A stretch of DNA of 64,000 nucleotides from the IMG/VR virus record IMGVR_UViG_3300028388_004019, positions 64,001 through 128,000 of that record. One strand, written 5' to 3'. The stretch comes from a virus. Of the stretch, positions 1 to 64,000 are shown in pieces (position 1 is the stretch's first letter; each line of letters begins with the position of its first letter). A program made the position numbers and the translations under genes. The notes beneath the pieces were generated by a model. The model searched no databases. It worked only from the letters and a program-made list of their open reading frames with translations, and was not told where the DNA came from.

Positions 1-3000
1 CACTGTTTGTGTCGGGGTAATTGTAGCAGTTGGAGTAACTGAAGATGTTGGAGTGACTGATGATGTCGGAGTATTAGTCGGAGTGACCTCAGGCGTTGAA
101 GATGCCGTCACAGTCTGTGTAGGGGTAAATGTTGGAGTAACCGTGGCAGTTACAGTCGGTGTAATACTTGCAGTCGGTGTTACCGACGCAGTAACAGTTT
201 GAGTGACAGAGGCAGTTGGAGTAACCGACGCAGTAGATGTCACCGTTTGTGTTGGTGTATATGTCGGAGTAACTGAAGGTGTCGGTGTTACCGACGCAGT
301 TGGTGTTGGTGTTGGAGTCGGAGCAATGAATATAACCTCAACGGGACATGTACACGCACTCGTATTAACATCAGTAATACCCCAAGTACTAATAGTCTCA
401 CCCGGAGGTAAAATGGAATTAAAATTATATTCAATTTGATGTTCATTAACCGGCATCGTTCTCACACCTGAATATGTGAATCCTGAACTACCTGTCATGA
501 AACCTGATATCTCATAATCACATAGTGATTCTGCAGGGTCCGTTAATGCAGCATCATTCCAAAGATTAATTCTAATCTTATCACCCTGGACAATGTAACC
601 AGCAATATACTGTGTTGTCTGTGGACATGTTGCCGATGGAGTTACCGTCTGTGTTGGAGTAATCGATGCAGTTGGAGTAATTGATGATGTCGGCGTTACA
701 GATGCAGTCGGGGTAACCGTTTGAGTAACTGAGGCGGTTGGTGTAACACTTGCAGTCACTGTTTGTGTCGGAGTAATTGTTGCGGTTGGCGTTACTGACG
801 ATGTTGGTGTTACAGAAGATGTTGGCGTATTAGTTGGAGTCACTGCAGGAGTTGAAGATGCAGTAACCGTTTGTGTCGGGGTAAATGTCGGAGTGACCGT
901 GGCAGTTACCGTTGGTGTTATTGATGCAGTAGGGGTAAACGTAGGTGTTACGGTCGCAGTTACTGACGGGGTAATAGATGCCGTAGGTGTTACTGATGCA
1001 GTTGGTGTAACAGAACTTGTAGGTGTATTAGTTGGAGTAACAGTATTAGATGGTGTTACGGTATTGGTCGGAGTCACACTTGCGGTTGGTGTGACAGAAG
1101 ATGTTGGAGTATTAGTTGGTGTAACTGCAGGGGTTGAAGAAGCAGTTACTGTTTGTGTCGGAGTAACCGTCGCAGTCCTTGTAGGTGTAACCGTTGGCGT
1201 TACTGATGATGTAGGTGTAAATGTCGGGGTAACAGTTGCGGTTCTTGTCGGCGTTACCGATGGAGTAACTGTTGATGTTGCAGTTACAGACGGAGTCGGA
1301 GTAACACTTGCGGTTGGTGTTACCGATGATGTCGGAGTGTTTGTAGGAGTAACACTCGAAGTTGGTGTAACTGAAGAAGTCGGCGTATTTGTTGGAGTTA
1401 CAGTATTAGAAGGGGTAACCGTATTTGTTGGAGTCACACTCGCAGTTGGAGTAACCGACGATGTCGGTGTATTTGTGGGTGTTACCTGAGCAGTCTGTGT
1501 AGGTGTATGTGTTGGTGTTACAGTAGATGTCGCAGTTACCGATGGTGTTGGAGTAACAGATGAAGTTGGAGTTACAGAAGCAGTAGGAGTATTTGTAGGT
1601 GTTACCGTATTAGTTGGAGTAACCGATGCGGTTGGTGTTACTGATGATGTTGGTGTATTTGTCGGAGTAACACTTGCCGTTGGGGTGACAGTAGAAGTCG
1701 CAGTAACCGAAGGTGTTGGTGTATTTGATGAAGTCGGTGTATTAGTTGGAGTTACCGCTGCCGTTTGTGATGGTGTCACAGATGCAGTTGGAGTATATGT
1801 TGGAGTAACAGTCGCAGTCCTTGTTGGCGTAACAGTTGGAGTAACTGAAGACGTTGGTGTAAATGTTGGTGTAACCGTATTAGATGGAGTAACAGTATTC
1901 GATGGTGTAACTGATGATGTAGGAGTATTTGTAGGTGTAACCGTATTAGATGGAGTAACAGTATTCGATGGTGTAACTGATGATGTAGGAGTATTTGTAG
2001 GGGTAACAGTATTTGACGGAGTTACAGTATTTGTTGGAGTATACGAAGGTGTTACCGTATTTGTTGGGGTAACCGATGCAGTTGGCGTAACTGAACTGGT
2101 TGGTGTATTCGTAGGCGTAACAGTATTTGTTGGAGTATACGAAGGTGTTACCGTATTTGTTGGGGTAACCGATGCAGTTGGCGTAGCAGTTCTTGTCGGT
2201 GTCCTTGTAGGACTTACCGATATCGAAGGAGTAACTGAAGGAGTAACCGTCGCGGTTCTGGTCGGTGTTCTAGTAGGACTTACTGAAATAGAAGGCGTAA
2301 CCGTTGCAGTTCTCGTAGGGGTCCTTGTAGGTGTTCTAGTAGGACTAACCGAAATAGAAGGCGTAACCGTTGCAGTTCTGGTCGGTGTACGTGTTGGTGT
2401 TGGTGTAGGTGATGGACATGACGGACACTCCCCATAACCACAAATACTCTCAATCCAGTTTGGTGCAGGTATAAATAAATCAGGAATACCAGTACTCGTA
2501 GATGTTATCTGATAACACGCATTATTACCAAATGGATTAATAACACCATCACCCTGAAATAATACCGTACCTGATGTTGTTGACGCAATGAAAGTATCAT
2601 TAGAGTCACAACAATTAACCATTAAATACTTATCAACAGCTGGTGTTGAAGTCGGTGTCGGAGTACGAGTTGGAGTACTCGTTGGAGTTCTTGTTGGAGT
2701 TCTTGTTGGTGTACGAGTTGGTGTCGGTGGTATTGTCGTAGGTGTAGGAGTAGGTGTCGGCGTTACAGGTGTGTCACCACAACATTCTGTACATGTTTGA
2801 TATGCAGTTGCACTACAAGTCTCCACAGGTTCACAATCAGGAACAATACCTTCAACAAAGTAACAACAACCATCACAGTTATCTAACTTAACAACTTGAC
2901 CAGCATTTGGACATGGACTTATATTAAGGGATACAAATTGACCAGAGTATTGATAGTTACATGTTCCACAAGCTTCTGGGTCAATATCAATACAAGGGAT

Positions 3001-3774
3001 AAGGAATGCACAACAGGTTTGATTAAGATTCATTATATCATAACCAACACCAGGTTCCATACCAGGTTCATAAGGTGTTGGAGTACCCTCACCCTCACAT
3101 TCTTCACAATTATTAAATGTCTGTACTACACTACCAATAAAACTAATATTAGCTTCTGAACAATTTTCAGCACATGAACCTGACCTGAAAACCTCCCAAC
3201 AAACATTAATATTATCAACAAAAGCCTGACCTACTTGAAGATTATAAACATTTTGTATACAGGCAACAGAACTTCTCGTCCTACAATCTCTAATACAAAC
3301 ATAACCTACATTGTGAACAATATACCCATCTAAGATATAGTAATTAGGACCACTAAGAGAAAGGTTATAGATTGGGTCGAAAGAATATACAATCTCTTTG
3401 GATTCAACAGGTTCGTGAATAACCTCACCGTCAACCATTTTAACCATATCGTATTCACCCCCAACAACTAAACTTATGGTGGAAACAAATTGATATTTTT
3501 CTTTGGTTTTGTGGTACGCTAATACGTGTTCATCAATAACACCCAACCCATTAATCTGAAGGTAATTACCCGATTCTTCTAATATCTCGGTAACCTCAGG
3601 AGATTGGACATTATCAACATTAATGGTAGGAAATTGGACCTCACGGAAGTCAACGCCGTTAACAATTTCAGGTATATCAAAAGAAAACAGTTGGTCCCCT
3701 AATTGAATATCTTCAATATTCTTTACGGAACCATCTGATAATAATACTTTCTGTCCTAACTTATAACCTGCCAT
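1..3774 (-). CDS. Large Hint-domain, Cys-rich, Thr/Pro-repeat (mucin-like) protein; 3'-partial, >1258 aa, absent from the supplied ORF track
   Basis: Translated by hand from ATG at 3774: MAGYKLGQKVLLSDGSVKNIEDIQLGDQLFSF...GVIDEHVL...IYNLSLSGPNYYILDGYIVHN|VGYVCIRDC..., then Cys-rich modules, long TPT/SVTP tracts and a globular domain (~330-630). No stop in the segments translated; the frame is open at base 1. TATTTATA motif 18 nt upstream. Confidence 0.9.
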   Translation of the reverse strand, partial: MAGYKLGQKVLLSDGSVKNIEDIQLGDQLFSFDIPEIVNGVDFREVQFPTINVDNVQSPEVTEILEESGNYLQINGLGVIDEHVLAYHKTKEKYQFVSTISLVVGGEYDMVKMVDGEVIHEPVESKEIVYSFDPIYNLSLSGPNYYILDGYIVHNVGYVCIRDCRTRSSVACIQNVYNLQVGQAFVDNINVCWEVFRSGSCAENCSEANISFIGSVVQTFNNCEECEGEGTPTPYEPGMEPGVGYDIMNLNQTCCAFLIPCIDIDPEACGTCNYQYSGQFVSLNISPCPNAGQVVKLDNCDGCCYFVEGIVPDCEPVETCSATAYQTCTECCGDTPVTPTPTPTPTTIPPTPTRTPTRTPTRTPTSTPTRTPTPTSTPAVDKYLMVNCCDSNDTFIASTTSGTVLFQGDGVINPFGNNACYQITSTSTGIPDLFIPAPNWIESICGYGECPSCPSPTPTPTRTPTRTATVTPSISVSPTRTPTRTPTRTATVTPSISVSPTRTPTRTATVTPSVTPSISVSPTRTPTRTATPTASVTPTNTVTPSYTPTNTVTPTNTPTSSVTPTASVTPTNTVTPSYTPTNTVTPSNTVTPTNTPTSSVTPSNTVTPSNTVTPTNTPTSSVTPSNTVTPSNTVTPTFTPTSSVTPTVTPTRTATVTPTYTPTASVTPSQTAAVTPTNTPTSSNTPTPSVTATSTVTPTASVTPTNTPTSSVTPTASVTPTNTVTPTNTPTASVTPTSSVTPTPSVTATSTVTPTHTPTQTAQVTPTNTPTSSVTPTASVTPTNTVTPSNTVTPTNTPTSSVTPTSSVTPTNTPTSSVTPTASVTPTPSVTATSTVTPSVTPTRTATVTPTFTPTSSVTPTVTPTRTATVTPTQTVTASSTPAVTPTNTPTSSVTPTASVTPTNTVTPSNTVTPTNTPTSSVTPTASVTPTASITPSVTATVTPTFTPTASITPTVTATVTPTFTPTQTVTASSTPAVTPTNTPTSSVTPTSSVTPTATITPTQTVTASVTPTASVTQTVTPTASVTPTSSITPTASITPTQTVTPSATCPQTTQYIAGYIVQGDKIRINLWNDAALTDPAESLCDYEISGFMTGSSGFTYSGVRTMPVNEHQIEYNFNSILPPGETISTWGITDVNTSACTCPVEVIFIAPTPTPTPTASVTPTPSVTPTYTPTQTVTSTASVTPTASVTQTVTASVTPTASITPTVTATVTPTFTPTQTVTASSTPEVTPTNTPTSSVTPTSSVTPTATITPTQTV
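1868..1999. repeat. Exact 66-bp tandem duplication inside the Thr/Pro tract
   Basis: 1868-1933 is identical to 1934-1999 (ggtgtaaccgtattagatgg...aggagtatttgta). Confidence 0.9.
2024..2185. repeat. Exact 66-bp direct repeat, offset 96 bp
   Basis: 2024-2089 is identical to 2120-2185 (acagtatttgttggagtatacgaagg...gcagttggcgta). Confidence 0.85.
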
Positions 3775-3792
3775 TTACTGATACACTTAACC

Positions 3793-3800
3793 TATAAATA
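3793..3800 (-). promoter_or_regulatory. TATTTATA motif (putative late promoter) upstream of the Hint/mucin gene
   Basis: tataaata on + strand; the same motif precedes ten gene starts in this window. Confidence 0.65.
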
Positions 3801-3820
3801 ATCGGTTAACCCCTTTTGTA

Positions 3821-6181
3821 TCAGGATTCTTTCCTCAAACTTCCGTCGTAATGGTCAAATCTATCGTGTTCAGTCGGACTTAATAACAAGATACCTGGTT
3901 TAATGTTACCCTTGATTGTTTCTTGGAACATATAAGACATCCAAGTTTGCTCATAAGGACGAGCCCATTTCTCCGTTAAGAACATCTTTTCATTACCGTA
4001 TTTCGATACAATCTGAGGCCAGTTACAGTAATAAATCTCACCATGTGCAAATGGTATTCCTTGGAATGTGTCTATTTTAGTGATTTTAGTTTTTGGTGCG
4101 TTAGGGTCCAATCCTTGAACAGGTAGATTTGGTTTTTCTGGCCAATGTTCTTCCCTAATATGTTGTGGAACATTATACCACGCCCATTGAACCGTATTGT
4201 CACCATAAAATTCTGTATAAGATAACTTTAAGAAATCAAAGTTGTTTTTCTTTGCAATTTTTAATGAGTTTCTGTATAGATTCTTCACATATCTGTTGAA
4301 TCCATTCTTACAAACCTCACCTTGTTTTGGATAGAAGAACATATCATCTTCAAAGAAGAAATAATAATCAAATCCTCTCTCCTCAGCATCCTCAGCAACC
4401 CACTGACGACCACCACAAATACCTAAGTTGTCTTTCTTAACATAAATCATATTATATTCTTTTGCCAACTCTTCATATTCAGGTGATGTCGATAAATCTG
4501 TTGAATTATCTAAGACAACCCATTGAGGTTTCGTCACAAAATCCTCATCATATTGTTTCATCGACTCAATCAATGTTTTTATCTGATTTGGACTATTAAA
4601 TGTAATAACATATAAACCTACATTGGTAATATCTAAATCATTTTTGATTACCTCAAACCTCATCTCATCCATCGGTTTGTGTCTATCCTGTTTGACATCC
4701 TCAAAGAACTTATTAATCAACCCATTCCCTTCGATTGGGAAGTATTGGTAGTTCTCAGGGTATCTATATAACAATAAGGTAAATAGAGACTCCTCAGTAC
4801 CCATATAACCCTGATTAAGGGTGGATTTCATAATACCGTAATACTCATTATTAAAATCAGCAATATCTTCAATAGGACCACCAAAGAACCCACCACGACA
4901 AACTTTATTGACTTTAGCATTTGCAATCTCATTCATCTTATTAATCTCGAAACCGTGAATCTCAGTATTCGATTCATAAGGGAACGCAATGAAAGTCATC
5001 TTATCAATCTTTGTCAACTTATCCAATACTCTATCATGTGTAAAGTAACCTGAATGTACGGTATTAGTAATACCAGCATCCAACCAGAATAAGTGTGTTG
5101 AACCAAACTTATCCATAATCTTAGCATCGTGTAACAAATATGGTTTTGACATCACCAATGGATTGTACATATCCAATCTACCTTGAGTAGATTCTGATAA
5201 CCATCCCACCTGATTTTGCCATTCAGGGTTTGTACGAATGTTTTGAATTGGTTCATAGAATTCTCCTTTGAACCACTCTTGGCTACGACTGATGAACTGT
5301 GTTGTCTCATCTGACCTTCTCTCCATAACAAAATCCCTTAATTCCTCATCACCAAATACAATCATGTTGTAAGGTATCTTAAGAATTTCATCAAATTTTT
5401 TTAAATAATGTTCAAAACTACGTGACCAACCTTCCGCTAATTCATCACGTTTAATGTTCCATAACCCTGTTACTATAGTAATTCCGTTGTTTTCCATTTC
5501 TCCGTAAAGTTCTTTATAAATGTATTTTTTTATTCCGACGATATCTCCGCCCTCAAGACCATAAACATAATCATGTTGGTCAAATTTTTGAATGATATTT
5601 TGTTGGTCTTCTTCTTCCAAACTTCCCCACTCTATTCTAACAATCTTTGGTGAATGTCTTTCAAAATCAATTTGTTTGAAGATAACATAGTCATGACCTT
5701 CAGCATCAATTTTAATAACATCATAATCAATGATTTCATGCTTATTTAATAATGAATCTAAGGTGATTGTTGGAACCTTAATTCTCACTCCATATTTTTC
5801 TACAGTATCTCTATCACCTTCACTAGCCAAACCATTTTTTGGTGGATATATTGCACTCATACCCATAAAACAATGGTGGATATCTTTATTTTCAATAGCA
5901 AAAGGATTGATGGTTAACATTTCAACCTCACCATTTTTATCAGACACCGCAGAGTTTTCAAACTTATGTTTGTCACCCAAATTCTTCACCAGTTTATGAA
6001 AGTAATAAGGAATCGGTTCCACATATAAACCTGTGAAATCATATGCGTTGGTATACCCGATTAATTCATCAAATGTTTGTCCGTCCATCGCACCAATATT
6101 AAGTGTAAACAATTTATGTCCTTGTTTACCCAAATGGTGAAGTGCGTGATTGAAATAATCTGTTTTTTCTAATTGAATCAT
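3821..6181 (-). CDS. Three-domain fusion: FkbM-family methyltransferase + HtrL/YibB(WlaTC)-type glycosyltransferase + GT-A (GT2-like) glycosyltransferase, 786 aa
   Basis: N-term LNIGAMDG..GLYVEP..TLDSLL..VIKIDAEGHD (FkbM); middle TIVTGLWNIKR..FWLDAG..RGGFFGG..MGTEESLF (HtrL); C-term YVITFNSP..VLDNS..NLGICGGRQ..YFFFEDD (GT-A). Confidence 0.75.
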   Translation of the reverse strand: MIQLEKTDYFNHALHHLGKQGHKLFTLNIGAMDGQTFDELIGYTNAYDFTGLYVEPIPYYFHKLVKNLGDKHKFENSAVSDKNGEVEMLTINPFAIENKDIHHCFMGMSAIYPPKNGLASEGDRDTVEKYGVRIKVPTITLDSLLNKHEIIDYDVIKIDAEGHDYVIFKQIDFERHSPKIVRIEWGSLEEEDQQNIIQKFDQHDYVYGLEGGDIVGIKKYIYKELYGEMENNGITIVTGLWNIKRDELAEGWSRSFEHYLKKFDEILKIPYNMIVFGDEELRDFVMERRSDETTQFISRSQEWFKGEFYEPIQNIRTNPEWQNQVGWLSESTQGRLDMYNPLVMSKPYLLHDAKIMDKFGSTHLFWLDAGITNTVHSGYFTHDRVLDKLTKIDKMTFIAFPYESNTEIHGFEINKMNEIANAKVNKVCRGGFFGGPIEDIADFNNEYYGIMKSTLNQGYMGTEESLFTLLLYRYPENYQYFPIEGNGLINKFFEDVKQDRHKPMDEMRFEVIKNDLDITNVGLYVITFNSPNQIKTLIESMKQYDEDFVTKPQWVVLDNSTDLSTSPEYEELAKEYNMIYVKKDNLGICGGRQWVAEDAEERGFDYYFFFEDDMFFYPKQGEVCKNGFNRYVKNLYRNSLKIAKKNNFDFLKLSYTEFYGDNTVQWAWYNVPQHIREEHWPEKPNLPVQGLDPNAPKTKITKIDTFQGIPFAHGEIYYCNWPQIVSKYGNEKMFLTEKWARPYEQTWMSYMFQETIKGNIKPGILLLSPTEHDRFDHYDGSLRKES

Positions 6182-6363
6182 TAACTAATTACAATAAAGT
6201 TTTTCTGCCACCCTTTATACTCAGTCCAAGTCTTACCCAAAAGTTCCGCAGTTTCAACTGCAAAATTGTATTCGTCTTCTCTGTATGTATCATCCATAAT
6301 AATTGGTACTGAAGTGTCCAATCCCTTTAACTTAGGGAAAATATAATTCAAAACTATATTCAT
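6181..6363 (-). CDS. 60-aa ORF resembling the isolated C-terminal end of a class I SAM methyltransferase (possible remnant)
   Basis: IIMDDTYREDE resembles the IVLDDxxRxxE end of Methyltransf_24-type enzymes. Coupled to its neighbours by ATGA and TAATG overlaps. No SAM-binding motif I. Confidence 0.4.
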   Translation of the reverse strand: MNIVLNYIFPKLKGLDTSVPIIMDDTYREDEYNFAVETAELLGKTWTEYKGWQKNFIVIS

Positions 6364-7238
6364 AATTGTTCAAAGAATTTGTAGAAGCTGATTTTACCCT
6401 CCAAAAATTCAGGTGTGACCGATTTATCAGTTAAGTTTGAGTCATCGTGGTACCACGTATTAAACTTAAAACTATTATAATTTTCAGGTTTGTCATAAAC
6501 CATTGTAGACATCATCGCCTCATGGTTCAAAAGAAACTCCTTATCCAAACACACCTGAGCGTAATTCTCAAACCTTTCAAAAAAGTCGGGTAACTTACTC
6601 ACATGACCACCAATAATACCACCAATAGATAAAGAATCATAGTTGTGGTCTTTCTCCAAAATATCATTCAATTTTCTGTGGTCGTGGAAGAATAATGTGT
6701 TTCTAATATCAATTAATCTATCACCGACCCAATTATTGATTTTGTTAAATAATAAAGTATTGAAAATACCATCGTAAGTATACCGATATTTATTCACAGA
6801 TAATCCAGTAATTTTATCAGCATTTGAGTTATACCGTCTCGGATATAAACCAAGATGTGATAATCCACAATCTATCCAATATAGATAATCAATCCCTTCT
6901 TCCATCTCATCTTCCATCAAAGCAATTTTAGCCCATCCGACTTCCAAATAAAATTTGAATTTATCAGGATTTTTTTCTTTAATTTCAATCATCTTTTTAC
7001 TATGACGAATATCTTCAAGTTCTTTGACTTTAATTGTTACATTATCTACCTGATTTTCATCCATATAGTTTTGTAACGCTTCTGCCGTGTTAGAACCTGT
7101 ATAACAAACAATCGGTAAACCCATTTCAGATAGTTGAACCAATGAATTGATGTACCTATCCCAACGAGCTTGAACCTTATGACCAAAGAAAGGGAAATCA
7201 CCCAAACCAAAATATAAAAAAGTTACTAATTTTGTCAT
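6360..7238 (-). CDS. HtrL/YibB (WlaTC)-type putative glycosyltransferase, 292 aa
   Basis: TKLVTFLY..PIVCYT..AKIALM..YLYWIDCGLSH..GGIIGG..NHEAMM; same architecture as the middle domain of 3821..6181. Confidence 0.65.
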   Translation of the reverse strand: MTKLVTFLYFGLGDFPFFGHKVQARWDRYINSLVQLSEMGLPIVCYTGSNTAEALQNYMDENQVDNVTIKVKELEDIRHSKKMIEIKEKNPDKFKFYLEVGWAKIALMEDEMEEGIDYLYWIDCGLSHLGLYPRRYNSNADKITGLSVNKYRYTYDGIFNTLLFNKINNWVGDRLIDIRNTLFFHDHRKLNDILEKDHNYDSLSIGGIIGGHVSKLPDFFERFENYAQVCLDKEFLLNHEAMMSTMVYDKPENYNSFKFNTWYHDDSNLTDKSVTPEFLEGKISFYKFFEQL

Positions 7239-8806
7239 TTTCTAAAGTAATAATCCTCTAATAAGAGACAATCCATTTCTGTTTTATCATAGACTTTTAA
7301 AGCATCTGAGTATCTTGAAAGAATAGGTTTACCGTTCACATTGAATGATGTATTTAATAAAACACCAATTCCTGATTTCTCTTCAAACTCAGTCAATAGG
7401 TTATACAACCAAGGATTTTGTTCTTCTGTAACTGTCTGAACTCGAGCAGTACCATCAACATGAGTAATCGAAACTAATTGCTCTCTCCACTCTTCTCTTA
7501 CCGTTGGACAAAAACTCATCCATCTACTCTCACCTTCGAAATCAAAGTATTTTTCAACATCTTCTAATTTACAAACTGGTGCAAATGGTCTGTACCATTC
7601 TCTATTTTTAACCTTCGCATTTAGAATATCTTTCATATCAGGATACGCTGGATTACAAATGATACTACGATTACCTAAAGCTCTCGGTCCATGTTCTGAC
7701 GTACCTCTTACAACACCAACAATTTTTCCATTGGATAAATCATCAGTCAAACTATCCATAGTCAACTCACGTCCTCGTCTTTCTTCAACGTGAGACATTA
7801 ATGTATGTCTGTCGAGAATCGGTACACCAGCATAAGTCACGTCAACCGCAGTTGCTGGTTTCATATGATTCAAAATCATACCAGTTGCAATACCACAGTC
7901 ATTTGGGTTAGGTGGAACAAACACAGGACGGTCTAATATCTGTTGTAGTTTGGTATTAAGAAGTATGTTAAGAGCACATCCACCAACTGTAATCAACGGG
8001 ATATCAGGATATTCATCCAAGAATGGTTGAGCCATCTCCATGAAAACATTTTCGAAGGCAATTTGTGAAGTTTTAGCAACGTCCCATCCTGTTTGTCCTG
8101 TAAATCGGTTATTCATATCGAAAACCAATCCTGTTTGTTCACCTAATTCACCCAAAAAATCGATATAGTTCAAACCATCGGGTTTTCTTCTATAGTAATT
8201 TTCGAAGTGTGGTAACCAATCTTCATTTACCTCACCATAAGAACATAGTCCCATGATTTTACCAGAATATACTAAGTTACCAATATTTAATGCGGGTTCC
8301 TTACGAATATCACCCAAATAATCACCAAATGACATATAAGGGAAACCTAAATCTAAATTATATTTGTCCAATAAGGTTATAGTTTCTCTATCAGACGCAT
8401 GATATACATTGAAGAAACCGTCATTACCACCTCCATCGAAAGAGATTATCAACGCTTCATTATAATCAGTCTGATATAAACCACAAGCCGCGTGACTCAA
8501 ATGGTGAAGACAGTTGATATGTTCTTTAGCAGGAATAAGTTTTTCATAGTGAACCTTAGTTCCACTTTCTAAAGTATCTGAGTTCAAGTAATAACACTTT
8601 TCATACTCAGAAATACCATATTCATCTTCGATAAATTTCAAGATATGTTTAAGTAGATAAGGTCTTGTATATGAAACCAAATACTGAGCATAACCAGCAT
8701 TCTTTTCACTCAAAAATCTTTCTACTTCAATTACTGTAATTAATTCTCCATTCTCCTCAACCGCAACCGCCGCGTTGTGAGAACCATAAAACGCAATATT
8801 CGCCAT
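7235..8806 (-). CDS. O-carbamoyltransferase, NodU/CmcH/TobZ family, 523 aa
   Basis: HHLSHA, SFDGGG, GKIMGL, GGCALN, PNDCG, GPRALGNRSI, KVKNREWYRPFAP, HVDGTARVQTV, LLNTSFN. Confidence 0.92.
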   Translation of the reverse strand: MANIAFYGSHNAAVAVEENGELITVIEVERFLSEKNAGYAQYLVSYTRPYLLKHILKFIEDEYGISEYEKCYYLNSDTLESGTKVHYEKLIPAKEHINCLHHLSHAACGLYQTDYNEALIISFDGGGNDGFFNVYHASDRETITLLDKYNLDLGFPYMSFGDYLGDIRKEPALNIGNLVYSGKIMGLCSYGEVNEDWLPHFENYYRRKPDGLNYIDFLGELGEQTGLVFDMNNRFTGQTGWDVAKTSQIAFENVFMEMAQPFLDEYPDIPLITVGGCALNILLNTKLQQILDRPVFVPPNPNDCGIATGMILNHMKPATAVDVTYAGVPILDRHTLMSHVEERRGRELTMDSLTDDLSNGKIVGVVRGTSEHGPRALGNRSIICNPAYPDMKDILNAKVKNREWYRPFAPVCKLEDVEKYFDFEGESRWMSFCPTVREEWREQLVSITHVDGTARVQTVTEEQNPWLYNLLTEFEEKSGIGVLLNTSFNVNGKPILSRYSDALKVYDKTEMDCLLLEDYYFRK

Positions 8807-10074
8807 TATAATGTACCTGTTAGTCTATCACACCATCCTTTTGAAGTTGAATAAGGCCAAACAACCCAATAAGCTGGTTTTTCAGTTATGTTAAATTGTC
8901 TCCAAACTTTACAGTAACCGTCAGGGTCATTCATCATACGGTCAATCTCTGCTCTGTCTGCATCCTTTCTGTAAATAGTGTTATCTTCCTTATCGTGGAA
9001 AGCAACAACCCAATATTCATAATCTTTCTCAGGAACTTGCTCATAACCAACATCAATACAATGTTTGTAAATAGTCGCAAAACTCTCCAACCATTCTTCT
9101 TTCGACACATATGAATCAATACCTGGGTTCGGTGGGTAGTTTTTATCTAAAGTGTATTGTTGTACACCTCTTTTACTGAATTTCAAACCTGAAAACTCTT
9201 CATATTCTTCCAAAGACCTCGTTGGACCAAACCCGTATTTACCTTCGTGACCTTCTTGAGATTCACCATCCATACCAAATAATTTTCTATTTGTTAAGTG
9301 TGAAGTATTGTTTTTACTGACCCAATCTTTATCATCATCCCATTGTTTAGTTCTACCTTTACGAGTATATTCGTGCCAAATCAAAACTTTGTGTGGATGG
9401 AACATATCATATCCCCATGTAAACGCTCTCGCCGCGATTGAAATCTCTTCCCCGTGGAAGTAGTACTCAGGATTGTGTTGAACCTCATTACTGAATTCAC
9501 CCAATGTGAAGCAGAAATGTGCCGAGTAAAATCTTGCAGGAACAGGTGTATCCAATTCTCTCCAACCTGGTATAGTCTCAGGTAAAAAGAATACCGCACC
9601 TTCAGGAATGAAACGGTCAAAGACCATTCTCCACGGTTCTTGCACTCTCGCCGCTGGGTCATTATCAGGGTCAAATGATGAAACATAACCTGTCAATAAA
9701 GGTTTCGGAATACCCATACCTTGTAAATCTTTGACCATCTTAATCATCTCCACGTCCCAATTTTTCTCAAATCTCATGTGTGAATCAATCTGTAATGTAT
9801 ACATTTCCCCGTCATACATCTGTTGAATCTGATTTCTTGCCCAACAGGCACCTTTAGACTCTTCATAAGGAACATCCATTATTCTGAATCTCTCATCATC
9901 ACGGTACTTGTCAAGGTTATCAAATCCATCTTCAGGATGGTATTGTCTACAAATCCCCAATATAACATTTTGGGGTCTTTTTGCGTTTTTTAACATATCT
10001 TCTATAGTTGGGACCAACTCAGGGTCTCGATATGACGCAATCTGTACGAAAATTTTCTGTGCTCTTCTTGCCAT
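8806..10074 (-). CDS. GT60-like (Gnt1/OGNT, GlcNAc-transferase) glycosyltransferase with an extra ~90-aa C-terminal domain, 422 aa
   Basis: IFVQIASYRDPEL..GACWARN..YTLQIDSHMRF..NWD..FYSAHFCF..YFHGEEISIAARAFTWGYD..HEYTR. Start moved to ATG 10074. Confidence 0.8.
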   Translation of the reverse strand: MARRAQKIFVQIASYRDPELVPTIEDMLKNAKRPQNVILGICRQYHPEDGFDNLDKYRDDERFRIMDVPYEESKGACWARNQIQQMYDGEMYTLQIDSHMRFEKNWDVEMIKMVKDLQGMGIPKPLLTGYVSSFDPDNDPAARVQEPWRMVFDRFIPEGAVFFLPETIPGWRELDTPVPARFYSAHFCFTLGEFSNEVQHNPEYYFHGEEISIAARAFTWGYDMFHPHKVLIWHEYTRKGRTKQWDDDKDWVSKNNTSHLTNRKLFGMDGESQEGHEGKYGFGPTRSLEEYEEFSGLKFSKRGVQQYTLDKNYPPNPGIDSYVSKEEWLESFATIYKHCIDVGYEQVPEKDYEYWVVAFHDKEDNTIYRKDADRAEIDRMMNDPDGYCKVWRQFNITEKPAYWVVWPYSTSKGWCDRLTGTL

Positions 10075-10088
10075 AATTTTAATGTTTG

Positions 10089-10102
10089 TAATAAGAATAA
10101 TC
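10089..10102 (-). promoter_or_regulatory. Putative second-class (early/middle) promoter element GATTATTCTTATTA
   Basis: 12/14 identical to GACTATACTTATTA upstream of the SSB gene (51183-51196). Confidence 0.35.
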
Positions 10103-10125
10103 AAAGATTATTTAAGATAAAGTGA

Positions 10126-10133
10126 TATTTATA
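10126..10133 (+). promoter_or_regulatory. TATTTATA motif on + strand, 3 nt before the ATG of the only + strand gene
   Basis: Motif orientation follows gene orientation. Confidence 0.65.
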
Positions 10134-10136
10134 GAT

Positions 10137-10310
10137 ATGAAACTTCTAAAAACAATAAAACATTTAGTACAAGAGTCGGAAGAAAACTTGGAAAACGCAT
10201 TACATACTAATACGTCACCGAAAGAACTTAAGGCTTTAGAAGAAAACTATACTGAATCTTTGAATCTACTTTCATTATTTGAAAGTTTAGAGCAAGAAAA
10301 AGAGGACTAA
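10137..10310 (+). CDS. Small acidic helical hypothetical protein, 57 aa
   Basis: MKLLKTIKHLVQESEENLE...; fills the intergenic gap and has its own TATTTATA motif. Confidence 0.65.
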   Translation: MKLLKTIKHLVQESEENLENALHTNTSPKELKALEENYTESLNLLSLFESLEQEKED

Positions 10311-10328
10311 TTTCTTAACCCTCTTTTT
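10297..10328. terminator. Possible terminator between convergent genes
   Basis: aaaaagagg...cctcttttt inverted repeat followed by a T run; large loop. Confidence 0.35.
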
Positions 10329-10354
10329 TTATCACTTTTCTTTATATTGTTTTA

Positions 10355-13300
10355 TTATTGTTGTGTATATTCAACTTCAATCTTATCAACATCAATTCTT
10401 TCCGCCTGAATAAAGTAGTAACAGTCAATCTTATTACTGAATAGGTTACCATTCTGAATATATACCACCCAATCCTTAATCTCTTTAACATATAAGTTTT
10501 GGTGTGAACCTACTGAGGTCAACTGAACAGTAATTGAATCAGGGTCAACCAAATCCTTCCAATATTCAGGAAGTTCGATTTCCTTATCATTCAATTGTCT
10601 ACCTCTAATATAGATACCGTGTTCAGGACCCTCCAAGTTACCATGCTTCAACCTCATACCCTGTTCTTTCTTCTCAGAGTTCGGGTGTGGAATGTCGAAG
10701 GCTTTGGATGTTGCCATTAAGTTTCCTTGACCGTCTACACTAAATACTCTTGCTCCACCCGCCTCATAACCTGAAACAAGGAATGTATTTGGGTCTGATG
10801 AATCCAATTCTAATACATTATCATAAGTTTCGTCGGCTTCAATCATAACTCTTGTTAAACTTCTGTTAGCCTGTGTAGTTTTTCTAAATTTCGTATTAGC
10901 CGCTCCTGTAGTTTTGAATTCTAAATTATTACCGTTTTGTGTAACTGTTCTGGCTGCCGATAAAGTTCCATCAGAACTATAGATATTCGTATTACCTGCG
11001 GAAGTTATATATCCAGCATCATTATTAAATCCACTGTTATTAATGTTACCTTTGGTAAGTTTCTTTTGATTGTTTGATGAATCAACCACCACAAAGAAAT
11101 CACCATCATCATTCGAAGTCGATGTAGTCAATTCAGATAAATCAACAGAGATAGTATCAGCGGCGACATCAATACCTGTACCAGCACCTACGTTTAGAGT
11201 TATAGAACTACCCAAAGAAACAGAACCACCGTTAGTAAGACCATTTCCTGCGAAAACCGTAAGTGAAGAATTTGCCAATGAAGAGTTAGGTACATTAGAT
11301 AATCCTAAGGCTATCGTACCACTTGTTGTAATTGGTGACCCTGAATCCACATCTATACCATCAGACCCTGAGATTGCTACTGAGGTCACAGTACCACTCG
11401 AATTCGTATATGGTAAGTCAGATATCAAACCTTTCTTAACATTATTGTCCGTGGCATCGTGATAGATGATAGTATCAGTAAGTGCAATGCCTGTACCTTC
11501 TAAATCCGTTGCAGAATTTATAAAGTTATTAGTACCCGAGTAATCTAATCCAACAGTATTAGCCGCTACAGAAACACCCGTACCTGCACCTACATTTAAG
11601 GTTGTCGAACCACCCAATGAAACAGAACCACCGTTAGTAAGACCATTTCCTGCGGTTACCGTAAGTGAAGAATTTGCAAGTTTCGCATTGGTTACATTAG
11701 CATCTGTAATCTTTACAGTAGTTACTGCATTTGTGGCTAATTCAGCGGTATTGACGACACCCGCATCAATCGAAGCATTTAATTGTACGTCCGTAGAACC
11801 ATCGAAGGAAATTGCTGATGCGGTAATATCACCTGTAATCGAGAAGTTTCTCGGTGCTTCTAAGGTTGTTGCGGTTCCAGCATTACCATCAAGATTTCCT
11901 TGTACATCACCTGTAAGTGGACCAGTTATGGAGTTGAAAGATACATCATCACCCGTGGCTACTGATTGGTCTTGACCACCCAAATATCCCCATTGTGCTG
12001 CTGATATCGTAGTTGTACCGATATTTGCTAATTGAGTAGCCTCTGCCGATGTCATTGAAACACCTTGAATCTTAGTGACTGTACCGTTTAATGAAACGTT
12101 ACCAGTACCATCGAAAGATACATTGGATGCCGTAACATCTCCAGTAATTGAAAAGTTTCTTGCAGTCTCAAGTGCTGTCGCGGTGTCCGCATTTCCAGTG
12201 ACATCACCTGTCACATTACCAGTAACATTACCAGTAACATTACCTGTAAGGTTACCACTGAAGGCTGTAGATGTAACCGAAGTGAGACCTGCGAGTGTTG
12301 TTGAGGACGCACCTAAATCAATACTTGTACTACCAATAGTCACACTGTCATTTGATAAAGCACTATTTGGAATGTTTGACCAAAAACCTGTAATATCTTG
12401 TGCTGAAGAACCATCATTCAACCCTAAAGAGAGACTTCCTGAAGTGAAGGTTCCACCTGTTACATATGTATTAACGGAATTACCTACTGTTAAATCAATC
12501 GTATCTGTTCCTGAATTACCCACAATGGTTACAGTACTGTCAGAAGACGTAAAGTTCAGAGTACCACCCAATGGTACAACAGGGTCAGAACCTGAAGGTG
12601 CATTCACAGTAAATGACGAATTTGAAAGTGAAGAATTAGGTACATTTGATAAACCTAAGGCTATTGTACCGTTTGTCGTAATCGGCGAACCTGAATCAAC
12701 ATCAATACCATCTGAACCTGAAATTGCTACCGAAGTTACAGTACCTTGATTATTTGAAAACGGTAAAGCTAAAACATCATAATATAATACATTGTTAGAT
12801 GCATTACTAACAGGTATGTGCCATGATGTTTGTATGTCACCAGTACCTGCTCCTGAGGCTAAAATATAATTGTCTGTTCCTGCGTAGTCGAGAGCTACAT
12901 CATTCGTGTTTACTACGATACCAGTACCCGCACCCACATTCAATGTAGTTGAACCACCTAAGGAAACTGAACCTCCATTGGCTAAACCATTACCAGCACT
13001 TACCGTAAGTGAAGAATTTGCAAGTTGAGAATTAGTTATCTGTCCATTACTTACATCAGCAATGATGTCATCACCAGTAATTTGACCACCTAATGAGATG
13101 TCAGAACCCGCAATATCAATCGATGAATTAGCTAATGAAGTATTTGGAACATTAGATAAACCTAAAGTAATTGTTCCACTTGTTGTTATTGGTGAACCTG
13201 AATCAACGTCAATACCATCAGTACCACTAATAGCTACTGAAGTAACTGTACCTGAGTTATTAGAGAATGGTAAATCAGAAATTAAACCTTTCTTAACATT

Positions 13301-13744
13301 ATTATCTGTAGCATCGTGGTAAACAATAGTATCAGAAGTTGCGATTGAAGTTCCTTCTAAGTTAGTTGCCGAGTCAATAAAGTTGTTTGTTCCCGAATAA
13401 TCAAGAGCCACATCATTAGCGTTTACAACTATACCTGTTCCTGCACCAACGTTAAGTGTTACAGAACCGCCTAAAGAAACTGAACCTCCGTTCGCTAAAC
13501 CTGAACCCGCAGTCACTGTAAGTGAAGAATTGTCTAAAGATGCGTTTGGAATAGTGCCGAAAGAGAGAGCGCCCGAACCATTAGTCAATAATACCTCATC
13601 AGCAGACCCATCTGAAGTTGGGAATGTATATGCTGAATTAAATTCTATAACACCACCCGTTGAAATGTTGATACGGGTAGTCGTATTTGTTCTAAGATTC
13701 AATCCTGAACTATTACTATAATAAACTCCGTTATGGTTTGCCAT
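10355..13744 (-). CDS. Tail fibre-like protein with internal repeats and a C-terminal chaperone-like domain, 1129 aa
   Basis: Gly/Ser/Thr-rich repeats NSSLTV.AG.GL.NGGSVSLG (x4) and VTSVAISG.DGIDVDSGSPITT.GTI.LGLSNVPN (x3); C-term KAFDIPHP..LKHGNLEGPE..RG..IELPEYWKDLV..ITVQLT. Confidence 0.8.
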   Translation of the reverse strand: MANHNGVYYSNSSGLNLRTNTTTRINISTGGVIEFNSAYTFPTSDGSADEVLLTNGSGALSFGTIPNASLDNSSLTVTAGSGLANGGSVSLGGSVTLNVGAGTGIVVNANDVALDYSGTNNFIDSATNLEGTSIATSDTIVYHDATDNNVKKGLISDLPFSNNSGTVTSVAISGTDGIDVDSGSPITTSGTITLGLSNVPNTSLANSSIDIAGSDISLGGQITGDDIIADVSNGQITNSQLANSSLTVSAGNGLANGGSVSLGGSTTLNVGAGTGIVVNTNDVALDYAGTDNYILASGAGTGDIQTSWHIPVSNASNNVLYYDVLALPFSNNQGTVTSVAISGSDGIDVDSGSPITTNGTIALGLSNVPNSSLSNSSFTVNAPSGSDPVVPLGGTLNFTSSDSTVTIVGNSGTDTIDLTVGNSVNTYVTGGTFTSGSLSLGLNDGSSAQDITGFWSNIPNSALSNDSVTIGSTSIDLGASSTTLAGLTSVTSTAFSGNLTGNVTGNVTGNVTGDVTGNADTATALETARNFSITGDVTASNVSFDGTGNVSLNGTVTKIQGVSMTSAEATQLANIGTTTISAAQWGYLGGQDQSVATGDDVSFNSITGPLTGDVQGNLDGNAGTATTLEAPRNFSITGDITASAISFDGSTDVQLNASIDAGVVNTAELATNAVTTVKITDANVTNAKLANSSLTVTAGNGLTNGGSVSLGGSTTLNVGAGTGVSVAANTVGLDYSGTNNFINSATDLEGTGIALTDTIIYHDATDNNVKKGLISDLPYTNSSGTVTSVAISGSDGIDVDSGSPITTSGTIALGLSNVPNSSLANSSLTVFAGNGLTNGGSVSLGSSITLNVGAGTGIDVAADTISVDLSELTTSTSNDDGDFFVVVDSSNNQKKLTKGNINNSGFNNDAGYITSAGNTNIYSSDGTLSAARTVTQNGNNLEFKTTGAANTKFRKTTQANRSLTRVMIEADETYDNVLELDSSDPNTFLVSGYEAGGARVFSVDGQGNLMATSKAFDIPHPNSEKKEQGMRLKHGNLEGPEHGIYIRGRQLNDKEIELPEYWKDLVDPDSITVQLTSVGSHQNLYVKEIKDWVVYIQNGNLFSNKIDCYYFIQAERIDVDKIEVEYTQQ

Positions 13745-13780
13745 TTTATATGTTTTCTCTTTCTTTTATTTTTTGGCTAT

Positions 13781-13800
13781 GGGGGAGGGTTAACTCCCCC
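13781..13800 (-). promoter_or_regulatory. GC-rich hairpin in the predicted 5' leader of the 1129-aa fibre gene
   Basis: GGGGGAG-6 nt-CTCCCCC lies between the TATTTAT motif (13815-13821) and ATG 13744; no U-tract on either strand. Confidence 0.5.
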
Positions 13801-13814
13801 AATCATATCTAATG

Positions 13815-13821
13815 ATAAATA
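13815..13821 (-). promoter_or_regulatory. TATTTAT motif
   Basis: ataaata on + strand in the intergenic gap. Confidence 0.6.
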
Positions 13822-13848
13822 CTTTTCAAATAATTTATAGTGTATAAA

Positions 13849-16806
13849 TTAGATTACTTGTACCCATCCAAATGATTTTTTGATGTATACACCTTCATCA
13901 CCATCAGTTTGATATACTAACAAACCTGTCGCTGGTGAAGAAATAGCACCTCTCTGAGTCTCTGTCATTCTCGGGAAAAGGAAACCTTTCGTAGTCGATG
14001 ACACCTCAAGTACTGCTGAAGCAGCAGGTGCAGCAACCCCGATACCTACAGCACTTGCCGATTCATCAACAGAAAGTGTTGTTCCGTCAACCGTGAAATC
14101 ACCACCTGTGAACGCTAACGTGTTACTCGCCTGAGTCACTGTTCTAGCACCTGTTAACGTACCATTAGTATTAAAGATGTTCGTATTCACAGACGAACCA
14201 ACTGTAATGTCGATTGTCTTAGAACCACCTGAAATACTAACAGAACTATCCGTAGAGGTGAAAGTAATTGTATCTTCATTTGCATCTGCAACAACATTCG
14301 AACCAGCATCCACTCCGAATGTCTTGAAGAATTCTTGAGAAGAACCCAAATCAGAGTTTGTGATTGTAAAGTTAGGATACGTACCTGAAGTTGAAATACC
14401 CGAACCGTTTGATAAAGAAACTGTCTTATCGTAAAGATTAGTTGAACCTTCAGCAATATTATCAGAGTCCAAAGAAACCGCACCTGTCTGACCATTTACA
14501 GAAGTTACAGATTCAGTGTTATCAATCTTATCCCAAGTCGAACCGTTATAGAAAACAAAGTCACCAACTTCAAATGTCACAGAACCGTTACCTAAGTTCT
14601 GAGTACCACCTGTAGCTACACGGTATTGGTCACCCGAATTACCTGTATATGAAGGGTAAATGTCAGGTGTGTTAGTATTCGCATTCCACTCACCTTTGTA
14701 TTCAAACGCTGAAGAAGGTAATTGTGAAGAAGGTACTCTACCGTTAGCATCAAGAGATGCATAACCGTTAGATTGACCTTTTCTTGATACAACTTCAACA
14801 AATGTATCATCAACAGAAATAACCAACGTATCTGTAGACTGAGCAACAGTATCAATACCGTTACCACCTGAGAACGTTGATGTATCACCCAACTCTAATG
14901 TTTGTGTACCTGAGTCACCCGCCAATGTTAATGATGAGTTCGCTAATTTAGCGTTAGTAACAGAAGAGTTTACTAATTGTGAACCGTTTATTGTTTTGTT
15001 TGTAAGTGTTTGTGAACCTGATGTTGTCACAACCGTATTGTCAATCGCCAATGTAACGGTACCTGATGACTCAGTTGAGTCGATACCTGTACCACCCGCA
15101 ATTGTTAATGTACCACCCAAATCGATATTTGATGAGTTAGAACCATCTGTAACAGAAATTGATGAGTTTTCCAATTTAGCATTTGTTACACCACCATCAA
15201 CTAATTCTGCAGTATCAACAGTGTTTGCTGCCAATGAAGATGATAAAGCTACGTTACCAGTACCATCAAATGAAATTGCCGATGCTGTGATATCACCAGT
15301 GATAGAGAAGTTTCTTCCTGTCGCTAGTGCAGTCGCGGTATCTGCATTACCTGTCAAATCACCCGTTACATCACCCGTTAAATCACCTTCGAACGCCGTT
15401 GATGTTACCGAAGTTAAACCTGCAAGTGTAGTTGACGAAGCACCTAAGTCGATACTCGTCGTACCAACTGTGATACTATCATTTACCAATGCAGAATTAG
15501 GAATGTTAGTCCAAATGTCAGAAACTGTGAAATCAGTATCTGCATTATTAGTGAATGTAATCGTACCAGATGAGAATGTACCACCCGTTACAAATGTGTC
15601 AACACCAGCACCGACAGAGATATCAAATGTGTCAGATGTTGAGTTACCTGAAATCACAACAGAGTTATTACTCGATTGGAAAGTCAACGTACCACCCAAG
15701 TCTACTACAGGGTTTGTACCTGAAGTACCTGCGAATGTTACTGATGAGTTTGCTAATTTAGCGTTTGTTACATCACCATCTACAATCTTAGCTGTAGTAA
15801 CAGCGTCATCAGCCAATTCTGTAGTATCAACAACACCAGCCGCTATTGATGAACTCAATGCAACGTTACCAGTACCATCAAATGAAATTGCTGATGCGGT
15901 GATATCACCTGTAATTGAGAAGTCTCTTCCCGTTTCCAATGCAGTCGCAGTATCAGCGTTACCAGTCACATCACCCGTTAAATCACCTTCGAACGCCGTT
16001 GACGTTACCGATGTTAACCCAGCTAAAGTAGTTGATGAACTACCTAATGCAATCGCGGTTGTACCAACCGTAATTTCGTCACTATCTAAACCAATGGTGA
16101 TTGTGGACGTACCATTACTCTCAGTAGAAATACCTGTACCACCTAATATGTTAATACCTGTTTCTAAGTTAATAGTACCAGAAGAACCTGAATCACCATC
16201 AAAATACCATCTGAAAGAATCTAAGTTGAATGAGTTACCATCATTTCTAGTGATTGTCAAATCACCATTTGATAATGTCATTCCAGTTGAGAATGTATCC
16301 GCACCATCTAATCCTGTAATTTCGATGTCCGTTTCCAATCCATCGTTTATACCCAATGTTAGGGTTGAAGTACCTGAGTTATAAGTACCACCAGTAATGA
16401 ACGGTAATGCAATTGGTGTTGAACCAATTGTACCCGTCCCATCTAGTGCAATGTCGTATGCACTACTGTATGTCACCGCCGTTACCGCTTGAACCGTCAA
16501 GTTAGAGGTATCTCCATCAACATCTGTCAAAGTAACAACGTTATCTGAAATAGAACCACCAACTAACACATCGCTGCGATAAGACACGACACCGTTTGTG
16601 TTGGTCACCAAAACACGTCCATTCGTGCTAGATGCCAAATCTCTAATCCTCAAAGGAGTAGAGGTCGAACCAGAAATGTCCACTAAGTTTGTTGGAGATA
16701 ATACACCAAAACCGTGGTTACCACTCGAATCAATAACTTCTCTTTTTACGTCATTGGTAGTGAATGATAATTCATTACTGGAATTGTAATTTAAGCCGTT
16801 TGACAT
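13849..16806 (-). CDS. Tail fibre-like protein, 985 aa
   Basis: Repeats ITVGTT.I.LG.SSTTLAGLTSVTSTAFEGDLTGDVTG..NADTATAL.TGR.FSITGDITASAISFDGTGNV (x2); NGYASLDANGRVPSSQLP and YKGEWNA fibre motifs; C-term KGFLFPRMTETQRGAISSPATGLLVYQTD. Confidence 0.75.
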   Translation of the reverse strand: MSNGLNYNSSNELSFTTNDVKREVIDSSGNHGFGVLSPTNLVDISGSTSTPLRIRDLASSTNGRVLVTNTNGVVSYRSDVLVGGSISDNVVTLTDVDGDTSNLTVQAVTAVTYSSAYDIALDGTGTIGSTPIALPFITGGTYNSGTSTLTLGINDGLETDIEITGLDGADTFSTGMTLSNGDLTITRNDGNSFNLDSFRWYFDGDSGSSGTINLETGINILGGTGISTESNGTSTITIGLDSDEITVGTTAIALGSSSTTLAGLTSVTSTAFEGDLTGDVTGNADTATALETGRDFSITGDITASAISFDGTGNVALSSSIAAGVVDTTELADDAVTTAKIVDGDVTNAKLANSSVTFAGTSGTNPVVDLGGTLTFQSSNNSVVISGNSTSDTFDISVGAGVDTFVTGGTFSSGTITFTNNADTDFTVSDIWTNIPNSALVNDSITVGTTSIDLGASSTTLAGLTSVTSTAFEGDLTGDVTGDLTGNADTATALATGRNFSITGDITASAISFDGTGNVALSSSLAANTVDTAELVDGGVTNAKLENSSISVTDGSNSSNIDLGGTLTIAGGTGIDSTESSGTVTLAIDNTVVTTSGSQTLTNKTINGSQLVNSSVTNAKLANSSLTLAGDSGTQTLELGDTSTFSGGNGIDTVAQSTDTLVISVDDTFVEVVSRKGQSNGYASLDANGRVPSSQLPSSAFEYKGEWNANTNTPDIYPSYTGNSGDQYRVATGGTQNLGNGSVTFEVGDFVFYNGSTWDKIDNTESVTSVNGQTGAVSLDSDNIAEGSTNLYDKTVSLSNGSGISTSGTYPNFTITNSDLGSSQEFFKTFGVDAGSNVVADANEDTITFTSTDSSVSISGGSKTIDITVGSSVNTNIFNTNGTLTGARTVTQASNTLAFTGGDFTVDGTTLSVDESASAVGIGVAAPAASAVLEVSSTTKGFLFPRMTETQRGAISSPATGLLVYQTDGDEGVYIKKSFGWVQVI

Positions 16807-16854
16807 TGTCTTAAAATTTTTTTTGTTAGTTTATGTTTATTCCCTTAAAAAGGC

Positions 16855-18522
16855 TTATAATACGTTCACCCATCCTAAAGACTTGTACATGTACATACCC
16901 TCTTCCCCATCGGAATCAGTATTAGTACAATACACTATCAATCCTGCGATTGGTGAACTTATAGCTAATCTCTGTGCTTGAGTCATCCTTGGTATCAGAA
17001 GACCCTGATTAGTGCTTGCTAATTCTAATAAAGCACAGACTGGTGATGTCGTATTGGTACCCATTGATACCGAACCACCACTAAATGTTAAACTATTAGA
17101 GTCTTGGTCAACAACTCTATTACTTTCTAATTGACCGTCAGCACTGTATAAGTTACCAGTCGTTGTGAAACCAGTAATATCTACAGAACCGTTTGTATTA
17201 TCTAATAGGGATAAGGTACCATTACTTAGTGTACCTCCTGTTATTTCAGGTGCAAAACCTCCAACACTAAACTCCGTACCATCGTTCATACCCAACGTCA
17301 AAGTAGTTGGAGTATATGTAGCACCTGTTAAATAAGTGTCGTCTGAGTCAAGACCTGTTATTGTAATATCTGTTTCTAAACCATCATTGATGTTCAAGGT
17401 AAGATTACCCGAAGAATATGTACCACCGGTAATGAATGGTAATTCAACCGCAGGTGCAGATACTCCTGTTGAAGTTCCTGATAGTGCCCAAACATTTTTA
17501 CCTAAACCTGTTACGGCATCAACAGTGAGTGATGTCGTTGAATTATCATTGAGCGTGACTGTGAATACATTACTACTTTCTGTGACGGTTTTAACGTAAC
17601 TCCAACCAGTGATATCAACATCATTATCATCATTTCTCGAAAGGGATAAAGTACCTGTCGTTTCGGTGTAAGTACCACCTGTTATATATGTATCTGATTC
17701 GACTGTGGTGAAACCTGTTACAACAATATCATCACCAACATTCTTGATTAGGGTAAGTGTGTCCCCAACTAAAGTAGCATTAGAAAGTGCGGTGAAACCA
17801 GTAATATCAACATTGGAGTCATCATTTAGACTCAATTGTAAAGTACCTTGTGAGTTATAAGTTACGGTACCACCAGTAATATAAGTATCAGAACCACCAC
17901 CAGTTGTAAACCCTGTAACATTGATAGTTCCACCTGTATTATTTTCAAGACTTAATGTACCAGTTCCTGAGTTATATGTACCACCTGTAATTTGCCAGTC
18001 AGTACCATAAAAGATTCTCCAACGAGCATTGTCTCTTGTAACACCACTTACACCTTCAATTGAGGAGTCTAACCATGCATCGATGAAATCCTCACCACCA
18101 GTTGTAGACGTAGAGATAGTGGTACCGTTATCACTCTCGGTGGTAGAACCACTCGCACCGTCCCATAAAGTTTCGAAGTTTGGTATAGTATACTGATAAG
18201 TTTTTTGTGTTTCGTGTACGTACACCAACATACCAAGTCTTCTACGACCTGATGAAATATTATCAGAGTTTAGTGTAAGGTTATCAGGTAAGAAGGGTAA
18301 TGTTCTCTTATTGTATTGAATTGGAATGGTATTTCCTGTGAATTCTATAAGACCAGTTTCACCACTCGGTATAGTAAATTTCAAGTCATCGAGAGTATAT
18401 ACCTCCATGTAACCACCAGTCTGTAATACACTGAAATTAGTACCATAAACTTTTTGTCTTTCCGCGGCATTTGTACCTGTTAAGTTGGTCGTTGACGTTG
18501 GATTTTTATATACGAAACTCAT
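16855..18522 (-). CDS. Fibre/structural protein with DTYITGGT repeats, 555 aa
   Basis: N-term GGYMEV..RRRLGMLVYV..YQY; repeated TGGTY..GTL.L..; C-term QGLLIPRMTQAQRLAISSPIAGLIVY. Confidence 0.7.
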   Translation of the reverse strand: MSFVYKNPTSTTNLTGTNAAERQKVYGTNFSVLQTGGYMEVYTLDDLKFTIPSGETGLIEFTGNTIPIQYNKRTLPFLPDNLTLNSDNISSGRRRLGMLVYVHETQKTYQYTIPNFETLWDGASGSTTESDNGTTISTSTTGGEDFIDAWLDSSIEGVSGVTRDNARWRIFYGTDWQITGGTYNSGTGTLSLENNTGGTINVTGFTTGGGSDTYITGGTVTYNSQGTLQLSLNDDSNVDITGFTALSNATLVGDTLTLIKNVGDDIVVTGFTTVESDTYITGGTYTETTGTLSLSRNDDNDVDITGWSYVKTVTESSNVFTVTLNDNSTTSLTVDAVTGLGKNVWALSGTSTGVSAPAVELPFITGGTYSSGNLTLNINDGLETDITITGLDSDDTYLTGATYTPTTLTLGMNDGTEFSVGGFAPEITGGTLSNGTLSLLDNTNGSVDITGFTTTGNLYSADGQLESNRVVDQDSNSLTFSGGSVSMGTNTTSPVCALLELASTNQGLLIPRMTQAQRLAISSPIAGLIVYCTNTDSDGEEGMYMYKSLGWVNVL

Positions 18523-18535
18523 TCCCCTTTTTAAT

Positions 18536-18543
18536 TATAAATA
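18536..18543 (-). promoter_or_regulatory. TATTTATA motif
   Basis: tataaata 13 nt upstream of ATG 18522. Confidence 0.6.
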
Positions 18544-18547
18544 TTCA

Positions 18548-21481
18548 TTAATTCACCAACCCACCTTTAAAGTAGAGAGTTGTTGAACTGTTATCCAATC
18601 TAAAGTCTTGCGACGAGTATGTTGTGTATATTCTATACGTACCATTAGCGAATCCAGTAGGATTAGTAACAGTATAAGTGTAATAAGAAGAGGTCAACGA
18701 ACGAGCTGTTAAGTTAGATGAACCTTGACCATTCGAATTTTCTATTTCCCGTACTCTATTAGCAGTTCCAGCACCACCGATAGACTCATCAGCAATAATC
18801 CATGTGTACCAAGCGTCACCTGATACTGTTCCTGAATTAATCTCAGTAGTAACAAATTTGTATTGTTCAATAGCATTACCAAATGAATCGTTACCACCTC
18901 CTGACTGAGGCACTGTCGCCGTCACAATTGAAGGTACATTACCTGTCCCAGCATTTTGGTTGTAGTAAGATAAGTACGAACCTAAATCAGAAGAACTTGT
19001 CGGACCACTACCATTGGTAAATCCATACCACGAAGCACCAGCATTAAACATGAACGTTCCGATTTCTGATGCGTCTGAATCAGGTTCAATCAATAGATAA
19101 GCGTTAGGAACACTTGCAGTTGATGGTGACACAGTCGGTGTCACTGTATTAGTTGGCGTCAATGATACTGTAGCGGTCGGCGATGCCGTCACTGATGGTG
19201 TTGGTGTTAATGAAGTCGAAGGTGTGACCGATGGTGTTGCGGTTACAGTTGGTGTTACAGTATTAGAAGGAGTAACAGTCGTTGTCGGTGTATTTGTTGG
19301 AGTAGGTGTTGGTGTTTCAGTACCTGCTGGTGTACTCGACGGAGTAACTGAAGGTGTGACTGTATTAGTTGGTGTATTCGTATTCGTTGGTTGTGGAGTA
19401 AACGATGGTGTTGGTGTCACCGTATTAGACGGAGTCACTGTATTCGTAGGTGTATTCGTTGGTGTTATACTCGGTGTCACCGATGATGTTGGTGTATTTG
19501 TTGGCGTAATGGTTGGCGTCACCGATGAAGTAACGGATGGAGTCACTGAAGGAGTAACCGAGTGAGTTGGTGTGTTTGTTGGTGTTATTGTTGGTGTCAC
19601 ACTTGCGGTCAACGATTGAGTTGGCGTAATCGATGGTGTCACCGACGCCGTCGGAGTATTTGTCGGGGTTCTTGTAGGTGTAACAGAAGCTGTCACTGAT
19701 GGTGTTATAGTTTGAGTTGGAGTATAAGAAGCCGTCACTGTAGGTGTTACACTTGCAGTAGGTGTGTTTGTTGGTGTCACTGCAGGTGTACTTGTCGGCG
19801 TGACTGAACTTGTTGGTGTATTTGTTGGTGTTGAACCAGGTGTCGATGTTGGAGTAATACTTGATGTTGGCGTATTTGTCGGTGTACCACCTGGCGTTCC
19901 TGATGGCGTGACAGTTTGCGTAGGAGTATTTGTCGGACTCACGGCCGGTGTTCCTGATGGAGTTACAGTCTGTGTTGGAGTACTTGTTGGAGTACCACCA
20001 GGTGTTTCTGATGGAGTTACTGTCTGTGTTGGAGTATTTGTTGGTGTACCACCTGGTGTTTCTGATGGAGTTAGAGTTTGTGTTGGAGTATTGGTAGGAG
20101 TTACTGATAAAGTAATTGACGGAGTCACAGTTTGAGTTGGGGTACTTGTTGGTGTACCACCAGGTGTTTCTGATGGTGTAACACTTGATGTTGGCGTAGA
20201 AGTAGGAGTTATAGAAGAGGTTACTGTCGGTGTATTTGTAGCAGTATTCGATGGTGTCAATGTTGCGGTTGCCTGTGGAGTTGAAGTTGGCGTACTTGAA
20301 ACAGATACTGATGGTGTTACTGTCGGAGTTGAAGTGTATGTTACTGTTGGCGTAGGAGTAGCAGTTTGACTCGATGCAGGAGTACTTGAAACAGATACTG
20401 ATGGTGTTACTGTAGGAGTTGAAGTAAATGTAGGTGACGGCGTTGGACTCACACCACCTGTTGGAGTTAATGATACAGTACGTGTCGGTTGTGGAGTATT
20501 CGTTACTGATGGAGTCACGGATGATGTGACAGTCACTGTCGGAGTTGGTGTTGCAGTATTTGTAGGTGTTGATGTCGGCGTTGTCGTTACAGTAGCCGAA
20601 GGTGTTGATGTTGGTGTAGAAGTTACTGAGACTGATGGTGTCACCGATGGTGTCGCAGTATTTGTTGGCGTTGAAGTTGGTGTTACTGATGATGTAGGGG
20701 TATTGGTCGGTGTTACGGATGAAGTTGGTGTATTTGTCGGAGTAACTGATGGCGTACTTGTTGGTGTGACATTTATTGTTGAAGTTGGCGTATTCGTAGG
20801 AGTCACCGTACTCGTTATAGTATTTGTTGGAGTAGGTGTAGCCGTGACACCGATAGAAGGGGTGACCGAAGCAGTCGGAGTCGGACTCAATGATGTTGTC
20901 GGGGTTGGAGATGGAGTACCTGAGAATTGGTAATCCTCACTCACTGTAAAGTTATTACCTGCAGGTACACCATTAAACGTAAAACCACTAAAGATAACAT
21001 CACCTCTATCAATCAACTCATAGTTTTCAGATGTGGCAGTCAATGCAGTACTCGCCGATAACGCACCTACTGGTACATTAATAGTAGGAGTAAACGTAAT
21101 GTAACCACCCGTAGTCTTACCAATTAAGTTAGTAAAGGCAACTGCTAAATTAGAAGTTTGTCTTACATTAGATTCTACAGTATATCTAGCAACTACAGAA
21201 CCTGGCTCATATTCTGTAGTAATCGTGATAACTTCAGTATCACCATAAATGATGATTTGTTTAGTGACTGTTTGGTCGTCACAGTCAGGCTGATTGTTTT
21301 CGAATGTTAAAGAGTACTGAGTACCTCCTGAGGTAGCAGGGAAATCATACGTCACCCCAGCAACCAATTGGTCACGAGTTTGACCTGTTAATATTGGTGT
21401 TGTAGACGTTGAACCTGTATATATACTGAAGGGACCAAGAGCGTTACTCCCCAATGTTAATCTTAATACAACCTGAGCCAT
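18548..21481 (-). CDS. Mucin-like protein: globular N- and C-terminal domains joined by ~600 aa of Thr/Pro/Ser repeats, 977 aa
   Basis: Continuous TPT(S/N/Q)T.TPS repeats from ~20930 to ~19120. Confidence 0.85.
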
Positions 21482-21496
21482 TTAATTGTTTTAATA

Positions 21497-21503
21497 ATAA
21501 ATA
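21497..21503 (-). promoter_or_regulatory. TATTTAT motif, with two near-copies at 21514-21521 and 21526-21533
   Basis: ataaata, tataaatt and aataaatt in tandem upstream of ATG 21481. Confidence 0.55.
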
Positions 21504-21546
21504 GTTTATAACCTATAAATTACCTAATAAATTACTTTACTTTTTA

Positions 21547-24500
21547 TTAGGGAGTCCATGGGAATCTCACTATAATAGAATTTTCATTACTATTATTCGG
21601 GTTGAAACTGTAAGATGCGGTCGCTGAATTACCATTAGCACTGTCCCTTACAACATAATTACCAAGGGTTATGTGACCTGTTTCAATAGCAGTTGTTGTT
21701 ATTGCTTCACCACATCCCGCACCTGTTGGTGTAGCATTCTGAACAGACACGTTAATGTTATCCGCAGTAGTCGCTTGGAAATTATTAGTACTTAACACAG
21801 GTAATGCATTACTATTTTTCGTAATTGTGACAACAACCGAGCCATTTTTAGTTATGGATGCAGTGAATTTGTCACAATCATTCTCACTAAGTGTCGATGA
21901 TACATAGACAGTAAAGGTCTCTAGTGGTGCCGAAGAAGAAACTGTTGGAGTCGGTGTAGGCGTTGCAGTTTCACTAATTGTTGGAGTCGGAGTTGGTGTT
22001 GAAGTTTCACTAGTCGACGGAGTAACAGTTGGTGTCGGAGTTGATGTTTCACTAATTGTTGGAGTCGGAGTCGGAGTTGATGTTTCACTAATTGTTGGAG
22101 TAACCGTATTTGTAGGTGTCGGAGTAAGAGTCGATGTCTCACTAATAGAAGGCGTAACAGTAACAGTTGATGACGGCGTATTAGTAACCGTTGGCGAAGA
22201 AGTCGGTGTTGAAGTATTTGTCGGAGTTGGTGTTTGAGTTGAGCCAGGTGTGTTAGATACTGAAGGTGTCACCGAAGAAGTAGGTGTCGGAGTAGGTGTT
22301 GATGTTTCACTAATTGTTGGTGTGACGGTAGGTGTTGCAGTTTGACTAACACCCGGTGTGTTCGAAACAGATACTGATGGTGTGTTAGTTGGTGTTACTG
22401 ATGGAGTATCAGATATTGATGGAGTCACAGTAACCGTTTGTGTTACAGTAGAAGTCAAAGTTGGTGTTTGAGTGACTGTTGGTGTTGGTGTTTGAGTCGA
22501 ACCAGGTGTCTGTGAGTTAGTCACCGTAGGTGTAATTGTCGATGTTGGAGTAGGTGTACTTGTTTCTGTTTGAGTTACAGATACTGTAGGGGTAGGTGTC
22601 TGACTTACACCAGGAGTATCCGATACAGTTACAGATGGAGTATTTGTCGGAGTAATTGATGATGTTACTGAAGGCGTTGGTGTCACAGTTTCAGTGGCTG
22701 CCGGTGTTGATGTTGGTGTTATTGATACAGAAGGAGTAACACTTACAGTAGGTGTTGGAGTTGCAGTATTACTAGGTGTTGGGGTAGGACTCGACGGTAC
22801 GTAACTACAATCTAAGTCGTATTCAATCAATACCTGAATATCAACAAATTCATTTGTTTCACAATCACCCGTAATTTTCACACTATTCTGTATTGGGTCA
22901 ACCTCGACTCCTTGTATTCCAACAAATAAAGAAATAACATCTTCGAGTAATTCTGCCCAAACGAAATCAGAAGGAACATCACTTAATGTATATCCCGTGT
23001 AGAAACTTCCTGTTGCAACTTGGCCGTCGTATGAAATATCGTAGTTGAAAATTGCACTGTTAAGTGTACAACCCGACACTCCCAAGTCATCTATCAAATC
23101 TAAGTACCCTTCATTTAATAAATCATAAAAACCTTTCTTGGTCATTGTGGTTGTACTGAAATCATCACTACATATTTCAACTATAGGGAATGAACTTACT
23201 ACTGTCTTTATATCCTGAACAATATATTGTGCGGAATCCTGACAACCATTACTATCAGTCACTAAAACTGAATAGGTACCCTCAGTTTCTGCACTTATAG
23301 TTGAACCTGTTGAACCATCATTCCACAGGTAAGTAAACGGAGCTGTACCACTCAACGTTGTTGCACTTAATACATCAGGTGTTGTGTATGTACCTGGCGT
23401 GACAGTTATAACTACGTTGACTCCAGTCGTTCCTGTGATGTTTATTGTCTCTGAAACACTACATCCCGCACCGTCCACAACTTGAAGTGTGTAACCACCT
23501 TCTTCAACATTATAGAATGTGTAAGCAGATAATGGGGTATCAATAATCGACTGACCATCTGAAAGAATGTAATCCAAAGGCGCTGTGTACCCACTACTCG
23601 GTACTACTTTGATGACACCACTACCACCATTACAAGTATCACCTGTTGTCGTAATAGTAAGTTCGAATTTAGGTGTCGCACTTACAGTAAACTCACCAGT
23701 GTAACAACATCCGTTACTTCCTTCTACTTTGTAGTCATAGGTATCAGAAATAAGATTAGTAAACTGTTGTTGTGTATTAGATGTAGTAACCGATTGTGTA
23801 CCACCTGAAGTCTGACCAGTATAACTGTAAGTGTAAGGACCACCATCACCAACAACTGTGATGGTAACATTACCCAAACTTCCACAGTTTACATAATCAA
23901 GTCTTGTATTCACACTTGTGATACCACCCAAATCACCAATATTAACATTATCAGTCAATGTACAGTTTGAACTATCAGTTATAGTGAATTCGAAATTCCC
24001 TGAAGAACAACCTGTAAAGGTAAATGTGGTGTCTGAAGTAGTACCTGAATATCCATTCTGTCCGGCGTAAGTGTATGGTGCTGTTCCACCACTGATATAG
24101 ACAGTCACCTGACCGTCCTCACTTAAACAACTTGTTGGCGTTGTCGTATAAGAAAGTAGACTTATACCATTGGCCACATTTACCGTGGCAGATTTAATGA
24201 GTTCACAATTGTTACTATCTGTAACTGTTACTGAATACGTACCACCACTTAAATTAGAAATCGTATCACCAGTCGCACCATTTGACCATAAATAAGTGTA
24301 AGGTGAAGAACCTGTAAGTCCCGTAATTTCAATAGCCCCCGTATTGACCCCGCAAGAAGAAGTACCTGTTACAGAAAGACCATAATCTAACGAACTTACA
24401 CCTGATAAAGTCACAGTTGAAGTTTGACCCGTAGCACCACCGTAATCTTCTATGGTTGCATAGTATTCACCATTTGGTAGGTTTTCATATATAGTCGGAT

Positions 24501-27500
24501 TAATTGGACTACTCGTATTAGAGTACACCAAACCATCTTTATAAAGAACTATTTGATATGGTAGTGAGGTTGAATCACCACTTACTTTAATATATCCATT
24601 CTCTGAACCACAAGTTGTACCAGAAAAATCAATATCAGTAAGAATACATCCATCGATATTAACATTGACGTAAATTTCATTGTTTGAATCACCCAAACTA
24701 TCATTAAGTCTGAAAGTATAAGTACCGGCGGAAAGTCCTGTCCAAGTGAAAGGCTGATTTGATGTCCCACCTGTCAATGTACCAGGTAGAATATTATCAA
24801 TAGTATATGGTGGAACACCCGCAAATGGAGAAATAGTTATAACACCACCATTTGCATCTTCACAAGTTCCTGTCACCGAGAAATTATAATCTAAATCTCC
24901 TTGGTCACAATTCTGAGTCATTGGTGTACCGTTAAGTGAAATACCTGAATAAGGTTGTGATGGGTCTAATGGAACTATTTCTCCCACACTTTGACCTGAA
25001 CGGTAAAAACCACAACAATCAGTATAATGATAAGTACCATCTGTCACACCTTCTACACAACTACCACTATCTGAAGGTGAAGGTGTTGGTGTCAAAGTAT
25101 TTGTTGGAGTGACTGATGTAGTCACCGATGGTGTGTAAGTCGGTGTGTAAGTTGGTGTAACAGATGGGGTAGGTGTAGGTGAAGGACAAATACAAGGAGC
25201 GGTATCACAAATATTTTCTGTCAACGCACTGAAATCAAGTGTGATAACAGCACTTCCCGAAGTTTCACTATCGAATGTATAACAAGTTCCAGTATATGCG
25301 TATCCATAACCTTGAGATAGGTCGGTAGATTCAAGGAACACATCCAATCTTTCAGCAACAAACGCCTCAGTAAAACCAGTAACAGTAGGGTCTACATTTA
25401 CCCCAAAGTTTTTGAGTCCAGGTCCATTTTGGTATGATGAGTCCAAGTTTTGGTAAGCAGTTGTTGCTGTAAATGCAGAAAATACATTTATACTCGAAAG
25501 ACCTAGCAGATTTAAATTTTCAGGACCAACTGAAGTGATAGGTTCACCATATTTACTTAGATATTCTGTAGCATTAATAGTCTCACCTTCAACAATTCCA
25601 ACAACATGAGGGACAAAACCTTTTCGTGAATCAGCATCATCAATAACAGGATAAACTAAAGAGTCTATTCTACCGTTTTGCTGTTTGATATCCTCCCAAA
25701 CCTTTAAGTATTGTTCATAATCGTACTCTACTCTATCAGTAGTGAGGTTATTAGGTGTAGTTGCAGTCCAAGTATTACCAATAAGGTTAAATGGGTTAGA
25801 CACCAATGTACTATTATTCGTAAAATCACCATGATAAAGACCAACTAAACCGTCAGCCTCATCAATAATATTAATAACAATATAATTTGTATCACCACCA
25901 TTAAATGTACCTGACCCTGACTCGTCTGTAGTTGTCAAATTACTATGGTTGAACGGCACACCCTGTGAACGTGTATCATTACTACCTGTATTTAAGTCTA
26001 AACCCCTGTTAATTCTTTGATAGACGGTCGTATCATCTCTAAACTGTGTTTTTCTCGGAACACACTTACCATTATCATTAGCCTTACACCAACGTGAGTC
26101 ATATTCAGAATATGTCACACCATTATTCAAAGAACTGTATTCAACGACCGATGTCGAATCACTTAAAGTTCCACCCGTCATCGAACCCAAATATGGATAT
26201 GACATCCACCATATCCAGTTCTCACCATTACGAGAGTTATCACCAACAATACCCTCATATAAACTACCTAATTCAGAAGAATTTGAATTAAACCAACTAC
26301 GAATCGATTCCGAAGCACCAGAAGCAGTTGCGGAATCTAATGAAGTCCCATCATAGAATACATAAACATTTGGAGGGCCCGGCACATTTACATCAACAAT
26401 AATACTATCGGAGGAATCACAACAAGCAGTCATAGACCACGTTTCTGTAGAGGAACCCGGTGTCGAAGATGGTGTTGGGGTAGGAGTATTCGATGTAGTT
26501 ACTGTAGGACCAGGGGTATATGTCGGTGTGTAAGTTGGTGTAACAGATGGGGTAGGTGTCGGTGAATCACACGGTGGACATTCACCATCTTCACAACCAA
26601 CCGCCAAAACAGGATTACCAACACCAGAATAAACATAAGAAGGACCCGAACCTGAATAAGTTACGGCCGTTGCACAAACACCATTCGTACCATCAAAATT
26701 ATAATTATAAGTTTGACCGATAACAATATTAGTCGTACCCGTATAACCACTAAAAATGAAATATCCTCCACAACAATCCTCGAATTGATAATCATTACTT
26801 GATGAAGAGGTTGTTACCGTTGGAGTTACCGTTGGAGTTATCATTGGGGTAGGTGTAGATGTTTCCGAAATTGAAGGCGTAGGTGTAGGGGTAGGTGCAG
26901 ATGTTTCCGAAATTGAAGGTGTTGGTGTAGGGGTAGGTGCACTACACAATGAATCGGAACAACCACCAGGAATTTCTGTACTTTGGGAATCAACAACATA
27001 TCCGTTGAATGTTACAGTCGTTGCAGTGGCATTAACATTAGTATAACACCCATCAGGAATATCAGAAACATTTTCGATTTTATATACGTTTCCAGAAACA
27101 GGTGGTCCACCAAAAGCTGTGTCATATTCACCTTGTCTTGTTCTATAAAGGTCATCACCATTACAGGGTTCGAAATAGTAGTAATCCAAACATGGTGTCT
27201 CTCCGGTACAAGAATTACACATCACCTCACCTGATGGTGTATAATAACCATCTATAGTACCTGTAATAGTATAACCAGTAGTGATTTGTGTATATGCACC
27301 AACACACTCTCCATTTATGGTAACACCTGTATTTTGTTGTGGACCTAATGACCCCCTAATGTTACCATTCAATGTATCTGCAGTGAAGACATACACACTT
27401 TCGTCACAACACGACGCAGCACTATAGTATAGTATATCATTACCAGTACCACCAGTACAAGCACCACAATTGTCGTAAGCGGTAACAATCGTGTTACCAT

Positions 27501-28251
27501 TATTACCCGTATAAGGCCTAAAACAAATATTTCCTGGAGTAAAACACGCATTATAGTTAGTCAAATACGCAGTATCCTTATCTAATGCATTACCATCAAC
27601 ACTAATATTAGTAACATCAATATTACACGTAGATTCTTCATCTGTCAATCCATATGTGTAACCATCACCATTAGTGTTATAATAAGATATTGCACCCGTA
27701 GCACTAAATGGGATATCGTTACCACCACAAGGGTTTTGGTCAGTATTCGCAACATCGAACAATGTCAAGTTTCCTCCAAGCCAATTCCAAAATTCCGAAG
27801 AACTTGCGGACCCAAAAACCCAACCCGTTTCGTAGGTGTCACCATTACTATCGATTCTATCCTTTCTAGAGTCTTGAATGTAATTTGTATCAGAAAAATA
27901 GACATCACCATTGAGACCTAATAGGTGATTTTGTCGGTATAAATTGACTAATGCGAAAGTCGGTACCTCCATCCCTGTGGGTGGAAATCCTGACGAACTA
28001 CCACCATGATAATCATCATTTTTCATGGTGTAATCAACCGATTGATTAGGCGTTGTACCGTCGTAGGTTACAGACCAATATCTATGTTTGAAATTGTTGA
28101 AAAAACTATATGTACCACCAGTGAAATATTGTAAGTTTGTGTCGTCGGTAGCACCTGAAAGACCCGTATCCCACTGAATATAGTAAGTATCACCCGTATA
28201 GGTAGAACTCGCGGAAGTTCTTTGTTTGATTACAAAATAATAACTAGACAT
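21547..28251 (-). CDS. Giant adhesin/fibre-like protein with Cys-rich modules, ~7 SprB-like repeats and Thr/Pro tracts, 2234 aa
   Basis: Repeats such as SCGVNTGAIEITGLTGSSPYTYLWSNGATGDTISNLSGGTYSVTVTDSNNC (~23220-24890); CC..C..C modules; PT tracts at ~21940-22800, 25080-25180, 26460-26560 and 26800-26945. Confidence 0.8.
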   Translation of the reverse strand: MSSYYFVIKQRTSASSTYTGDTYYIQWDTGLSGATDDTNLQYFTGGTYSFFNNFKHRYWSVTYDGTTPNQSVDYTMKNDDYHGGSSSGFPPTGMEVPTFALVNLYRQNHLLGLNGDVYFSDTNYIQDSRKDRIDSNGDTYETGWVFGSASSSEFWNWLGGNLTLFDVANTDQNPCGGNDIPFSATGAISYYNTNGDGYTYGLTDEESTCNIDVTNISVDGNALDKDTAYLTNYNACFTPGNICFRPYTGNNGNTIVTAYDNCGACTGGTGNDILYYSAASCCDESVYVFTADTLNGNIRGSLGPQQNTGVTINGECVGAYTQITTGYTITGTIDGYYTPSGEVMCNSCTGETPCLDYYYFEPCNGDDLYRTRQGEYDTAFGGPPVSGNVYKIENVSDIPDGCYTNVNATATTVTFNGYVVDSQSTEIPGGCSDSLCSAPTPTPTPSISETSAPTPTPTPSISETSTPTPMITPTVTPTVTTSSSSNDYQFEDCCGGYFIFSGYTGTTNIVIGQTYNYNFDGTNGVCATAVTYSGSGPSYVYSGVGNPVLAVGCEDGECPPCDSPTPTPSVTPTYTPTYTPGPTVTTSNTPTPTPSSTPGSSTETWSMTACCDSSDSIIVDVNVPGPPNVYVFYDGTSLDSATASGASESIRSWFNSNSSELGSLYEGIVGDNSRNGENWIWWMSYPYLGSMTGGTLSDSTSVVEYSSLNNGVTYSEYDSRWCKANDNGKCVPRKTQFRDDTTVYQRINRGLDLNTGSNDTRSQGVPFNHSNLTTTDESGSGTFNGGDTNYIVINIIDEADGLVGLYHGDFTNNSTLVSNPFNLIGNTWTATTPNNLTTDRVEYDYEQYLKVWEDIKQQNGRIDSLVYPVIDDADSRKGFVPHVVGIVEGETINATEYLSKYGEPITSVGPENLNLLGLSSINVFSAFTATTAYQNLDSSYQNGPGLKNFGVNVDPTVTGFTEAFVAERLDVFLESTDLSQGYGYAYTGTCYTFDSETSGSAVITLDFSALTENICDTAPCICPSPTPTPSVTPTYTPTYTPSVTTSVTPTNTLTPTPSPSDSGSCVEGVTDGTYHYTDCCGFYRSGQSVGEIVPLDPSQPYSGISLNGTPMTQNCDQGDLDYNFSVTGTCEDANGGVITISPFAGVPPYTIDNILPGTLTGGTSNQPFTWTGLSAGTYTFRLNDSLGDSNNEIYVNVNIDGCILTDIDFSGTTCGSENGYIKVSGDSTSLPYQIVLYKDGLVYSNTSSPINPTIYENLPNGEYYATIEDYGGATGQTSTVTLSGVSSLDYGLSVTGTSSCGVNTGAIEITGLTGSSPYTYLWSNGATGDTISNLSGGTYSVTVTDSNNCELIKSATVNVANGISLLSYTTTPTSCLSEDGQVTVYISGGTAPYTYAGQNGYSGTTSDTTFTFTGCSSGNFEFTITDSSNCTLTDNVNIGDLGGITSVNTRLDYVNCGSLGNVTITVVGDGGPYTYSYTGQTSGGTQSVTTSNTQQQFTNLISDTYDYKVEGSNGCCYTGEFTVSATPKFELTITTTGDTCNGGSGVIKVVPSSGYTAPLDYILSDGQSIIDTPLSAYTFYNVEEGGYTLQVVDGAGCSVSETINITGTTGVNVVITVTPGTYTTPDVLSATTLSGTAPFTYLWNDGSTGSTISAETEGTYSVLVTDSNGCQDSAQYIVQDIKTVVSSFPIVEICSDDFSTTTMTKKGFYDLLNEGYLDLIDDLGVSGCTLNSAIFNYDISYDGQVATGSFYTGYTLSDVPSDFVWAELLEDVISLFVGIQGVEVDPIQNSVKITGDCETNEFVDIQVLIEYDLDCSYVPSSPTPTPSNTATPTPTVSVTPSVSITPTSTPAATETVTPTPSVTSSITPTNTPSVTVSDTPGVSQTPTPTVSVTQTETSTPTPTSTITPTVTNSQTPGSTQTPTPTVTQTPTLTSTVTQTVTVTPSISDTPSVTPTNTPSVSVSNTPGVSQTATPTVTPTISETSTPTPTPTSSVTPSVSNTPGSTQTPTPTNTSTPTSSPTVTNTPSSTVTVTPSISETSTLTPTPTNTVTPTISETSTPTPTPTISETSTPTPTVTPSTSETSTPTPTPTISETATPTPTPTVSSSAPLETFTVYVSSTLSENDCDKFTASITKNGSVVVTITKNSNALPVLSTNNFQATTADNINVSVQNATPTGAGCGEAITTTAIETGHITLGNYVVRDSANGNSATASYSFNPNNSNENSIIVRFPWTP
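25139..26559. repeat. 38-bp identical direct repeats at 25139-25176 and 26522-26559
   Basis: gtcggtgtgtaagttggtgtaacagatggggtaggtgt occurs twice, in frame, 1383 bp apart. Confidence 0.85.
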
Positions 28252-31190
28252 TATCCACAGTTAATTGTTACGTTTATACCCACATTCAAGGTGATAGTCT
28301 TATCAGTAAATGATGGGTCACAACCCGTATTACTGAATGTGATGGTGTTACCATTAATAGAGTAATTCAAACCATCTTGATATAAATACTGAAAGTGTGC
28401 AATTGCAGCGTTCAACCATTCCGTATTCGAAGGGGCATCTGCATTACCATAACCAGTATAAAACTTCTCTTGTACGAGAATATCTGAATCCAATCGTAAA
28501 TCAATATACCATTCTGTCACCACACTATTCAAATCACATTGTGAGGTTGTAAAACCACTCGAAGAAACAATAGAGTTAATTTGTTGAGACAATATTTGAT
28601 TAAAAGTATTAGAAGGATAGAAATTACAGTCCACAGTTTGAGTAGCACAATTGTATTTCCATAACGGACCTTGAATCTCACAAGGAACACAATCAATCTC
28701 AACTATTTCACAACCCCTCTGTACCCTATAAACATGATTTTGTCTATGGAATACAGCGTTTTCCATTCTCTGACCACCATTCCATAAAGTTGAAGCAGGT
28801 ATGACTTGTTCAACCAATCTCATCCAATAGTCACCGATGCCATTAACATAATCAATCATCTTTTGGTAAGTGTATCGATTTGATGGTATGTTTACATCTT
28901 GTTGAGAATTTAAGTATTTCCAATATAAAGAGGCTAAAGTCAAGTAACCACCATTACTTGTCTGTCTATTACGAACATTAATCATGTTCTTATAGAATGA
29001 TTGAGCAAACTCAAAGAATGATTTGTCTTTTGGTCTTGGATTTATAACTGTCCAATCAATACCTCCAGGTGTTGGATAAGGTGAAGTCAATCCCGTGGCA
29101 GGAATAGGATAATTTTGGTCCCTACTCATTTGCCAAACGTCATATGTAAGACCTTGACCCATATTCATGAACAACTCAATATTTTTTCTATTCAATACTA
29201 ACCTCTCATCCACAACGTTATAATCTGATGTGAACTCACCAGTACCCTTTCTAACCCCTAAGTTGGTATCCGTCCATGATTTTTTATTATCATTGACAGA
29301 TGTAAGTTCATAACCCAATCTCATATTAGGAAAATCACGGAATTTATTAAAATACTTCTCCCCATAAGTGTATGGTTCTAAAGATGTTTGAATATTCGGA
29401 TTCGAACCCGTGAAATTGGAGTTTACCACATCAATAGTTTCATTTGCTCTGTGTTGTGGTGTTTGTTCAAACCAACCTGAACCCATTTCATAGTAGTATG
29501 AGTCTGTTTCAGGGACCACTCTTGGGTATCCTTCATCATCCATTGGGTAATCACCCCTTACTTCCTCAGTAAACGTAGTAACTGACTGTGGTGTGAAGGC
29601 AGTATAGGTAACTCCCTTGATTTTGTAGGTACTGTTAGGTACTAAGACCGGTAAAATGTCTAATTTTGTACCACCAGTCACTTCTGAAAGTTCTCTATTG
29701 AATTCTGTAAGATTAATTGGTCCATCAGCCATATAAATGGTCTCATTGAACTCAACCAATGCTTTGGGAGCACCAATCATTCTCATCAAAAACTCCAAAC
29801 CCGCTCGTGTACCCTTAGATTTGTATAGATAACCTGAATTTATGATTAGTTTTCTATAATATTCGTAATCTAACTCTTGTGGGGTCTTGTCACGAGTCTG
29901 ACCAGGGTAAATCGATTGATTTTTTGTTCCAAATATTGACGTTAAGAAGTCATCTTCCGTAATTGGTGATATGTTGATGTCAAAACCTAATGTCTGTGCT
30001 AGATTCTTTAGTAAGACCGAAGGAATATCATTCTTTGGATTGTAATTTACTGAGTTAATGTACGCTAATCCATCGATAAACTTCTTTGTCTCGTCAAAAC
30101 TCCTACCATAAATTTGTAAAACCTTCTCCATCTTTTGGTCACCAGTATCGAAGTCTTTGAATGCCCCTGTGACCAAGAATCTACTGATTAGGTTCGTCTT
30201 ATATCTGTCCATAACCTCTGAAATCTCGTTGATTTTGTTCAGATAGTTTTCATATGATACCGTTTGTATATCTAAATTCCATAACCCTTTAATTGGCCAT
30301 GTGATGTTTTCGACTGAAGTGTAGTACCTACCCGAATCATCTTCTCTCGGTACTCTGAATAACGCAGTATATTTAGGAGTGACTAATCTATTCAACAAAA
30401 ACTTTTCGACTTCATCAAAAGAGTCTTCAAAAATTTCTTCAGTGTAAAATTTGTTTGGTCTCAATATGATATTTTCGGTTGACGATGTTGAATTGCCGAA
30501 AGGCTTACCTTGTACAACCACATCTATAGTCCCTGCGGATAGAGAGACCGACGGTGTAAAATCTTGAACTTTATATTCAGTCTCACCAGTACCAACAAAT
30601 AATGAATACCTGAGGAACATCCTTGTCAAGTTTCTATATGGTGAAGTCTCCATTGGTCTGAGAGACATATTTCTATCGGCATTTTCACTAAAATCAATAT
30701 CGAATGGATTTTTAATTCTACCAACGGATACGGTGAACGTGGTTTCATCATCAACCACATCATAAGACACATTGCTCACCGTATTTGCCGTTGTATAGTC
30801 AGTAAAAACCCTATCAACCTCCAAAGCTGCGGGAAAAAAATTAATTATCCTCGTTATTGAAGATGAAAGTCTTTTTTGTAAAGAACCATAATAAGAAAAA
30901 TTAGTAACCACTGATACATCATAATTGGGGTATACTCCGAAATTACGAGCCCATATCTTTTTAGATTCCTCTAAATTTTCTAAATCCATATTCTCCAATG
31001 TAAAGGGATTGGAGAAAACACCCGTCTCAAAGGTACGATTAACCTTTTCAACTACGGAAGTAGTAAATTCAAAATTTCCTTGCGTTAAACCACCACCATC
31101 AACAAGCTGAAAGCCCACCAAGTCTGGTGAGAATGTTTCTGCTCCTGAAGGCGGTGCCGGTGGAAATCTGTATTTTTTTCTACTTGCCAT
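28251..31190 (-). CDS. Baseplate wedge protein, gp7/tail protein I-like, 979 aa
   Basis: LLKNLAQTLGFD..YYRKLIINSGYLYKSKGTRAGLEFLMRMIG is the typical wedge signature; position downstream of gp6. Confidence 0.65.
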   Translation of the reverse strand: MASRKKYRFPPAPPSGAETFSPDLVGFQLVDGGGLTQGNFEFTTSVVEKVNRTFETGVFSNPFTLENMDLENLEESKKIWARNFGVYPNYDVSVVTNFSYYGSLQKRLSSSITRIINFFPAALEVDRVFTDYTTANTVSNVSYDVVDDETTFTVSVGRIKNPFDIDFSENADRNMSLRPMETSPYRNLTRMFLRYSLFVGTGETEYKVQDFTPSVSLSAGTIDVVVQGKPFGNSTSSTENIILRPNKFYTEEIFEDSFDEVEKFLLNRLVTPKYTALFRVPREDDSGRYYTSVENITWPIKGLWNLDIQTVSYENYLNKINEISEVMDRYKTNLISRFLVTGAFKDFDTGDQKMEKVLQIYGRSFDETKKFIDGLAYINSVNYNPKNDIPSVLLKNLAQTLGFDINISPITEDDFLTSIFGTKNQSIYPGQTRDKTPQELDYEYYRKLIINSGYLYKSKGTRAGLEFLMRMIGAPKALVEFNETIYMADGPINLTEFNRELSEVTGGTKLDILPVLVPNSTYKIKGVTYTAFTPQSVTTFTEEVRGDYPMDDEGYPRVVPETDSYYYEMGSGWFEQTPQHRANETIDVVNSNFTGSNPNIQTSLEPYTYGEKYFNKFRDFPNMRLGYELTSVNDNKKSWTDTNLGVRKGTGEFTSDYNVVDERLVLNRKNIELFMNMGQGLTYDVWQMSRDQNYPIPATGLTSPYPTPGGIDWTVINPRPKDKSFFEFAQSFYKNMINVRNRQTSNGGYLTLASLYWKYLNSQQDVNIPSNRYTYQKMIDYVNGIGDYWMRLVEQVIPASTLWNGGQRMENAVFHRQNHVYRVQRGCEIVEIDCVPCEIQGPLWKYNCATQTVDCNFYPSNTFNQILSQQINSIVSSSGFTTSQCDLNSVVTEWYIDLRLDSDILVQEKFYTGYGNADAPSNTEWLNAAIAHFQYLYQDGLNYSINGNTITFSNTGCDPSFTDKTITLNVGINVTINCG

Positions 31191-32095
31191 TAACTAATTA
31201 CATTATTGAAATTCTTACTGAAATCGATATTATCACCTCTATCTTGACGAACCTCAAATAATAGATTATTAAACTCATCTCTAATCTCGAACAAGTTGTA
31301 TTGTTTGTAGATGTTGTTAGATGGGTCATAAAGTGTGTAAATACCATCCTCGAGACTCTTAGTTTGATTACCATAAAGTGCAATCGCAAGAGTATCGATA
31401 TCGTGTTCAGCCATTTCAATATCTAATGTAATTGGGTTAAAATACGTATTAGTAATGATAATATTCTGATTTGGTTGACCGATAAATGGTGTTGCATTTG
31501 GTTTGTTCGACGGCGCACTCGATGGTGACAGTGTACAGAACAATAAGTCACTACCATTTTCAACATAACGATAACGGATAGTCTTTTGTGAACTGTTTGT
31601 TAGGTTTGTAGTCACAGGCTCACAATAGAAGGATGAAGTAATTATCCTATAAAAATTAGGTACCTTCGTTCCACTGTCATTTAAGTATTCCACTCTAAAA
31701 CCAACCAATCCTTGTGCAACAAATTTGTTACGGAATTGAGGGTCAACATTATTTAAATCAATGATAATACCTTTTACATTCGGAAGTGCTGACAATACAC
31801 CACAATCAGTGATTGTTGTTCTCATCTCAGCAGGACGAATATATAAAGTATAAATCCCTGTTTGATTAAACTCATTGGATGGTAGTCTTAAATTATACAT
31901 TCCACCCAATATTTCATTTGTATTTCCACCTGTTTCGTTATTGTGGAAATAAGGCGTCAATATAGAAGCCGCATCTAATTTTTTTAGTACAAAATCTTCA
32001 GTTACGTCTCTACTCGGCGTGTAATTCATGATGATTTCTACATCCTCAGGGGACATATCTGCAGGTCTTGTTATTCCATAAGTTCCTAAAGCCAT
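31190..32095 (-). CDS. Hypothetical structural protein, 301 aa
   Basis: Intact ORF, translationally coupled within the baseplate operon; beta-rich. Confidence 0.6.
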   Translation of the reverse strand: MALGTYGITRPADMSPEDVEIIMNYTPSRDVTEDFVLKKLDAASILTPYFHNNETGGNTNEILGGMYNLRLPSNEFNQTGIYTLYIRPAEMRTTITDCGVLSALPNVKGIIIDLNNVDPQFRNKFVAQGLVGFRVEYLNDSGTKVPNFYRIITSSFYCEPVTTNLTNSSQKTIRYRYVENGSDLLFCTLSPSSAPSNKPNATPFIGQPNQNIIITNTYFNPITLDIEMAEHDIDTLAIALYGNQTKSLEDGIYTLYDPSNNIYKQYNLFEIRDEFNNLLFEVRQDRGDNIDFSKNFNNVIS

Positions 32096-32098
32096 TTT

Positions 32099-33181
32099 CT
32101 AATTTTCATTAATTTTATAGAAACCATAACCATATCTTGTTAAGTCTCCTAAGTTATCAACCTCACCCAACCTTTCTAAACCTTCGAAAGCTGAGTTCTT
32201 GCCTCTGTCTATAAATACTTCACTCTGAATTTCTGGTGAAGAAACCATATCTAATAATACTTCTTGTTTTGTAATTGCACTTACACTTATGTCATTTGCG
32301 GTAATACCTGATGAATTTTCGATGAATAGAGTTGTACCATCAGGATAATCATAGTAATCAACATTATTGATTGTATATGCGGTGTAATCAGTATCCAACT
32401 CATTGATGACACCATACAATTGACCGTTTTGGAAAATAGGGACATTTGTTGCATATCTTACAGAACCATAACTACTCAGACTTGTCAATCTACTCGACGT
32501 ATACCCTGACACTATAAAAGGTATATTAGTATATTTTGAGGATACTTGAGAAGATATATTATTCTCAGCATCACCACTGAAAATAAAATCATAACTCAAT
32601 GGTGTACCTGACCAATTTCCCCCTTGTGGTGTAAAAGTAATCGAACCTTCAGGATTAGGTATTGTAGCACCACTCATAGGGATTTTGATTTCTTTTTTCA
32701 CTTCAGTAGTCCCCCATGGATTTGTTTGTGTAATTGTCACGGTGAAAGCAGAAGCAAATGGATATATATGAGATTTGAAATCAGGTGAAGTGTCATTTAT
32801 ATTTTCAGTTGAGCTACCATCACCCCAATCAATAACATAATCCGCAAGTTGTAAAAATTTTTTGAAGTCCCTATCCGCTGTATTGAATACAAATACTTCA
32901 TAAAAATTATTTGGATTCCCTGAATATACAAAGTTGTTCACCACATTCTTTTGAAGAATATACCCATCGAATGGTGTGTAGTACCCCAAATCATTGAAGG
33001 ATTGTGTAAACATGATTGGTATAGTCAATCCTGTAAGTAAGGAATCACCATTGGTTCCACCACTTAAGATTTCTGTCAATCCGGAATACACACCAAAAGT
33101 ATTTCCACTATAGGTTTCTTGAACGATATCACTCTTCAAAACCTCAGGAGAAACTTTAATATATGTCTTTTGTGTTTTCAT
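32099..33181 (-). CDS. Hypothetical structural protein with a PKD-like motif, 360 aa
   Basis: YVIDWGDGS..SHIY..TVTIT motif; baseplate operon context. Confidence 0.55.
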   Translation of the reverse strand: MKTQKTYIKVSPEVLKSDIVQETYSGNTFGVYSGLTEILSGGTNGDSLLTGLTIPIMFTQSFNDLGYYTPFDGYILQKNVVNNFVYSGNPNNFYEVFVFNTADRDFKKFLQLADYVIDWGDGSSTENINDTSPDFKSHIYPFASAFTVTITQTNPWGTTEVKKEIKIPMSGATIPNPEGSITFTPQGGNWSGTPLSYDFIFSGDAENNISSQVSSKYTNIPFIVSGYTSSRLTSLSSYGSVRYATNVPIFQNGQLYGVINELDTDYTAYTINNVDYYDYPDGTTLFIENSSGITANDISVSAITKQEVLLDMVSSPEIQSEVFIDRGKNSAFEGLERLGEVDNLGDLTRYGYGFYKINEN

Positions 33182-33981
33182 TATGGGTTGACGTATTCAT
33201 AAAATTTTATCGGAGTTCCTGTTCCTATCCTCACGTTATTGAGATTATACATCTCATACTCATAATTATTATAATCCAATTGTAATTTGGTATAAAAATT
33301 ATCGGCCTTATTGAAATTAAACCTATTACTAAAATTTGATTGAGGTTGGGTCATCATCCTTGTAAAATCACCCGTCTTTCCATTAAAAAACTTGACCGAC
33401 ATGTAAAATTCATCCAAATTGATAAAGTCCCTATCTCTCAACCAATAGATAAAGAAACCTTCTTTGTCACCAACATAATCCAATTTGTATTTTGGTATTC
33501 TCACATCAACAACATTTGGTACGAGAGCAGTACCAATATCTGCCGATGTCGTTTCCCCTTGTTGAGTCGGTATCACCACCGTGAAATATAGTCTTTGTTT
33601 TTGACTATCATTAGAATCGTAAAAGTCCAACTTGAAGAAACTATTTTTGAATGAATTGGCATAATAATGAACTTCTCTATCATTAAATCCCGCACCACTA
33701 TAACTTATAGTCCAATCCGAAGCTGTCGCACCTGTAACATCAATCAAGGAATTGATAAAATAAAATTCGTAGTTTATACTTGAAGCCGTAGTAGAATATA
33801 TTTTATGGTCAAATCTTGTAACCTCAAAATCCTCAGTTGGATTGATGACCTGTTCAATAACCTCATCCTCAAACACATCAATAGCATCATCACGACCTGT
33901 CACATCCCAAGATTGTTCAATCGGAATCTGAATTTCTCTCTCAATACCTCTATCTGAAAATCTATACTTATTCACAATCAT
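33181..33981 (-). CDS. Hypothetical structural protein, ~266 aa
   Basis: Intact ORF overlapping both neighbours; start ATG 33981 or GTG 33975. Confidence 0.6.
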   Translation of the reverse strand: MIVNKYRFSDRGIEREIQIPIEQSWDVTGRDDAIDVFEDEVIEQVINPTEDFEVTRFDHKIYSTTASSINYEFYFINSLIDVTGATASDWTISYSGAGFNDREVHYYANSFKNSFFKLDFYDSNDSQKQRLYFTVVIPTQQGETTSADIGTALVPNVVDVRIPKYKLDYVGDKEGFFIYWLRDRDFINLDEFYMSVKFFNGKTGDFTRMMTQPQSNFSNRFNFNKADNFYTKLQLDYNNYEYEMYNLNNVRIGTGTPIKFYEYVNP

Positions 33982-35668
33982 CAATAGCTGGTGGGGTTAT
34001 CACACCGAATCCATAATTCAATGTTCTTTGCGGTAATACCTGAAGGAATGTGATGTCTTTGAATGGGTAATGTGCACCATTTAAGAATGGGTGGTCAACA
34101 CCTACCCCTTCACCATCAACAAACCCATAAGGGTACAAATCTCTCCATCTCCATCTTTGTTCGAAGTTAGAGTAAAAGGCGTAATCAGGAATACCATCCA
34201 CATCATCAACATTTCCCGTTTCAACGTAAGGTGAAAAATCTCTAACCTGTATAGAATAATGTGGATAATATAAGTATCCACTCGGTAAAACAACAGTACT
34301 TTCATCCAAAAAATGAATATCATTATAACTGTATTTATGTAACATAGGTGAAACAACATACTCCTTCATTTCAAAATCATTCCACTCGCAAAAATCTCCA
34401 AGGATTTCATCCCCTTGGGAAAGGTTTTGGTTATAATAAAATGTTTGATTATTTTTTTGGTAGTTAGCACCAGGAATATTATCTTTGTTATTAGAATTGT
34501 CTTTTCTCCACCATTGGTCGACTTCTAATGATAGACAGTTGAATTCCCAACCAACCTCGATAGATGATGTTGACCTACCATAAGGTTTGTTGAACCAACC
34601 CATATATCCTTTGTTTAGTATAGTAACAAATATTTCACTCAGTGGTCTATCATGATTGTCTTTATAATCATCTATTTTAATTTGTTTCTCAAAGGTAAAT
34701 GATACCACTTGACTACCATTTCTCGTTGACACCCTTTGAACGTTATTTGGCGTCAATGCAGAATATTCTAATTTACTATCATTGTTAAATGGAGTATTTT
34801 CGAATCCCATTCTTGCGAGATTATAATCCTTAATATCGGTAAGAATTTTGTGTTTTCTCACATAATAATTAGAGGTGGTTTCACCAGAATTATTTCTATT
34901 AATTACCCTTTTTAATGTACCTGTAACACCATTACCAAAAGTAGAACCAGTGTAACCCAAATCATAAATTGAAAATACTTTACCGTTACTATCATAATCT
35001 TCATCCCCCAACTCATATACTTGAAATAATGATTCTCCATTGTAATTAATTGAAAGTTTGACATACTCACCAACGGAAAGATTATGACTACCACCACAGT
35101 AGAAAGTAATCAGATTTTTACCGTTAACTGTTCTCTTTTTCATAGCAAAAGGGATACCATCTTCAACATTAAAAACGGTAGAAGCACTTAACTCTTCATT
35201 TTTATAAGTCATGGTACGACCTGTGATGTTATCTGAAGCATACGATAGGTAGATGGTCCAATTATAGGTTGTTGAACTTTTCGGGACAAAGTTGAGATGA
35301 CCTTCAATACCTTGAGTTCTGATAAAAGAAAATTCTTCATATTGCGGATACCCCTTCCATACATTAGAACTGACTGAATTTACCGCACCAACATAATATA
35401 AATTATTTTTATAAGGGTCATAGTTGGTTTTACCTGAAAGTACATTATCGAACAGATTAGTTATTTTTCCAGTAATCCTAACTTTATCAGAACCCTGTCT
35501 CTCTTTTTCAAATCTTTCAGCTAAGTTTACTAATACTGTACGGTCTCCCTCAACCATTAATCTTTTTTCACCTTCCAATGAAACATTTAAAGTAGTATCA
35601 AGGGTAGGAGCACCTTTGAACTGTTTCTCACTCGGAACAATTCTTATTTGACTTGGTTCCTTACTCAT
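33968..35668 (-). CDS. Hypothetical structural protein, 566 aa
   Basis: Intact ORF with ATGA overlap to the upstream gene; aromatic/beta-rich. Confidence 0.6.
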   Translation of the reverse strand: MSKEPSQIRIVPSEKQFKGAPTLDTTLNVSLEGEKRLMVEGDRTVLVNLAERFEKERQGSDKVRITGKITNLFDNVLSGKTNYDPYKNNLYYVGAVNSVSSNVWKGYPQYEEFSFIRTQGIEGHLNFVPKSSTTYNWTIYLSYASDNITGRTMTYKNEELSASTVFNVEDGIPFAMKKRTVNGKNLITFYCGGSHNLSVGEYVKLSINYNGESLFQVYELGDEDYDSNGKVFSIYDLGYTGSTFGNGVTGTLKRVINRNNSGETTSNYYVRKHKILTDIKDYNLARMGFENTPFNNDSKLEYSALTPNNVQRVSTRNGSQVVSFTFEKQIKIDDYKDNHDRPLSEIFVTILNKGYMGWFNKPYGRSTSSIEVGWEFNCLSLEVDQWWRKDNSNNKDNIPGANYQKNNQTFYYNQNLSQGDEILGDFCEWNDFEMKEYVVSPMLHKYSYNDIHFLDESTVVLPSGYLYYPHYSIQVRDFSPYVETGNVDDVDGIPDYAFYSNFEQRWRWRDLYPYGFVDGEGVGVDHPFLNGAHYPFKDITFLQVLPQRTLNYGFGVITPPAIDDCE

Positions 35669-38600
35669 AACGTTTCTTGATTTAAGATAAATTTATCTAT
35701 AAACTTATTCATCGAACTAGCACCTTTTCTCAAACCGAAATAGAAGAAGTAAGGTGAACCAGTTTGTATTTTATTTCTGAACTGTGTTGGTTTTGTTGTT
35801 GTAACCTGGACTGTATTTCCTGATATGGTTGAATTGTATATGTACCCAGGTCTTTGAGTTGTTGGTTTATGTATGTTAGTGTTGAATGTGTTTTGTGATG
35901 TCAGCCTATCTTCACTTTGATAATTGACGGAACCAATACCATCTTGTGATTTTTTACTATACCAATCATTATCTTGAGTTCCGAATATTGTTGAAGAATT
36001 ATTGACAATTTGCCATTTGTGATATGGAACCAATTGGTCGTTATGACCGTAATTGTCTGTCAAAGTAACATTGAAAGTATCCTCAAATGTAAATTTACCT
36101 GGACTAATCATATCACGGTTAATAGTATTTGCACTGAAGAATATACCTAAGGTTGGGTCATTCCCATCTTTTATATATCTTATTTGTTCATCTGAATAAT
36201 TAGAACCTAAATATGGTACTACACCAAACTCAGAATTAATACTCAATAATTGAGCTACATCCCCATCCAATCTCTGATTGTCTCTTGAGAATAATTTTTG
36301 TACAGAACCATCACCTAATCCTACTATTTGTTCCCAAAATCCTGAATCAGTAAGTCGACTTATGGCAAATAATTGTAATATATCAGACGTGTCGTTATAC
36401 GAACTACTTTTGACTTTATCAATGATATATCCCTGAAATTCTGGATTAAAACATATTTCTTTCGTAAATAAATCTCTTGGACCTAAATCCATAATTGTAG
36501 TTGGGTTACCCAAAAACTTTTTATTGGCACCATTAGACCTACCAAGTATATTATTCTGTATTGCATTGTCTCTACCGATAAATCTATTACCTTGTGGTCG
36601 ATTAGGATTGTATGGAGAAGCTCGATAGTAGAATGAATTAGTAACCAATTGATACATCGCAGTATCTTTACAATAAACATATTCAGGATTTGTGGTATAT
36701 GTTGTCTTATTAATATCATTACCGTAAAGGTCAGTCTTTTGGAATGCATACATATACATCGCTCCGTTTATCCAATTATTAACGAAGGTCAGACTGACAA
36801 CGTTATTACATAATGCAAACATCATTCTAAATCTTGCTCTCCATTCAGCAATAGATTGGAAATCTTCACCGATTGCAAAGTTTTTAGTTATAAGGTAATA
36901 ACAACCCTTATACATCTTCTTTATCTCTTTTTTGTTATCAACATAATAACATCTATCATCTTCAGGTTGAACACCAATAGTTTGACCATATCCAGTATAA
37001 CACTCCAATGGAACCATTTTTTCACATGAAAAAGTTTCATTAATCTGTGTACTAATAGCACCCGCATCTTCATTGAAGTCATCACCACCGTCACCAAATC
37101 CACTGTCACTTCCGAAATTGAATGACGTAGACTCTCCATCGTCCGTAATCGTATAGATGGAAAACCTTTTGTTTTGGTGTAGAGAAAACCTCTTGTAGGT
37201 GTTGTCGGATGTCGGTAATCTATCCGTTCTCATAACCAACTTGGATGAGTCTGACATTGTTAATGACTGATTAGGGATTTTTTTATAATATACTGGTGAT
37301 GCATAAGACCAATCATTATCACTATTAGGCGTAGCTCCTTGAGACATCATCAAACTACCACCTTCAACAACCTCATCTTCTCTATAATTAAATTTGAAAT
37401 CATTGTTTTGTTCCATCCGACCCCAGTTTCCTATTACATTTACAAAATTCGGAGTCCTGACTGCTTTGTTTTCATTTTTAACATTTTTATTATAAAGAGT
37501 ATTAGTAGTATCCATTGAAGAATAATACTTATAATTTCTATTATTATAAGTTTGATACATTGAAGAATTAGGGGAAAATGAGAATGAATCAAAATATATC
37601 GGTAAACCAGTTTCAGAACAATTAGAACCATTATCACTTATTTTATCATGTCTCGGTATTCTCCAATCACTGTTAGCATTTGAATACGGTTGAATAGGTA
37701 TATTCATTTTAAATTTACCTCTAACTTGAGGACCACTACCCATATTAAATCCATACAATTTAGATAAGTCATATTTAATATCCTGTCTTGGTGTATTGGG
37801 GTCGACACCTCTCACCAAAAATACAACACAATGATTTTGCCAATCCGGATTTAACTTTATATTCGGAACTTCGGATTCGAAGTAATTACCACTTGTTGCA
37901 CCATTAGGATAAACATCAGGGTCTTTGGATAAACTACCACCTTTTTTAACTTTATGCCATCCAAAAAGGTAGTATTGACCTAAGGTATTATTTGGATTCC
38001 CATATGATGTCAACCCATTCGAACTACTACTCATGGTATTTTCATAATCAGCAAGAGTCTGCCCCGTGATGACTTGGAAATATTCGATATCAGATGCAAA
38101 ATCATAATTAACTGAACTCCCTGTAGTACCTGTGATTATGTAATTATTAATAGCTGAACCCAAATTAGTCGGTGACATAGATTTGATTTGTACCGTTGAA
38201 GTAGTTTGTGTACTAAAAATTGTAGTACCTGTTGTACCCCCACTTACATTCGGGTCGTTTGACATTTCAGGGTCGTTGAATGTTACAATAGTACCCGACG
38301 TGAATGTTGATAATTGACCAGAATCCAAAACTAACATAACAACATTATCACTATGTTTTTTGGAATTATTTTCTGTTGGATTGATGTAAGTGTCAATTCT
38401 ATTGTATCCACCATGTTGATGATATTTCGCTTTGACGTTAAAAAGATTAAATCTTTCACTCAACGGTAAATCTCTCGACCAAGTATCTTTTGTTACATTA
38501 GGGTTTTGTTTTTTATCCAACCACGGACTAAGTGATTGTTGTTCATCACCATATATATCATTACCCGCCATGACAGTAAGAAAACCGTCTGTGAACTTTT

Positions 38601-40830
38601 CCCATTCAGAGACATCATCATTATGATAACCAACAAAATCTGAATAAAATTCTGATTCATTAGTATTAATCAAGAGTGTAGTATTACTTTCAATTTCGGG
38701 AAATTCTGTATTCTGACCCGCTTCTCTGTCTTCACACGCACATGCCTGACACTCAGGATAAGAGAGGTTAGGTAGAGGAATCGCAGATAGAGGACACTTC
38801 TTTGATAACGAAGGAAAATTGAGTGGTGCTATTGGTTCTTTTTTACTACCAAAAAATTTTCTAATTACATTTATTACTGTAATAATAGAATTAATTACAA
38901 CAACTACTACAGTCACTAAGAAATTTAATATAATCCTTATGACCGGCCATAAAAAACAAATAACATGACCTATGACCGTCAATGCTAATATCACAGGAGT
39001 AAATACTGATAATAAAATATTGATAATTAGAAATAATAGATTGAAGTTTCTAACCCCGTCGTTTGTTGGAAACTTATTAGTGTCATTCTCACAACCTCTA
39101 TCCAATATCTCCTTAATACCTAAGAACCTCGCACGACCATAACCCTGTCTATACTCATCAATCATCATTGATGGTGTATAAACCTTATTGTAATTCATCA
39201 AATAGAATGAATCCTCACAATTAATCGCCACTTGCTTGTCAACATATTCATCCCAATCTAAAGAGAACGCATATGACTTTTGGAATTGAATGTAATCGTA
39301 ATCATACTGTTTGACTTCAACAGTAACATCTTGTCCTATAGTTTGTGGTGGATTACCAACCTCCGTAGTCTTTTTCGTTACTTCAATAGTCAAAGTACCA
39401 CCATTAGGAAATTCTATCCACTTTTCATTTCTGACCAATCCATTAACTGTCAAATTGATAGCCTCGAGATTGTCATTGAAAGGAATTGTCACCGTAGTGT
39501 TCGACGGTATGGTAATACTTTTTGTCTCAGTAACTTGACTCTGATTTAAAAAATCAACTTCAAGAATAGTCTCCGTATCTTTTGTTGATGGGTCAACACC
39601 CGAATTTTGGACTGAACCGTTCCACCCATATTCTCTAATCTGTGGAACAATAAAGTTGGCTCTTTGAACTTCTCCAACTATTGGGAAAATTTGGTCACCC
39701 TCAAAAGGTGGTCCATTTTCTTCTGATTGATACTTAATCTTAAATCTATACTTACCCTTTGTAGGAATACCAATTGCAGGGTCATTAGATAAGACCGTCT
39801 CACCAAACTCATTGGTCACCACATAATCTAAGTTCATCGGAACGTCGGTAACAAAGGCACCATCCTCATCAATTACCTTACCTGAATTTGGTAAACTATA
39901 TTGTTCCAACACTGGGTCCCCATTTTGGTCTACATCAATGGTCTGCCTGACCGCCAATATCTCACCTGGCCCTGTCGCTAAATTACATAAATCACCTTGT
40001 TCAGTTCTTGGCTTACAGTTTGGTTTTATCGGCCTACTCTCGACATCACTGAAGATAGAACCCATAAACACAGCTGTGGGTTGAATCTCAATACCCAAAT
40101 CTCTTAAATCAAAATCATTTCTTGTAATACCAATATTACACAGGTCCTCTTGACCCCAAAAAGAAGCTACATCAATATCTTTTACTTGTGTTATAATTTG
40201 TGGTAATTCATCAATATTTGTGGACGCTTTGAAGTTAGAACCGTCGAACTGCTCAGCAATACCCATATTCATTCTAATCAAATCCTGAGGTCTCAAAGAA
40301 AAACAACCCATGTCAGATAGGTCCATATCCAAAACAATCTTCTGATTACCCAACGGCACACCAGTAATCATAAAATCACCAGAAGTGTTTGTCTTCACTG
40401 TAAATTTGTAATACTTCTCATAGATTTCCAATACCTCGTTACGAGTAAGAACGTCAGACCTTGAAGGGAATGTACCTGTCGGCGTATGACCTCCATATTG
40501 TTTTTCATAAGGTAATAGATTATATCGATATCCATCTTCATTTTTATCAGAAGGGGATTTGTAAGGATATAAAGCTGATATTACTGGGTCCTCTAAGTCC
40601 ATATCATCGACAGGTATGAAGATAGAAACTCTAGCATTTGGTATACCAAATCCACTATTTGCAACTACACGACCAACAACCACACCATAATCAGCACAGA
40701 ATCTGGAATACACATCTTCCTGTCTTAACTTCAACGATAAGATTTCAAGAAAATCGAAGTCCTGCTCCACATTCACACGAATGTTTTGGTCAGTCCCTAA
40801 CTTAGTACGTATTCTATATGATTTAGACAT
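35665..40830 (-). CDS. Large baseplate-region protein with an N-terminal carboxypeptidase-regulatory-like domain and a long hydrophobic segment, 1721 aa
   Basis: GVVVGRV..GIPNARVSIF..TNTSGDFMITGVPLG; ~65-aa hydrophobic run at ~38850-39050, followed by C..C..C.C. Confidence 0.65.
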   Translation of the reverse strand: MSKSYRIRTKLGTDQNIRVNVEQDFDFLEILSLKLRQEDVYSRFCADYGVVVGRVVANSGFGIPNARVSIFIPVDDMDLEDPVISALYPYKSPSDKNEDGYRYNLLPYEKQYGGHTPTGTFPSRSDVLTRNEVLEIYEKYYKFTVKTNTSGDFMITGVPLGNQKIVLDMDLSDMGCFSLRPQDLIRMNMGIAEQFDGSNFKASTNIDELPQIITQVKDIDVASFWGQEDLCNIGITRNDFDLRDLGIEIQPTAVFMGSIFSDVESRPIKPNCKPRTEQGDLCNLATGPGEILAVRQTIDVDQNGDPVLEQYSLPNSGKVIDEDGAFVTDVPMNLDYVVTNEFGETVLSNDPAIGIPTKGKYRFKIKYQSEENGPPFEGDQIFPIVGEVQRANFIVPQIREYGWNGSVQNSGVDPSTKDTETILEVDFLNQSQVTETKSITIPSNTTVTIPFNDNLEAINLTVNGLVRNEKWIEFPNGGTLTIEVTKKTTEVGNPPQTIGQDVTVEVKQYDYDYIQFQKSYAFSLDWDEYVDKQVAINCEDSFYLMNYNKVYTPSMMIDEYRQGYGRARFLGIKEILDRGCENDTNKFPTNDGVRNFNLLFLIINILLSVFTPVILALTVIGHVICFLWPVIRIILNFLVTVVVVVINSIITVINVIRKFFGSKKEPIAPLNFPSLSKKCPLSAIPLPNLSYPECQACACEDREAGQNTEFPEIESNTTLLINTNESEFYSDFVGYHNDDVSEWEKFTDGFLTVMAGNDIYGDEQQSLSPWLDKKQNPNVTKDTWSRDLPLSERFNLFNVKAKYHQHGGYNRIDTYINPTENNSKKHSDNVVMLVLDSGQLSTFTSGTIVTFNDPEMSNDPNVSGGTTGTTIFSTQTTSTVQIKSMSPTNLGSAINNYIITGTTGSSVNYDFASDIEYFQVITGQTLADYENTMSSSSNGLTSYGNPNNTLGQYYLFGWHKVKKGGSLSKDPDVYPNGATSGNYFESEVPNIKLNPDWQNHCVVFLVRGVDPNTPRQDIKYDLSKLYGFNMGSGPQVRGKFKMNIPIQPYSNANSDWRIPRHDKISDNGSNCSETGLPIYFDSFSFSPNSSMYQTYNNRNYKYYSSMDTTNTLYNKNVKNENKAVRTPNFVNVIGNWGRMEQNNDFKFNYREDEVVEGGSLMMSQGATPNSDNDWSYASPVYYKKIPNQSLTMSDSSKLVMRTDRLPTSDNTYKRFSLHQNKRFSIYTITDDGESTSFNFGSDSGFGDGGDDFNEDAGAISTQINETFSCEKMVPLECYTGYGQTIGVQPEDDRCYYVDNKKEIKKMYKGCYYLITKNFAIGEDFQSIAEWRARFRMMFALCNNVVSLTFVNNWINGAMYMYAFQKTDLYGNDINKTTYTTNPEYVYCKDTAMYQLVTNSFYYRASPYNPNRPQGNRFIGRDNAIQNNILGRSNGANKKFLGNPTTIMDLGPRDLFTKEICFNPEFQGYIIDKVKSSSYNDTSDILQLFAISRLTDSGFWEQIVGLGDGSVQKLFSRDNQRLDGDVAQLLSINSEFGVVPYLGSNYSDEQIRYIKDGNDPTLGIFFSANTINRDMISPGKFTFEDTFNVTLTDNYGHNDQLVPYHKWQIVNNSSTIFGTQDNDWYSKKSQDGIGSVNYQSEDRLTSQNTFNTNIHKPTTQRPGYIYNSTISGNTVQVTTTKPTQFRNKIQTGSPYFFYFGLRKGASSMNKFIDKFILNQETL

Positions 40831-40844
40831 AATGCAGTTTTAAG

Positions 40845-40851
40845 ATAAATA
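40845..40851 (-). promoter_or_regulatory. TATTTAT motif
   Basis: ataaata 14 nt upstream of ATG 40830. Confidence 0.6.
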
Positions 40852-40905
40852 CCCATTTATCCATTTTACAAATGTAAACCCACAAGTATCTGATGTAAAT
40901 TATTA

Positions 40906-42744
40906 TTATTTGTAATCGACGTTTTTAAGGTTTTTAACTCTGACCTTAATATCTTTCTCAGGGAATCTTACTTGGTAAATCTGTGAAGGTTCCGCAAAAA
41001 TGGTTTCATCAATTAATTGAATTTCTTTCGTGTCGTCGTCCGAATATCTTTGTGATGTTTCAGCTGAAGAATATTGACCCCCAACTTTATTGTAAACTTT
41101 TAATTCAGTAATTGAAATCACACCAGCAACATTTTGAATGATTTGTTTCAGTTGAGATACAAAAATGTTTTCACCCATGGACCTATCTGTTGGTGTCATA
41201 TATTTTGATACCTCATCTATAATTTTAGTTATGACCGTTCCTTGATTCTGACCTGAATCTAATACTACAGATAAATCATATTCCAAATCAATAACTTGAC
41301 CAACATTCACTGAGATGTAGTCGTTAATCATTCTATATTTTGATAGGTAGTTAGCGATATTTTGTTTCAATGTGTTTGATACTGTCTGAGTCAAACTACC
41401 GTTTGCATCATAAGATAAGACATTGATGTTAATCTTATTATCTTTTTCGGTGATTGCTGTCTTTGCAGGTGCACCGTATTTTCCAGGCATCTTTCTAACC
41501 AAGGCGTTATAATCATTGATGGTCACCGCTCTATTTTGAGAAGCGAAGTTAAATGTCACCATATTCCTTGCCTCTTCTATAGACGGTTGATTAGCCCCAC
41601 CAATAGCCGCAGTCACATTATTGACCGTCAACGAATTGATTACAGTTTGATTATTTGTATTCGAAGGACCATTTACAAAAAAGTTTACCGTCCCCACTTG
41701 GTTGATTGCATTAACTCCAATGTTAGACGCCGTTCCACCACCAACTCTATACTTAACGAATAATGTAGTATTTGCTTTTACAGTCCTACCCAATCCAATA
41801 TTATTTTGATAATCTTGTATTCTTAATGATACCCCATTTCTTGCAAATTCAGCAAGTTGGTCGTCAGGTGTTGTTGTTCCACCACCAAACTGTACTTTCA
41901 TAAATCCTTGAGGGGTGTATTCAGTGATGAATCTTTCCTCAGTATCTATGTATTTACCAACTTTGATACCTGGTAAATCTGAAGGTTTTGTAGTGTCCTC
42001 AACAAAAACTGTACTCTCAGCTAAAGAATCAACCTCATACCATCTGTCTTGAGCATTAACAAATTCAGAATATGTCGGTGTTGACTGAAAAGAAGTACCG
42101 TCTTTTTGAATGATATCTACAACTTCTAATACATTCTGTTCTGGTAAGAAAAACTCAAAAAATGGTTTTACATCATTTGGATTTATAGTCTTCTTGAATA
42201 CTTTGGTAAGTCCGTTGACTACTACTTCTCTCTTAGTAATAGTGTAATTTATTAATACATTATTGGAGTCGAAATTTGGAATTTTAGTCCTGTTTGGAAA
42301 ACCCTCATTATTATATTGTGAAGCAAAATCAATATCATATACATTTTCGAATACTTGACCCGCACCAATAACTTGGGAACCTGCTCTTAAGATACCCAAG
42401 TACCTCGAATCTTCTTGGTCACCCAATGCCGGTACTGTAATAGAAAAATCAACAATCGCAACAGATGGTCTGTTACCAGGTATCTTTAGACCATAAGTTC
42501 TTGCAATGTTAAATATAGATGAACGTTGTTGTGCATATTGAAGTACAGTTTCTTGAATACTTCTGTCAATATGGTAATTGAGATTATCACCAATTGCTGC
42601 GTTCAAATCCATGAGTACAGAATATACAGCAGCATCATTGAAGTTATCGATTAATTCAGGGTAATATTGTCTCGTATAGTTTACGAGGTCCTGTCTTAAA
42701 CCTTCAAAGTCTCTTTCTGTATATGAAATCTTCTTACTCGCCAT
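40906..42744 (-). CDS. Baseplate wedge subunit, T4 gp6/baseplate J-like, 612 aa
   Basis: YTERDFEGLRQDLVNY..FNDAAVYSVLMDLNAAIGD.L.Y.ID..IQE..L..A..R.S; YRVGGG..SN; FASQNRAVTINDY. Confidence 0.88.
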   Translation of the reverse strand: MASKKISYTERDFEGLRQDLVNYTRQYYPELIDNFNDAAVYSVLMDLNAAIGDNLNYHIDRSIQETVLQYAQQRSSIFNIARTYGLKIPGNRPSVAIVDFSITVPALGDQEDSRYLGILRAGSQVIGAGQVFENVYDIDFASQYNNEGFPNRTKIPNFDSNNVLINYTITKREVVVNGLTKVFKKTINPNDVKPFFEFFLPEQNVLEVVDIIQKDGTSFQSTPTYSEFVNAQDRWYEVDSLAESTVFVEDTTKPSDLPGIKVGKYIDTEERFITEYTPQGFMKVQFGGGTTTPDDQLAEFARNGVSLRIQDYQNNIGLGRTVKANTTLFVKYRVGGGTASNIGVNAINQVGTVNFFVNGPSNTNNQTVINSLTVNNVTAAIGGANQPSIEEARNMVTFNFASQNRAVTINDYNALVRKMPGKYGAPAKTAITEKDNKININVLSYDANGSLTQTVSNTLKQNIANYLSKYRMINDYISVNVGQVIDLEYDLSVVLDSGQNQGTVITKIIDEVSKYMTPTDRSMGENIFVSQLKQIIQNVAGVISITELKVYNKVGGQYSSAETSQRYSDDDTKEIQLIDETIFAEPSQIYQVRFPEKDIKVRVKNLKNVDYK

Positions 42745-42750
42745 CTACTA

Positions 42751-43215
42751 TTAAATATTTATAATTATGAAATCTTTGGTTTGAAATGTATTATCAGTCA
42801 CTGTAAAATCAATTCTTAATTTTGCAGTATACTCTTCAACACCACGGCCAGGTATTCTATATATACCTCCAACACCTAACTTTTCAGTATTCAACTCACC
42901 TTGAGCATCCAAATCCTCTAAGTAAGGTGTGATTGTGATTTCATTTATTGTTAAATTAGGGATATACTTTTCGACCGCATTTTCGATATCAGACTTTATA
43001 GCTTGGAAACTTGTACCATCCATCGGTTCGAAAATAAATTCATATATTCTTGTTCCAAAATCAGGTAAATAATATCTACTTCCCTTTCTGGTAAGTATCA
43101 AATGAAGTAAGTCAGTCCTTATCTCCTCATCAGCAGTCTGAGAGAGAGAAAGATACTTTCCATCTTTACTATCCTGAAAAGGAAAATTAATACCATATGT
43201 TTTACCGTCAGCCAT
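42751..43215 (-). CDS. Baseplate wedge subunit, T4 gp25/GpW-like, 154 aa
   Basis: IRTDLLHLILTRKGSRYYLPDFGTRIYEFIFEP..I..AVEKYIP. Confidence 0.9.
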   Translation of the reverse strand: MADGKTYGINFPFQDSKDGKYLSLSQTADEEIRTDLLHLILTRKGSRYYLPDFGTRIYEFIFEPMDGTSFQAIKSDIENAVEKYIPNLTINEITITPYLEDLDAQGELNTEKLGVGGIYRIPGRGVEEYTAKLRIDFTVTDNTFQTKDFIIINI

Positions 43216-43219
43216 TGTC

Positions 43220-43227
43220 TATAAATA
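43220..43227 (-). promoter_or_regulatory. TATTTATA motif 4 nt upstream of the gp25-like ATG
   Basis: tataaata immediately after the nrdA terminator. Confidence 0.65.
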
Positions 43228-43246
43228 TCTTAACTGATTAAATTAT

Positions 43247-43274
43247 AAAAAAAAGAGGACCGAAGTCCTCTTTT
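43247..43274 (-). terminator. Rho-independent terminator after nrdA, cUUCGg loop
   Basis: Minus strand: AAAAGAGGAC-TTCG-GTCCTCTTTTTTTT. Confidence 0.85.
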
Positions 43275-43301
43275 ATCTTAGTTGTCTGTTATTTTTAACA
43301 A

Positions 43302-45008
43302 TTAACCTTCACAAGCAACACACTGAAGGTCATTCAATCCCAACTTCTTTCTTGCGAAAGCTTGAGCTGAATTCATTGAGTGTTGGTAGTACAATGTTTT
43401 AACACCCAACTGCCAAGCTTCAATAAGAAGTTTGTTAACATCCCTTGTTGGCATGTCAGGTGAAATCATTAAGTTCAATGACTGTGATTGGTCAATATAA
43501 GATTGACGAACCGCAGCTTGGTTGATGATTGACGACTGGTTAATTTCAGCAAATGTTCTGAAGATGTCTTTCTGTTCGTCAGTCAAAAAGTCTAAGTGTT
43601 GTACTGAACCATCGCTTTGTTTGATACTGTTCCAAATTTCTTTGGTGTCTTTACCCATCTCAGATAACAACTCCTTAAGAATAGGATTTTTGATGGTTAC
43701 CTTCATCTTAGCCACATCCTTCACGTAACAATTAGACCAAATAGGTTCAATTGATTGTGATACCTGACCTAAGATAAACGCTGAAGATGTTGTTGGTGCA
43801 ATTGCATTCAACGTAACGTTTCTTCTACCGTAACCTTCCAAGTATTCAGGTTCACCGAACATCTTAGCCATTTCCTCAGACGCTGCGTATGATTTTTGTT
43901 TGATTAGTTTGAATACCTCAACATTCAATCTCGCAGTCTCTCTAGTGTCGAATGGTAGACCTCTTTTCTGTAGAAGTGAGTGCCATCCCAATACACCAAG
44001 ACCCAATGCTCTTTGTCTTTTAGCAAAGTTGTAAGCTTTCTCCAAGTAGAAGAAACCTCTCTTACCTTCGATAGTTCCGTTGTCTCTGATATCCTCAATC
44101 TTAGTTAAGAATTCAGTAACAACTGCATCTAAGAACATAGTCATAGTCTCAACAGCATCTGTGTCTTTCCACTCATCATAATGAAGAACATTCATTGATG
44201 ACAATACACAAACGAATGACTCCTCTTCAGAGTTGTGAAGCGCAATCTCAGAACATAAGTTTGAGTTGTAGATTGTCGCATCTTTGTCTTTGTATACGTC
44301 AACAGTGTTGTTGTTCATTGTATCGTGGAACATAATGTATGGGTAACCAATCTCTCCACGTCTTTGGATGACCTTAGCCCAAATCGCTCTTTTCTCTTCG
44401 TCACCTGCAATCATCTCATTCATAAACTCATCAGTTACAGTAACTGCGTGAGTCAAATCCTGAATTGGGAATCCTTCTGTACCAATTTCCAAGAACTCCA
44501 TGATGTCAGGGTGTTCTACAGGAAGGTATGGTGAGAAACGACCACGACGAGTTGAACCCTGTGAGATGTTGTCAACAACACTCTCAAATAGATTCATAAA
44601 GTGTACCGAACCTGGTGCTAAACCGTTGTCAGTAATCTCAGCACCTCTGTGTCTGATGTTACCAAAGTAACCAGAAGTACCACCACCCATCTTACTCATT
44701 TCACCGACCTCAGCCTGTGTGTATAGAATTGACTCGATGTTGTCTCCAATATTAGACCCAAAACAACTTACAGGTAAACCTCTCTTCTTACCGAAGTTAG
44801 CCCATACAGGTGATGATAGGGAATACCATCCCTTACCCATATAGTCATAGAATTTATCTGCAAAACCTTCTATACCTAAAAGGTTTTCTGCATGGTCTGC
44901 GATTGTTCTGATTCTCTCTAGCGGTTCTTCACCTTCACTCAAGTATCCTCTACGGAGGAAGGTAATTGATTCTTCGTTAATCCAGTCAAATGGTTTTCTA
45001 TCGTTCAT
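43302..45008 (-). CDS. nrdA: Ribonucleotide reductase class I alpha subunit, no ATP-cone, 568 aa
   Basis: SPVWANFG..SCF, GGGTSG, NSNLCSEI, CVLSS, AIAPTTSS, KTLYY, C-terminal CVAC. Confidence 0.95.
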   Translation of the reverse strand: MNDRKPFDWINEESITFLRRGYLSEGEEPLERIRTIADHAENLLGIEGFADKFYDYMGKGWYSLSSPVWANFGKKRGLPVSCFGSNIGDNIESILYTQAEVGEMSKMGGGTSGYFGNIRHRGAEITDNGLAPGSVHFMNLFESVVDNISQGSTRRGRFSPYLPVEHPDIMEFLEIGTEGFPIQDLTHAVTVTDEFMNEMIAGDEEKRAIWAKVIQRRGEIGYPYIMFHDTMNNNTVDVYKDKDATIYNSNLCSEIALHNSEEESFVCVLSSMNVLHYDEWKDTDAVETMTMFLDAVVTEFLTKIEDIRDNGTIEGKRGFFYLEKAYNFAKRQRALGLGVLGWHSLLQKRGLPFDTRETARLNVEVFKLIKQKSYAASEEMAKMFGEPEYLEGYGRRNVTLNAIAPTTSSAFILGQVSQSIEPIWSNCYVKDVAKMKVTIKNPILKELLSEMGKDTKEIWNSIKQSDGSVQHLDFLTDEQKDIFRTFAEINQSSIINQAAVRQSYIDQSQSLNLMISPDMPTRDVNKLLIEAWQLGVKTLYYQHSMNSAQAFARKKLGLNDLQCVACEG

Positions 45009-45027
45009 TTTATTTTTCGTTATTTAA

Positions 45028-46308
45028 TTAGAATAAATCGTTTGATGTAATCGATTTAGATTTCTTACTGTAGTTAATACTTCTTTTGTTGAAGAAATCA
45101 GTGTGTTTAGTAGTTAAGATTTCATCGTCAAACCACTCAGTTGTTTCCAACAACGGTTCGTTGATTTCAAAAATACTATCTACACCAATGGAGTTTAATG
45201 ATACATTAAATCTATGTTTAATAAATTCCATTGTCTGACTTTTCGTTAGGAAATCTAAATCACCTTCTTCAAATATCCAATTAACTATTTCTGTTTCTGC
45301 CTCATACGCTTCCATTGTTGCCGCGATAAGGTCTTCTTTTAATTCATCCGTCCACCATGATGGGTTCTCTCCTTTGATAAGGTTTACCAAATCAAATCCA
45401 AATCCAGCATGGATGTTTTCTTCTTTCGATGTTGCTTCAACAGCGTTACTAATACCCTTCAACATGTTCTTATGTTTGTTGAATGACATAATAACTAAAA
45501 ACTGTGAGAACAACGATACATTCTCTACAAACATAGAGAACAATACTACAGATTCAAAGTATTCTTTATCTTCCACTGCTTTTGAGTTAGAGATTGCTTT
45601 CTCCAAATACTTAATTCTTCTACGGATTGCAGGTACCTCGAGTAATGTTTCGAAGTCAGCGTTCAACCCTAAAAGTTGAATTAAGTGTGAGTAAGCGTCA
45701 GCGTGTCTAACCTCAGACTCCGCAAATGTTGCACCTACATTACCAATTTCAGGTTTTGGCATCCTTTTGTAGATGTCACCCCAAAACGTTTTAACGGCAA
45801 TCTCAATTTGTGAGATAGCCAACATCGCTCTCTTTACCGCAGTTTTTTCTTTCTTATCCAAGTTTACTTTGAAATCTTGAATGTCTGAAGTAAAGTTAAA
45901 CTCTGTATGTACCCAATATGAATGTCTGATAGCATCCACATATTCATTAAGATTTGGATATTCGTAAGGTTTAAGATTTGTTCTCTTGGTAAAGATATTT
46001 GGACCGTGATTTTTACGATAAATGATATATTCTTTAGCGACATCATTAAGACCGTTGTCCATCAACTTATTCTCCACCATATCGTGAATTTCATCCACGT
46101 GAGGTACTTTATCTTTTTCATCTCTGAAAATTCCTTTACGAGTGATTCTTGCAATTTTCTCAGCCATTTCATCATCAACTTCACCGACAGACTTCATAGC
46201 CTTCAGTACCGCATATTTGATTTTTTCCGCTTCGAAAAGTACTTGTTCACCACTTCTCTTAATTACATAACGAGTTTCTTTACTGTTCATAGCACTATTG
46301 TTAACCAT
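45028..46308 (-). CDS. nrdB: Ribonucleotide reductase beta subunit with N-terminal ATP-cone, class Id-like, 426 aa
   Basis: VIKRSG..F..EKI..A ATP-cone; ferritin-like ligands QIEIAVK, ESEVRHADAY, FVEN, KEENIH. Confidence 0.93.
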   Translation of the reverse strand: MVNNSAMNSKETRYVIKRSGEQVLFEAEKIKYAVLKAMKSVGEVDDEMAEKIARITRKGIFRDEKDKVPHVDEIHDMVENKLMDNGLNDVAKEYIIYRKNHGPNIFTKRTNLKPYEYPNLNEYVDAIRHSYWVHTEFNFTSDIQDFKVNLDKKEKTAVKRAMLAISQIEIAVKTFWGDIYKRMPKPEIGNVGATFAESEVRHADAYSHLIQLLGLNADFETLLEVPAIRRRIKYLEKAISNSKAVEDKEYFESVVLFSMFVENVSLFSQFLVIMSFNKHKNMLKGISNAVEATSKEENIHAGFGFDLVNLIKGENPSWWTDELKEDLIAATMEAYEAETEIVNWIFEEGDLDFLTKSQTMEFIKHRFNVSLNSIGVDSIFEINEPLLETTEWFDDEILTTKHTDFFNKRSINYSKKSKSITSNDLF

Positions 46309-46321
46309 AATTTATTGTTTA

Positions 46322-47704
46322 TTAATTTTGTTGTCCCTCACGTTGCTTACGCTTTTCCATGAGTTCTTTGATTCTATCCCTTTGTTTCTCCTCTCTTTGT
46401 TCTTCTAAACCTAAGAAAGTAACACTCTGTTCAGTATCAATAACCAACATTTCATTATCATACTTACAATTCTCAAATACAACCCCATCCTTTCCGATAC
46501 GGGACTTTGTAATTGCAATGGTAGCCAAGTTCATTTCCTTTTGTTGTAATGACTTCGCCACCGAGATAATTACGTGACCAACCTGAGCCTTCTTAATAGA
46601 ACCACCCATTTGGTCTGTGGTAACAACTTCTGATGAAATTGAAGAACGGTTACCCTGTGTTGCTGTCCAACCAACAATGTCCAACTCGTGACACATCGCC
46701 TCGAACGCTCTCATCACAGAACCTTCACTCTTCCATTCATCACCCAAGTTTTTGTCAGGTGTAATACAATCGATGTAATCCACAACAATCATATCAATCT
46801 TGTTCCCTTCCGCTATCATCTTTCTAACCTGATTCTTGATTTGATTCATCGTCAGGGTATCAGACGGTAACTTCTTCAAAGTTAAGGAATTTTTTGTATT
46901 TTCCTTAATCTCTTTGACTTTATTCATCACATCATCTTTATGATTAGATAAATTGTCAGGAGCAATACCTGTCCATAGTGTGAAGTGCTTACGTTGGATA
47001 ATCTTCGGGTTGTCCTCAAAGAACACCTGAAGAACATTGTAACCCAAGTTGAATGCGTGGTTTGAAATCTTTGTTAAGAAGGTCGTCTTACCCACACCTG
47101 TCGGTGCAAGAATAACTCCAATCTCACCTTTTGCCAATCCACCCTTCATTAGGTTGTCAATACCTGGTACTCCCATCGGAATTGGGTGACGGTAGTCGTC
47201 GTCCAATACCACATCTAAATTTGAGAATACATCAGATGTACCTGTATCCACTTCACCAACCTGTAGAGCTTCTCTAACCATCTCCTCTAAGTGGTCATAA
47301 GATTCAAAATCACCCTTATCGATGATTTTCTGAGCCTTACTCATCACTTTCTGAAGTTCCTGCTGCTTACAGAACTTCAATGACTTCTCTTGAACGAAGT
47401 CTGACCCTTCAATTGGTGCTTCCTTGACATCGTTTAACATGTCGAAGACCATCTTCTGAGCCATCGGAGAGGTAATTTCACTCTTCGTTAGTTGTTCCAA
47501 TGTTGCAAATGTTGGAGTATGTTCATACTTAGTATAGTACTCCTTTACCATCTGCATAATAATTTTGAAATATTGATTATCAAAGTACTTCGGGTCCAAT
47601 ACATCCACAATCGAATTGGCAAAGTCTTTGTCAATCACGATATTATTTAGAAGTTGTATTTGGAAGGAGTTACCAAGGTAACCGAAGTTTTTCTCTTTTG
47701 ACAT
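46322..47704 (-). CDS. dnaB: Replicative DnaB-like helicase, 460 aa
   Basis: APTGVGKTT Walker A; IVVDYID Walker B; TATQGNR; KSRIG. Confidence 0.88.
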   Translation of the reverse strand: MSKEKNFGYLGNSFQIQLLNNIVIDKDFANSIVDVLDPKYFDNQYFKIIMQMVKEYYTKYEHTPTFATLEQLTKSEITSPMAQKMVFDMLNDVKEAPIEGSDFVQEKSLKFCKQQELQKVMSKAQKIIDKGDFESYDHLEEMVREALQVGEVDTGTSDVFSNLDVVLDDDYRHPIPMGVPGIDNLMKGGLAKGEIGVILAPTGVGKTTFLTKISNHAFNLGYNVLQVFFEDNPKIIQRKHFTLWTGIAPDNLSNHKDDVMNKVKEIKENTKNSLTLKKLPSDTLTMNQIKNQVRKMIAEGNKIDMIVVDYIDCITPDKNLGDEWKSEGSVMRAFEAMCHELDIVGWTATQGNRSSISSEVVTTDQMGGSIKKAQVGHVIISVAKSLQQKEMNLATIAITKSRIGKDGVVFENCKYDNEMLVIDTEQSVTFLGLEEQREEKQRDRIKELMEKRKQREGQQN

Positions 47705-47731
47705 ATCAATCTAATTTCTTTCGGGTAAATA

Positions 47732-47738
47732 ATAAATA
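47732..47738 (-). promoter_or_regulatory. TATTTAT motif upstream of the helicase
   Basis: ataaata in the 37-bp intergenic gap. Confidence 0.5.
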
Positions 47739-47741
47739 TGG

Positions 47742-48194
47742 TTAACCTAACTGATATTCCATGTATTCGTAAGATAAATCTTCAGAGGAAAAAAGCTCTG
47801 TCAAACCACGAAGTACACTTTTTAGTTGCGGGCGTATATCTACGGTGTATCTTATTTTCGGCGGGTATAATTTCGCGTCAATAATTTTATGACAAATTGT
47901 CTCCTCCCCAATACGAATTTTTACGTGGAAAGTCTCCGGACCATCAGTGTTTGAAGTGTCCAAAATACTTGGGTCCAAAGCAATTTGGTTGTAGTGGTCC
48001 AACATATACATGTTAGTTCTCGCCTTTAGACTCCTTGTCAAAGTACCAGTGAAATCATTCACAAATTCAATCACATCAATACTCTTACGAGCCTTTGGAT
48101 TGTACCCTCTAACGTTGAAGTAACGTTGCACTACAATGTTGTCATTCAACATCAAAAGGAATTCCATTTTTGTTACGTCATTTTTTTCTTTCAT
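47742..48194 (-). CDS. Hypothetical protein, 150 aa
   Basis: Intact ORF between the exonuclease and the helicase; no motif recognised. Confidence 0.65.
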   Translation of the reverse strand: MKEKNDVTKMEFLLMLNDNIVVQRYFNVRGYNPKARKSIDVIEFVNDFTGTLTRSLKARTNMYMLDHYNQIALDPSILDTSNTDGPETFHVKIRIGEETICHKIIDAKLYPPKIRYTVDIRPQLKSVLRGLTELFSSEDLSYEYMEYQLG

Positions 48195-48196
48195 AA

Positions 48197-49204
48197 CTAA
48201 TTTTTGTTTTTGTAACGTTTTTTTTCTTTTCTACTAAGTTTCATAAACGGTGTTAAAAAATCTACCCAACCATCATCCTGTTTGGGTAAGTACTTGAAGA
48301 TTCCATCATCATTCATCATTCTCATGAGATTCTGATATCCTCTTCCTTCAGGGTCCAACTCTTCTGTATAGTAGAGTTCAACCTCGTCCTTACCTTCATC
48401 ACTTATCATTGGGTGGGACAAATCTACAATCTTTTTGTTAATATCAAAGAATTCTTTTCCTAAAACCCCCCTTTTAGTTTTTCCTTCTAAGATACTCTCT
48501 AAGATTTTTCTCTTGTCACCCTCTGATTGTAATTCTTCAGCTCGGTTTATAATATCATCAACAGAAGTCGCTTTGTCCAATATTTCAGGAAATATCTTCG
48601 CAAAAGTTTTCTCACCGAGTAAGTATATACCATCAATATTGTCAGACTTATCCCCCGATAAAATCTTAAACGTGGTCATGTTGTAATGTGGTATAGAAAT
48701 GTCCTTCAAAGGGATGTTATCTCCCTCCTTAAAGACTTTTCTATGACTGGGTGAGTAGACCTCCACTTTATCAGAGATAAGTTGTGTAAGGTCTTTATCT
48801 GATGAAAATATAGTTTTGTATTCGTCCTCAGAAATGTTACAGTAATGAGCAATCGCATCGTCTGATTCACATCCATCAATGGATACTTGCCTGATAAACA
48901 TTTCTTCCAAATACTTCTTAACTCTCGACAACTGCCATTCAAATGAAATCTGTTGTTGTTCGTTAAGGGTTCTTTTTCTATTTCTTTTGTATTGTTCGAG
49001 CAACTCTCTTCGTGATGTTGAGTTATCCTTCGCATCCCAAAAGACAATGACTTTGTCGTAATTGTGCTCGACTAAGAATTTTTTGAGGGTATTCACGAAG
49101 TGAAAGATTGCACCAATATGGTTTCCCTCATGATATAAATCTCTTACTCCGTGATAACCTATTTTAACTAAGTTGTTTCCGTCAACTAATAATGTCTTTG
49201 TCAA
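48197..49204 (-). CDS. 5'-3' exonuclease / T4 RNase H-like (FEN family), 335 aa
   Basis: LLVDGNN, VFWD, YKRNR, ESDDAI, SSDKDLTQL, GDKSDNIDGI..LGEKT; TTG start. Confidence 0.9.
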   Translation of the reverse strand: MTKTLLVDGNNLVKIGYHGVRDLYHEGNHIGAIFHFVNTLKKFLVEHNYDKVIVFWDAKDNSTSRRELLEQYKRNRKRTLNEQQQISFEWQLSRVKKYLEEMFIRQVSIDGCESDDAIAHYCNISEDEYKTIFSSDKDLTQLISDKVEVYSPSHRKVFKEGDNIPLKDISIPHYNMTTFKILSGDKSDNIDGIYLLGEKTFAKIFPEILDKATSVDDIINRAEELQSEGDKRKILESILEGKTKRGVLGKEFFDINKKIVDLSHPMISDEGKDEVELYYTEELDPEGRGYQNLMRMMNDDGIFKYLPKQDDGWVDFLTPFMKLSRKEKKRYKNKN

Positions 49205-49222
49205 AATACCCTCAATTAAAGG

Positions 49223-50224
49223 TTAGACTTCTTTTACTTCTTCCAATTTGTAGTCACCGTCAGTACCGATGACTCTCTTCCAATATTCCGCTTGTTCGGA
49301 CTTATACTTTTCAATGGACTTCTTCTCTTCTGCAGATTCTTTCCCTGCCAAGAAACCATGAGGTGTTACGATAATCTTACCGTCCTCATATCCCAATCCA
49401 TTGATGTGGTTTTTCATAACCGATACTTTCGTTCTAACTGCAAACTTAACTTTTCTTTTGTCTTTGACCGCAACAATCTTATTGGTACCAGCATTTTTCT
49501 GATTTCCAAATAAGAATACCAATGAGGAGTTCAACCAAATTGCCTCACCACCCTTAGCTTTAATCTTAGGTTGACCAAAAGGATTGTCGGGTAATTCTAC
49601 CCACGGTTGATTAACAATCACCAATGTATTCTCATACTTTGATGTTGCCTTTCTTGAGCCAGCAATTCTTTGGTTGATACCCATACCAATTTTGTCGGCC
49701 AATGCGGCAGCATTATGTTGTTTACCACCCTTACCGTCAAAAGTCATTTTACAAGGAACAGAACCTACAGAATCCCACAAGAATAATAAGTCGTACTCCA
49801 ACTCACCTTTTTCCTGTGCATCCAACAATTCGTTGATGTAGTCTGTGATTTGTTCGATGTAATCAAAGTTGTTGTTAAATAAGAAGAATCCGTCCCAATC
49901 CAATTCACCTGTTTCCTCATCAACAACTTCTTCACATTCGAATCCCATTGTTAATGCGTGGTCAAAAGACCATTTTTGTTCAGTGATAATAAAGACAGGA
50001 AGAATGCCCTTCTTCTGTGCGTCTACCGCGGCTTTAACCAATGCAGTTGTTTTACCAGTATCACTATGACCCAAGAACATATTCAGGTGACCAATCGCAG
50101 GACCAGGTAGACCTACCGCATCCAAAAATGCCTCACCTAAATCTAAAAACCTTTGTGGTTTGTACTTTGCTGAAGTAGAATATTTCTGCTTCAACGATTT
50201 GAAATCTTTTTTCTTAATTGCCAT
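49223..50224 (-). CDS. recA: RecA/UvsX-like recombinase, 333 aa
   Basis: GHSDTGKTT Walker A; LWDSVGS; IVNQPW; KGGEAIWLNSS. Confidence 0.88.
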   Translation of the reverse strand: MAIKKKDFKSLKQKYSTSAKYKPQRFLDLGEAFLDAVGLPGPAIGHLNMFLGHSDTGKTTALVKAAVDAQKKGILPVFIITEQKWSFDHALTMGFECEEVVDEETGELDWDGFFLFNNNFDYIEQITDYINELLDAQEKGELEYDLLFLWDSVGSVPCKMTFDGKGGKQHNAAALADKIGMGINQRIAGSRKATSKYENTLVIVNQPWVELPDNPFGQPKIKAKGGEAIWLNSSLVFLFGNQKNAGTNKIVAVKDKRKVKFAVRTKVSVMKNHINGLGYEDGKIIVTPHGFLAGKESAEEKKSIEKYKSEQAEYWKRVIGTDGDYKLEEVKEV

Positions 50225-50241
50225 ATTGTTTAGTAAATAAA

Positions 50242-50269
50242 GATGGTAAGGACCGAAGTCCCTACCATC
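50242..50269 (-). terminator. 12-bp hairpin with cUUCGg loop between the SSB and recA genes (terminator or stabiliser)
   Basis: Minus strand: GATGGTAGGGAC-TTCG-GTCCTTACCATC followed by TTTATTT. Confidence 0.7.
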
Positions 50270-50278
50270 GTGTTAGAT

Positions 50279-51139
50279 TTAGAATGGCAAGTCGTCATCG
50301 ACTTTCATTCCCGCTTGAGGGTCTTCCACCTTCACATTAGTGTCAGATGATACTGAACCACCCAATGTTACTTCTGTGTCGTCACCATAAACGTATTTTT
50401 TCAATTCTGTATCCCAAACAGGTGTTTCACCTCTTGCGATAGCTTCCAAATACTCAACAGGTTTTTGAGCGTAAACGTCCTGCCAAGTCATCTCATCTTC
50501 AACCCATTCTTTCATCTGAGCTTTGTCAGTATGAATTGGTGCTGGGTCATCATACATAATAGTCTTAACTACTGTGTACTCGATACCTGAAGGTGTCTTA
50601 GCTTTAGACAAATCAACAATCAAGTCACGACCTTCGTTAGCGTCAGTCACATCACCTTTTTGTTTCCAAATTGGAATGATTTTATCCAAGATACCTTCTT
50701 GTTTGTAGTTATCCTTGAATCTCCAAAACTTAGGTCCGTGGTCTTCGTTCTCACGGTCGATAACCTTAACAATGTAGAATTTACGTGGACGGTACTGACG
50801 AGCCAATTCTTTGTCTGACTCTTTACCTGTAGACATCAATTCTTCGTAAACCTCAGTAAGTGGTGAACGCTCACCATCGTTCTTACCTGGGTCGTAGAGT
50901 TTAGTCCACTTACCATCAATCTGTACTTCGTGGTACCACACCTCTTTAAATGGAGATGAACCGTCTGGTGTTGGAAGGATTCTGATTACTTTTTGACCTG
51001 ATTTGGTCCCTTTAGGTAGATACGTTGTAAAGTATCTTTTTAGTCTGTCTTCTTGAGACATTGAATTACCCCCACCGTTATTTGAACGTTGGGTGTTTTT
51101 TTCGTACTGAGCCAGTACAGCATCTAATGCATTTCCCAT
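50279..51139 (-). CDS. Single-stranded DNA-binding protein, T4 gp32-like, 286 aa
   Basis: IRILPT..PF.EVWYH..KFYIVKVIDR..GPKFWRF..GRDLIV; acidic tail DDDLPF. Confidence 0.8.
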   Translation of the reverse strand: MGNALDAVLAQYEKNTQRSNNGGGNSMSQEDRLKRYFTTYLPKGTKSGQKVIRILPTPDGSSPFKEVWYHEVQIDGKWTKLYDPGKNDGERSPLTEVYEELMSTGKESDKELARQYRPRKFYIVKVIDRENEDHGPKFWRFKDNYKQEGILDKIIPIWKQKGDVTDANEGRDLIVDLSKAKTPSGIEYTVVKTIMYDDPAPIHTDKAQMKEWVEDEMTWQDVYAQKPVEYLEAIARGETPVWDTELKKYVYGDDTEVTLGGSVSSDTNVKVEDPQAGMKVDDDLPF

Positions 51140-51187
51140 AATTTTTTCTTTTTACTCTGTTAATTGTTTCTCTTAAACTCAATAATA

Positions 51188-51215
51188 AGTATAGTCTTAT
51201 TACTTCAAAAGTCAA
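51188..51215 (-). promoter_or_regulatory. Sigma70-like promoter TTGACT-N16-TATACT heading the replication operon
   Basis: Near-consensus -35/-10 boxes directly after a terminator and upstream of the SSB gene. Confidence 0.65.
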
Positions 51216-51220
51216 CCGAC

Positions 51221-51256
51221 TGCAAAGAAAAAGACCACCCTAATTGAGTGGTCTTT
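51221..51256 (-). terminator. Rho-independent terminator
   Basis: Minus strand: AAAGACCACTC-AATTA-GGGTGGTCTTT then TTCTTT. Confidence 0.8.
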
Positions 51257-51286
51257 ATTATAGAAAATTTTGTGTGTTAAGTCAAC

Positions 51287-51913
51287 TTATTCTTCGTCTT
51301 CAATCGGGGAATCAAACGATTTTTTGATGTCAGCGTCAGAATAATTCTCAACTTCGTCAGAGGTTAAAACATATTCGTTCTTACCTGTTTGTTGCATCTC
51401 AACTTCTTTGTCAGCGAAGAAGTCCGTCAACTTCTGATTATAAGGATAACTGTCCAAACTTCTTAATTGTAATTTTTCTTCAGGTGACTTCTCTCTGTAT
51501 TTTTCAACCTTAGCTTCGATATCATTAATCTTACTTAATATTGAATCCATCTGAGACAACTTACTTTCCAAGTCGTTTAATTTATCAAACATTGAGTCCA
51601 TATACTCATCTTGTTTATCTGAGATTTCATTTTGTTTGTTTACCAAATCTGTAATCTCCAACTCTTCAGTGTCACCACCCATATCCTCATCAGACTCCAC
51701 ATTACCCTCGTCGTCTAATTTCTCAACATCAGGGTCTGTTTCAACATCTACTGGTTCCGCAATTTCCTCGGCACCCATCTCGACATCCATATCCAACTCC
51801 AAATCGTCACCAGCATCTGCAGCTGGGTCAACAGGTTCTTCTTGTTCTACCAAATAGTTGTTGATGGAATTGTGTCTTTTGAGTTCTTCTAATATTTTAT
51901 TATCTACTGACAT
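51287..51913 (-). CDS. Highly acidic coiled-coil hypothetical protein (possible head/scaffold component), 208 aa
   Basis: D/E-rich N-terminal half; heptad-like region DLVNKQNEISDKQDEYMDSMFDKLNDLESKLSQMD. Confidence 0.6.
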   Translation of the reverse strand: MSVDNKILEELKRHNSINNYLVEQEEPVDPAADAGDDLELDMDVEMGAEEIAEPVDVETDPDVEKLDDEGNVESDEDMGGDTEELEITDLVNKQNEISDKQDEYMDSMFDKLNDLESKLSQMDSILSKINDIEAKVEKYREKSPEEKLQLRSLDSYPYNQKLTDFFADKEVEMQQTGKNEYVLTSDEVENYSDADIKKSFDSPIEDEE

Positions 51914-51924
51914 CTTATTTTAAT

Positions 51925-52149
51925 TTACCCATTTAATAATGTTTTCACACCGTGTGGTGTTTCAACTTTAAGGGTTCTATTCACTTGTCTTGTATTGTCA
52001 ACTCTTTCAATAAGTCCGTCTCTCATACTAACAGTGTAACAGTCTCCTGTATCTAAGTCACAAACTTCTTTGTAACCATTTCCGGCATCTCTTTCAGTAA
52101 TTCTAGTGTCTTTTGACAAATACTGGTCTAATAATGATTTTACGTTCAT
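51925..52149 (-). CDS. Small hypothetical protein, 74 aa (start moved to ATG 52149)
   Basis: MNVKSLLDQYLSK...; TATTTAT motif 16 nt upstream. Confidence 0.6.
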   Translation of the reverse strand: MNVKSLLDQYLSKDTRITERDAGNGYKEVCDLDTGDCYTVSMRDGLIERVDNTRQVNRTLKVETPHGVKTLLNG

Positions 52150-52165
52150 AGTAATACTTTTATTA

Positions 52166-52172
52166 ATAAATA
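52166..52172 (-). promoter_or_regulatory. TATTTAT motif
   Basis: ataaata in the intergenic gap. Confidence 0.55.
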
Positions 52173-52192
52173 TATGAAAAAGTGAATTTATC

Positions 52193-55100
52193 CTAATTTG
52201 TAGATACATACCATTTAATACCCTGGTCAAAGAGTGGTACCACCGTTTCATATCTTTGTTTTATTTGTTTTTCTTGGTCATTGGCAGGATTAGTGATTAT
52301 TCTATTAAATTCACTGTCTGTCGATATTTGCGAGTAGAAGTATTTGATATAAATCTTAGCATAAACATCCTCATTTTTATCATCTGTAGATGATTGACCG
52401 ATTTGAGACATGTCATTATAAACACTTGGAGTATTAAGGAGTGCCTTTATGGAATCCATACTTTTTTTCCAATCTGTAAATGATGCTAAAGGTACATTTT
52501 GTCCACCCATATTTACACAAACCTGACCTTCTAAATCACTAACATCAACACCTCTTAATATCTTATTGGTAGTTAAGTTACCTAAATTACCATTTTTGAA
52601 TTTTACGGAAGAGTTATTTACTGTAAACTCAATCCATGGTATTAAACCTATAAGTCGTCTAACATCCATATCATCTCGTAACAATGTCAATGTTTTAACA
52701 TAATCCTTAATATTACTATAAGAAAGTGTTTCGTCTCTTAACGGAACATAATCTAAACCTACATATCTAGCTATTGGAGTACAGTTCGATGAACCAATTT
52801 CAGTAGCATTACCCTGAACACCATTTGCCGTTGACTGCTCATTTGTAATAGGTGTGGATGTTCCTTCATCATTGGTCACGTTCTGATTTTGTTGTTTTGG
52901 TTTATTATATTGTTCGTTCAACCTCTTCAACAAATCAATATTTACACTCATAGTGAGTTCTTTGATATTTGGGAATGAATACTTGGAAATTCTTACACCA
53001 CTGAATGTTGTCATAAAGTCACCTGGTGTAATATTGTGAGATACATCAGTAATCCAATATGGACCAGTAAACATAGGTACATATCTCAAGTTGAAATACA
53101 TAGTTGGTTGAATCATCACATTACCCATTGATGTAATCTGACAATTATAACTTCTATTTTTATAAATGTTATATAGAGAGGTGGATTGTTGGAACGTCTT
53201 AGAACCCTTACTTTGATTTGCCATATCCGTCAAAATTCTGAACGATTCCGAAGTATCCTTAAATTGTGATTGGTCCAAACTTACTGATTTAAAAATCCCT
53301 TGATTACGAACACCAAAATCTACATTGAAACCTACAACTTTATTAGAAAAGGCATAATCAGTTTTATCAGTCTGATTTTCCCTCAATACTTCAGCCTTAT
53401 ATATATCAAAACTATCATCACCGAATCGGTAATCCACATTCTCAGACTGATTCAAATGTTCAGATACTTTGTCAGTATATAAACATAAAAATCTAGGTCT
53501 ACTATTATTATGGTCTACCTCCAAGAATGTACCAAAAACATCAGAAGCAGAATTTTCAATACCTTCTTCAGGTCTAGCGTCAGGTGAAGGGTCACTCACA
53601 CCATAGAAATTAGTGTACGAAGGTAAGGCCATAAATAACATATTATTCTTTTGTATTAAATGACCAATCAAAGTATAAATTGAATTACCGTTCACTTCAT
53701 CATTTATATAACCAACTAAAGAAGTAACATCTACGATTAGTTTATCACCTATATCTCTGTTTGCCCTGTCCAAGAAAAGGAAATCTTCAAATAACGTTCG
53801 AGTCTCGAAATCACCTCCAGAAATCCATTTATCATTCAAAGCTTTGAAAAATTCATACAATTCTAATTTCGCAGCATCACCAGTCATAGATGACTTGATA
53901 TTTTCTGTCTCTTCAGTTATGACAGGTAAATCCTTATTTAACTTTGTAAATAAGTTATTTTGTATTTTCTTTTGTGAGGAATCTAACAATGTTAAATACT
54001 CATTAAATGAAGTCATAAACTCTGTGGATGACATACTTGGTTTTTCATACTTTTGACTAGCATAAATTTGAATAATCGGACCCAACTGATTCACATTGTC
54101 TTCATTAAACTCGATATCCATATCAATAAAAAAATCAGTGATGAATGACCCACTATCACTGTATTCCATTCCATCTGCATCGTACTCACCCACAACTAAT
54201 CTTAATGCTCTCCATGCATCAGGATAGTTACCCTCACTAATACCAAGTGTAGTACTATTAGTCAATGATGGTAATGAATTAGGTATATAAGTACCAAAAT
54301 CAATCCTTTGATTCTGAGTTTGATATCTAGAATCATCAGTAAATGAATTCCACACTCTCCTGTCAAAATTCGAAGGATTGGCATTTTTAAATATATAAGA
54401 ATTACCCACAAATTTTATCATTTCCTGTTTGAATGACTTGAGTTGTTGATTAGCAATCTTTTTTCCATCCAAATCTTGATTATTAACCAATTCAGGTCTT
54501 TCAACGAAAAACAGACTTCTCATAGTATTGATTAAATTCGGACCTTCAACATTAGTATCTCTGTTAGGGTCTTTACAAAATTTCAAGAATTCTTCTTCGA
54601 ACAAATTCATAATATCTGAATTGAATACAGCTAAAATTTCTTCTATTGAAGAATATTCACTGAGACCTTCTAAGTTGAAACTGTCCTGTTGTGTTTTTTC
54701 ATTATCGATTGTCTTTATATATTGTCTATATGTCGGTTTGTTCAATAAAGACGCATCAAAATAACCATAATGACTACCACCCCAAAGTGTTTTAATTGAC
54801 CCATCATACAAAGGATGGGATAGGGGGTTATTTTCAGTTTTACCTTGGGGGTTAGTTACCTCAAACTGTGATTGATTGAAATCACCACCACCTGCTGATG
54901 GATAACATATTACCCTATCTTTAAAACTCCCATCGTATAATTGAGGTTTATCATAGAAGGTATAATATGAATTTATGTTATACCTCTCAATTTCAAATTG
55001 AACTGGTGGTCCAATACTTACAACAGTGTTATTGAACCTTTCTATATTGAAGGCGGAATTATTATTTGTTGCAATCTTCAAACCTGAACCTGAAAGTTGA

Positions 55101-58100
55101 GTATTACCTGAAAAATAATTTCTGAAATCTTGTGCGGTAGTCCCCGTTATAAATTCATTATAACCAAATAGATAGTTTATGTTATTTATAATTTCAGGAT
55201 AAAAACCAACATTACTTTGTATAGTATTGGCACCTATCTGTGAACCAAAATAGGTCACTTCCATTTGATAGTTAGTTGTACCAGTATTACCATATCTTGG
55301 TATTTTATAAAGTTCTAATTTGGACGGTGATTGACTTAATGGGTCATATAATTTATCCTCATCAATATTAGTCCATACATCATCGAGAATATCGATACCA
55401 TCAGTAATATATTTTTTATATCTATACCATATCGAACCATATTTGACCACCCAAGAATAAGGCATTTTATGTAATGCACCAAACTTGTTATATATTGCAA
55501 AGTTGTAATCATTAAATTCACCTTTTGGATTTCCTTTACCTTTATTCATTTTTTCCCTCAATGTCTGTAGAGGAAGTGAATTTATGAATAAATAACCCAT
55601 CGTCGAATATGGGTTATCAACACCATTTTTACTATCAACCACAGATTTATTTATAGAGTTGATAAAGTAAGGGGTATTCAATAATGAAGTGGTTTGATAC
55701 CTCGAAGTGAAACCAGAATAATTATTTCCGTAATCTATAGCACCTTCAGTAACAAAATAGTCTTTGTTATTTTGTCTTCTTTCATATTCGGCTTTTATTG
55801 TACCATATGATGGAACGGATATTGTAGAACCAGAGTTAGAATACCACGTGGTCGGCATGGATGGTGTATCATTAACTGATGAACTCAAACCTAATTTTGC
55901 CTCATTGAAGGACACAACAGTCTTTTTCTCTGATGAGAAATACATTGAATTTCTTGTAATGTTAGATTGGTCAACTGAACCTAATTCAGAACCTCTCGCA
56001 ACATTTTTCTGTAACCACTCTAAATTTGTCAAAGGGTATACATCGACAAAACCTATACCATCAGTTTCAGGTGATTCCAAATAATTTCTTAATTTGACCT
56101 CACTATCATCTGAAATATCTATAGTTGGTGATTTTTCATTGAATGTTTCTAAATCATATAATTCAAAAAATTTGTCTGTATAATCCCTTATGTATGGTGT
56201 GACGAAAACATCTGCTAGAAATGTATTCCAACTAACCCCCGTCCCATTATTAGACACGTGTGACAATAAACTTTCAAAATTTGAGGAGTTGATACCAAGT
56301 CTTTTGAGTTTCATCTTAAGAAATGGGTCACTCTCAATTGCCTTTTTTATTGTCAATGTTTCAAAATCCGCAACCACTTGATAAAGATTTTGAGGAGATT
56401 GATTAGGTCTAAACAACTTAGAGTAGTTCGAAGAAAGGTATGTTCTTTCCCAAAGTTCGTATAAGAACGGTACCTCACTTAAATTAGTGTATGGAATTTG
56501 AGAATATGGGAATTCAACAGGATTAACAGGAATTGATGATAACTCGGTTTTAGTATTTCCAAAATTTGCCGACTTTTGTTCAACTCTTCTTTGTAATTTT
56601 CCTTTGATAAATTCTTCAATAAATTCAACCTCCGGCCACTTATCATATAGGTATGATTTTGTAGACGATTCCACCTTAGGGTCACCCAAATATTTAACAA
56701 CATACCTTTCATTACCATCTTCATCCAACTCTTTTTCAAAATATTGTGGCCATGGATATACTACTTTTTCTGTATCAGTGTTTGATAATATAGTATCTTT
56801 AGTATCAACTCCATTAGTGGTCTGTTGATTGATAATGACATTTTGTCTTATTGGGTCATCTTTGACGTTCCATGCATCTGTATGCACTTCATCCATCAAT
56901 CTGTAAAATGCATCAACGTTAGCCATCAAAATTGCCATGACATTTCTTATTGTAGGTTTGAACCCTAATGCACCATCAGGATTTTCAATTTTTTGTGCTA
57001 AGGCGGTAGATAATTCTTTTTGAATTGTTTCTGCTTTATCTTTATATATTTTCTCAATCTTATCTAATTTACCCAAGAATGAACTTTTTGTTACATTTCT
57101 ACTATCACTAATCTGACCAAATCCGTAAAATTTTGAGGTTAACTCCTCATCAGGTGTCAAATCTAAATTGTAATATGTATTTTGTATGTTGAAGTAATTT
57201 CGAACTTCTAATTCATAAGCAGCTAAATCCAAATCAGTAGGGGTTGCATTTTTTTGTGATTGATATGATTTTGTTAGATTTACATCGTCAAAATCCAAAT
57301 CAAATTCCAAATCTTCAATCCCTATATTTACAGGAATAGAAGAAGACTTTTTCTTACCCAATATACTATATTCACCATTCTCACCAAAGGTGGCATTATC
57401 AGATAATTTTTGATTAAATTCTTTTATTTTAGCATCTAAGATGCTACGAGCATCTTCTTGGTCTTGAAGACTATCTTTTGTTTTTTTTAACCCATAGTAT
57501 ATACCATTTTCATTGTCTATGAAACGTTTGGTAGTATCCAAATACTCAAATGGCCACCTCGTGTTTCTGAATAAAGTTACATACTCCCTATAACCTTTGA
57601 TTACTTTACCATAACTTTCAATATCATTCAAAACTGATAAGTCCTCTTTACTAAACTGTTGTCTAATAAAATCTTCTAGCCCTTTCAATCTACTATTTAA
57701 TTCAGAAAGAGTTAATCTCGGTAATTTTGGGTCAATTAAACCTTTTGAAACATACGTACTATAAACATCATTTATTACTTTTTCTCCACGAGTAACAACT
57801 ATAGGTGTTGTAACCACCTCATCGTCACCTCTCCCAACAGCTTGAGAAGATTCTCTATTGAGTTGATTATCGATTGTTGTTTGGTCACCATTATAATCTG
57901 AAGGGTCTTCATTACTATCGACTAATAAATTTGTTTCATACATATGAGGTAATGCAAATAACGCACCTAAACTCAAGTCGGATAGTATTGCCGCGGTTCT
58001 ACCGATAAATGAAATAGAAACTTTATAGTTACCGTCAGTCGGGTCAAAACGAGCGTTAAAACTCTTCATCATTAATTCGTAACGAACCGCCTTCCCGTAA

Positions 58101-58693
58101 TACCCTTTGACCGTCAAATAAAATAATGGATAGGGTAATTGAAAAAATGCGGAATATGGTGAGTTTTCACCCAATTCAAATAATGTTCTACCCTGAACGT
58201 CAACCATTTCAATGTCTACTTGAGGTATGAAAGACGCATTATTTTTTATGTTGATTGATGTGATACCTAAAAGTTGAGTGTCTTGTGAGTTGTTGACTAT
58301 AGAACCTTGTTGTGTTATTTGTGTCTGATTGATTGCAGTGCCATTGAGTGAGCCTTCACCTGTCAATTGGTCAGTGTAACTTGTATCTAAATACTTTTTT
58401 CCTTGTGGTTTTAGAAAATTAATCTTACCATCCTCAGTCTCACCAAAATTAGCAATCTTCACATTACGAGACATTTGGTCGGTATTTTCACCAACTGCTA
58501 ATTTTGTTCTCGGGATTATTCTTGCCTCCAAGTTAGCATACATAACAAGGTTTTCATGTTCAACAAGTCTTTCAACCTGTTGACCATCTGAATTGATAAC
58601 TTTATTCGGGTCCACTAAGACAATATTGTCAAATTGGTCGAACGCTATCTTTTCTCCTCCATAAAAACTCCTAAAGTTTTGATTAACGGCCAT
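52193..58693 (-). CDS. Baseplate hub protein, gp27/GpD/VgrG-like, with a very large insertion, 2166 aa
   Basis: N-term LLGITSINIK..PQVDIEMVDVQG..F.LTVKGYYG..F.ARFD; C-term ITSMGNVMIQPTMYFNL..GPYWITDVSHNITPGDFMTTFSGVR. Confidence 0.7.
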   Translation of the reverse strand: MAVNQNFRSFYGGEKIAFDQFDNIVLVDPNKVINSDGQQVERLVEHENLVMYANLEARIIPRTKLAVGENTDQMSRNVKIANFGETEDGKINFLKPQGKKYLDTSYTDQLTGEGSLNGTAINQTQITQQGSIVNNSQDTQLLGITSINIKNNASFIPQVDIEMVDVQGRTLFELGENSPYSAFFQLPYPLFYLTVKGYYGKAVRYELMMKSFNARFDPTDGNYKVSISFIGRTAAILSDLSLGALFALPHMYETNLLVDSNEDPSDYNGDQTTIDNQLNRESSQAVGRGDDEVVTTPIVVTRGEKVINDVYSTYVSKGLIDPKLPRLTLSELNSRLKGLEDFIRQQFSKEDLSVLNDIESYGKVIKGYREYVTLFRNTRWPFEYLDTTKRFIDNENGIYYGLKKTKDSLQDQEDARSILDAKIKEFNQKLSDNATFGENGEYSILGKKKSSSIPVNIGIEDLEFDLDFDDVNLTKSYQSQKNATPTDLDLAAYELEVRNYFNIQNTYYNLDLTPDEELTSKFYGFGQISDSRNVTKSSFLGKLDKIEKIYKDKAETIQKELSTALAQKIENPDGALGFKPTIRNVMAILMANVDAFYRLMDEVHTDAWNVKDDPIRQNVIINQQTTNGVDTKDTILSNTDTEKVVYPWPQYFEKELDEDGNERYVVKYLGDPKVESSTKSYLYDKWPEVEFIEEFIKGKLQRRVEQKSANFGNTKTELSSIPVNPVEFPYSQIPYTNLSEVPFLYELWERTYLSSNYSKLFRPNQSPQNLYQVVADFETLTIKKAIESDPFLKMKLKRLGINSSNFESLLSHVSNNGTGVSWNTFLADVFVTPYIRDYTDKFFELYDLETFNEKSPTIDISDDSEVKLRNYLESPETDGIGFVDVYPLTNLEWLQKNVARGSELGSVDQSNITRNSMYFSSEKKTVVSFNEAKLGLSSSVNDTPSMPTTWYSNSGSTISVPSYGTIKAEYERRQNNKDYFVTEGAIDYGNNYSGFTSRYQTTSLLNTPYFINSINKSVVDSKNGVDNPYSTMGYLFINSLPLQTLREKMNKGKGNPKGEFNDYNFAIYNKFGALHKMPYSWVVKYGSIWYRYKKYITDGIDILDDVWTNIDEDKLYDPLSQSPSKLELYKIPRYGNTGTTNYQMEVTYFGSQIGANTIQSNVGFYPEIINNINYLFGYNEFITGTTAQDFRNYFSGNTQLSGSGLKIATNNNSAFNIERFNNTVVSIGPPVQFEIERYNINSYYTFYDKPQLYDGSFKDRVICYPSAGGGDFNQSQFEVTNPQGKTENNPLSHPLYDGSIKTLWGGSHYGYFDASLLNKPTYRQYIKTIDNEKTQQDSFNLEGLSEYSSIEEILAVFNSDIMNLFEEEFLKFCKDPNRDTNVEGPNLINTMRSLFFVERPELVNNQDLDGKKIANQQLKSFKQEMIKFVGNSYIFKNANPSNFDRRVWNSFTDDSRYQTQNQRIDFGTYIPNSLPSLTNSTTLGISEGNYPDAWRALRLVVGEYDADGMEYSDSGSFITDFFIDMDIEFNEDNVNQLGPIIQIYASQKYEKPSMSSTEFMTSFNEYLTLLDSSQKKIQNNLFTKLNKDLPVITEETENIKSSMTGDAAKLELYEFFKALNDKWISGGDFETRTLFEDFLFLDRANRDIGDKLIVDVTSLVGYINDEVNGNSIYTLIGHLIQKNNMLFMALPSYTNFYGVSDPSPDARPEEGIENSASDVFGTFLEVDHNNSRPRFLCLYTDKVSEHLNQSENVDYRFGDDSFDIYKAEVLRENQTDKTDYAFSNKVVGFNVDFGVRNQGIFKSVSLDQSQFKDTSESFRILTDMANQSKGSKTFQQSTSLYNIYKNRSYNCQITSMGNVMIQPTMYFNLRYVPMFTGPYWITDVSHNITPGDFMTTFSGVRISKYSFPNIKELTMSVNIDLLKRLNEQYNKPKQQNQNVTNDEGTSTPITNEQSTANGVQGNATEIGSSNCTPIARYVGLDYVPLRDETLSYSNIKDYVKTLTLLRDDMDVRRLIGLIPWIEFTVNNSSVKFKNGNLGNLTTNKILRGVDVSDLEGQVCVNMGGQNVPLASFTDWKKSMDSIKALLNTPSVYNDMSQIGQSSTDDKNEDVYAKIYIKYFYSQISTDSEFNRIITNPANDQEKQIKQRYETVVPLFDQGIKWYVSTN

Positions 58694-59000
58694 AATAATA
58701 GAAGTGTGTATCTAAAGCATTTTTATAATCCTGTAAAGATTGAACCAATGGAAAAGGTACAATTAATACAGACCCATCAGGAATGTCTTTTTCTAAACTA
58801 CCATATTGTGGGTTAGCCATTTGAATCAACCAACCGAAGAATGGTGTTTTATAAAACTCATCACTAATTTTATCTAATCTACTCACACCTGCTCTATAAA
58901 CATACCTCTTATCCGTAGTTTTTGAAGGCAAATTGATATTAGGAACAACAGTTTGTCGACCATTCAATAAAAATTTCTGATATCTATCGTAATACTGCAT
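58683..59000 (-). CDS. LysM-like baseplate wedge protein, gp53/tail X-like, 105 aa
   Basis: YVYRAGVSRLDKISDEFYKTPFFGWLIQMANP..IPDGSVLIVP. Confidence 0.8.
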   Translation of the reverse strand: MQYYDRYQKFLLNGRQTVVPNINLPSKTTDKRYVYRAGVSRLDKISDEFYKTPFFGWLIQMANPQYGSLEKDIPDGSVLIVPFPLVQSLQDYKNALDTHFYYYGR

Positions 59001-62000
59001 TATTGAAATTTAACTTTGTTATTCCATTTATTTGCCTCTCCTTCATTATTACCAGTATATAATTTTTCTATCAACTGTTTGTCGGCGTTGCTTGGTGTTG
59101 TGTTATTTTTGAATGTGAATTCTCTAACTTTTCCCTTAGCATAAGGTAAGTCTTTGAACTCGGAAGTAGAGTTTACTTCATCTTCATACCCATCGAAAAG
59201 ATTTTTTATCTGTGTCTGTGCGTCTTGGAAGTCAGATTTCCATTGACCTATTGTGAATTTTATAGCCTGAATCCACTTATCGGGTTTTGTGAAATTATTT
59301 TCATTAATGAACTTAGTCAGTTCCTCTATGAGTGATATATCGTTATCAAGGATATATTTAAAGAATGTCAAATAAAATCTTTTACCAAAGGCATCTTTAA
59401 CATCCGAAATCATGACTGTCATACTTAAATCTTTTTGATAAACAGTATTACTATTTTCAGGTGCAATTATAGCGAAGTTATTACCATTAACTTCATATAC
59501 ATTCGTTTTGGTTAGAGAATCTAATTGATTAAGTTTTGAACTAATTATACCAAAGTCACCTTCCAACTCGTCAAATGTATCTGTATAATCATTACTATAC
59601 ACTTCCGTAGTTGCAGTCAAATCATAAATGACCGTTTGGTCACTCTGAATAAAACCATCAATCTTCTCATATACTACATTCAATTTATCCATGACACGAG
59701 TCATATCAGTCTCTTTAGTGGTCAACTCTTGTAATTTAGTTGTCATCTCAGACACATAACCATTTTGGACTCGAGTGATAATTTCTTTTATCTTTTTATC
59801 GTATTTATTTACATCTTTATTTTTAAAACCTCTACTATCTCTAAATGTAATTCCTCCCGAAGCATATTGTAATGGGTGTTCGTCATTGTCAACATCTTTT
59901 AGTGATTCTTTAAATTGGTAATCCATCTCTTGGGTCAAGTTTTGACTTTTACCAAATATCCTTGTTGATGTTCCCATTACCTCACCATTAAAATATCTTC
60001 TATCTTTAGTGAATAGTCTCAAACCTATCTCACCATAATTTTCGGCAATACTTTGTAAAGTAGGAGATACACTGTCTCTGTAGGTTTCATATTTATCAGA
60101 TAAGTCATCCATAATACCTTTATAAGAAATTGTACCAGTAACAGAGGTACCTGAATTTTCTGTTAGTATTGATGTGACTTCACCGATAGTTGACCCACCG
60201 TCCTTTACATCTTCACCACTAATATCATCTATACTGAAAGCAACATCACCACCCAAAGCTTCAATAATTTCTCTGTCAATTTCTGATTGGTCTTCTGTTG
60301 CCACAGACCTTTCATCATACATTTCAGTATTAGCGTAGTAGTTGAAGGAAAGTGCATTCTGTAATTGAGCAACAGGCTCCTTCAGACCATGACCTCCGAT
60401 AAAATAGAATGATAAACTTACATCAGCAATCATCGGTTGAACCCCAATACCCTCAGGATTCAAATCCAAAACTAAAGGTTCGTACCTTAGACTCATCTGA
60501 TTAATAGCAATTTTAGTATGCCAGAAATCCCCAACTCTTAAAACACATATCGGTGGTGAACCAAATGCAGTATTCAAGGCATTATTCTCGAGTGGATTAC
60601 CATCAGGACCTATGGTAGGAATTGTTTCACCAGGTCTCATACATTGTTGTAAGAAAGTTAATCGTGAATTCAAACCTTCGGGGGTCATTGAATGGAATAC
60701 AGGATTAAAGTATTTAATTTTTTCTTTTATTCCTTCATATAGGAATGAAGTATCATCAGATATACTTTCGAAGTAATCACACTCAGACAGTAATTTTCTA
60801 AGTATCTTCTTAGTGATACCTTCTCTCAATTGTAATTCTTGTGTCTGTCGTGGGGCACCAGTACCTTTTTCTATGACTTTTACTTTTTCAGAAGTTTCAG
60901 AAACTTCCTTTACAACTTCCTCGTCTGTTTGGTCTTTAGGTTTTGGTGTTTCTATAAGTGTAATATTTTTCACAACACTTCTACGACATCCCATCGCTTG
61001 TACGGAATAAATCTTAGAGTCCCCACTCAGAGGAGATGAACAATCAACACCATCAATGGTAGTTGTTTCTCCCACGGCAGATTCACTAAAACCAATGAAT
61101 TTTTTACCTTCTAATTTTTCAATTCGAGAATCCCCAAATATTTGTTTTCTTACTGAATCATTTCTCCTTTTAGATAAGTTTATATTATAAGTGTTATCAT
61201 TTGGAGATGATGCTGAACCCGCTAATTCAATATTTACTCTATATCCATTCGTTATTGCTTCAACTAATTTGTTTATAAAAGTATCTAAAGAATTTTTACC
61301 CTTTTCTATCTGTTGAGTAAAAAATGTTTCCACTTGTTCTTTTTGTCCTATTCCTTCAGCCTTTTTTAGGTAAGTACTTTTTTGTGAAATATAAGAGTTA
61401 TATGATGTATTGTAGTTTATAGTCGAAGTTGTTGTTCTTGTATTTGAGTTTGGTTTATCATTATCAAAATATAATGAAAGATTCTCAAACTGAGTAAATT
61501 GTGGTTTTTGTGGAGTATCCACTGGAACATTATCAGGTTCAGGATTTTCTTTTGGAATTTCTCTTTCGTATTCTCTAAATGTTTCAGGATTATTAGTTTT
61601 AGTAACAACTTCGTAAATATCATTGAAACTCAACTGACCATACTTTTTAGCTAACTCATAAATGTCCAATGTCTTACATCCCGCAAAGAAACTATCAACA
61701 ATTTTTGTAACTTCCGAGTCAGGGGTAATATTAGCCAATTCTTTCTTAACCAATGTATTCAATACCGAAGGGTGGTCAACTAACATTTTGAATGATAATG
61801 AACCCTGTCTTTGACTATTCGAATAGGTGTATATTGGTTCAGGTCTCCCTAAAAAATCATTGGTGGTCCAATTTGCAGTGACACTTTCATCAACTCTAAT
61901 ATCATATGGTGGGAACCACATCACTCTACCACCCGAAGGACCCTTTTCACAATTTGGTAAGTCTTGTGTCATATTTGATGTTCTCCACGCTAAATTCTCA

Positions 62001-63592
62001 ATAGATAACATATATTTTGTCGCCTCACCATTCTGAATATTCAGACCTTCTACAGGGGCTATGTTAAGATTGTATGTGTTATCTAAAACAGAGTTAGTAA
62101 ACTTACGAATGTTACCTTCACTCTTTTGAAGGTCGGCCATTGTATAATAAGGAGTATCTTTGGTGAATACTCTACAATATTCTTTTCCAACCTCAACACC
62201 GTTTTCATTCACATATCTTTTAACTCTCGAACCTTTGGTTATTTCTCTTGTCCCATCGAAAAATACTTTCGATACTTGATTGATAGCATTTCCTACATGA
62301 CTAAGTCGTGCTTGTCCTTGTAACCCATCAGCTGCATCAACCAACCTTTGAGTATCATCGAGTATTGAACCCTTTGTGAGGTTATATCTTCCTGATGAAG
62401 AAGCGTTGAATTGAGAACTAATTGGAGGGAAACCGTCATCTCCACCTTCAATTTTACCACCCTTACCAACTTTTTTACCTGCAGCTCTCGAACTTTTTGG
62501 GGAAACCCATGTAAACCCTCCTTGAATGTCAGGGGAGTCACCAGGTTCTACAGTATTCAAACCAAACTTAAACTTTTGTTCACCTTCATATAAGTCAGCT
62601 AATTCACCATATCCTCTGACCGCAGTCGGTACTCTCTTACCAAACTCATCAACAGGTAATTCATTGGAAGGTGCAACAATATCGTTAGGGTCTTGTACTC
62701 TCGAACCGATATAGTAATTTGGACCTGGTGCAAAAAAGTTAGGGTCTGATATAAAATTCAATTTATAATCAGGTCTAAATCTATTATATTCTAACGCTTT
62801 GAATAACGAAGAAGTCTGACCTCTACCTGTGTTGTTTAGGAAAATATCTGAACCATTTTTCTTCTCAGGTAATAAATCTCTAAAACCTAATAGGTTACTA
62901 ATAGCATTTATACCTGTGTTTAAGTAACTCGTTGAACCCTCAAAATAATCACCAGGAATCCATGAGAATGGAACATAAACACCAGTAATTCTACTGATGA
63001 AGTCCAATCCTTTACCCACAATATTTGTGGGAGATGAAATCGTCCAATCAGGTTCAATTAATTCCTGTCTACCCCTTAATATATCAGCGGCAATAAATGG
63101 GTCTTGTAACGCACTTAATATATTGACCCTACCTAAAGTTTCTTGTCTTATTTCCTCGTCAACTCTATACTGAAACTCATCTTGTAATGATTTGGCTGCA
63201 ATCTGTACCATTGCAGAATCCTGAGTCAATGAACCATTTGTACCTTGTGGGTCGTCATTGAATAAAATCTGAGCACCTGTATATGTTGAAGCTACAAACT
63301 TATAATACGTGTCTCTTTGGGTTACTAACTTTTGTACGTCTTGAACTACATACCTATCATCATAACCATCGGATGGACCATATTGGTTTTGTATGAATAA
63401 TCTAACCTCTTCTTTATCACCAATATCTTCAACTTCAGCACTATCCACAACAGAATAATTGGTCAATGTAAGTTCTGATTGACCAGGGTTTGTTGTAGGA
63501 GAAAAACCATCACTATTGAAAGGTGGTAAGTTCTTTACCAACAACTTCTTTCTGATGTCTTCTGTTGAATTAAATGATAATGGACTTGGCAT
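59000..63592 (-). CDS. Tail tube initiator/baseplate (gp48/gp54-like) protein with an inserted OmpA-like domain, 1530 aa
   Basis: FPPYDIRVDESVTANW...GRPEPIYTYSNSQRQGSLSF and PPICVLRVGDFW..KI.I..MSLRYE..PMIADVSLSF flank LYFDND..IELAGSASSP..YNINLSKRRNDSV..GE..CRR. Confidence 0.7.
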   Translation of the reverse strand: MPSPLSFNSTEDIRKKLLVKNLPPFNSDGFSPTTNPGQSELTLTNYSVVDSAEVEDIGDKEEVRLFIQNQYGPSDGYDDRYVVQDVQKLVTQRDTYYKFVASTYTGAQILFNDDPQGTNGSLTQDSAMVQIAAKSLQDEFQYRVDEEIRQETLGRVNILSALQDPFIAADILRGRQELIEPDWTISSPTNIVGKGLDFISRITGVYVPFSWIPGDYFEGSTSYLNTGINAISNLLGFRDLLPEKKNGSDIFLNNTGRGQTSSLFKALEYNRFRPDYKLNFISDPNFFAPGPNYYIGSRVQDPNDIVAPSNELPVDEFGKRVPTAVRGYGELADLYEGEQKFKFGLNTVEPGDSPDIQGGFTWVSPKSSRAAGKKVGKGGKIEGGDDGFPPISSQFNASSSGRYNLTKGSILDDTQRLVDAADGLQGQARLSHVGNAINQVSKVFFDGTREITKGSRVKRYVNENGVEVGKEYCRVFTKDTPYYTMADLQKSEGNIRKFTNSVLDNTYNLNIAPVEGLNIQNGEATKYMLSIENLAWRTSNMTQDLPNCEKGPSGGRVMWFPPYDIRVDESVTANWTTNDFLGRPEPIYTYSNSQRQGSLSFKMLVDHPSVLNTLVKKELANITPDSEVTKIVDSFFAGCKTLDIYELAKKYGQLSFNDIYEVVTKTNNPETFREYEREIPKENPEPDNVPVDTPQKPQFTQFENLSLYFDNDKPNSNTRTTTSTINYNTSYNSYISQKSTYLKKAEGIGQKEQVETFFTQQIEKGKNSLDTFINKLVEAITNGYRVNIELAGSASSPNDNTYNINLSKRRNDSVRKQIFGDSRIEKLEGKKFIGFSESAVGETTTIDGVDCSSPLSGDSKIYSVQAMGCRRSVVKNITLIETPKPKDQTDEEVVKEVSETSEKVKVIEKGTGAPRQTQELQLREGITKKILRKLLSECDYFESISDDTSFLYEGIKEKIKYFNPVFHSMTPEGLNSRLTFLQQCMRPGETIPTIGPDGNPLENNALNTAFGSPPICVLRVGDFWHTKIAINQMSLRYEPLVLDLNPEGIGVQPMIADVSLSFYFIGGHGLKEPVAQLQNALSFNYYANTEMYDERSVATEDQSEIDREIIEALGGDVAFSIDDISGEDVKDGGSTIGEVTSILTENSGTSVTGTISYKGIMDDLSDKYETYRDSVSPTLQSIAENYGEIGLRLFTKDRRYFNGEVMGTSTRIFGKSQNLTQEMDYQFKESLKDVDNDEHPLQYASGGITFRDSRGFKNKDVNKYDKKIKEIITRVQNGYVSEMTTKLQELTTKETDMTRVMDKLNVVYEKIDGFIQSDQTVIYDLTATTEVYSNDYTDTFDELEGDFGIISSKLNQLDSLTKTNVYEVNGNNFAIIAPENSNTVYQKDLSMTVMISDVKDAFGKRFYLTFFKYILDNDISLIEELTKFINENNFTKPDKWIQAIKFTIGQWKSDFQDAQTQIKNLFDGYEDEVNSTSEFKDLPYAKGKVREFTFKNNTTPSNADKQLIEKLYTGNNEGEANKWNNKVKFQ

Positions 63593-63608
63593 CTATTTCA
63601 GTTTTCTA

Positions 63609-63616
63609 TATAAATA
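63609..63616 (-). promoter_or_regulatory. TATTTATA motif
   Basis: tataaata 16 nt upstream of ATG 63592. Confidence 0.65.
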
Positions 63617-63638
63617 GATGAAAGGATTATTTTATGAT

Positions 63639-63998
63639 TTAATAAGTAGTACCTTGACGAGCCATTTCTTGTTGAATCATCTGAGTAAGATTGGCTAACG
63701 CGGTTGGGTCGGTTTGTAATGATGATAAAGACATACCACCACCCTGTAATTGAATGGTACCACTGTGGTTTACATTGAGGTCATCAAATGTTCCTCTAAC
63801 TACTTCAACCTTCATTGGGTCTGTATTGGTCACTTTTGCTACATTAACAGGAATAACCGCACTTGGTACTACACCTGAACCCGAACCTGAATTAGAACCA
63901 CTACCACCTGTATTATTACCACCAGGTAAATTAGGTAAACCTACACTTGGTAAATTATAATTTGGTAACGATACGTTTGGTAGGTTTAAGTTAGTAAG
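63639..63998 (-). CDS. C-terminal end of a larger ORF entering from the right edge (possibly tape-measure-like); 5'-partial
   Basis: Frame open to the window end: LTNLNLPNVSLPNYNLPSVGLPNLPGGNNTGGSGSNSGSGSG...MIQQEMARQGTTY*. Identity rests on position only. Confidence 0.55.
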   Translation of the reverse strand, partial: LTNLNLPNVSLPNYNLPSVGLPNLPGGNNTGGSGSNSGSGSGVVPSAVIPVNVAKVTNTDPMKVEVVRGTFDDLNVNHSGTIQLQGGGMSLSSLQTDPTALANLTQMIQQEMARQGTTY

Positions 63999-64000
63999 TC

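What the first reader, a model, noticed from the sequence alone, without database searches (positions are those of the whole stretch)
3310..3774. Hint domain at the extreme N-terminus of a mucin-like protein, configured for C-terminal self-cleavage only
Seen: residues 1-155 of an ORF missing from the track match Hint blocks A (GYKLGQKVLLSDGSVKNIEDIQLGDQ), B (VIDEH), F (IYNL) and G (YIVHN). The position-1 Cys is replaced by Gly, the block B Thr is lost, there is no N-extein, and the residue after His-Asn is Val rather than Cys/Ser/Thr. Established: Asn cyclisation alone releases the C-terminal partner, as in C1-mutant inteins and bacterial intein-like domains. Inference: this is a self-removing N-terminal pro-domain (folding chaperone, assembly timer or targeting tag) that exposes a new N-terminus (V156) on a Cys-rich, Thr/Pro-rich virion protein. 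This is the reverse of the usual C-terminal chaperone placement.
Basis: partly seen in the sequence, partly recalled or inferred. Interest (0 to 1): 0.8.

Follow-up and report, generated by a model that had tools for sequence, protein, structure and literature searches.

The report
Cysteine-less Hint domain heading phage protein
A giant threonine/proline-rich protein of an uncultured marine jumbo phage starts with an intein-like (Hint) domain that has lost the residues for cutting at its front end but strictly keeps the His-Asn pair for cutting at its back end, so it is probably a natural self-removing N-terminal tag, though no cleavage has been measured.

Summary
Window 3310-3774 (minus strand) encodes residues 1-155 of a 3120-aa protein. 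An in-frame TAA lies directly before the ATG.

The domain is a true Hint fold:
- phmmer finds 169 Hint/BIL-type proteins.
- hhalign against an independent BIL profile gives 99.6% probability, E 6.6e-25.
- The AlphaFold model has pLDDT 87, and Foldseek puts BIL domains, inteins and the hedgehog Hint domain on top.

The nearest relatives are type A bacterial intein-like (BIL) domains, which have Cys1, a C-terminal His-Asn and no +1 nucleophile.

I compared 33 distinct homologous domains, 27-99% identical, all at the very start of 2000-3100-aa Thr/Pro-rich phage proteins:
- Gly replaces Cys1 in 33/33.
- His-Asn is kept in 33/33, with synonymous codon changes.
- The block B Thr is never present, and the block B His is present in only 4/33.
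- The +1 residue varies (V, I, D, F, S, L).

This fits a domain that can only cleave at its C-terminus by Asn cyclisation. It is not an intein, and it is not a canonical BIL domain.

Cleavage itself, the virion location and the purpose of the domain remain inferences. The block F His is also missing. An uncleaved structural Hint domain remains a serious rival.

The scan had noted this same stretch from another window.

The parts
3310..3774 (-). Hint (BIL type A-like) domain, residues 1-155 of the 3120-aa protein
   Evidence: ORF and translation. phmmer, Pfam of hits, hhalign, AF2 and Foldseek. An independent BIL profile gives E 5e-31.
3775..3777 (-). In-frame TAA stop directly upstream of the ATG at 3772-3774; no N-extein is possible
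   Evidence: Sequence read. Homologous loci have a stop 0-5 codons upstream.
3766..3768 (-). Gly3 codon, at the position of the Hint Cys1 nucleophile
   Evidence: Aligned to Cys1 of PI-SceI and of BIL relatives. Gly in 33/33 family members, using GGT, GGA and GGC.
3526..3537 (-). Degenerate block B (I80-D-E-H83) in place of T-x-x-H
   Evidence: hhalign column match to the BIL V-T-x-E-H motif. In the family, Thr is never present and His occurs in 4/33. Thr and His are invariant in the Cys1-bearing relatives.
3310..3315 (-). His154-Asn155, the block G dipeptide; the proposed scissile bond is N155|V156
   Evidence: Invariant in 33/33 distinct homologs, with CAT/CAC and AAT/AAC codons.
3307..3309 (-). 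Val156, the +1 residue (not a nucleophile)
   Evidence: The family has V22, I5, D2, F2, S1 and L1 at +1.
2770..3309 (-). Cys-rich module (residues 156-335) that follows the Hint domain. Together with the Hint domain, it is the only part conserved across all homologs.
   Evidence: blastp of full-length homologs: residues 1-334 are 70% identical to G001, 1-332 are 33% to G002, and 1-226 are 32% to G003. Nothing else is shared by all.
1..2769 (-). Thr/Pro/Ser repeat tracts with small Cys-containing globular inserts. The gene continues past the window start to residue 3120 (G000:C1 about 58412).
   Evidence: Full translation from L003.
3821..10104 (-). Upstream co-directional glycosylation-type genes: an FkbM methyltransferase + HtrL_YibB fusion, carbamoyltransferase and a GlcNAc-transferase-like gene. 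This is context, not part of the Hint domain.
   Evidence: Pfam. Pfam on the syntenic locus L001. The HtrL_YibB gene is also directly upstream in the 28%-identical L020.

Best explanation
Residues 1-155 are a genuine Hint-fold domain descended from type A bacterial intein-like (BIL) domains. It has been moved to the very start of a giant Thr/Pro-repeat protein of a marine jumbo phage. The protein is probably a glycosylated fibre.

The domain has lost the machinery for the N-terminal acyl shift. Cys1 is now Gly, the block B Thr and His have decayed, there is no N-extein, and the domain contains no Cys. It keeps the C-terminal His-Asn under strict purifying selection.

The most likely mechanism is a single-turnover asparagine-lyase reaction:
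1. The domain folds.
2. The Asn155 side chain attacks its own peptide carbonyl and forms a succinimide.
3. The N155|V156 bond breaks.
4. The 17-kDa domain is released, and the mature protein begins at V156 of the conserved Cys-rich module.

What is shown: the fold, the homology, the placement at the start of the protein, and the conservation pattern.

What is inferred: that cleavage happens, and why. My preferred purpose is a folding- or assembly-dependent pro-domain that unmasks the conserved N-terminal module, which may be the virion-attachment end of a fibre.
For: Fold and homology:
- 169 phmmer hits. Eight of the ten scanned hits carry strong Pfam Hint, PT-HINT, Vint or Intein_splicing matches.
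- hhalign of the family profile against a BIL-only profile: 99.6% probability, E 6.6e-25 over residues 4-161.
- The BIL-only profile hits the window at E 5e-31.
- AF2 pLDDT 87. Foldseek's top hits are BIL2 6y75, C. thermocellum BIL 2lwy, inteins and hedgehog 1at0, at E 2e-7 to 1e-5 and TM 0.62-0.74.

No N-extein:
- TAA lies directly upstream.
- Stops lie 0-5 codons upstream in 7 viral and 48 metagenomic loci.

Selective retention across 33 distinct domains, 27-99% identical:
- Gly3 33/33.
- His154 33/33 and Asn155 33/33, each with synonymous codon variation.
- +1 residue variable (V, I, D, F, S, L).
- Block B Thr 0/33 and block B His 4/33.
- Six of the last eight domain positions are invariant, against 22 of 155 overall.

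The Cys1-bearing relatives keep Thr and His invariant.

Established knowledge: type A BILs have Cys1 and His-Asn, lack a +1 nucleophile, and cleave at the C-terminus by Asn cyclisation. [quoted passage not shown]

Architecture: the Hint domain plus the following Cys-rich module (residues 1-335) is the only region conserved across 2034-3120-aa homologs.
Against: - No direct evidence of cleavage: no proteomics and no expression data.
- The block F His (F:13), which is proposed to activate the Asn, is absent. It is N144 here and varies in the relatives.
- The block B His is also lost. In some inteins its mutation drastically reduces C-terminal cleavage as well, and in some inteins C-terminal cleavage occurs only after the N-terminal steps (PMC4031507).
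- The last beta-strand is the best-conserved block in all HN-type Hint domains. Part of its conservation is therefore structural.
- A +1 Val or Ile is beta-branched and may slow cyclisation. This is from my recollection and was not tested.
- A profile of the family alone does not reach solved inteins (best E 0.49), so the domain is divergent.
Confidence: 0.55

Rival explanations
1. This is a non-catalytic Hint domain that is retained on the protein. The fold has been co-opted as a structural, docking or binding module at the N-terminal end of the fibre, for example for attachment to the virion. It stays on the mature protein. His-Asn and the terminal strands are conserved for packing or for a binding surface, not for chemistry.
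For: - Three to four of the usual catalytic residues are gone: Cys1, block B Thr, block B His and block F His.
- N-terminal parts of phage fibres are usually the conserved virion-attachment ends. Residues 1-335 are the only part conserved across homologs.
- Non-catalytic Hint-like folds exist: the AXH domain of ataxin-1 appears among profile hits.
- The invariant G-Y/F-K-x-G-Q at the N-terminus has no known catalytic meaning.
Against: - The two residues kept without exception are exactly the pair that defines Asn-cyclisation-competent Hint domains.
- They sit exactly at the domain boundary.
- The residue after them varies freely. This is the pattern of a scissile site rather than of a packed interface.
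- The linker after N155 is predicted to be disordered (pLDDT below 50 for residues 158-165).
Confidence: 0.33
2. Cleavage occurs, but the released Hint domain is itself the functional product, a small protein made stoichiometrically with the fibre. It is not a disposable pro-domain.
For: The surface of the domain carries family-specific invariant residues outside the catalytic blocks: K5, Q8, I20, E21, P35, N75 and E121. The domain is about 25 residues larger than mini-inteins, with an insertion at residues 33-60 that is modelled with lower confidence.
Against: No evidence for any partner or activity. Most of those positions are also conserved in ordinary BIL relatives (consensus).
Confidence: 0.07
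3. The result is an artefact. Either the start is mis-called and a Cys1-bearing N-extein lies upstream, or the similarity is due to chance or low complexity.
For: Two apparently headless 155-aa Hint proteins in the databases (P0059, P0128) turned out to be truncated gene calls, with Cys1 in the open frame upstream. Such artefacts therefore do occur.
Against: - Here an in-frame TAA directly precedes the ATG.
- All 55 related loci have a stop 0-5 codons upstream and the same M-x-G-Y/F-K start.
- The homology statistics are very strong.
Confidence: 0.01

Closest known systems
Type A bacterial intein-like (BIL) domains (Amitai et al. 2003; Dassa et al. 2004; structure 2lwy; Pfam PT-HINT/Hint/Hint_2-type hits)
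   Same: Hint fold. C-terminal His-Asn. No nucleophile at +1. Found in non-conserved, hypervariable extracellular-type proteins. They are the best sequence and structure matches. C-terminal cleavage is by Asn cyclisation (PMC4031507).
   Different: BILs begin with Cys and keep the block B T-x-x-H (invariant). They sit inside proteins, often in tandem, and cleave at both ends or splice. This domain has Gly1, a decayed block B and no N-extein, and it is the first thing translated.
Inteins (class 1-3), and engineered C1A/C1G mini-intein self-cleaving tags (for example the Ssp DnaB and Mtu RecA delta-I-CM systems; own knowledge)
   Same: Hint fold and the block G His-Asn. Engineered N-terminal intein tags without Cys1 release a C-terminal passenger by Asn cyclisation alone. 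That is exactly the reaction proposed here.
   Different: This is not a mobile element in a conserved host protein. It has no exteins to ligate, no +1 Cys/Ser/Thr and no block F Cys or His. It is conserved as an integral part of one phage protein family. The engineered tags are artificial, whereas this would be a natural counterpart.
C-terminal intramolecular chaperone / Peptidase_S74 domains of phage tailspikes and fibres (endosialidase, T5 L-shaped fibre; own knowledge)
   Same: A self-cleaving accessory domain on a phage fibre protein that is removed after folding or assembly.
   Different: Those sit at the C-terminus, use a Ser-Lys dyad and have an unrelated fold. Here the domain is N-terminal, has a Hint fold and uses Asn-lyase chemistry. 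No S74 hit was seen.
Hedgehog/Hog Hint domains and C-terminal Hint domains on phage proteins (for example L013, L015, L016)
   Same: A Hint fold used for one-sided autoprocessing of a larger protein (Foldseek hits 1at0 and 6tyy).
   Different: Those sit C-terminal to the cargo, need Cys1 and cleave at their N-terminal junction. L013, L015 and L016 carry Cys1 and end ...V-H-N-K-stop. Here the polarity is reversed.
Asparagine peptide lyases of viral capsid maturation (nodavirus, tetravirus, reovirus coat proteins; MEROPS N families; own knowledge)
   Same: Single-turnover Asn-cyclisation cleavage used to mature a virion protein.
   Different: The folds are unrelated, and cleavage there depends on capsid assembly. 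No homology.

Membership tests
HINT superfamily (fold) | Horseshoe-like all-beta Hint fold with adjacent N- and C-termini | tested here: met
   AF2 pLDDT 87, pTM 0.83. Foldseek probability 1.00 to BIL, intein and hedgehog structures, TM 0.62-0.74. hhalign 99.6%.
Intein | N-terminal nucleophile (Cys/Ser/Thr at position 1), or a class 2/3 substitute (Cys at +1 or at block F:4) | tested here: not met
   Gly at position 1 in 33/33. No Cys anywhere in residues 1-155. F:4 is Asn or Ser.
Intein | Cys/Ser/Thr at +1 of the C-extein | tested here: not met
   +1 is Val here. The family has V22, I5, D2, F2, S1, L1.
Intein | Inserted between two exteins of a host protein that are ligated | tested here: not met
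   An in-frame stop directly precedes the ATG. Only Met-Ala comes before the domain.
Intein / type A BIL | Block G His-Asn at the C-terminal junction | tested here: met
   H154-N155 invariant in 33/33.
Type A BIL | Cys (or Ser) at position 1 forming a thioester | tested here: not met
   Gly3 aligns to Cys1 of about 60 BIL-type relatives.
Type A BIL | Block B T-x-x-H | tested here: not met
   I-D-E-H here. In the family Thr is 0/33 and His is 4/33, while both are invariant in the Cys1-bearing relatives.
Type A BIL | No nucleophile at +1 | tested here: met
Type A BIL | Demonstrated autocleavage or splicing | not testable with these tools
   Needs expression and a protein assay.
Hedgehog/Hog-Hint | C-terminal placement, Cys1, no His-Asn, cleavage at the N-terminal junction | tested here: not met
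   The domain is at the N-terminus, has Gly1 and keeps His-Asn.
Peptidase_S74 intramolecular chaperone | Pfam S74 domain with a Ser-Lys dyad at the C-terminus of a fibre | tested here: not met
   No such Pfam hit in the N-terminal 490 aa or in the six non-repeat segments scanned.

The most novel reading that the evidence does not exclude
The domain does more than remove itself. In the type A BIL splicing route, the alpha-amine freed by Asn cyclisation attacks a thioester. By analogy, the alpha-amine of V156, or the succinimide-ended Hint fragment, could go on to form a covalent bond with another virion component. That would make this a one-shot protein-ligation device that staples a glycosylated fibre to the particle. 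The evidence does not exclude this. However, no second Hint domain, which would be the obvious thioester donor, exists in the 99%-complete 297-kb relative.
Probability: 0.04. Interest if true: 0.9.

Novelty: new variant of a known kind. Interest (0 to 1): 0.66.

Why it matters
If cleavage is confirmed, this would be a natural counterpart of the engineered Cys1-less intein tags used in protein purification. It would be a Hint domain that evolution has reduced to a one-sided, C-terminal-only asparagine lyase and placed at the very start of a protein.

It would add a fourth way of using Hint domains, beside inteins, BILs and hedgehog-type domains.

It would also show that Asn cyclisation can run without Cys1, the block B Thr and His, and the block F His. 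That bears on the open question of how the intein steps are coupled.

It would reveal a new maturation step for the giant mucin-like proteins of marine jumbo phages.

A domain that works in this stripped-down form and tolerates V, I, D, F, S or L at +1 could also be a useful self-cleaving tag.

If the domain turns out not to cleave, it is a clean example of a Hint fold co-opted as a structural module.

Tried and rejected
- Pfam on the domain alone gave only sub-threshold hits.
- phmmer of the single sequence against the PDB gave E about 1.
- A profile of the family alone against the PDB gave E 0.49. A link to solved structures needed the intermediate BIL relatives or the fold.
- The first AF2 run, with a shallow nine-sequence alignment, failed (pLDDT 45). 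The 36-sequence alignment worked.
- megablast and tblastn against GenBank phages found nothing for the gene.
- Two apparently stand-alone Cys-less Hint proteins (P0059, P0128) were rejected as precedents, because their frames are open upstream and contain Cys1.
- The idea of a partner Hint domain as thioester donor was rejected. There is only one Hint domain in this 184-kb record and one in a 99%-complete 297-kb relative.
- Pfam on six non-repeat segments of the C-terminal 2960 residues gave nothing significant. That includes the segment with a D-S-S-G-S motif that looked like a vWA MIDAS site.
- The ESM Atlas search with the Cys-rich module gave only unnamed viral clusters, with scores below 0.9.
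- Literature searches for an N-terminal, Cys-less Hint domain or for phage asparagine lyases of the Hint type found no precedent. That library is incomplete, so this is not proof of novelty.

Full report
**What is there**

On the minus strand an ORF starts at window 3774 (ATG) and runs off the window start. In the full virus record it is 3120 aa. That record is G000, 183,755 bp and about 60% complete; the window is 64001-128000 of it.

Residues 1-155 (window 3310-3774) read M-A-G-Y-K-L-G-Q-K-V-L-L-S-D-G-S... and end ...L-D-G-Y-I-V-H-N, followed by V-G-Y-V-C-I. An in-frame TAA lies directly before the ATG, and the preceding gene ends 46 nt upstream. So nothing but Met-Ala precedes the domain. 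The domain contains no cysteine, whereas the next 180 residues contain more than 20.

**Is it a Hint domain?**

Pfam alone is not convincing: Hom_end_hint E 0.0019 and Intein_splicing E 0.094, both far below their cut-offs. The single sequence against the PDB gives E about 1, although the alignment to PI-SceI already puts G3 on Cys1.

The stronger tests are decisive.
- phmmer against 1.84 billion representatives gives 169 hits at E<=1e-3 and 15 at E<=1e-10.
- I scanned ten of the hits with Pfam. Eight have strong PT-HINT, Hint, Vint, Hom_end_hint or Intein_splicing matches, many as tandem domains. The two without a hit are members of the query's own family.
- In about 60 full-length domain alignments, nearly all relatives begin C-F-x-x-G-T and end L-V-H-N, followed by K, A, G or another non-nucleophile. 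That is the type A BIL pattern.
- A profile of the query's own family (A3) aligned to a profile made only of those BIL-type relatives (A4) gives hhalign probability 99.6%, E 6.6e-25, over residues 4-161.
- The A4 profile alone finds window 3295-3756 at E 5e-31, and it is the only match in the record.
- With a 36-sequence alignment, AlphaFold2 gives pLDDT 87 and pTM 0.83.
- Foldseek against the PDB ranks Tetrahymena BIL2 (6y75, 6tmm), the Clostridium thermocellum BIL (2lwy), several inteins and the hedgehog autoprocessing domain (1at0, 6tyy) on top. E values are 2e-7 to 1e-5 and TM-scores 0.62-0.74.

The fold and the homology are therefore established.

**The family and the survey of catalytic positions**

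The same architecture recurs in 7 IMG/VR contigs of up to 297 kb and in 48 marine metagenome contigs. It also occurs in a 28%-identical contig, L020.

Every one of these starts M-(A/V/S/I)-G-(Y/F)-K, with a stop 0-5 codons upstream. Every one that reaches the end of the domain has G-Y-(I/V)-V-H-N, followed by a Cys-rich module and long Thr/Pro/Ser repeats.

I collapsed these to 33 distinct domains with pairwise identity of 27-99% (median 37%). The counts are below.

| Position | State in the 33 domains |
|---|---|
| Cys1 position (Gly3) | Gly 33/33; codons GGT, GGA, GGC |
| His154 | His 33/33; codons CAT, CAC |
| Asn155 | Asn 33/33; codons AAT, AAC |
| +1 residue | V22, I5, D2, F2, S1, L1 |
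| Block B Thr position (I80) | I, R, N, K or G; never Thr |
| Block B His position (H83) | His in only 4/33; otherwise E, N, Y or P |

- Only 22 of the 155 positions are invariant, yet 6 of the last 8 are.
- In the Cys1-bearing relatives the block B Thr and His are invariant.
- The block F His (F:13) aligns to N144 here and is not conserved in the family. It also varies among the BIL relatives.

So the residues that serve the N-terminal junction have been lost and have drifted. The dipeptide that defines Asn cyclisation has been held fixed across deep divergence, next to a freely varying +1 residue. This is the pattern expected of a site where only the Asn-side chemistry matters.

**Mechanism proposed**

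This part is inferred. From established intein and BIL chemistry, Asn cyclisation at block G breaks the peptide bond to +1 without needing a +1 nucleophile. It can run uncoupled from the N-terminal steps, as 'off-pathway C-terminal cleavage', and type A BILs use it (PMC4031507).

Here nothing else is chemically possible. There is no thiol or hydroxyl at position 1, no N-extein and no +1 nucleophile, so there can be no splicing and no N-terminal cleavage.

The proposed steps are:
1. The domain folds.
2. Asn155 cyclises.
3. The 17-kDa Hint domain leaves with a C-terminal succinimide.
4. The mature protein starts at V156.

Across 2034-3120-aa homologs, the only region shared by all is residues 1-335, that is the Hint domain plus the Cys-rich module. 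The repeats and the distal globular inserts differ between homologs. This is the usual layout of phage fibres, with a conserved proximal end and a variable distal end.

The gene lies at the end of a same-strand run of genes:
- baseplate wedge genes at 40906-43215;
- tail fibre and minor tail genes at 10355-16806;
- a glycosylation-type operon at 3821-10104.

I therefore favour a pro-domain that masks or helps fold the conserved proximal module until the protein is folded or assembled. Location in the virion and the purpose of the domain are inference only.

**Reasons for caution**

- The block F His, thought to activate the Asn, is missing.
- The block B His is missing too, and its mutation lowers C-terminal cleavage in some inteins. 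Some inteins cleave at the C-terminus only after the N-terminal steps.
- The last strand is conserved in all HN-type Hint domains partly for structural reasons.
- A retained, non-catalytic Hint module therefore remains a serious rival. I give it about one in three.
- The mis-called-start artefact is excluded here. It does explain two database 'stand-alone' Hint proteins that at first looked like precedents.
- A trans-ligation role would need a thioester donor. No second Hint domain exists in this record or in a 99%-complete 297-kb relative.

**Comparison with what is known**

- By sequence and fold this is a derived offshoot of type A BIL domains. It fails the defining tests for an intein (position 1 nucleophile, +1 nucleophile, two exteins) and for a canonical BIL (Cys1, block B T-x-x-H). 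It meets the Hint-fold and His-Asn tests.
- Functionally it would work like engineered Cys1-less mini-intein cleavage tags.
- It would play a role analogous, but opposite in polarity, to two known cases. One is the C-terminal S74 intramolecular chaperones of phage fibres. The other is C-terminal Hint domains such as hedgehog, or the phage proteins in L013, L015 and L016, which carry Cys1 and end ...V-H-N-K-stop.
- Literature searches of the held library found no description of a natural N-terminal, Cys-less Hint domain. The library is incomplete.

**Verdict**

The 'C-terminal cleavage only' configuration is well supported by comparative data. Cleavage, purpose and virion location are untested.
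- Novelty: a new variant of a known kind.
- Interest: about 0.66.

The scan had noted this same stretch from another window.

Noticed in passing
window 3821-10104 (-): A co-directional operon of glycosylation-type genes lies directly upstream of the Thr/Pro-repeat gene. It comprises an FkbM methyltransferase + HtrL_YibB + weak TAGT-like fusion, an HtrL-like gene, a carbamoyltransferase and a GlcNAc-transferase (PF11397) homolog. An HtrL_YibB gene also sits directly upstream of the Hint gene in the 28%-identical locus L020. Earlier notes of this scan already cover this operon.
   Followed up: partly
L017:1-586 and L018:1885-2505: Two database 'stand-alone' 155-aa Hint proteins (P0059, P0128) are truncated gene calls. 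The frame is open upstream, to a contig end or a run of N, and contains the Cys1 (G-G-C|M-V-E-G..., G-Y-G-C|L-A-Y-G...). In L017 the upstream part is an F-F-P-P repeat. Both genes are followed by several 2OG-Fe(II) oxygenase (PF13640, prolyl-hydroxylase-like) genes.
   Followed up: partly
L013, L015, L016 (match at 6001-6426): Phage contigs encode proteins of about 1335 aa that end in a conventional Cys1-bearing Hint domain, terminating ...V-V-H-N-K-stop. This is the opposite polarity to the window's domain.
   Followed up: no
G000:C1 about 58412-67774 (L003), residues 2694-2916 of the 3120-aa protein: A roughly 220-aa non-repeat segment contains I-Y-Y-D-S-S-G-S-M-D, which looks like a vWA MIDAS motif. 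Pfam gave no hit, so this is unverified. The segment is absent from the three full-length homologs compared.
   Followed up: partly
L001:10001-10840 versus L084 (G001:C1:89000-96800): In a 296,683-bp JGI contig the homolog is called as only 279 aa (P0002). In the near-identical 297,164-bp IMG/VR record the frame is open for 2499 aa. In L020 the Hint ORF and the repeat ORF overlap out of frame (3645-3682). Repeat-rich genes of this family are often broken by assembly or gene calling.
   Followed up: partly
window 10355-16806 (-) and 40906-43215 (-): Tail fibre and minor tail PHROG hits (1129-aa and 985-aa proteins) and baseplate wedge subunits. The nearest cultured relatives of the baseplate protein are only about 27% identical (Flavobacterium phage immuto, Microcystis phage Mel-JY01, and an uncultured 484-kb phage). 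The host is unknown.
   Followed up: partly
window 2770-3309 (-) and residues 1047-1150 and 2526-2606 of the full protein: The Cys-rich module after the Hint domain has conserved Cys at 160, 164 and 172 (C-I-x-x-C...A-C-I-Q/N-N). Two further small globular inserts are shared only with the closest relative G001, at 74% and 58% identity. No family was assigned by Pfam or the ESM Atlas.
   Followed up: partly

Follow-up and report, generated by a model that had tools for sequence, protein, structure and literature searches.

The window, that is, the whole 64,000-nt stretch of DNA analysed here, comes from an uncultured aquatic phage of ~300 kb, of which the available record holds 184 kb (~60% complete). 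Within its tail-fibre module we identified an operon of four intact, partly overlapping enzyme genes plus the remains of a fifth, on the minus strand throughout (Table 1), 46 nt upstream of the gene for a 3120-aa Thr/Pro-rich protein. A preliminary description had reported a five-gene operon; start and stop codons do overlap at three junctions (TAATG, ATGA and TAATG, including the TAATG in which the carbamoyltransferase start overlaps the GT60 stop), and the fifth gene proved to be a 47-codon remnant. The six enzyme domains named there are all real, as judged from Pfam, hhalign, AF2/Foldseek models and alignment.

Table 1. Features of the operon and the surrounding tail-fibre module
Feature	Coordinates	Strand	Product	Basis
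Thr/Pro-rich protein, N-terminal part	1..3774	-	1258 of 3120 aa; whole gene at genome 58412-67774	Translation
FkbM + HtrL + GT-A fusion	3821..6181	-	786 aa	Pfam, alignment, model
3' remnant of deleted gene	6181..6321	-	175 aa when intact	tblastn
HtrL-like GT-A glycosyltransferase	6360..7238	-	292 aa	Profile match, GT-A model
O-carbamoyltransferase, NodU/TobZ/NovN type	7235..8806	-	523 aa	PF02543, PF16861
GT60-family glycosyltransferase	8806..10074	-	422 aa from ATG at 10074; ORF 8806-10104	PF11397
Two tail-fibre/minor-tail-like genes	10355..16806	-	1129 aa, 985 aa	PHROG matches
Thr/Pro/Ser-repeat protein	18548..21481	-	977 aa, ~600 residues of repeats	Translation
Thr/Pro-rich protein	21547..28251	-	2234 aa	Translation
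Baseplate J/wedge gene	40906-42744			

The first enzyme of the operon matches PF11397 (E 4e-68, 230.8 bits against a Pfam cut-off of 21), which bears out its earlier assignment to GT60. It contains an IDSH (DxH-type) motif, of which D107 and H109 are invariant among 20 homologues, and no hydrophobic segment. Relatives are numerous: IMG/VR holds 410, more than 5,000 clusters at 50% identity match GT60 at E <= 0.001, and in some metagenomic relatives four GT60 domains are fused to proline-hydroxylase-type 2OG domains. The adjacent carbamoyltransferase carries both Carbam_trans_N (E 7e-18) and Carbam_trans_C (E 6e-64) and finds 7xb6, NovN (9s2t) and TobZ (3ven) in the PDB by sequence (E 1e-48 to 1e-44).

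Two further proteins supply three GT-A domains. The 292-aa protein has no Pfam match, and its family profile aligns with the HtrL domain of the 786-aa protein (hhalign, 98.4%, E 9e-15); its AF2 model (pLDDT 91) is a GT-A fold resembling GT8 XXYLT1, GT6 ABO transferases and LARGE1 (Foldseek probability 1.0, TM ~0.5). In the 786-aa protein, Pfam places FkbM at residues 29-207 and HtrL_YibB at 234-480, and the C-terminal ~270 residues (about 520-786) form a second, GT2-like GT-A domain; a WxDxG motif and, in this C-terminal domain, an EDD motif are invariant in our alignment (A3). The AF2 model (pLDDT 86) retrieves the two-GT-A enzymes LH3, mimivirus R699, ColGalT1, K4CP, LARGE1 and PmHS2 (Foldseek E 1e-10 to 1e-7). 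Between these two genes, a 178-nt gap (6182-6359) contains the last 47 codons of a 175-aa gene, at 81% identity to the intact copy at L006:13739-14266; it is also intact in the relative L009, and ~390 nt present in L006 are missing from the window. The intact gene has no Pfam match, and its GxGxG-type motif suggests that it may encode a methyltransferase.

The surroundings of the operon are structural. Three genes separate it from those for the 977-aa and 2234-aa proteins, two of them with tail-fibre or minor-tail PHROG matches (phrog_13892, minor tail protein, E 6e-33; phrog_7389, tail fibre protein), which places the operon inside the tail-fibre module. An earlier statement that it lies directly between Thr/Pro-rich genes holds for the abutting 3120-aa gene; the other two are 8.4-18 kb upstream. 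Where ~1,700 residues of Thr/Pro/Ser repeats had been claimed, we counted 1836 STP-rich residues across the three window genes (744 + 608 + 484, in the order of Table 1; T 32-39%, P 18-20%, S 13-18%), and the complete 3120-aa protein has 2070. In the 2234-aa protein, PT linkers join Cys-rich modules, and a PT tract of ~300 residues lies close to the C-terminus. None of these PT proteins has a recognised virion domain, and it is their gene position that suggests they are virion appendages. We propose the 3120-aa protein as the main acceptor of a glycan made by the operon and the 977-aa and 2234-aa proteins as further acceptors. The ATG of the 3120-aa gene is preceded at 19 nt by a TATTTATA motif; the motif is absent before the operon, though present before neighbouring structural genes, and co-expression with these is therefore only putative, a point against such a role.

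Comparison with related phages adds a further level of information. In 79 of 80 related IMG/VR loci, the GT60 gene and a ~556-aa HtrL/GT-A protein, equivalent to the last ~556 aa of the 786-aa protein, flank a hypervariable cassette as its conserved 5' and 3' bookends. Between them lie 0-8 genes from 49 clusters in 32 architectures, with cluster representatives from GT25, GT10, GT2, GT7C/GT2-like, PLOD-GT, FkbM and carbamoyltransferase families and sub-threshold matches to the GT1 group (Glycos_transf_1) and GT11. The GT60 and the two-GT-A protein are thus a fixed core, and the genes between are swapped freely among related phages: the family of the 292-aa enzyme (cluster c0) is the commonest accessory (63/79 loci), and the carbamoyltransferase is restricted to 8 of 79. 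The 79 cassettes contain no flippase, polymerase or lipid-carrier transferase, and TM-like segments are missing from the four window enzymes and from 282 cassette ORFs of relatives.

The co-occurrence of the operon with Thr/Pro-repeat genes, put forward earlier as a check, was found in several separate settings. Among the aquatic phages of this clade, an STP-rich ORF immediately neighbours the cassette at 32 of 40 non-redundant loci, and such ORFs make up 35/78 immediate neighbours versus 6/127 ORFs genome-wide; the remaining 8 loci have none, which counts against the proposed role. Bacteroidota and their phages often have PT linkers, and the cassette is invariably located inside the fibre module; the adjacency within this clade is therefore in part inherited synteny and not a set of independent events. 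Beyond this clade, the operon is present at 45-48% identity in the XacN1-type Xanthomonas and Stenotrophomonas jumbo phages XacN1, Xoo-sp13 and CM1, which are absent among the baseplate matches of the source phage. Their genomes are rich in TPTPTP repeats, with 29, 26 and 19 coding sites, respectively (controls, 0-1), and there are 0 such sites in three phages that encode the nearest baseplate protein and lack GT60.

XacN1 offers a described parallel. Its ORF334-ORF330 (Yoshikawa et al. 2018, PMC5852040) are orthologous in the same gene order at 31-47% identity, comprising the GT60, carbamoyltransferase, HtrL-like and HtrL/GT-A genes, and this genome is likewise rich in PT tracts. XacN1 differs in lineage and host phylum, its carbamoyltransferase has a 240-aa C-terminal extension, and in place of the window's fused FkbM domain it has a separate ORF of 246 aa. 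Its authors observed at least two periodic-acid-Schiff-positive protein bands in virions and proposed only two glycosyltransferases for them, ORF328 and ORF334, without linking the operon to PT-rich proteins (PMC5852040). This Schiff stain, whose bands carry no protein assignment, is the sole direct chemistry for the source phage or any relative, a scarcity that counts against the proposed role.

The system is indeed phage-encoded, as first described, yet not phage-specific, since close bacterial counterparts exist. The cassette is shared with chromosomes of Bacteroidota (Saprospiraceae, Leadbetterellaceae) and Gemmatimonadota, where the ORF directly adjoining it encodes a single Thr/Pro-rich protein bearing an export-type signal; it has probably been exchanged between phages and hosts. 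All TPTPTP sites of Jiulongibacter sediminis (5/5) and of an Arcticibacterium genome (8/8) fall within one gene adjoining the cassette. Less favourable are a Lewinellaceae genome whose TPTPTP count equals the control and the finding of an STP-rich ORF at only ~10 of the ~24 bacterial loci that have adequate flanks, under a strict filter. The bacterial PT proteins have an N-terminal RR motif, a T9SS sorting domain in one case and a PqqD domain in those of Gemmatimonadaceae, which points to polypeptide substrates made in the cytoplasm. Hundreds of related phages, the Xanthomonas jumbo phages and bacterial chromosomes thus share this pairing of the enzymes with a Thr/Pro-rich protein.

When these results are taken together, we consider it probable, at about 70%, that the operon is a cytoplasmic protein O-glycosylation cassette whose substrates are the phage's own Thr/Pro-rich fibre-like proteins. 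This interpretation, which agrees with the preliminary description, is supported by comparison rather than chemistry, through the gene content and fold classes observed for the locus, its conservation and variability, and its genomic association. From the soluble enzyme set, the Thr/Pro stretches of the fibres most likely receive a sugar chain that is carbamoylated and methylated; the donor sugar, acceptor residue, order of steps, virion location and benefit given below are what we infer. The GT60, as proposed initiator, would place a first HexNAc, probably alpha-GlcNAc from UDP-GlcNAc, on Thr/Ser hydroxyls of the Thr/Pro-rich tracts while the fibre-like proteins are still in the host cytoplasm. 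The three GT-A domains would then extend the glycan, the TobZ/NodU-type enzyme would O-carbamoylate a sugar hydroxyl, and the FkbM domain would methylate one. As the middle of the cassette is swapped freely between phages, each phage would display its own glycan, and the fibres might thereby become stiff, protease-resistant, antigenically variable or adhesive.

The characterised eukaryotic members of GT60 provide a guide to the acceptor. They belong to the same family (PF11397, 230 bits) with a conserved DxH-type motif, and, to our knowledge, all of them act on polypeptides: Dictyostelium Gnt1, soluble and cytoplasmic like the phage enzyme, modifies hydroxyproline of Skp1, and Dictyostelium pp-alphaGlcNAcT2 and Trypanosoma cruzi OGNT modify Thr/Ser of mucin-like domains. 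Thr-rich mucin-like tracts are the likely acceptors here too. The phage enzyme, whose activity is predicted, differs in its phage or bacterial setting and in sharing an operon with HtrL-type GT-A enzymes as well as carbamoyl- and methyltransferases. The suggested hydroxyproline route was not borne out: a search of the source genome found no prolyl 4-hydroxylase partner, its 2OG oxygenases resemble collagen lysyl hydroxylases, and Thr/Ser is thus the likelier acceptor.

LPS-core loci are the best-known setting of HtrL, GT25 and GT9, the last present in XacN1, which counts against a protein acceptor. It could be speculated that in infected cells the cassette remodels an envelope glycan of the host, such as the LPS/LOS core or a capsule precursor built at the cytoplasmic face of the inner membrane, perhaps as a superinfection block or receptor change, with the PT-rich neighbours coincidental. 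Besides these families, a UDP-glucose dehydrogenase and an epimerase near the Jiulongibacter locus would fit, and as LPS-core transferases are also soluble or peripheral, the missing TM segments are compatible with it. We nevertheless regard it as unlikely, given the polypeptide-directed GT60 members described above, 79 cassettes lacking lipid-carrier, flippase or ligase genes, the glycoprotein bands in purified XacN1 virions, and the two bacterial genomes whose sole TPTPTP-repeat gene adjoins the cassette, which a polysaccharide pathway does not explain.

A comparably low probability attaches to the view that the cassette acts mainly on Thr/Pro-rich surface proteins of the host, which would be what the bacterial homologues naturally modify, and less on phage proteins, altering the host surface or hijacking host glycoproteins. 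The single exported PT-rich partner of the bacterial versions is in keeping with this, and Saprospiraceae/Lewinellaceae GT60s nest within the phage clade (100/99 support), so that phage enzymes may still recognise host substrates. However, six ORFs of the phage itself together encode ~4,700 STP-rich residues, each ORF within ~11 kb of a glycosyltransferase cluster and one starting 46 nt after the operon, and 79 of 80 loci have their cassette inside the fibre module.

That the cassette hypermodifies phage DNA by attaching an oligosaccharide to hydroxymethylated bases seems highly improbable. Diverse glycans do decorate phage DNA (Pyle et al. 2024, cited in PMC12619734), the XacN1 operon adjoins DNA polymerase, RNase H and NUDIX genes, and the C-terminal GT-A domain of a bacterial homologue shows a below-threshold match to the TET-associated glycosyltransferase family (18 bits, cut-off 27.5). 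Yet BssHII, NaeI and SpeI digest the DNA of XacN1, a carrier of the orthologous operon (PMC5852040), no thymidylate-synthase-type hydroxymethylase was found in the 184 kb of the ~60% complete record, and the same cassette adjoins signal-bearing PT proteins in bacterial chromosomes. Equally remote is a product unattached to protein, namely a soluble glycoside with carbamoyl and methyl groups that would serve as a secondary metabolite or a Nod-factor-like signalling oligosaccharide: small-molecule pathways are the best-known context of NodU/TobZ/NovN-type carbamoyltransferases and FkbM methyltransferases, and jumbo cyanophage clusters with carbamoyltransferases have been so interpreted (PMC7824862), but aglycone, NRPS/PKS, acyl and export genes are absent from every cassette, and the carbamoyltransferase is optional while GT60 and PT neighbours are constant.

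Protein O-glycosylation of the phage's own fibres would have several precedents. Serine-rich-repeat adhesins of Gram-positive bacteria (Fap1, GspB, PsrP) similarly receive a cytoplasmic HexNAc, O-GlcNAc initiated by GtfA/GtfB, on a fibre-like surface protein with very long repeats of hydroxy amino acids, extended by strain-variable glycosyltransferases encoded beside the substrate gene. The phage locus stands outside that system: it has GT60 in place of GT4 GtfA/B, no accessory SecA2/Y2, and Thr/Pro-rich instead of Ser-rich repeats. Mycobacteriophages, as summarised in PMC12619734, also modify their own structural proteins in the host cytoplasm with phage-encoded enzymes, although these are unrelated glycosyltransferases and attach the glycans to short tails at the C-termini of capsid and tail-tube subunits (Freeman et al. 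2023), in contrast to the kilobase-scale mucin-like tracts, GT60 initiator and hypervariable cassette of the source phage. Chlorovirus PBCV-1 and mimivirus are eukaryotic viruses without a GT60 initiator, with N-linked glycans on Vp54 and hydroxylysine-linked ones on collagen, respectively. Their glycans are likewise virus-encoded and host-independent, glycosyltransferase and methyltransferase domains share one protein in A064R, and mimivirus, with its fibril glycosylation and R699/L230 collagen enzymes, provides in R699, as does LH3, a fold resembling the two-GT-A core of the 786-aa protein.

The four intact minus-strand genes between 3821 and 10074, joined by stop/start overlaps (TAATG, ATGA and TAATG), probably encode a cassette that glycosylates the phage's own Thr/Pro-rich (PT-rich) structural proteins, a reading to which we assign a probability of about 0.7. 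That the cassette is directed at O-glycosylation of PT-rich proteins in general would be the safer claim, and it is held with greater confidence. The preliminary description had reported six domains in five genes and proposed that the phage builds a carbamoylated, methylated O-glycan on its own mucin-like proteins, with a GT60 enzyme as initiator. The observation holds, and comparative genomics supports the interpretation; all six domains are real (Pfam, hhalign and AF2 models), and the supposed fifth gene turns out to be only a stump. The 175-aa gene from which the stump derives is intact in two close relatives (IMG/VR loci L006, at 13739-14266, and L009) and may encode a methyltransferase, as a GxGxG-like motif suggests. 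Decay and rearrangement of the cassette are evident even between phages whose DNA is about 88% identical. FkbM is split from the HtrL protein in L006 (164 aa and 632 aa), and the two form a single 786-aa fusion in the window.

Coordinates of the features discussed (window positions unless marked genome or given with a locus)
Feature	Location	Strand	Remarks
GT60 glycosyltransferase	8806-10074	minus	PF11397, E 4e-68
O-carbamoyltransferase	7235-8806	minus	PF02543 + PF16861
292-aa protein	6360-7238	minus	no Pfam match; HtrL-like by profile
Stump of 175-aa gene	6181-6321	minus	last 47 codons remain
786-aa protein	3821-6181	minus	FkbM + HtrL_YibB domains (Pfam)
GC-rich hairpin, then T-run	~10300-10340		after 1129-aa gene
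Two tandem ~205-aa 2OG-Fe(II) oxygenases	genome 46,800-48,172 (L091)		outside window
Two ~1,100-aa PT-rich genes	genome 145246-151821		~4.5 kb from second glycan locus
Second glycan locus	genome 156,390-169,377 (L090)		outside window
XacN1 ORF232-237	XacN1 124,048-133,104 (L092)		six consecutive genes
Bacteroidota PT-rich ORF	L113:6941-7729		beside cassette
Bacteroidota PT-rich ORF	L126:6645-7625		beside cassette
Bacteroidota PT-rich ORF (Saprospiraceae)	L094:6528-7673		beside cassette
Bacteroidota PT-rich ORF	L099:6696-7577		beside cassette
Bacteroidota PT-rich ORF (Lewinellaceae)	L101:5997-7751		beside cassette
Gemmatimonadaceae PqqD protein	L111:7272-7997		32 bits vs cut-off 23.4
Gemmatimonadaceae PqqD protein	L112:826-1356		sub-threshold
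Phage-like arrangement, Saprospiraceae	L115:319-12493		on 3.0-Mb contig

The initiating enzyme is by sequence a member of GT60, matching PF11397 with 230.8 bits (cut-off 21) over profile positions 96-350 plus 2-43. Its IDSH motif (D107, H109), which we take to be the catalytic metal-binding DxH/DxD-type motif of GT27/GT60 enzymes, is invariant in 20 homologues and is kept in all four GT60 domains of the metagenomic protein P0124. Characterized GT60 enzymes all glycosylate polypeptide hydroxyls and, to our knowledge, are confined to protists; transfer of alpha-GlcNAc from UDP-GlcNAc to protein hydroxyls by the phage enzyme is putative, with genomic association with PT-rich proteins as its backing. 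The O-carbamoyltransferase fits the NodU/CmcH/TobZ type both in its two-domain architecture (Carbam_trans_N, E 7e-18; Carbam_trans_C, E 6e-64) and in its homology to the solved O-carbamoyltransferases (TobZ, NovN and 7xb6, E 1e-44 to 1e-48).

Neither GT60, searched alone and as a 20-sequence profile, nor the 292-aa and 786-aa proteins matched PDB sequences, and folds were therefore taken from AF2 models. The 292-aa model (pLDDT 91) has a GT-A fold closest to GT8 XXYLT1, GT6 ABO transferases, and LARGE1, and its family profile matches the HtrL domain, at profile level only (hhalign 98.4%, E 9e-15). Within the 786-aa protein, FkbM (PF05050) occupies residues 29-207 with 65.4 bits (cut-off 22.7), HtrL_YibB (PF09612) scores 49.8 bits (cut-off 24.1), and the last 556 residues form two tandem GT-A domains (pLDDT 86) that resemble LH3, mimivirus R699, and ColGalT1, as well as chondroitin polymerase K4CP, LARGE1, and heparosan synthase; the motifs WxDxG and EDD are invariant. 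No membrane-like hydrophobic segment was found in the window's four enzymes or in 282 cassette ORFs of relatives.

The GT60 protein has 410 relatives in IMG/VR, and in protein collections it matches more than 7,000 90%-identity clusters of the 8,000 candidates scored and 5,361 50%-identity clusters at E <= 0.001; some relatives are on contigs of about 300 kb (299-305 kb). At 79 of the best 80 IMG/VR loci (72-96% identity), GT60 and an HtrL/GT-A protein of about 556 aa flank a variable region of 0-8 genes, which falls into 49 sequence clusters and 32 architectures. Cluster representatives include GT25, GT10, GT2, GT7C/GT2-like and PLOD-type glycosyltransferases, FkbM methyltransferases, and carbamoyltransferases; matches to Glycos_transf_1 and GT11 are weaker and fall below threshold. 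Among accessory genes, the HtrL-like 292-aa family is the most frequent (63 loci), and a carbamoyltransferase is present in only 8 loci. Genes for a flippase, a polymerase, or a lipid-carrier transferase are absent from the cassettes. Taken together, these features mark a soluble enzyme set that builds oligosaccharides step by step, with a constant initiator and core and a periphery that diversifies.

Four lines of evidence suggest that the acceptor is a Thr/Pro-rich protein. The expected co-occurrence of GT60 with PT genes in relatives was borne out, an STP-rich gene lying immediately before or after the cassette at 32 of 40 non-redundant loci; 35 of 78 cassette neighbors are STP-rich, versus 6 of 127 ORFs in this genome, and these neighbors are not all mutually homologous. 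A PT tract fused to GT60 was found in none of 150 GT60 cluster representatives. The operon also occurs in the Xanthomonas and Stenotrophomonas jumbo phages XacN1, Xoo-sp13, CM1, and RAS14 (45-48% identity), which form a separate lineage, as XacN1-type phages are absent among the baseplate-protein matches of the window phage. When XacN1, Xoo-sp13, and CM1 were scanned, 29, 26, and 19 TPTPTP-coding sites were found, respectively, and 0-1 with the reversed-pattern control; those of XacN1 are spread over many ORFs and lie inside an STP-rich tract in all nine such ORFs translated. The phages nearest by baseplate (an uncultured 484-kb phage, Microcystis phage Mel-JY01, and Flavobacterium phage immuto) have neither GT60 nor a single TPTPTP site.

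The sole data here on a putative virion-protein glycan come from purified XacN1 virions, which give at least two periodic-acid-Schiff-positive protein bands whose proteins are not named, and whose staining the authors proposed to arise from their two annotated glycosyltransferases (PMC5852040). That paper is the only one we found that touches the locus, and it does not tie the operon to PT proteins (PMC5852040); searches on GT60 in phages, jumbo-phage fiber glycosylation, and HtrL function returned nothing beyond it, and nothing was found on proteomics of Xoo-sp13, RAS14, or CM1. Six consecutive XacN1 genes, ORF232-237, are annotated merely as hypothetical. ORF232-236 each have a central PT tract of 70-150 residues (four are of 430-528 aa, and ORF236 is of 746 aa), and ORF237 contains TPTPTP-coding sites. 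The six may be a family of glycosylated fiber or decoration proteins.

The genome of the window phage offers candidate acceptors of its own. The viral record (183,755 bp, with an estimated completeness of about 60% in IMG/VR), of which the window covers bases 64001-128000, is that of a jumbo-size, myovirus-like phage with genes for baseplate J/wedge, ribonucleotide reductase, a DnaB-like helicase, and a UvsX-like recombinase; a 10-kb piece of the window had no megablast match among 50,697 phage records. Two genes upstream of the operon match minor-tail and tail-fiber PHROGs, which places the operon in a tail-fiber module, and the 3120-aa Thr/Pro-rich gene begins 46 nt downstream. The window's three Thr/Pro-rich genes account for 1836 STP-rich residues. 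As no Pfam domain was found in the PT proteins and the only PHROG match is phrog_15511 (unknown function), in two of them, neither search marks them as virion proteins. It is possible that the cassette acts on PT proteins of the host instead; against this, six of the phage's own ORFs across the record code for about 4,700 STP-rich residues, and each of the six lies no more than about 11 kb from a glycosyltransferase cluster. Remodeling of host LPS or LOS is also possible, in that HtrL, GT25, and GT9 belong to families of core loci, whose transferases are likewise soluble, but it leaves the PT association unexplained.

The GT60 cassette is also chromosomal in bacteria, where UvrB, NIF3, and Omp85-family neighbors confirm a cellular context. 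At five Bacteroidota loci, a divergently oriented PT-rich ORF adjoins GT60, and all five proteins carry a conserved N-terminal RR-containing signal, NRR[KL]A[LI]..., assigned by eye as Tat-like. The Saprospiraceae protein has a T9SS sorting domain at its C-terminal end (PF18962, 32 bits), and the Lewinellaceae protein has a sub-threshold match only. This suggests that such proteins may be glycosylated in the cytoplasm, then exported by Tat and displayed on the surface through T9SS. The PT-rich protein beside the Gemmatimonadaceae cassette has an N-terminal PqqD (peptide-binding, RiPP-recognition-type) domain. All genomic TPTPTP sites fall inside the PT gene beside the cassette in Jiulongibacter sediminis JN14-9 (5 of 5; 4.5 Mb) and in an Arcticibacterium genome (8 of 8; 5.2 Mb), and the signal is weaker or absent in two higher-GC bacterial genomes. 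Hypermodification of phage DNA by the cassette is unlikely, as chromosomal copies beside signal-bearing proteins would be senseless for such a function, and neither mark of DNA glycosylation systems was found: XacN1 DNA is not restriction resistant, being cut by BssHII, NaeI, and SpeI (PMC5852040), and a hydroxymethylated-base pathway is not indicated by any PF00303 hydroxymethylase in the 184-kb, partial record, a weak test.

In the maximum-likelihood GT60 tree, the chromosomal enzymes of Saprospiraceae, Lewinellaceae, and Bacteroidia (60-72% identical to the window enzyme) form a clade nested within aquatic phage sequences with 100/99 support, and those of Leadbetterellaceae, Gemmatimonadota, and the XacN1 group branch farther out. 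The nesting shows recent gene exchange, in one direction or the other, between aquatic phages and Saprospirales-type bacteria; the tree was rooted at midpoint only. Saprospirales-type bacteria are plausible as hosts. Several MAG-binned contigs that are short and low in GC may themselves be phage fragments. A phage-like arrangement is seen within a large Saprospiraceae contig (L115), where two PT-rich proteins (1845 aa and 673 aa), whose Cys-rich modules resemble those of the window fiber proteins, lie directly upstream of GT60, and a 1087-aa protein with a sub-threshold FkbM match and GT32-like domains lies downstream; the arrangement may represent a prophage or a module that was captured.

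Hydroxyproline had been raised beside Thr as an acceptor, and the search for a prolyl hydroxylase in the 184-kb record, about 60% complete, found two small 2OG oxygenases, both of which fall below the PF13640 cut-off. The better-scoring (first) of the two, the one used in the PDB search, matches the human collagen lysyl hydroxylase LH3 (E 1e-26) and also the mimivirus L230 LH domain. It looks more like a lysyl hydroxylase than a prolyl 4-hydroxylase, which makes direct transfer to Thr/Ser the better guess from a genome of this completeness. Two metagenomic proteins, P0124 (2461 aa) and P0126 (1641 aa), have several PF11397 repeats fused to proline-hydroxylase-type 2OG-Fe(II) oxygenase domains (Pfam), a putative link of the Rosetta-stone type between GT60 and protein hydroxylation. 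The four tandem GT60 domains of P0124 are 33-36% identical to the phage enzyme (BLASTP). A peroxiredoxin-like domain is also present in P0124.

The closest working likeness is the glycosylation of serine-rich-repeat protein (SRRP) adhesins in Gram-positive bacteria, where HexNAc is added in the cytoplasm to long hydroxy-amino-acid repeats and then variably extended. However, the GtfA/GtfB GT4 pair and accessory Sec are absent from the operon and from the 79 related cassettes; the window's cassette is not a member of that system, and the resemblance is functional only. Mycobacteriophage virion glycosylation and the self-encoded glycans of chloroviruses and mimivirus have their principle in common with the window system, which differs from them in enzyme families, in the scale of the mucin-like acceptor, and in its hypervariable cassette. 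We know of very few cases of glycosylated phage particles. A wider proposition, on which we are evenly divided, is that of a hitherto unrecognized prokaryotic mucin-type O-glycosylation, in which GT60 would act in the cytoplasm as the initiator on Thr/Pro-repeat proteins. Bacteroidota and Gemmatimonadota would use it on single exported proteins, and at least two jumbo-phage lineages would have captured it; in these the hypervariable cassette would give each phage its own fiber glycocalyx. If so, aquatic jumbo phages of a very abundant group, to which more than 400 IMG/VR contigs and metagenomic protein clusters in the thousands belong, would wear a variable sugar coat on mucin-like fibers, and common environmental bacteria would use the same chemistry. 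Host range, adhesion, or evasion of recognition could depend on such a fiber glycan, adding a new layer to phage-host recognition and phage antigenic diversity. Mucin-type O-glycosylation would then reach prokaryotes and their viruses, and the soluble enzymes would be a natural toolbox for glycosylating Thr/Pro linkers in the bacterial cytoplasm. Two cultured systems that carry the cassette, phage XacN1 and J. sediminis JN14-9, lend themselves to direct tests of the idea.

The motif TATTTATA, considered as a late motif, lies upstream of several structural genes. One copy is 19 nt from the start codon of the 3120-aa gene (3793), and others precede the genes that start at 18522, 43215, and 63592; on the strand of the GT60 operon itself, the operon has none. 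The nearest, at 10126 on the plus strand, faces the opposite way and serves a small ORF of about 60 codons that begins a few bases later and diverges from GT60, and it says nothing about the timing of the operon. A GC-rich hairpin followed by a T-run is seen after the 1129-aa gene. A second glycan locus elsewhere in the genome, with two of the six PT-rich ORFs close by, encodes two sulfotransferases, a GT-D-like protein, a UDP-glucose dehydrogenase, GT1 and GT2 enzymes, and an 823-aa protein that combines GT2-like, GT4, and pyruvyltransferase domains.
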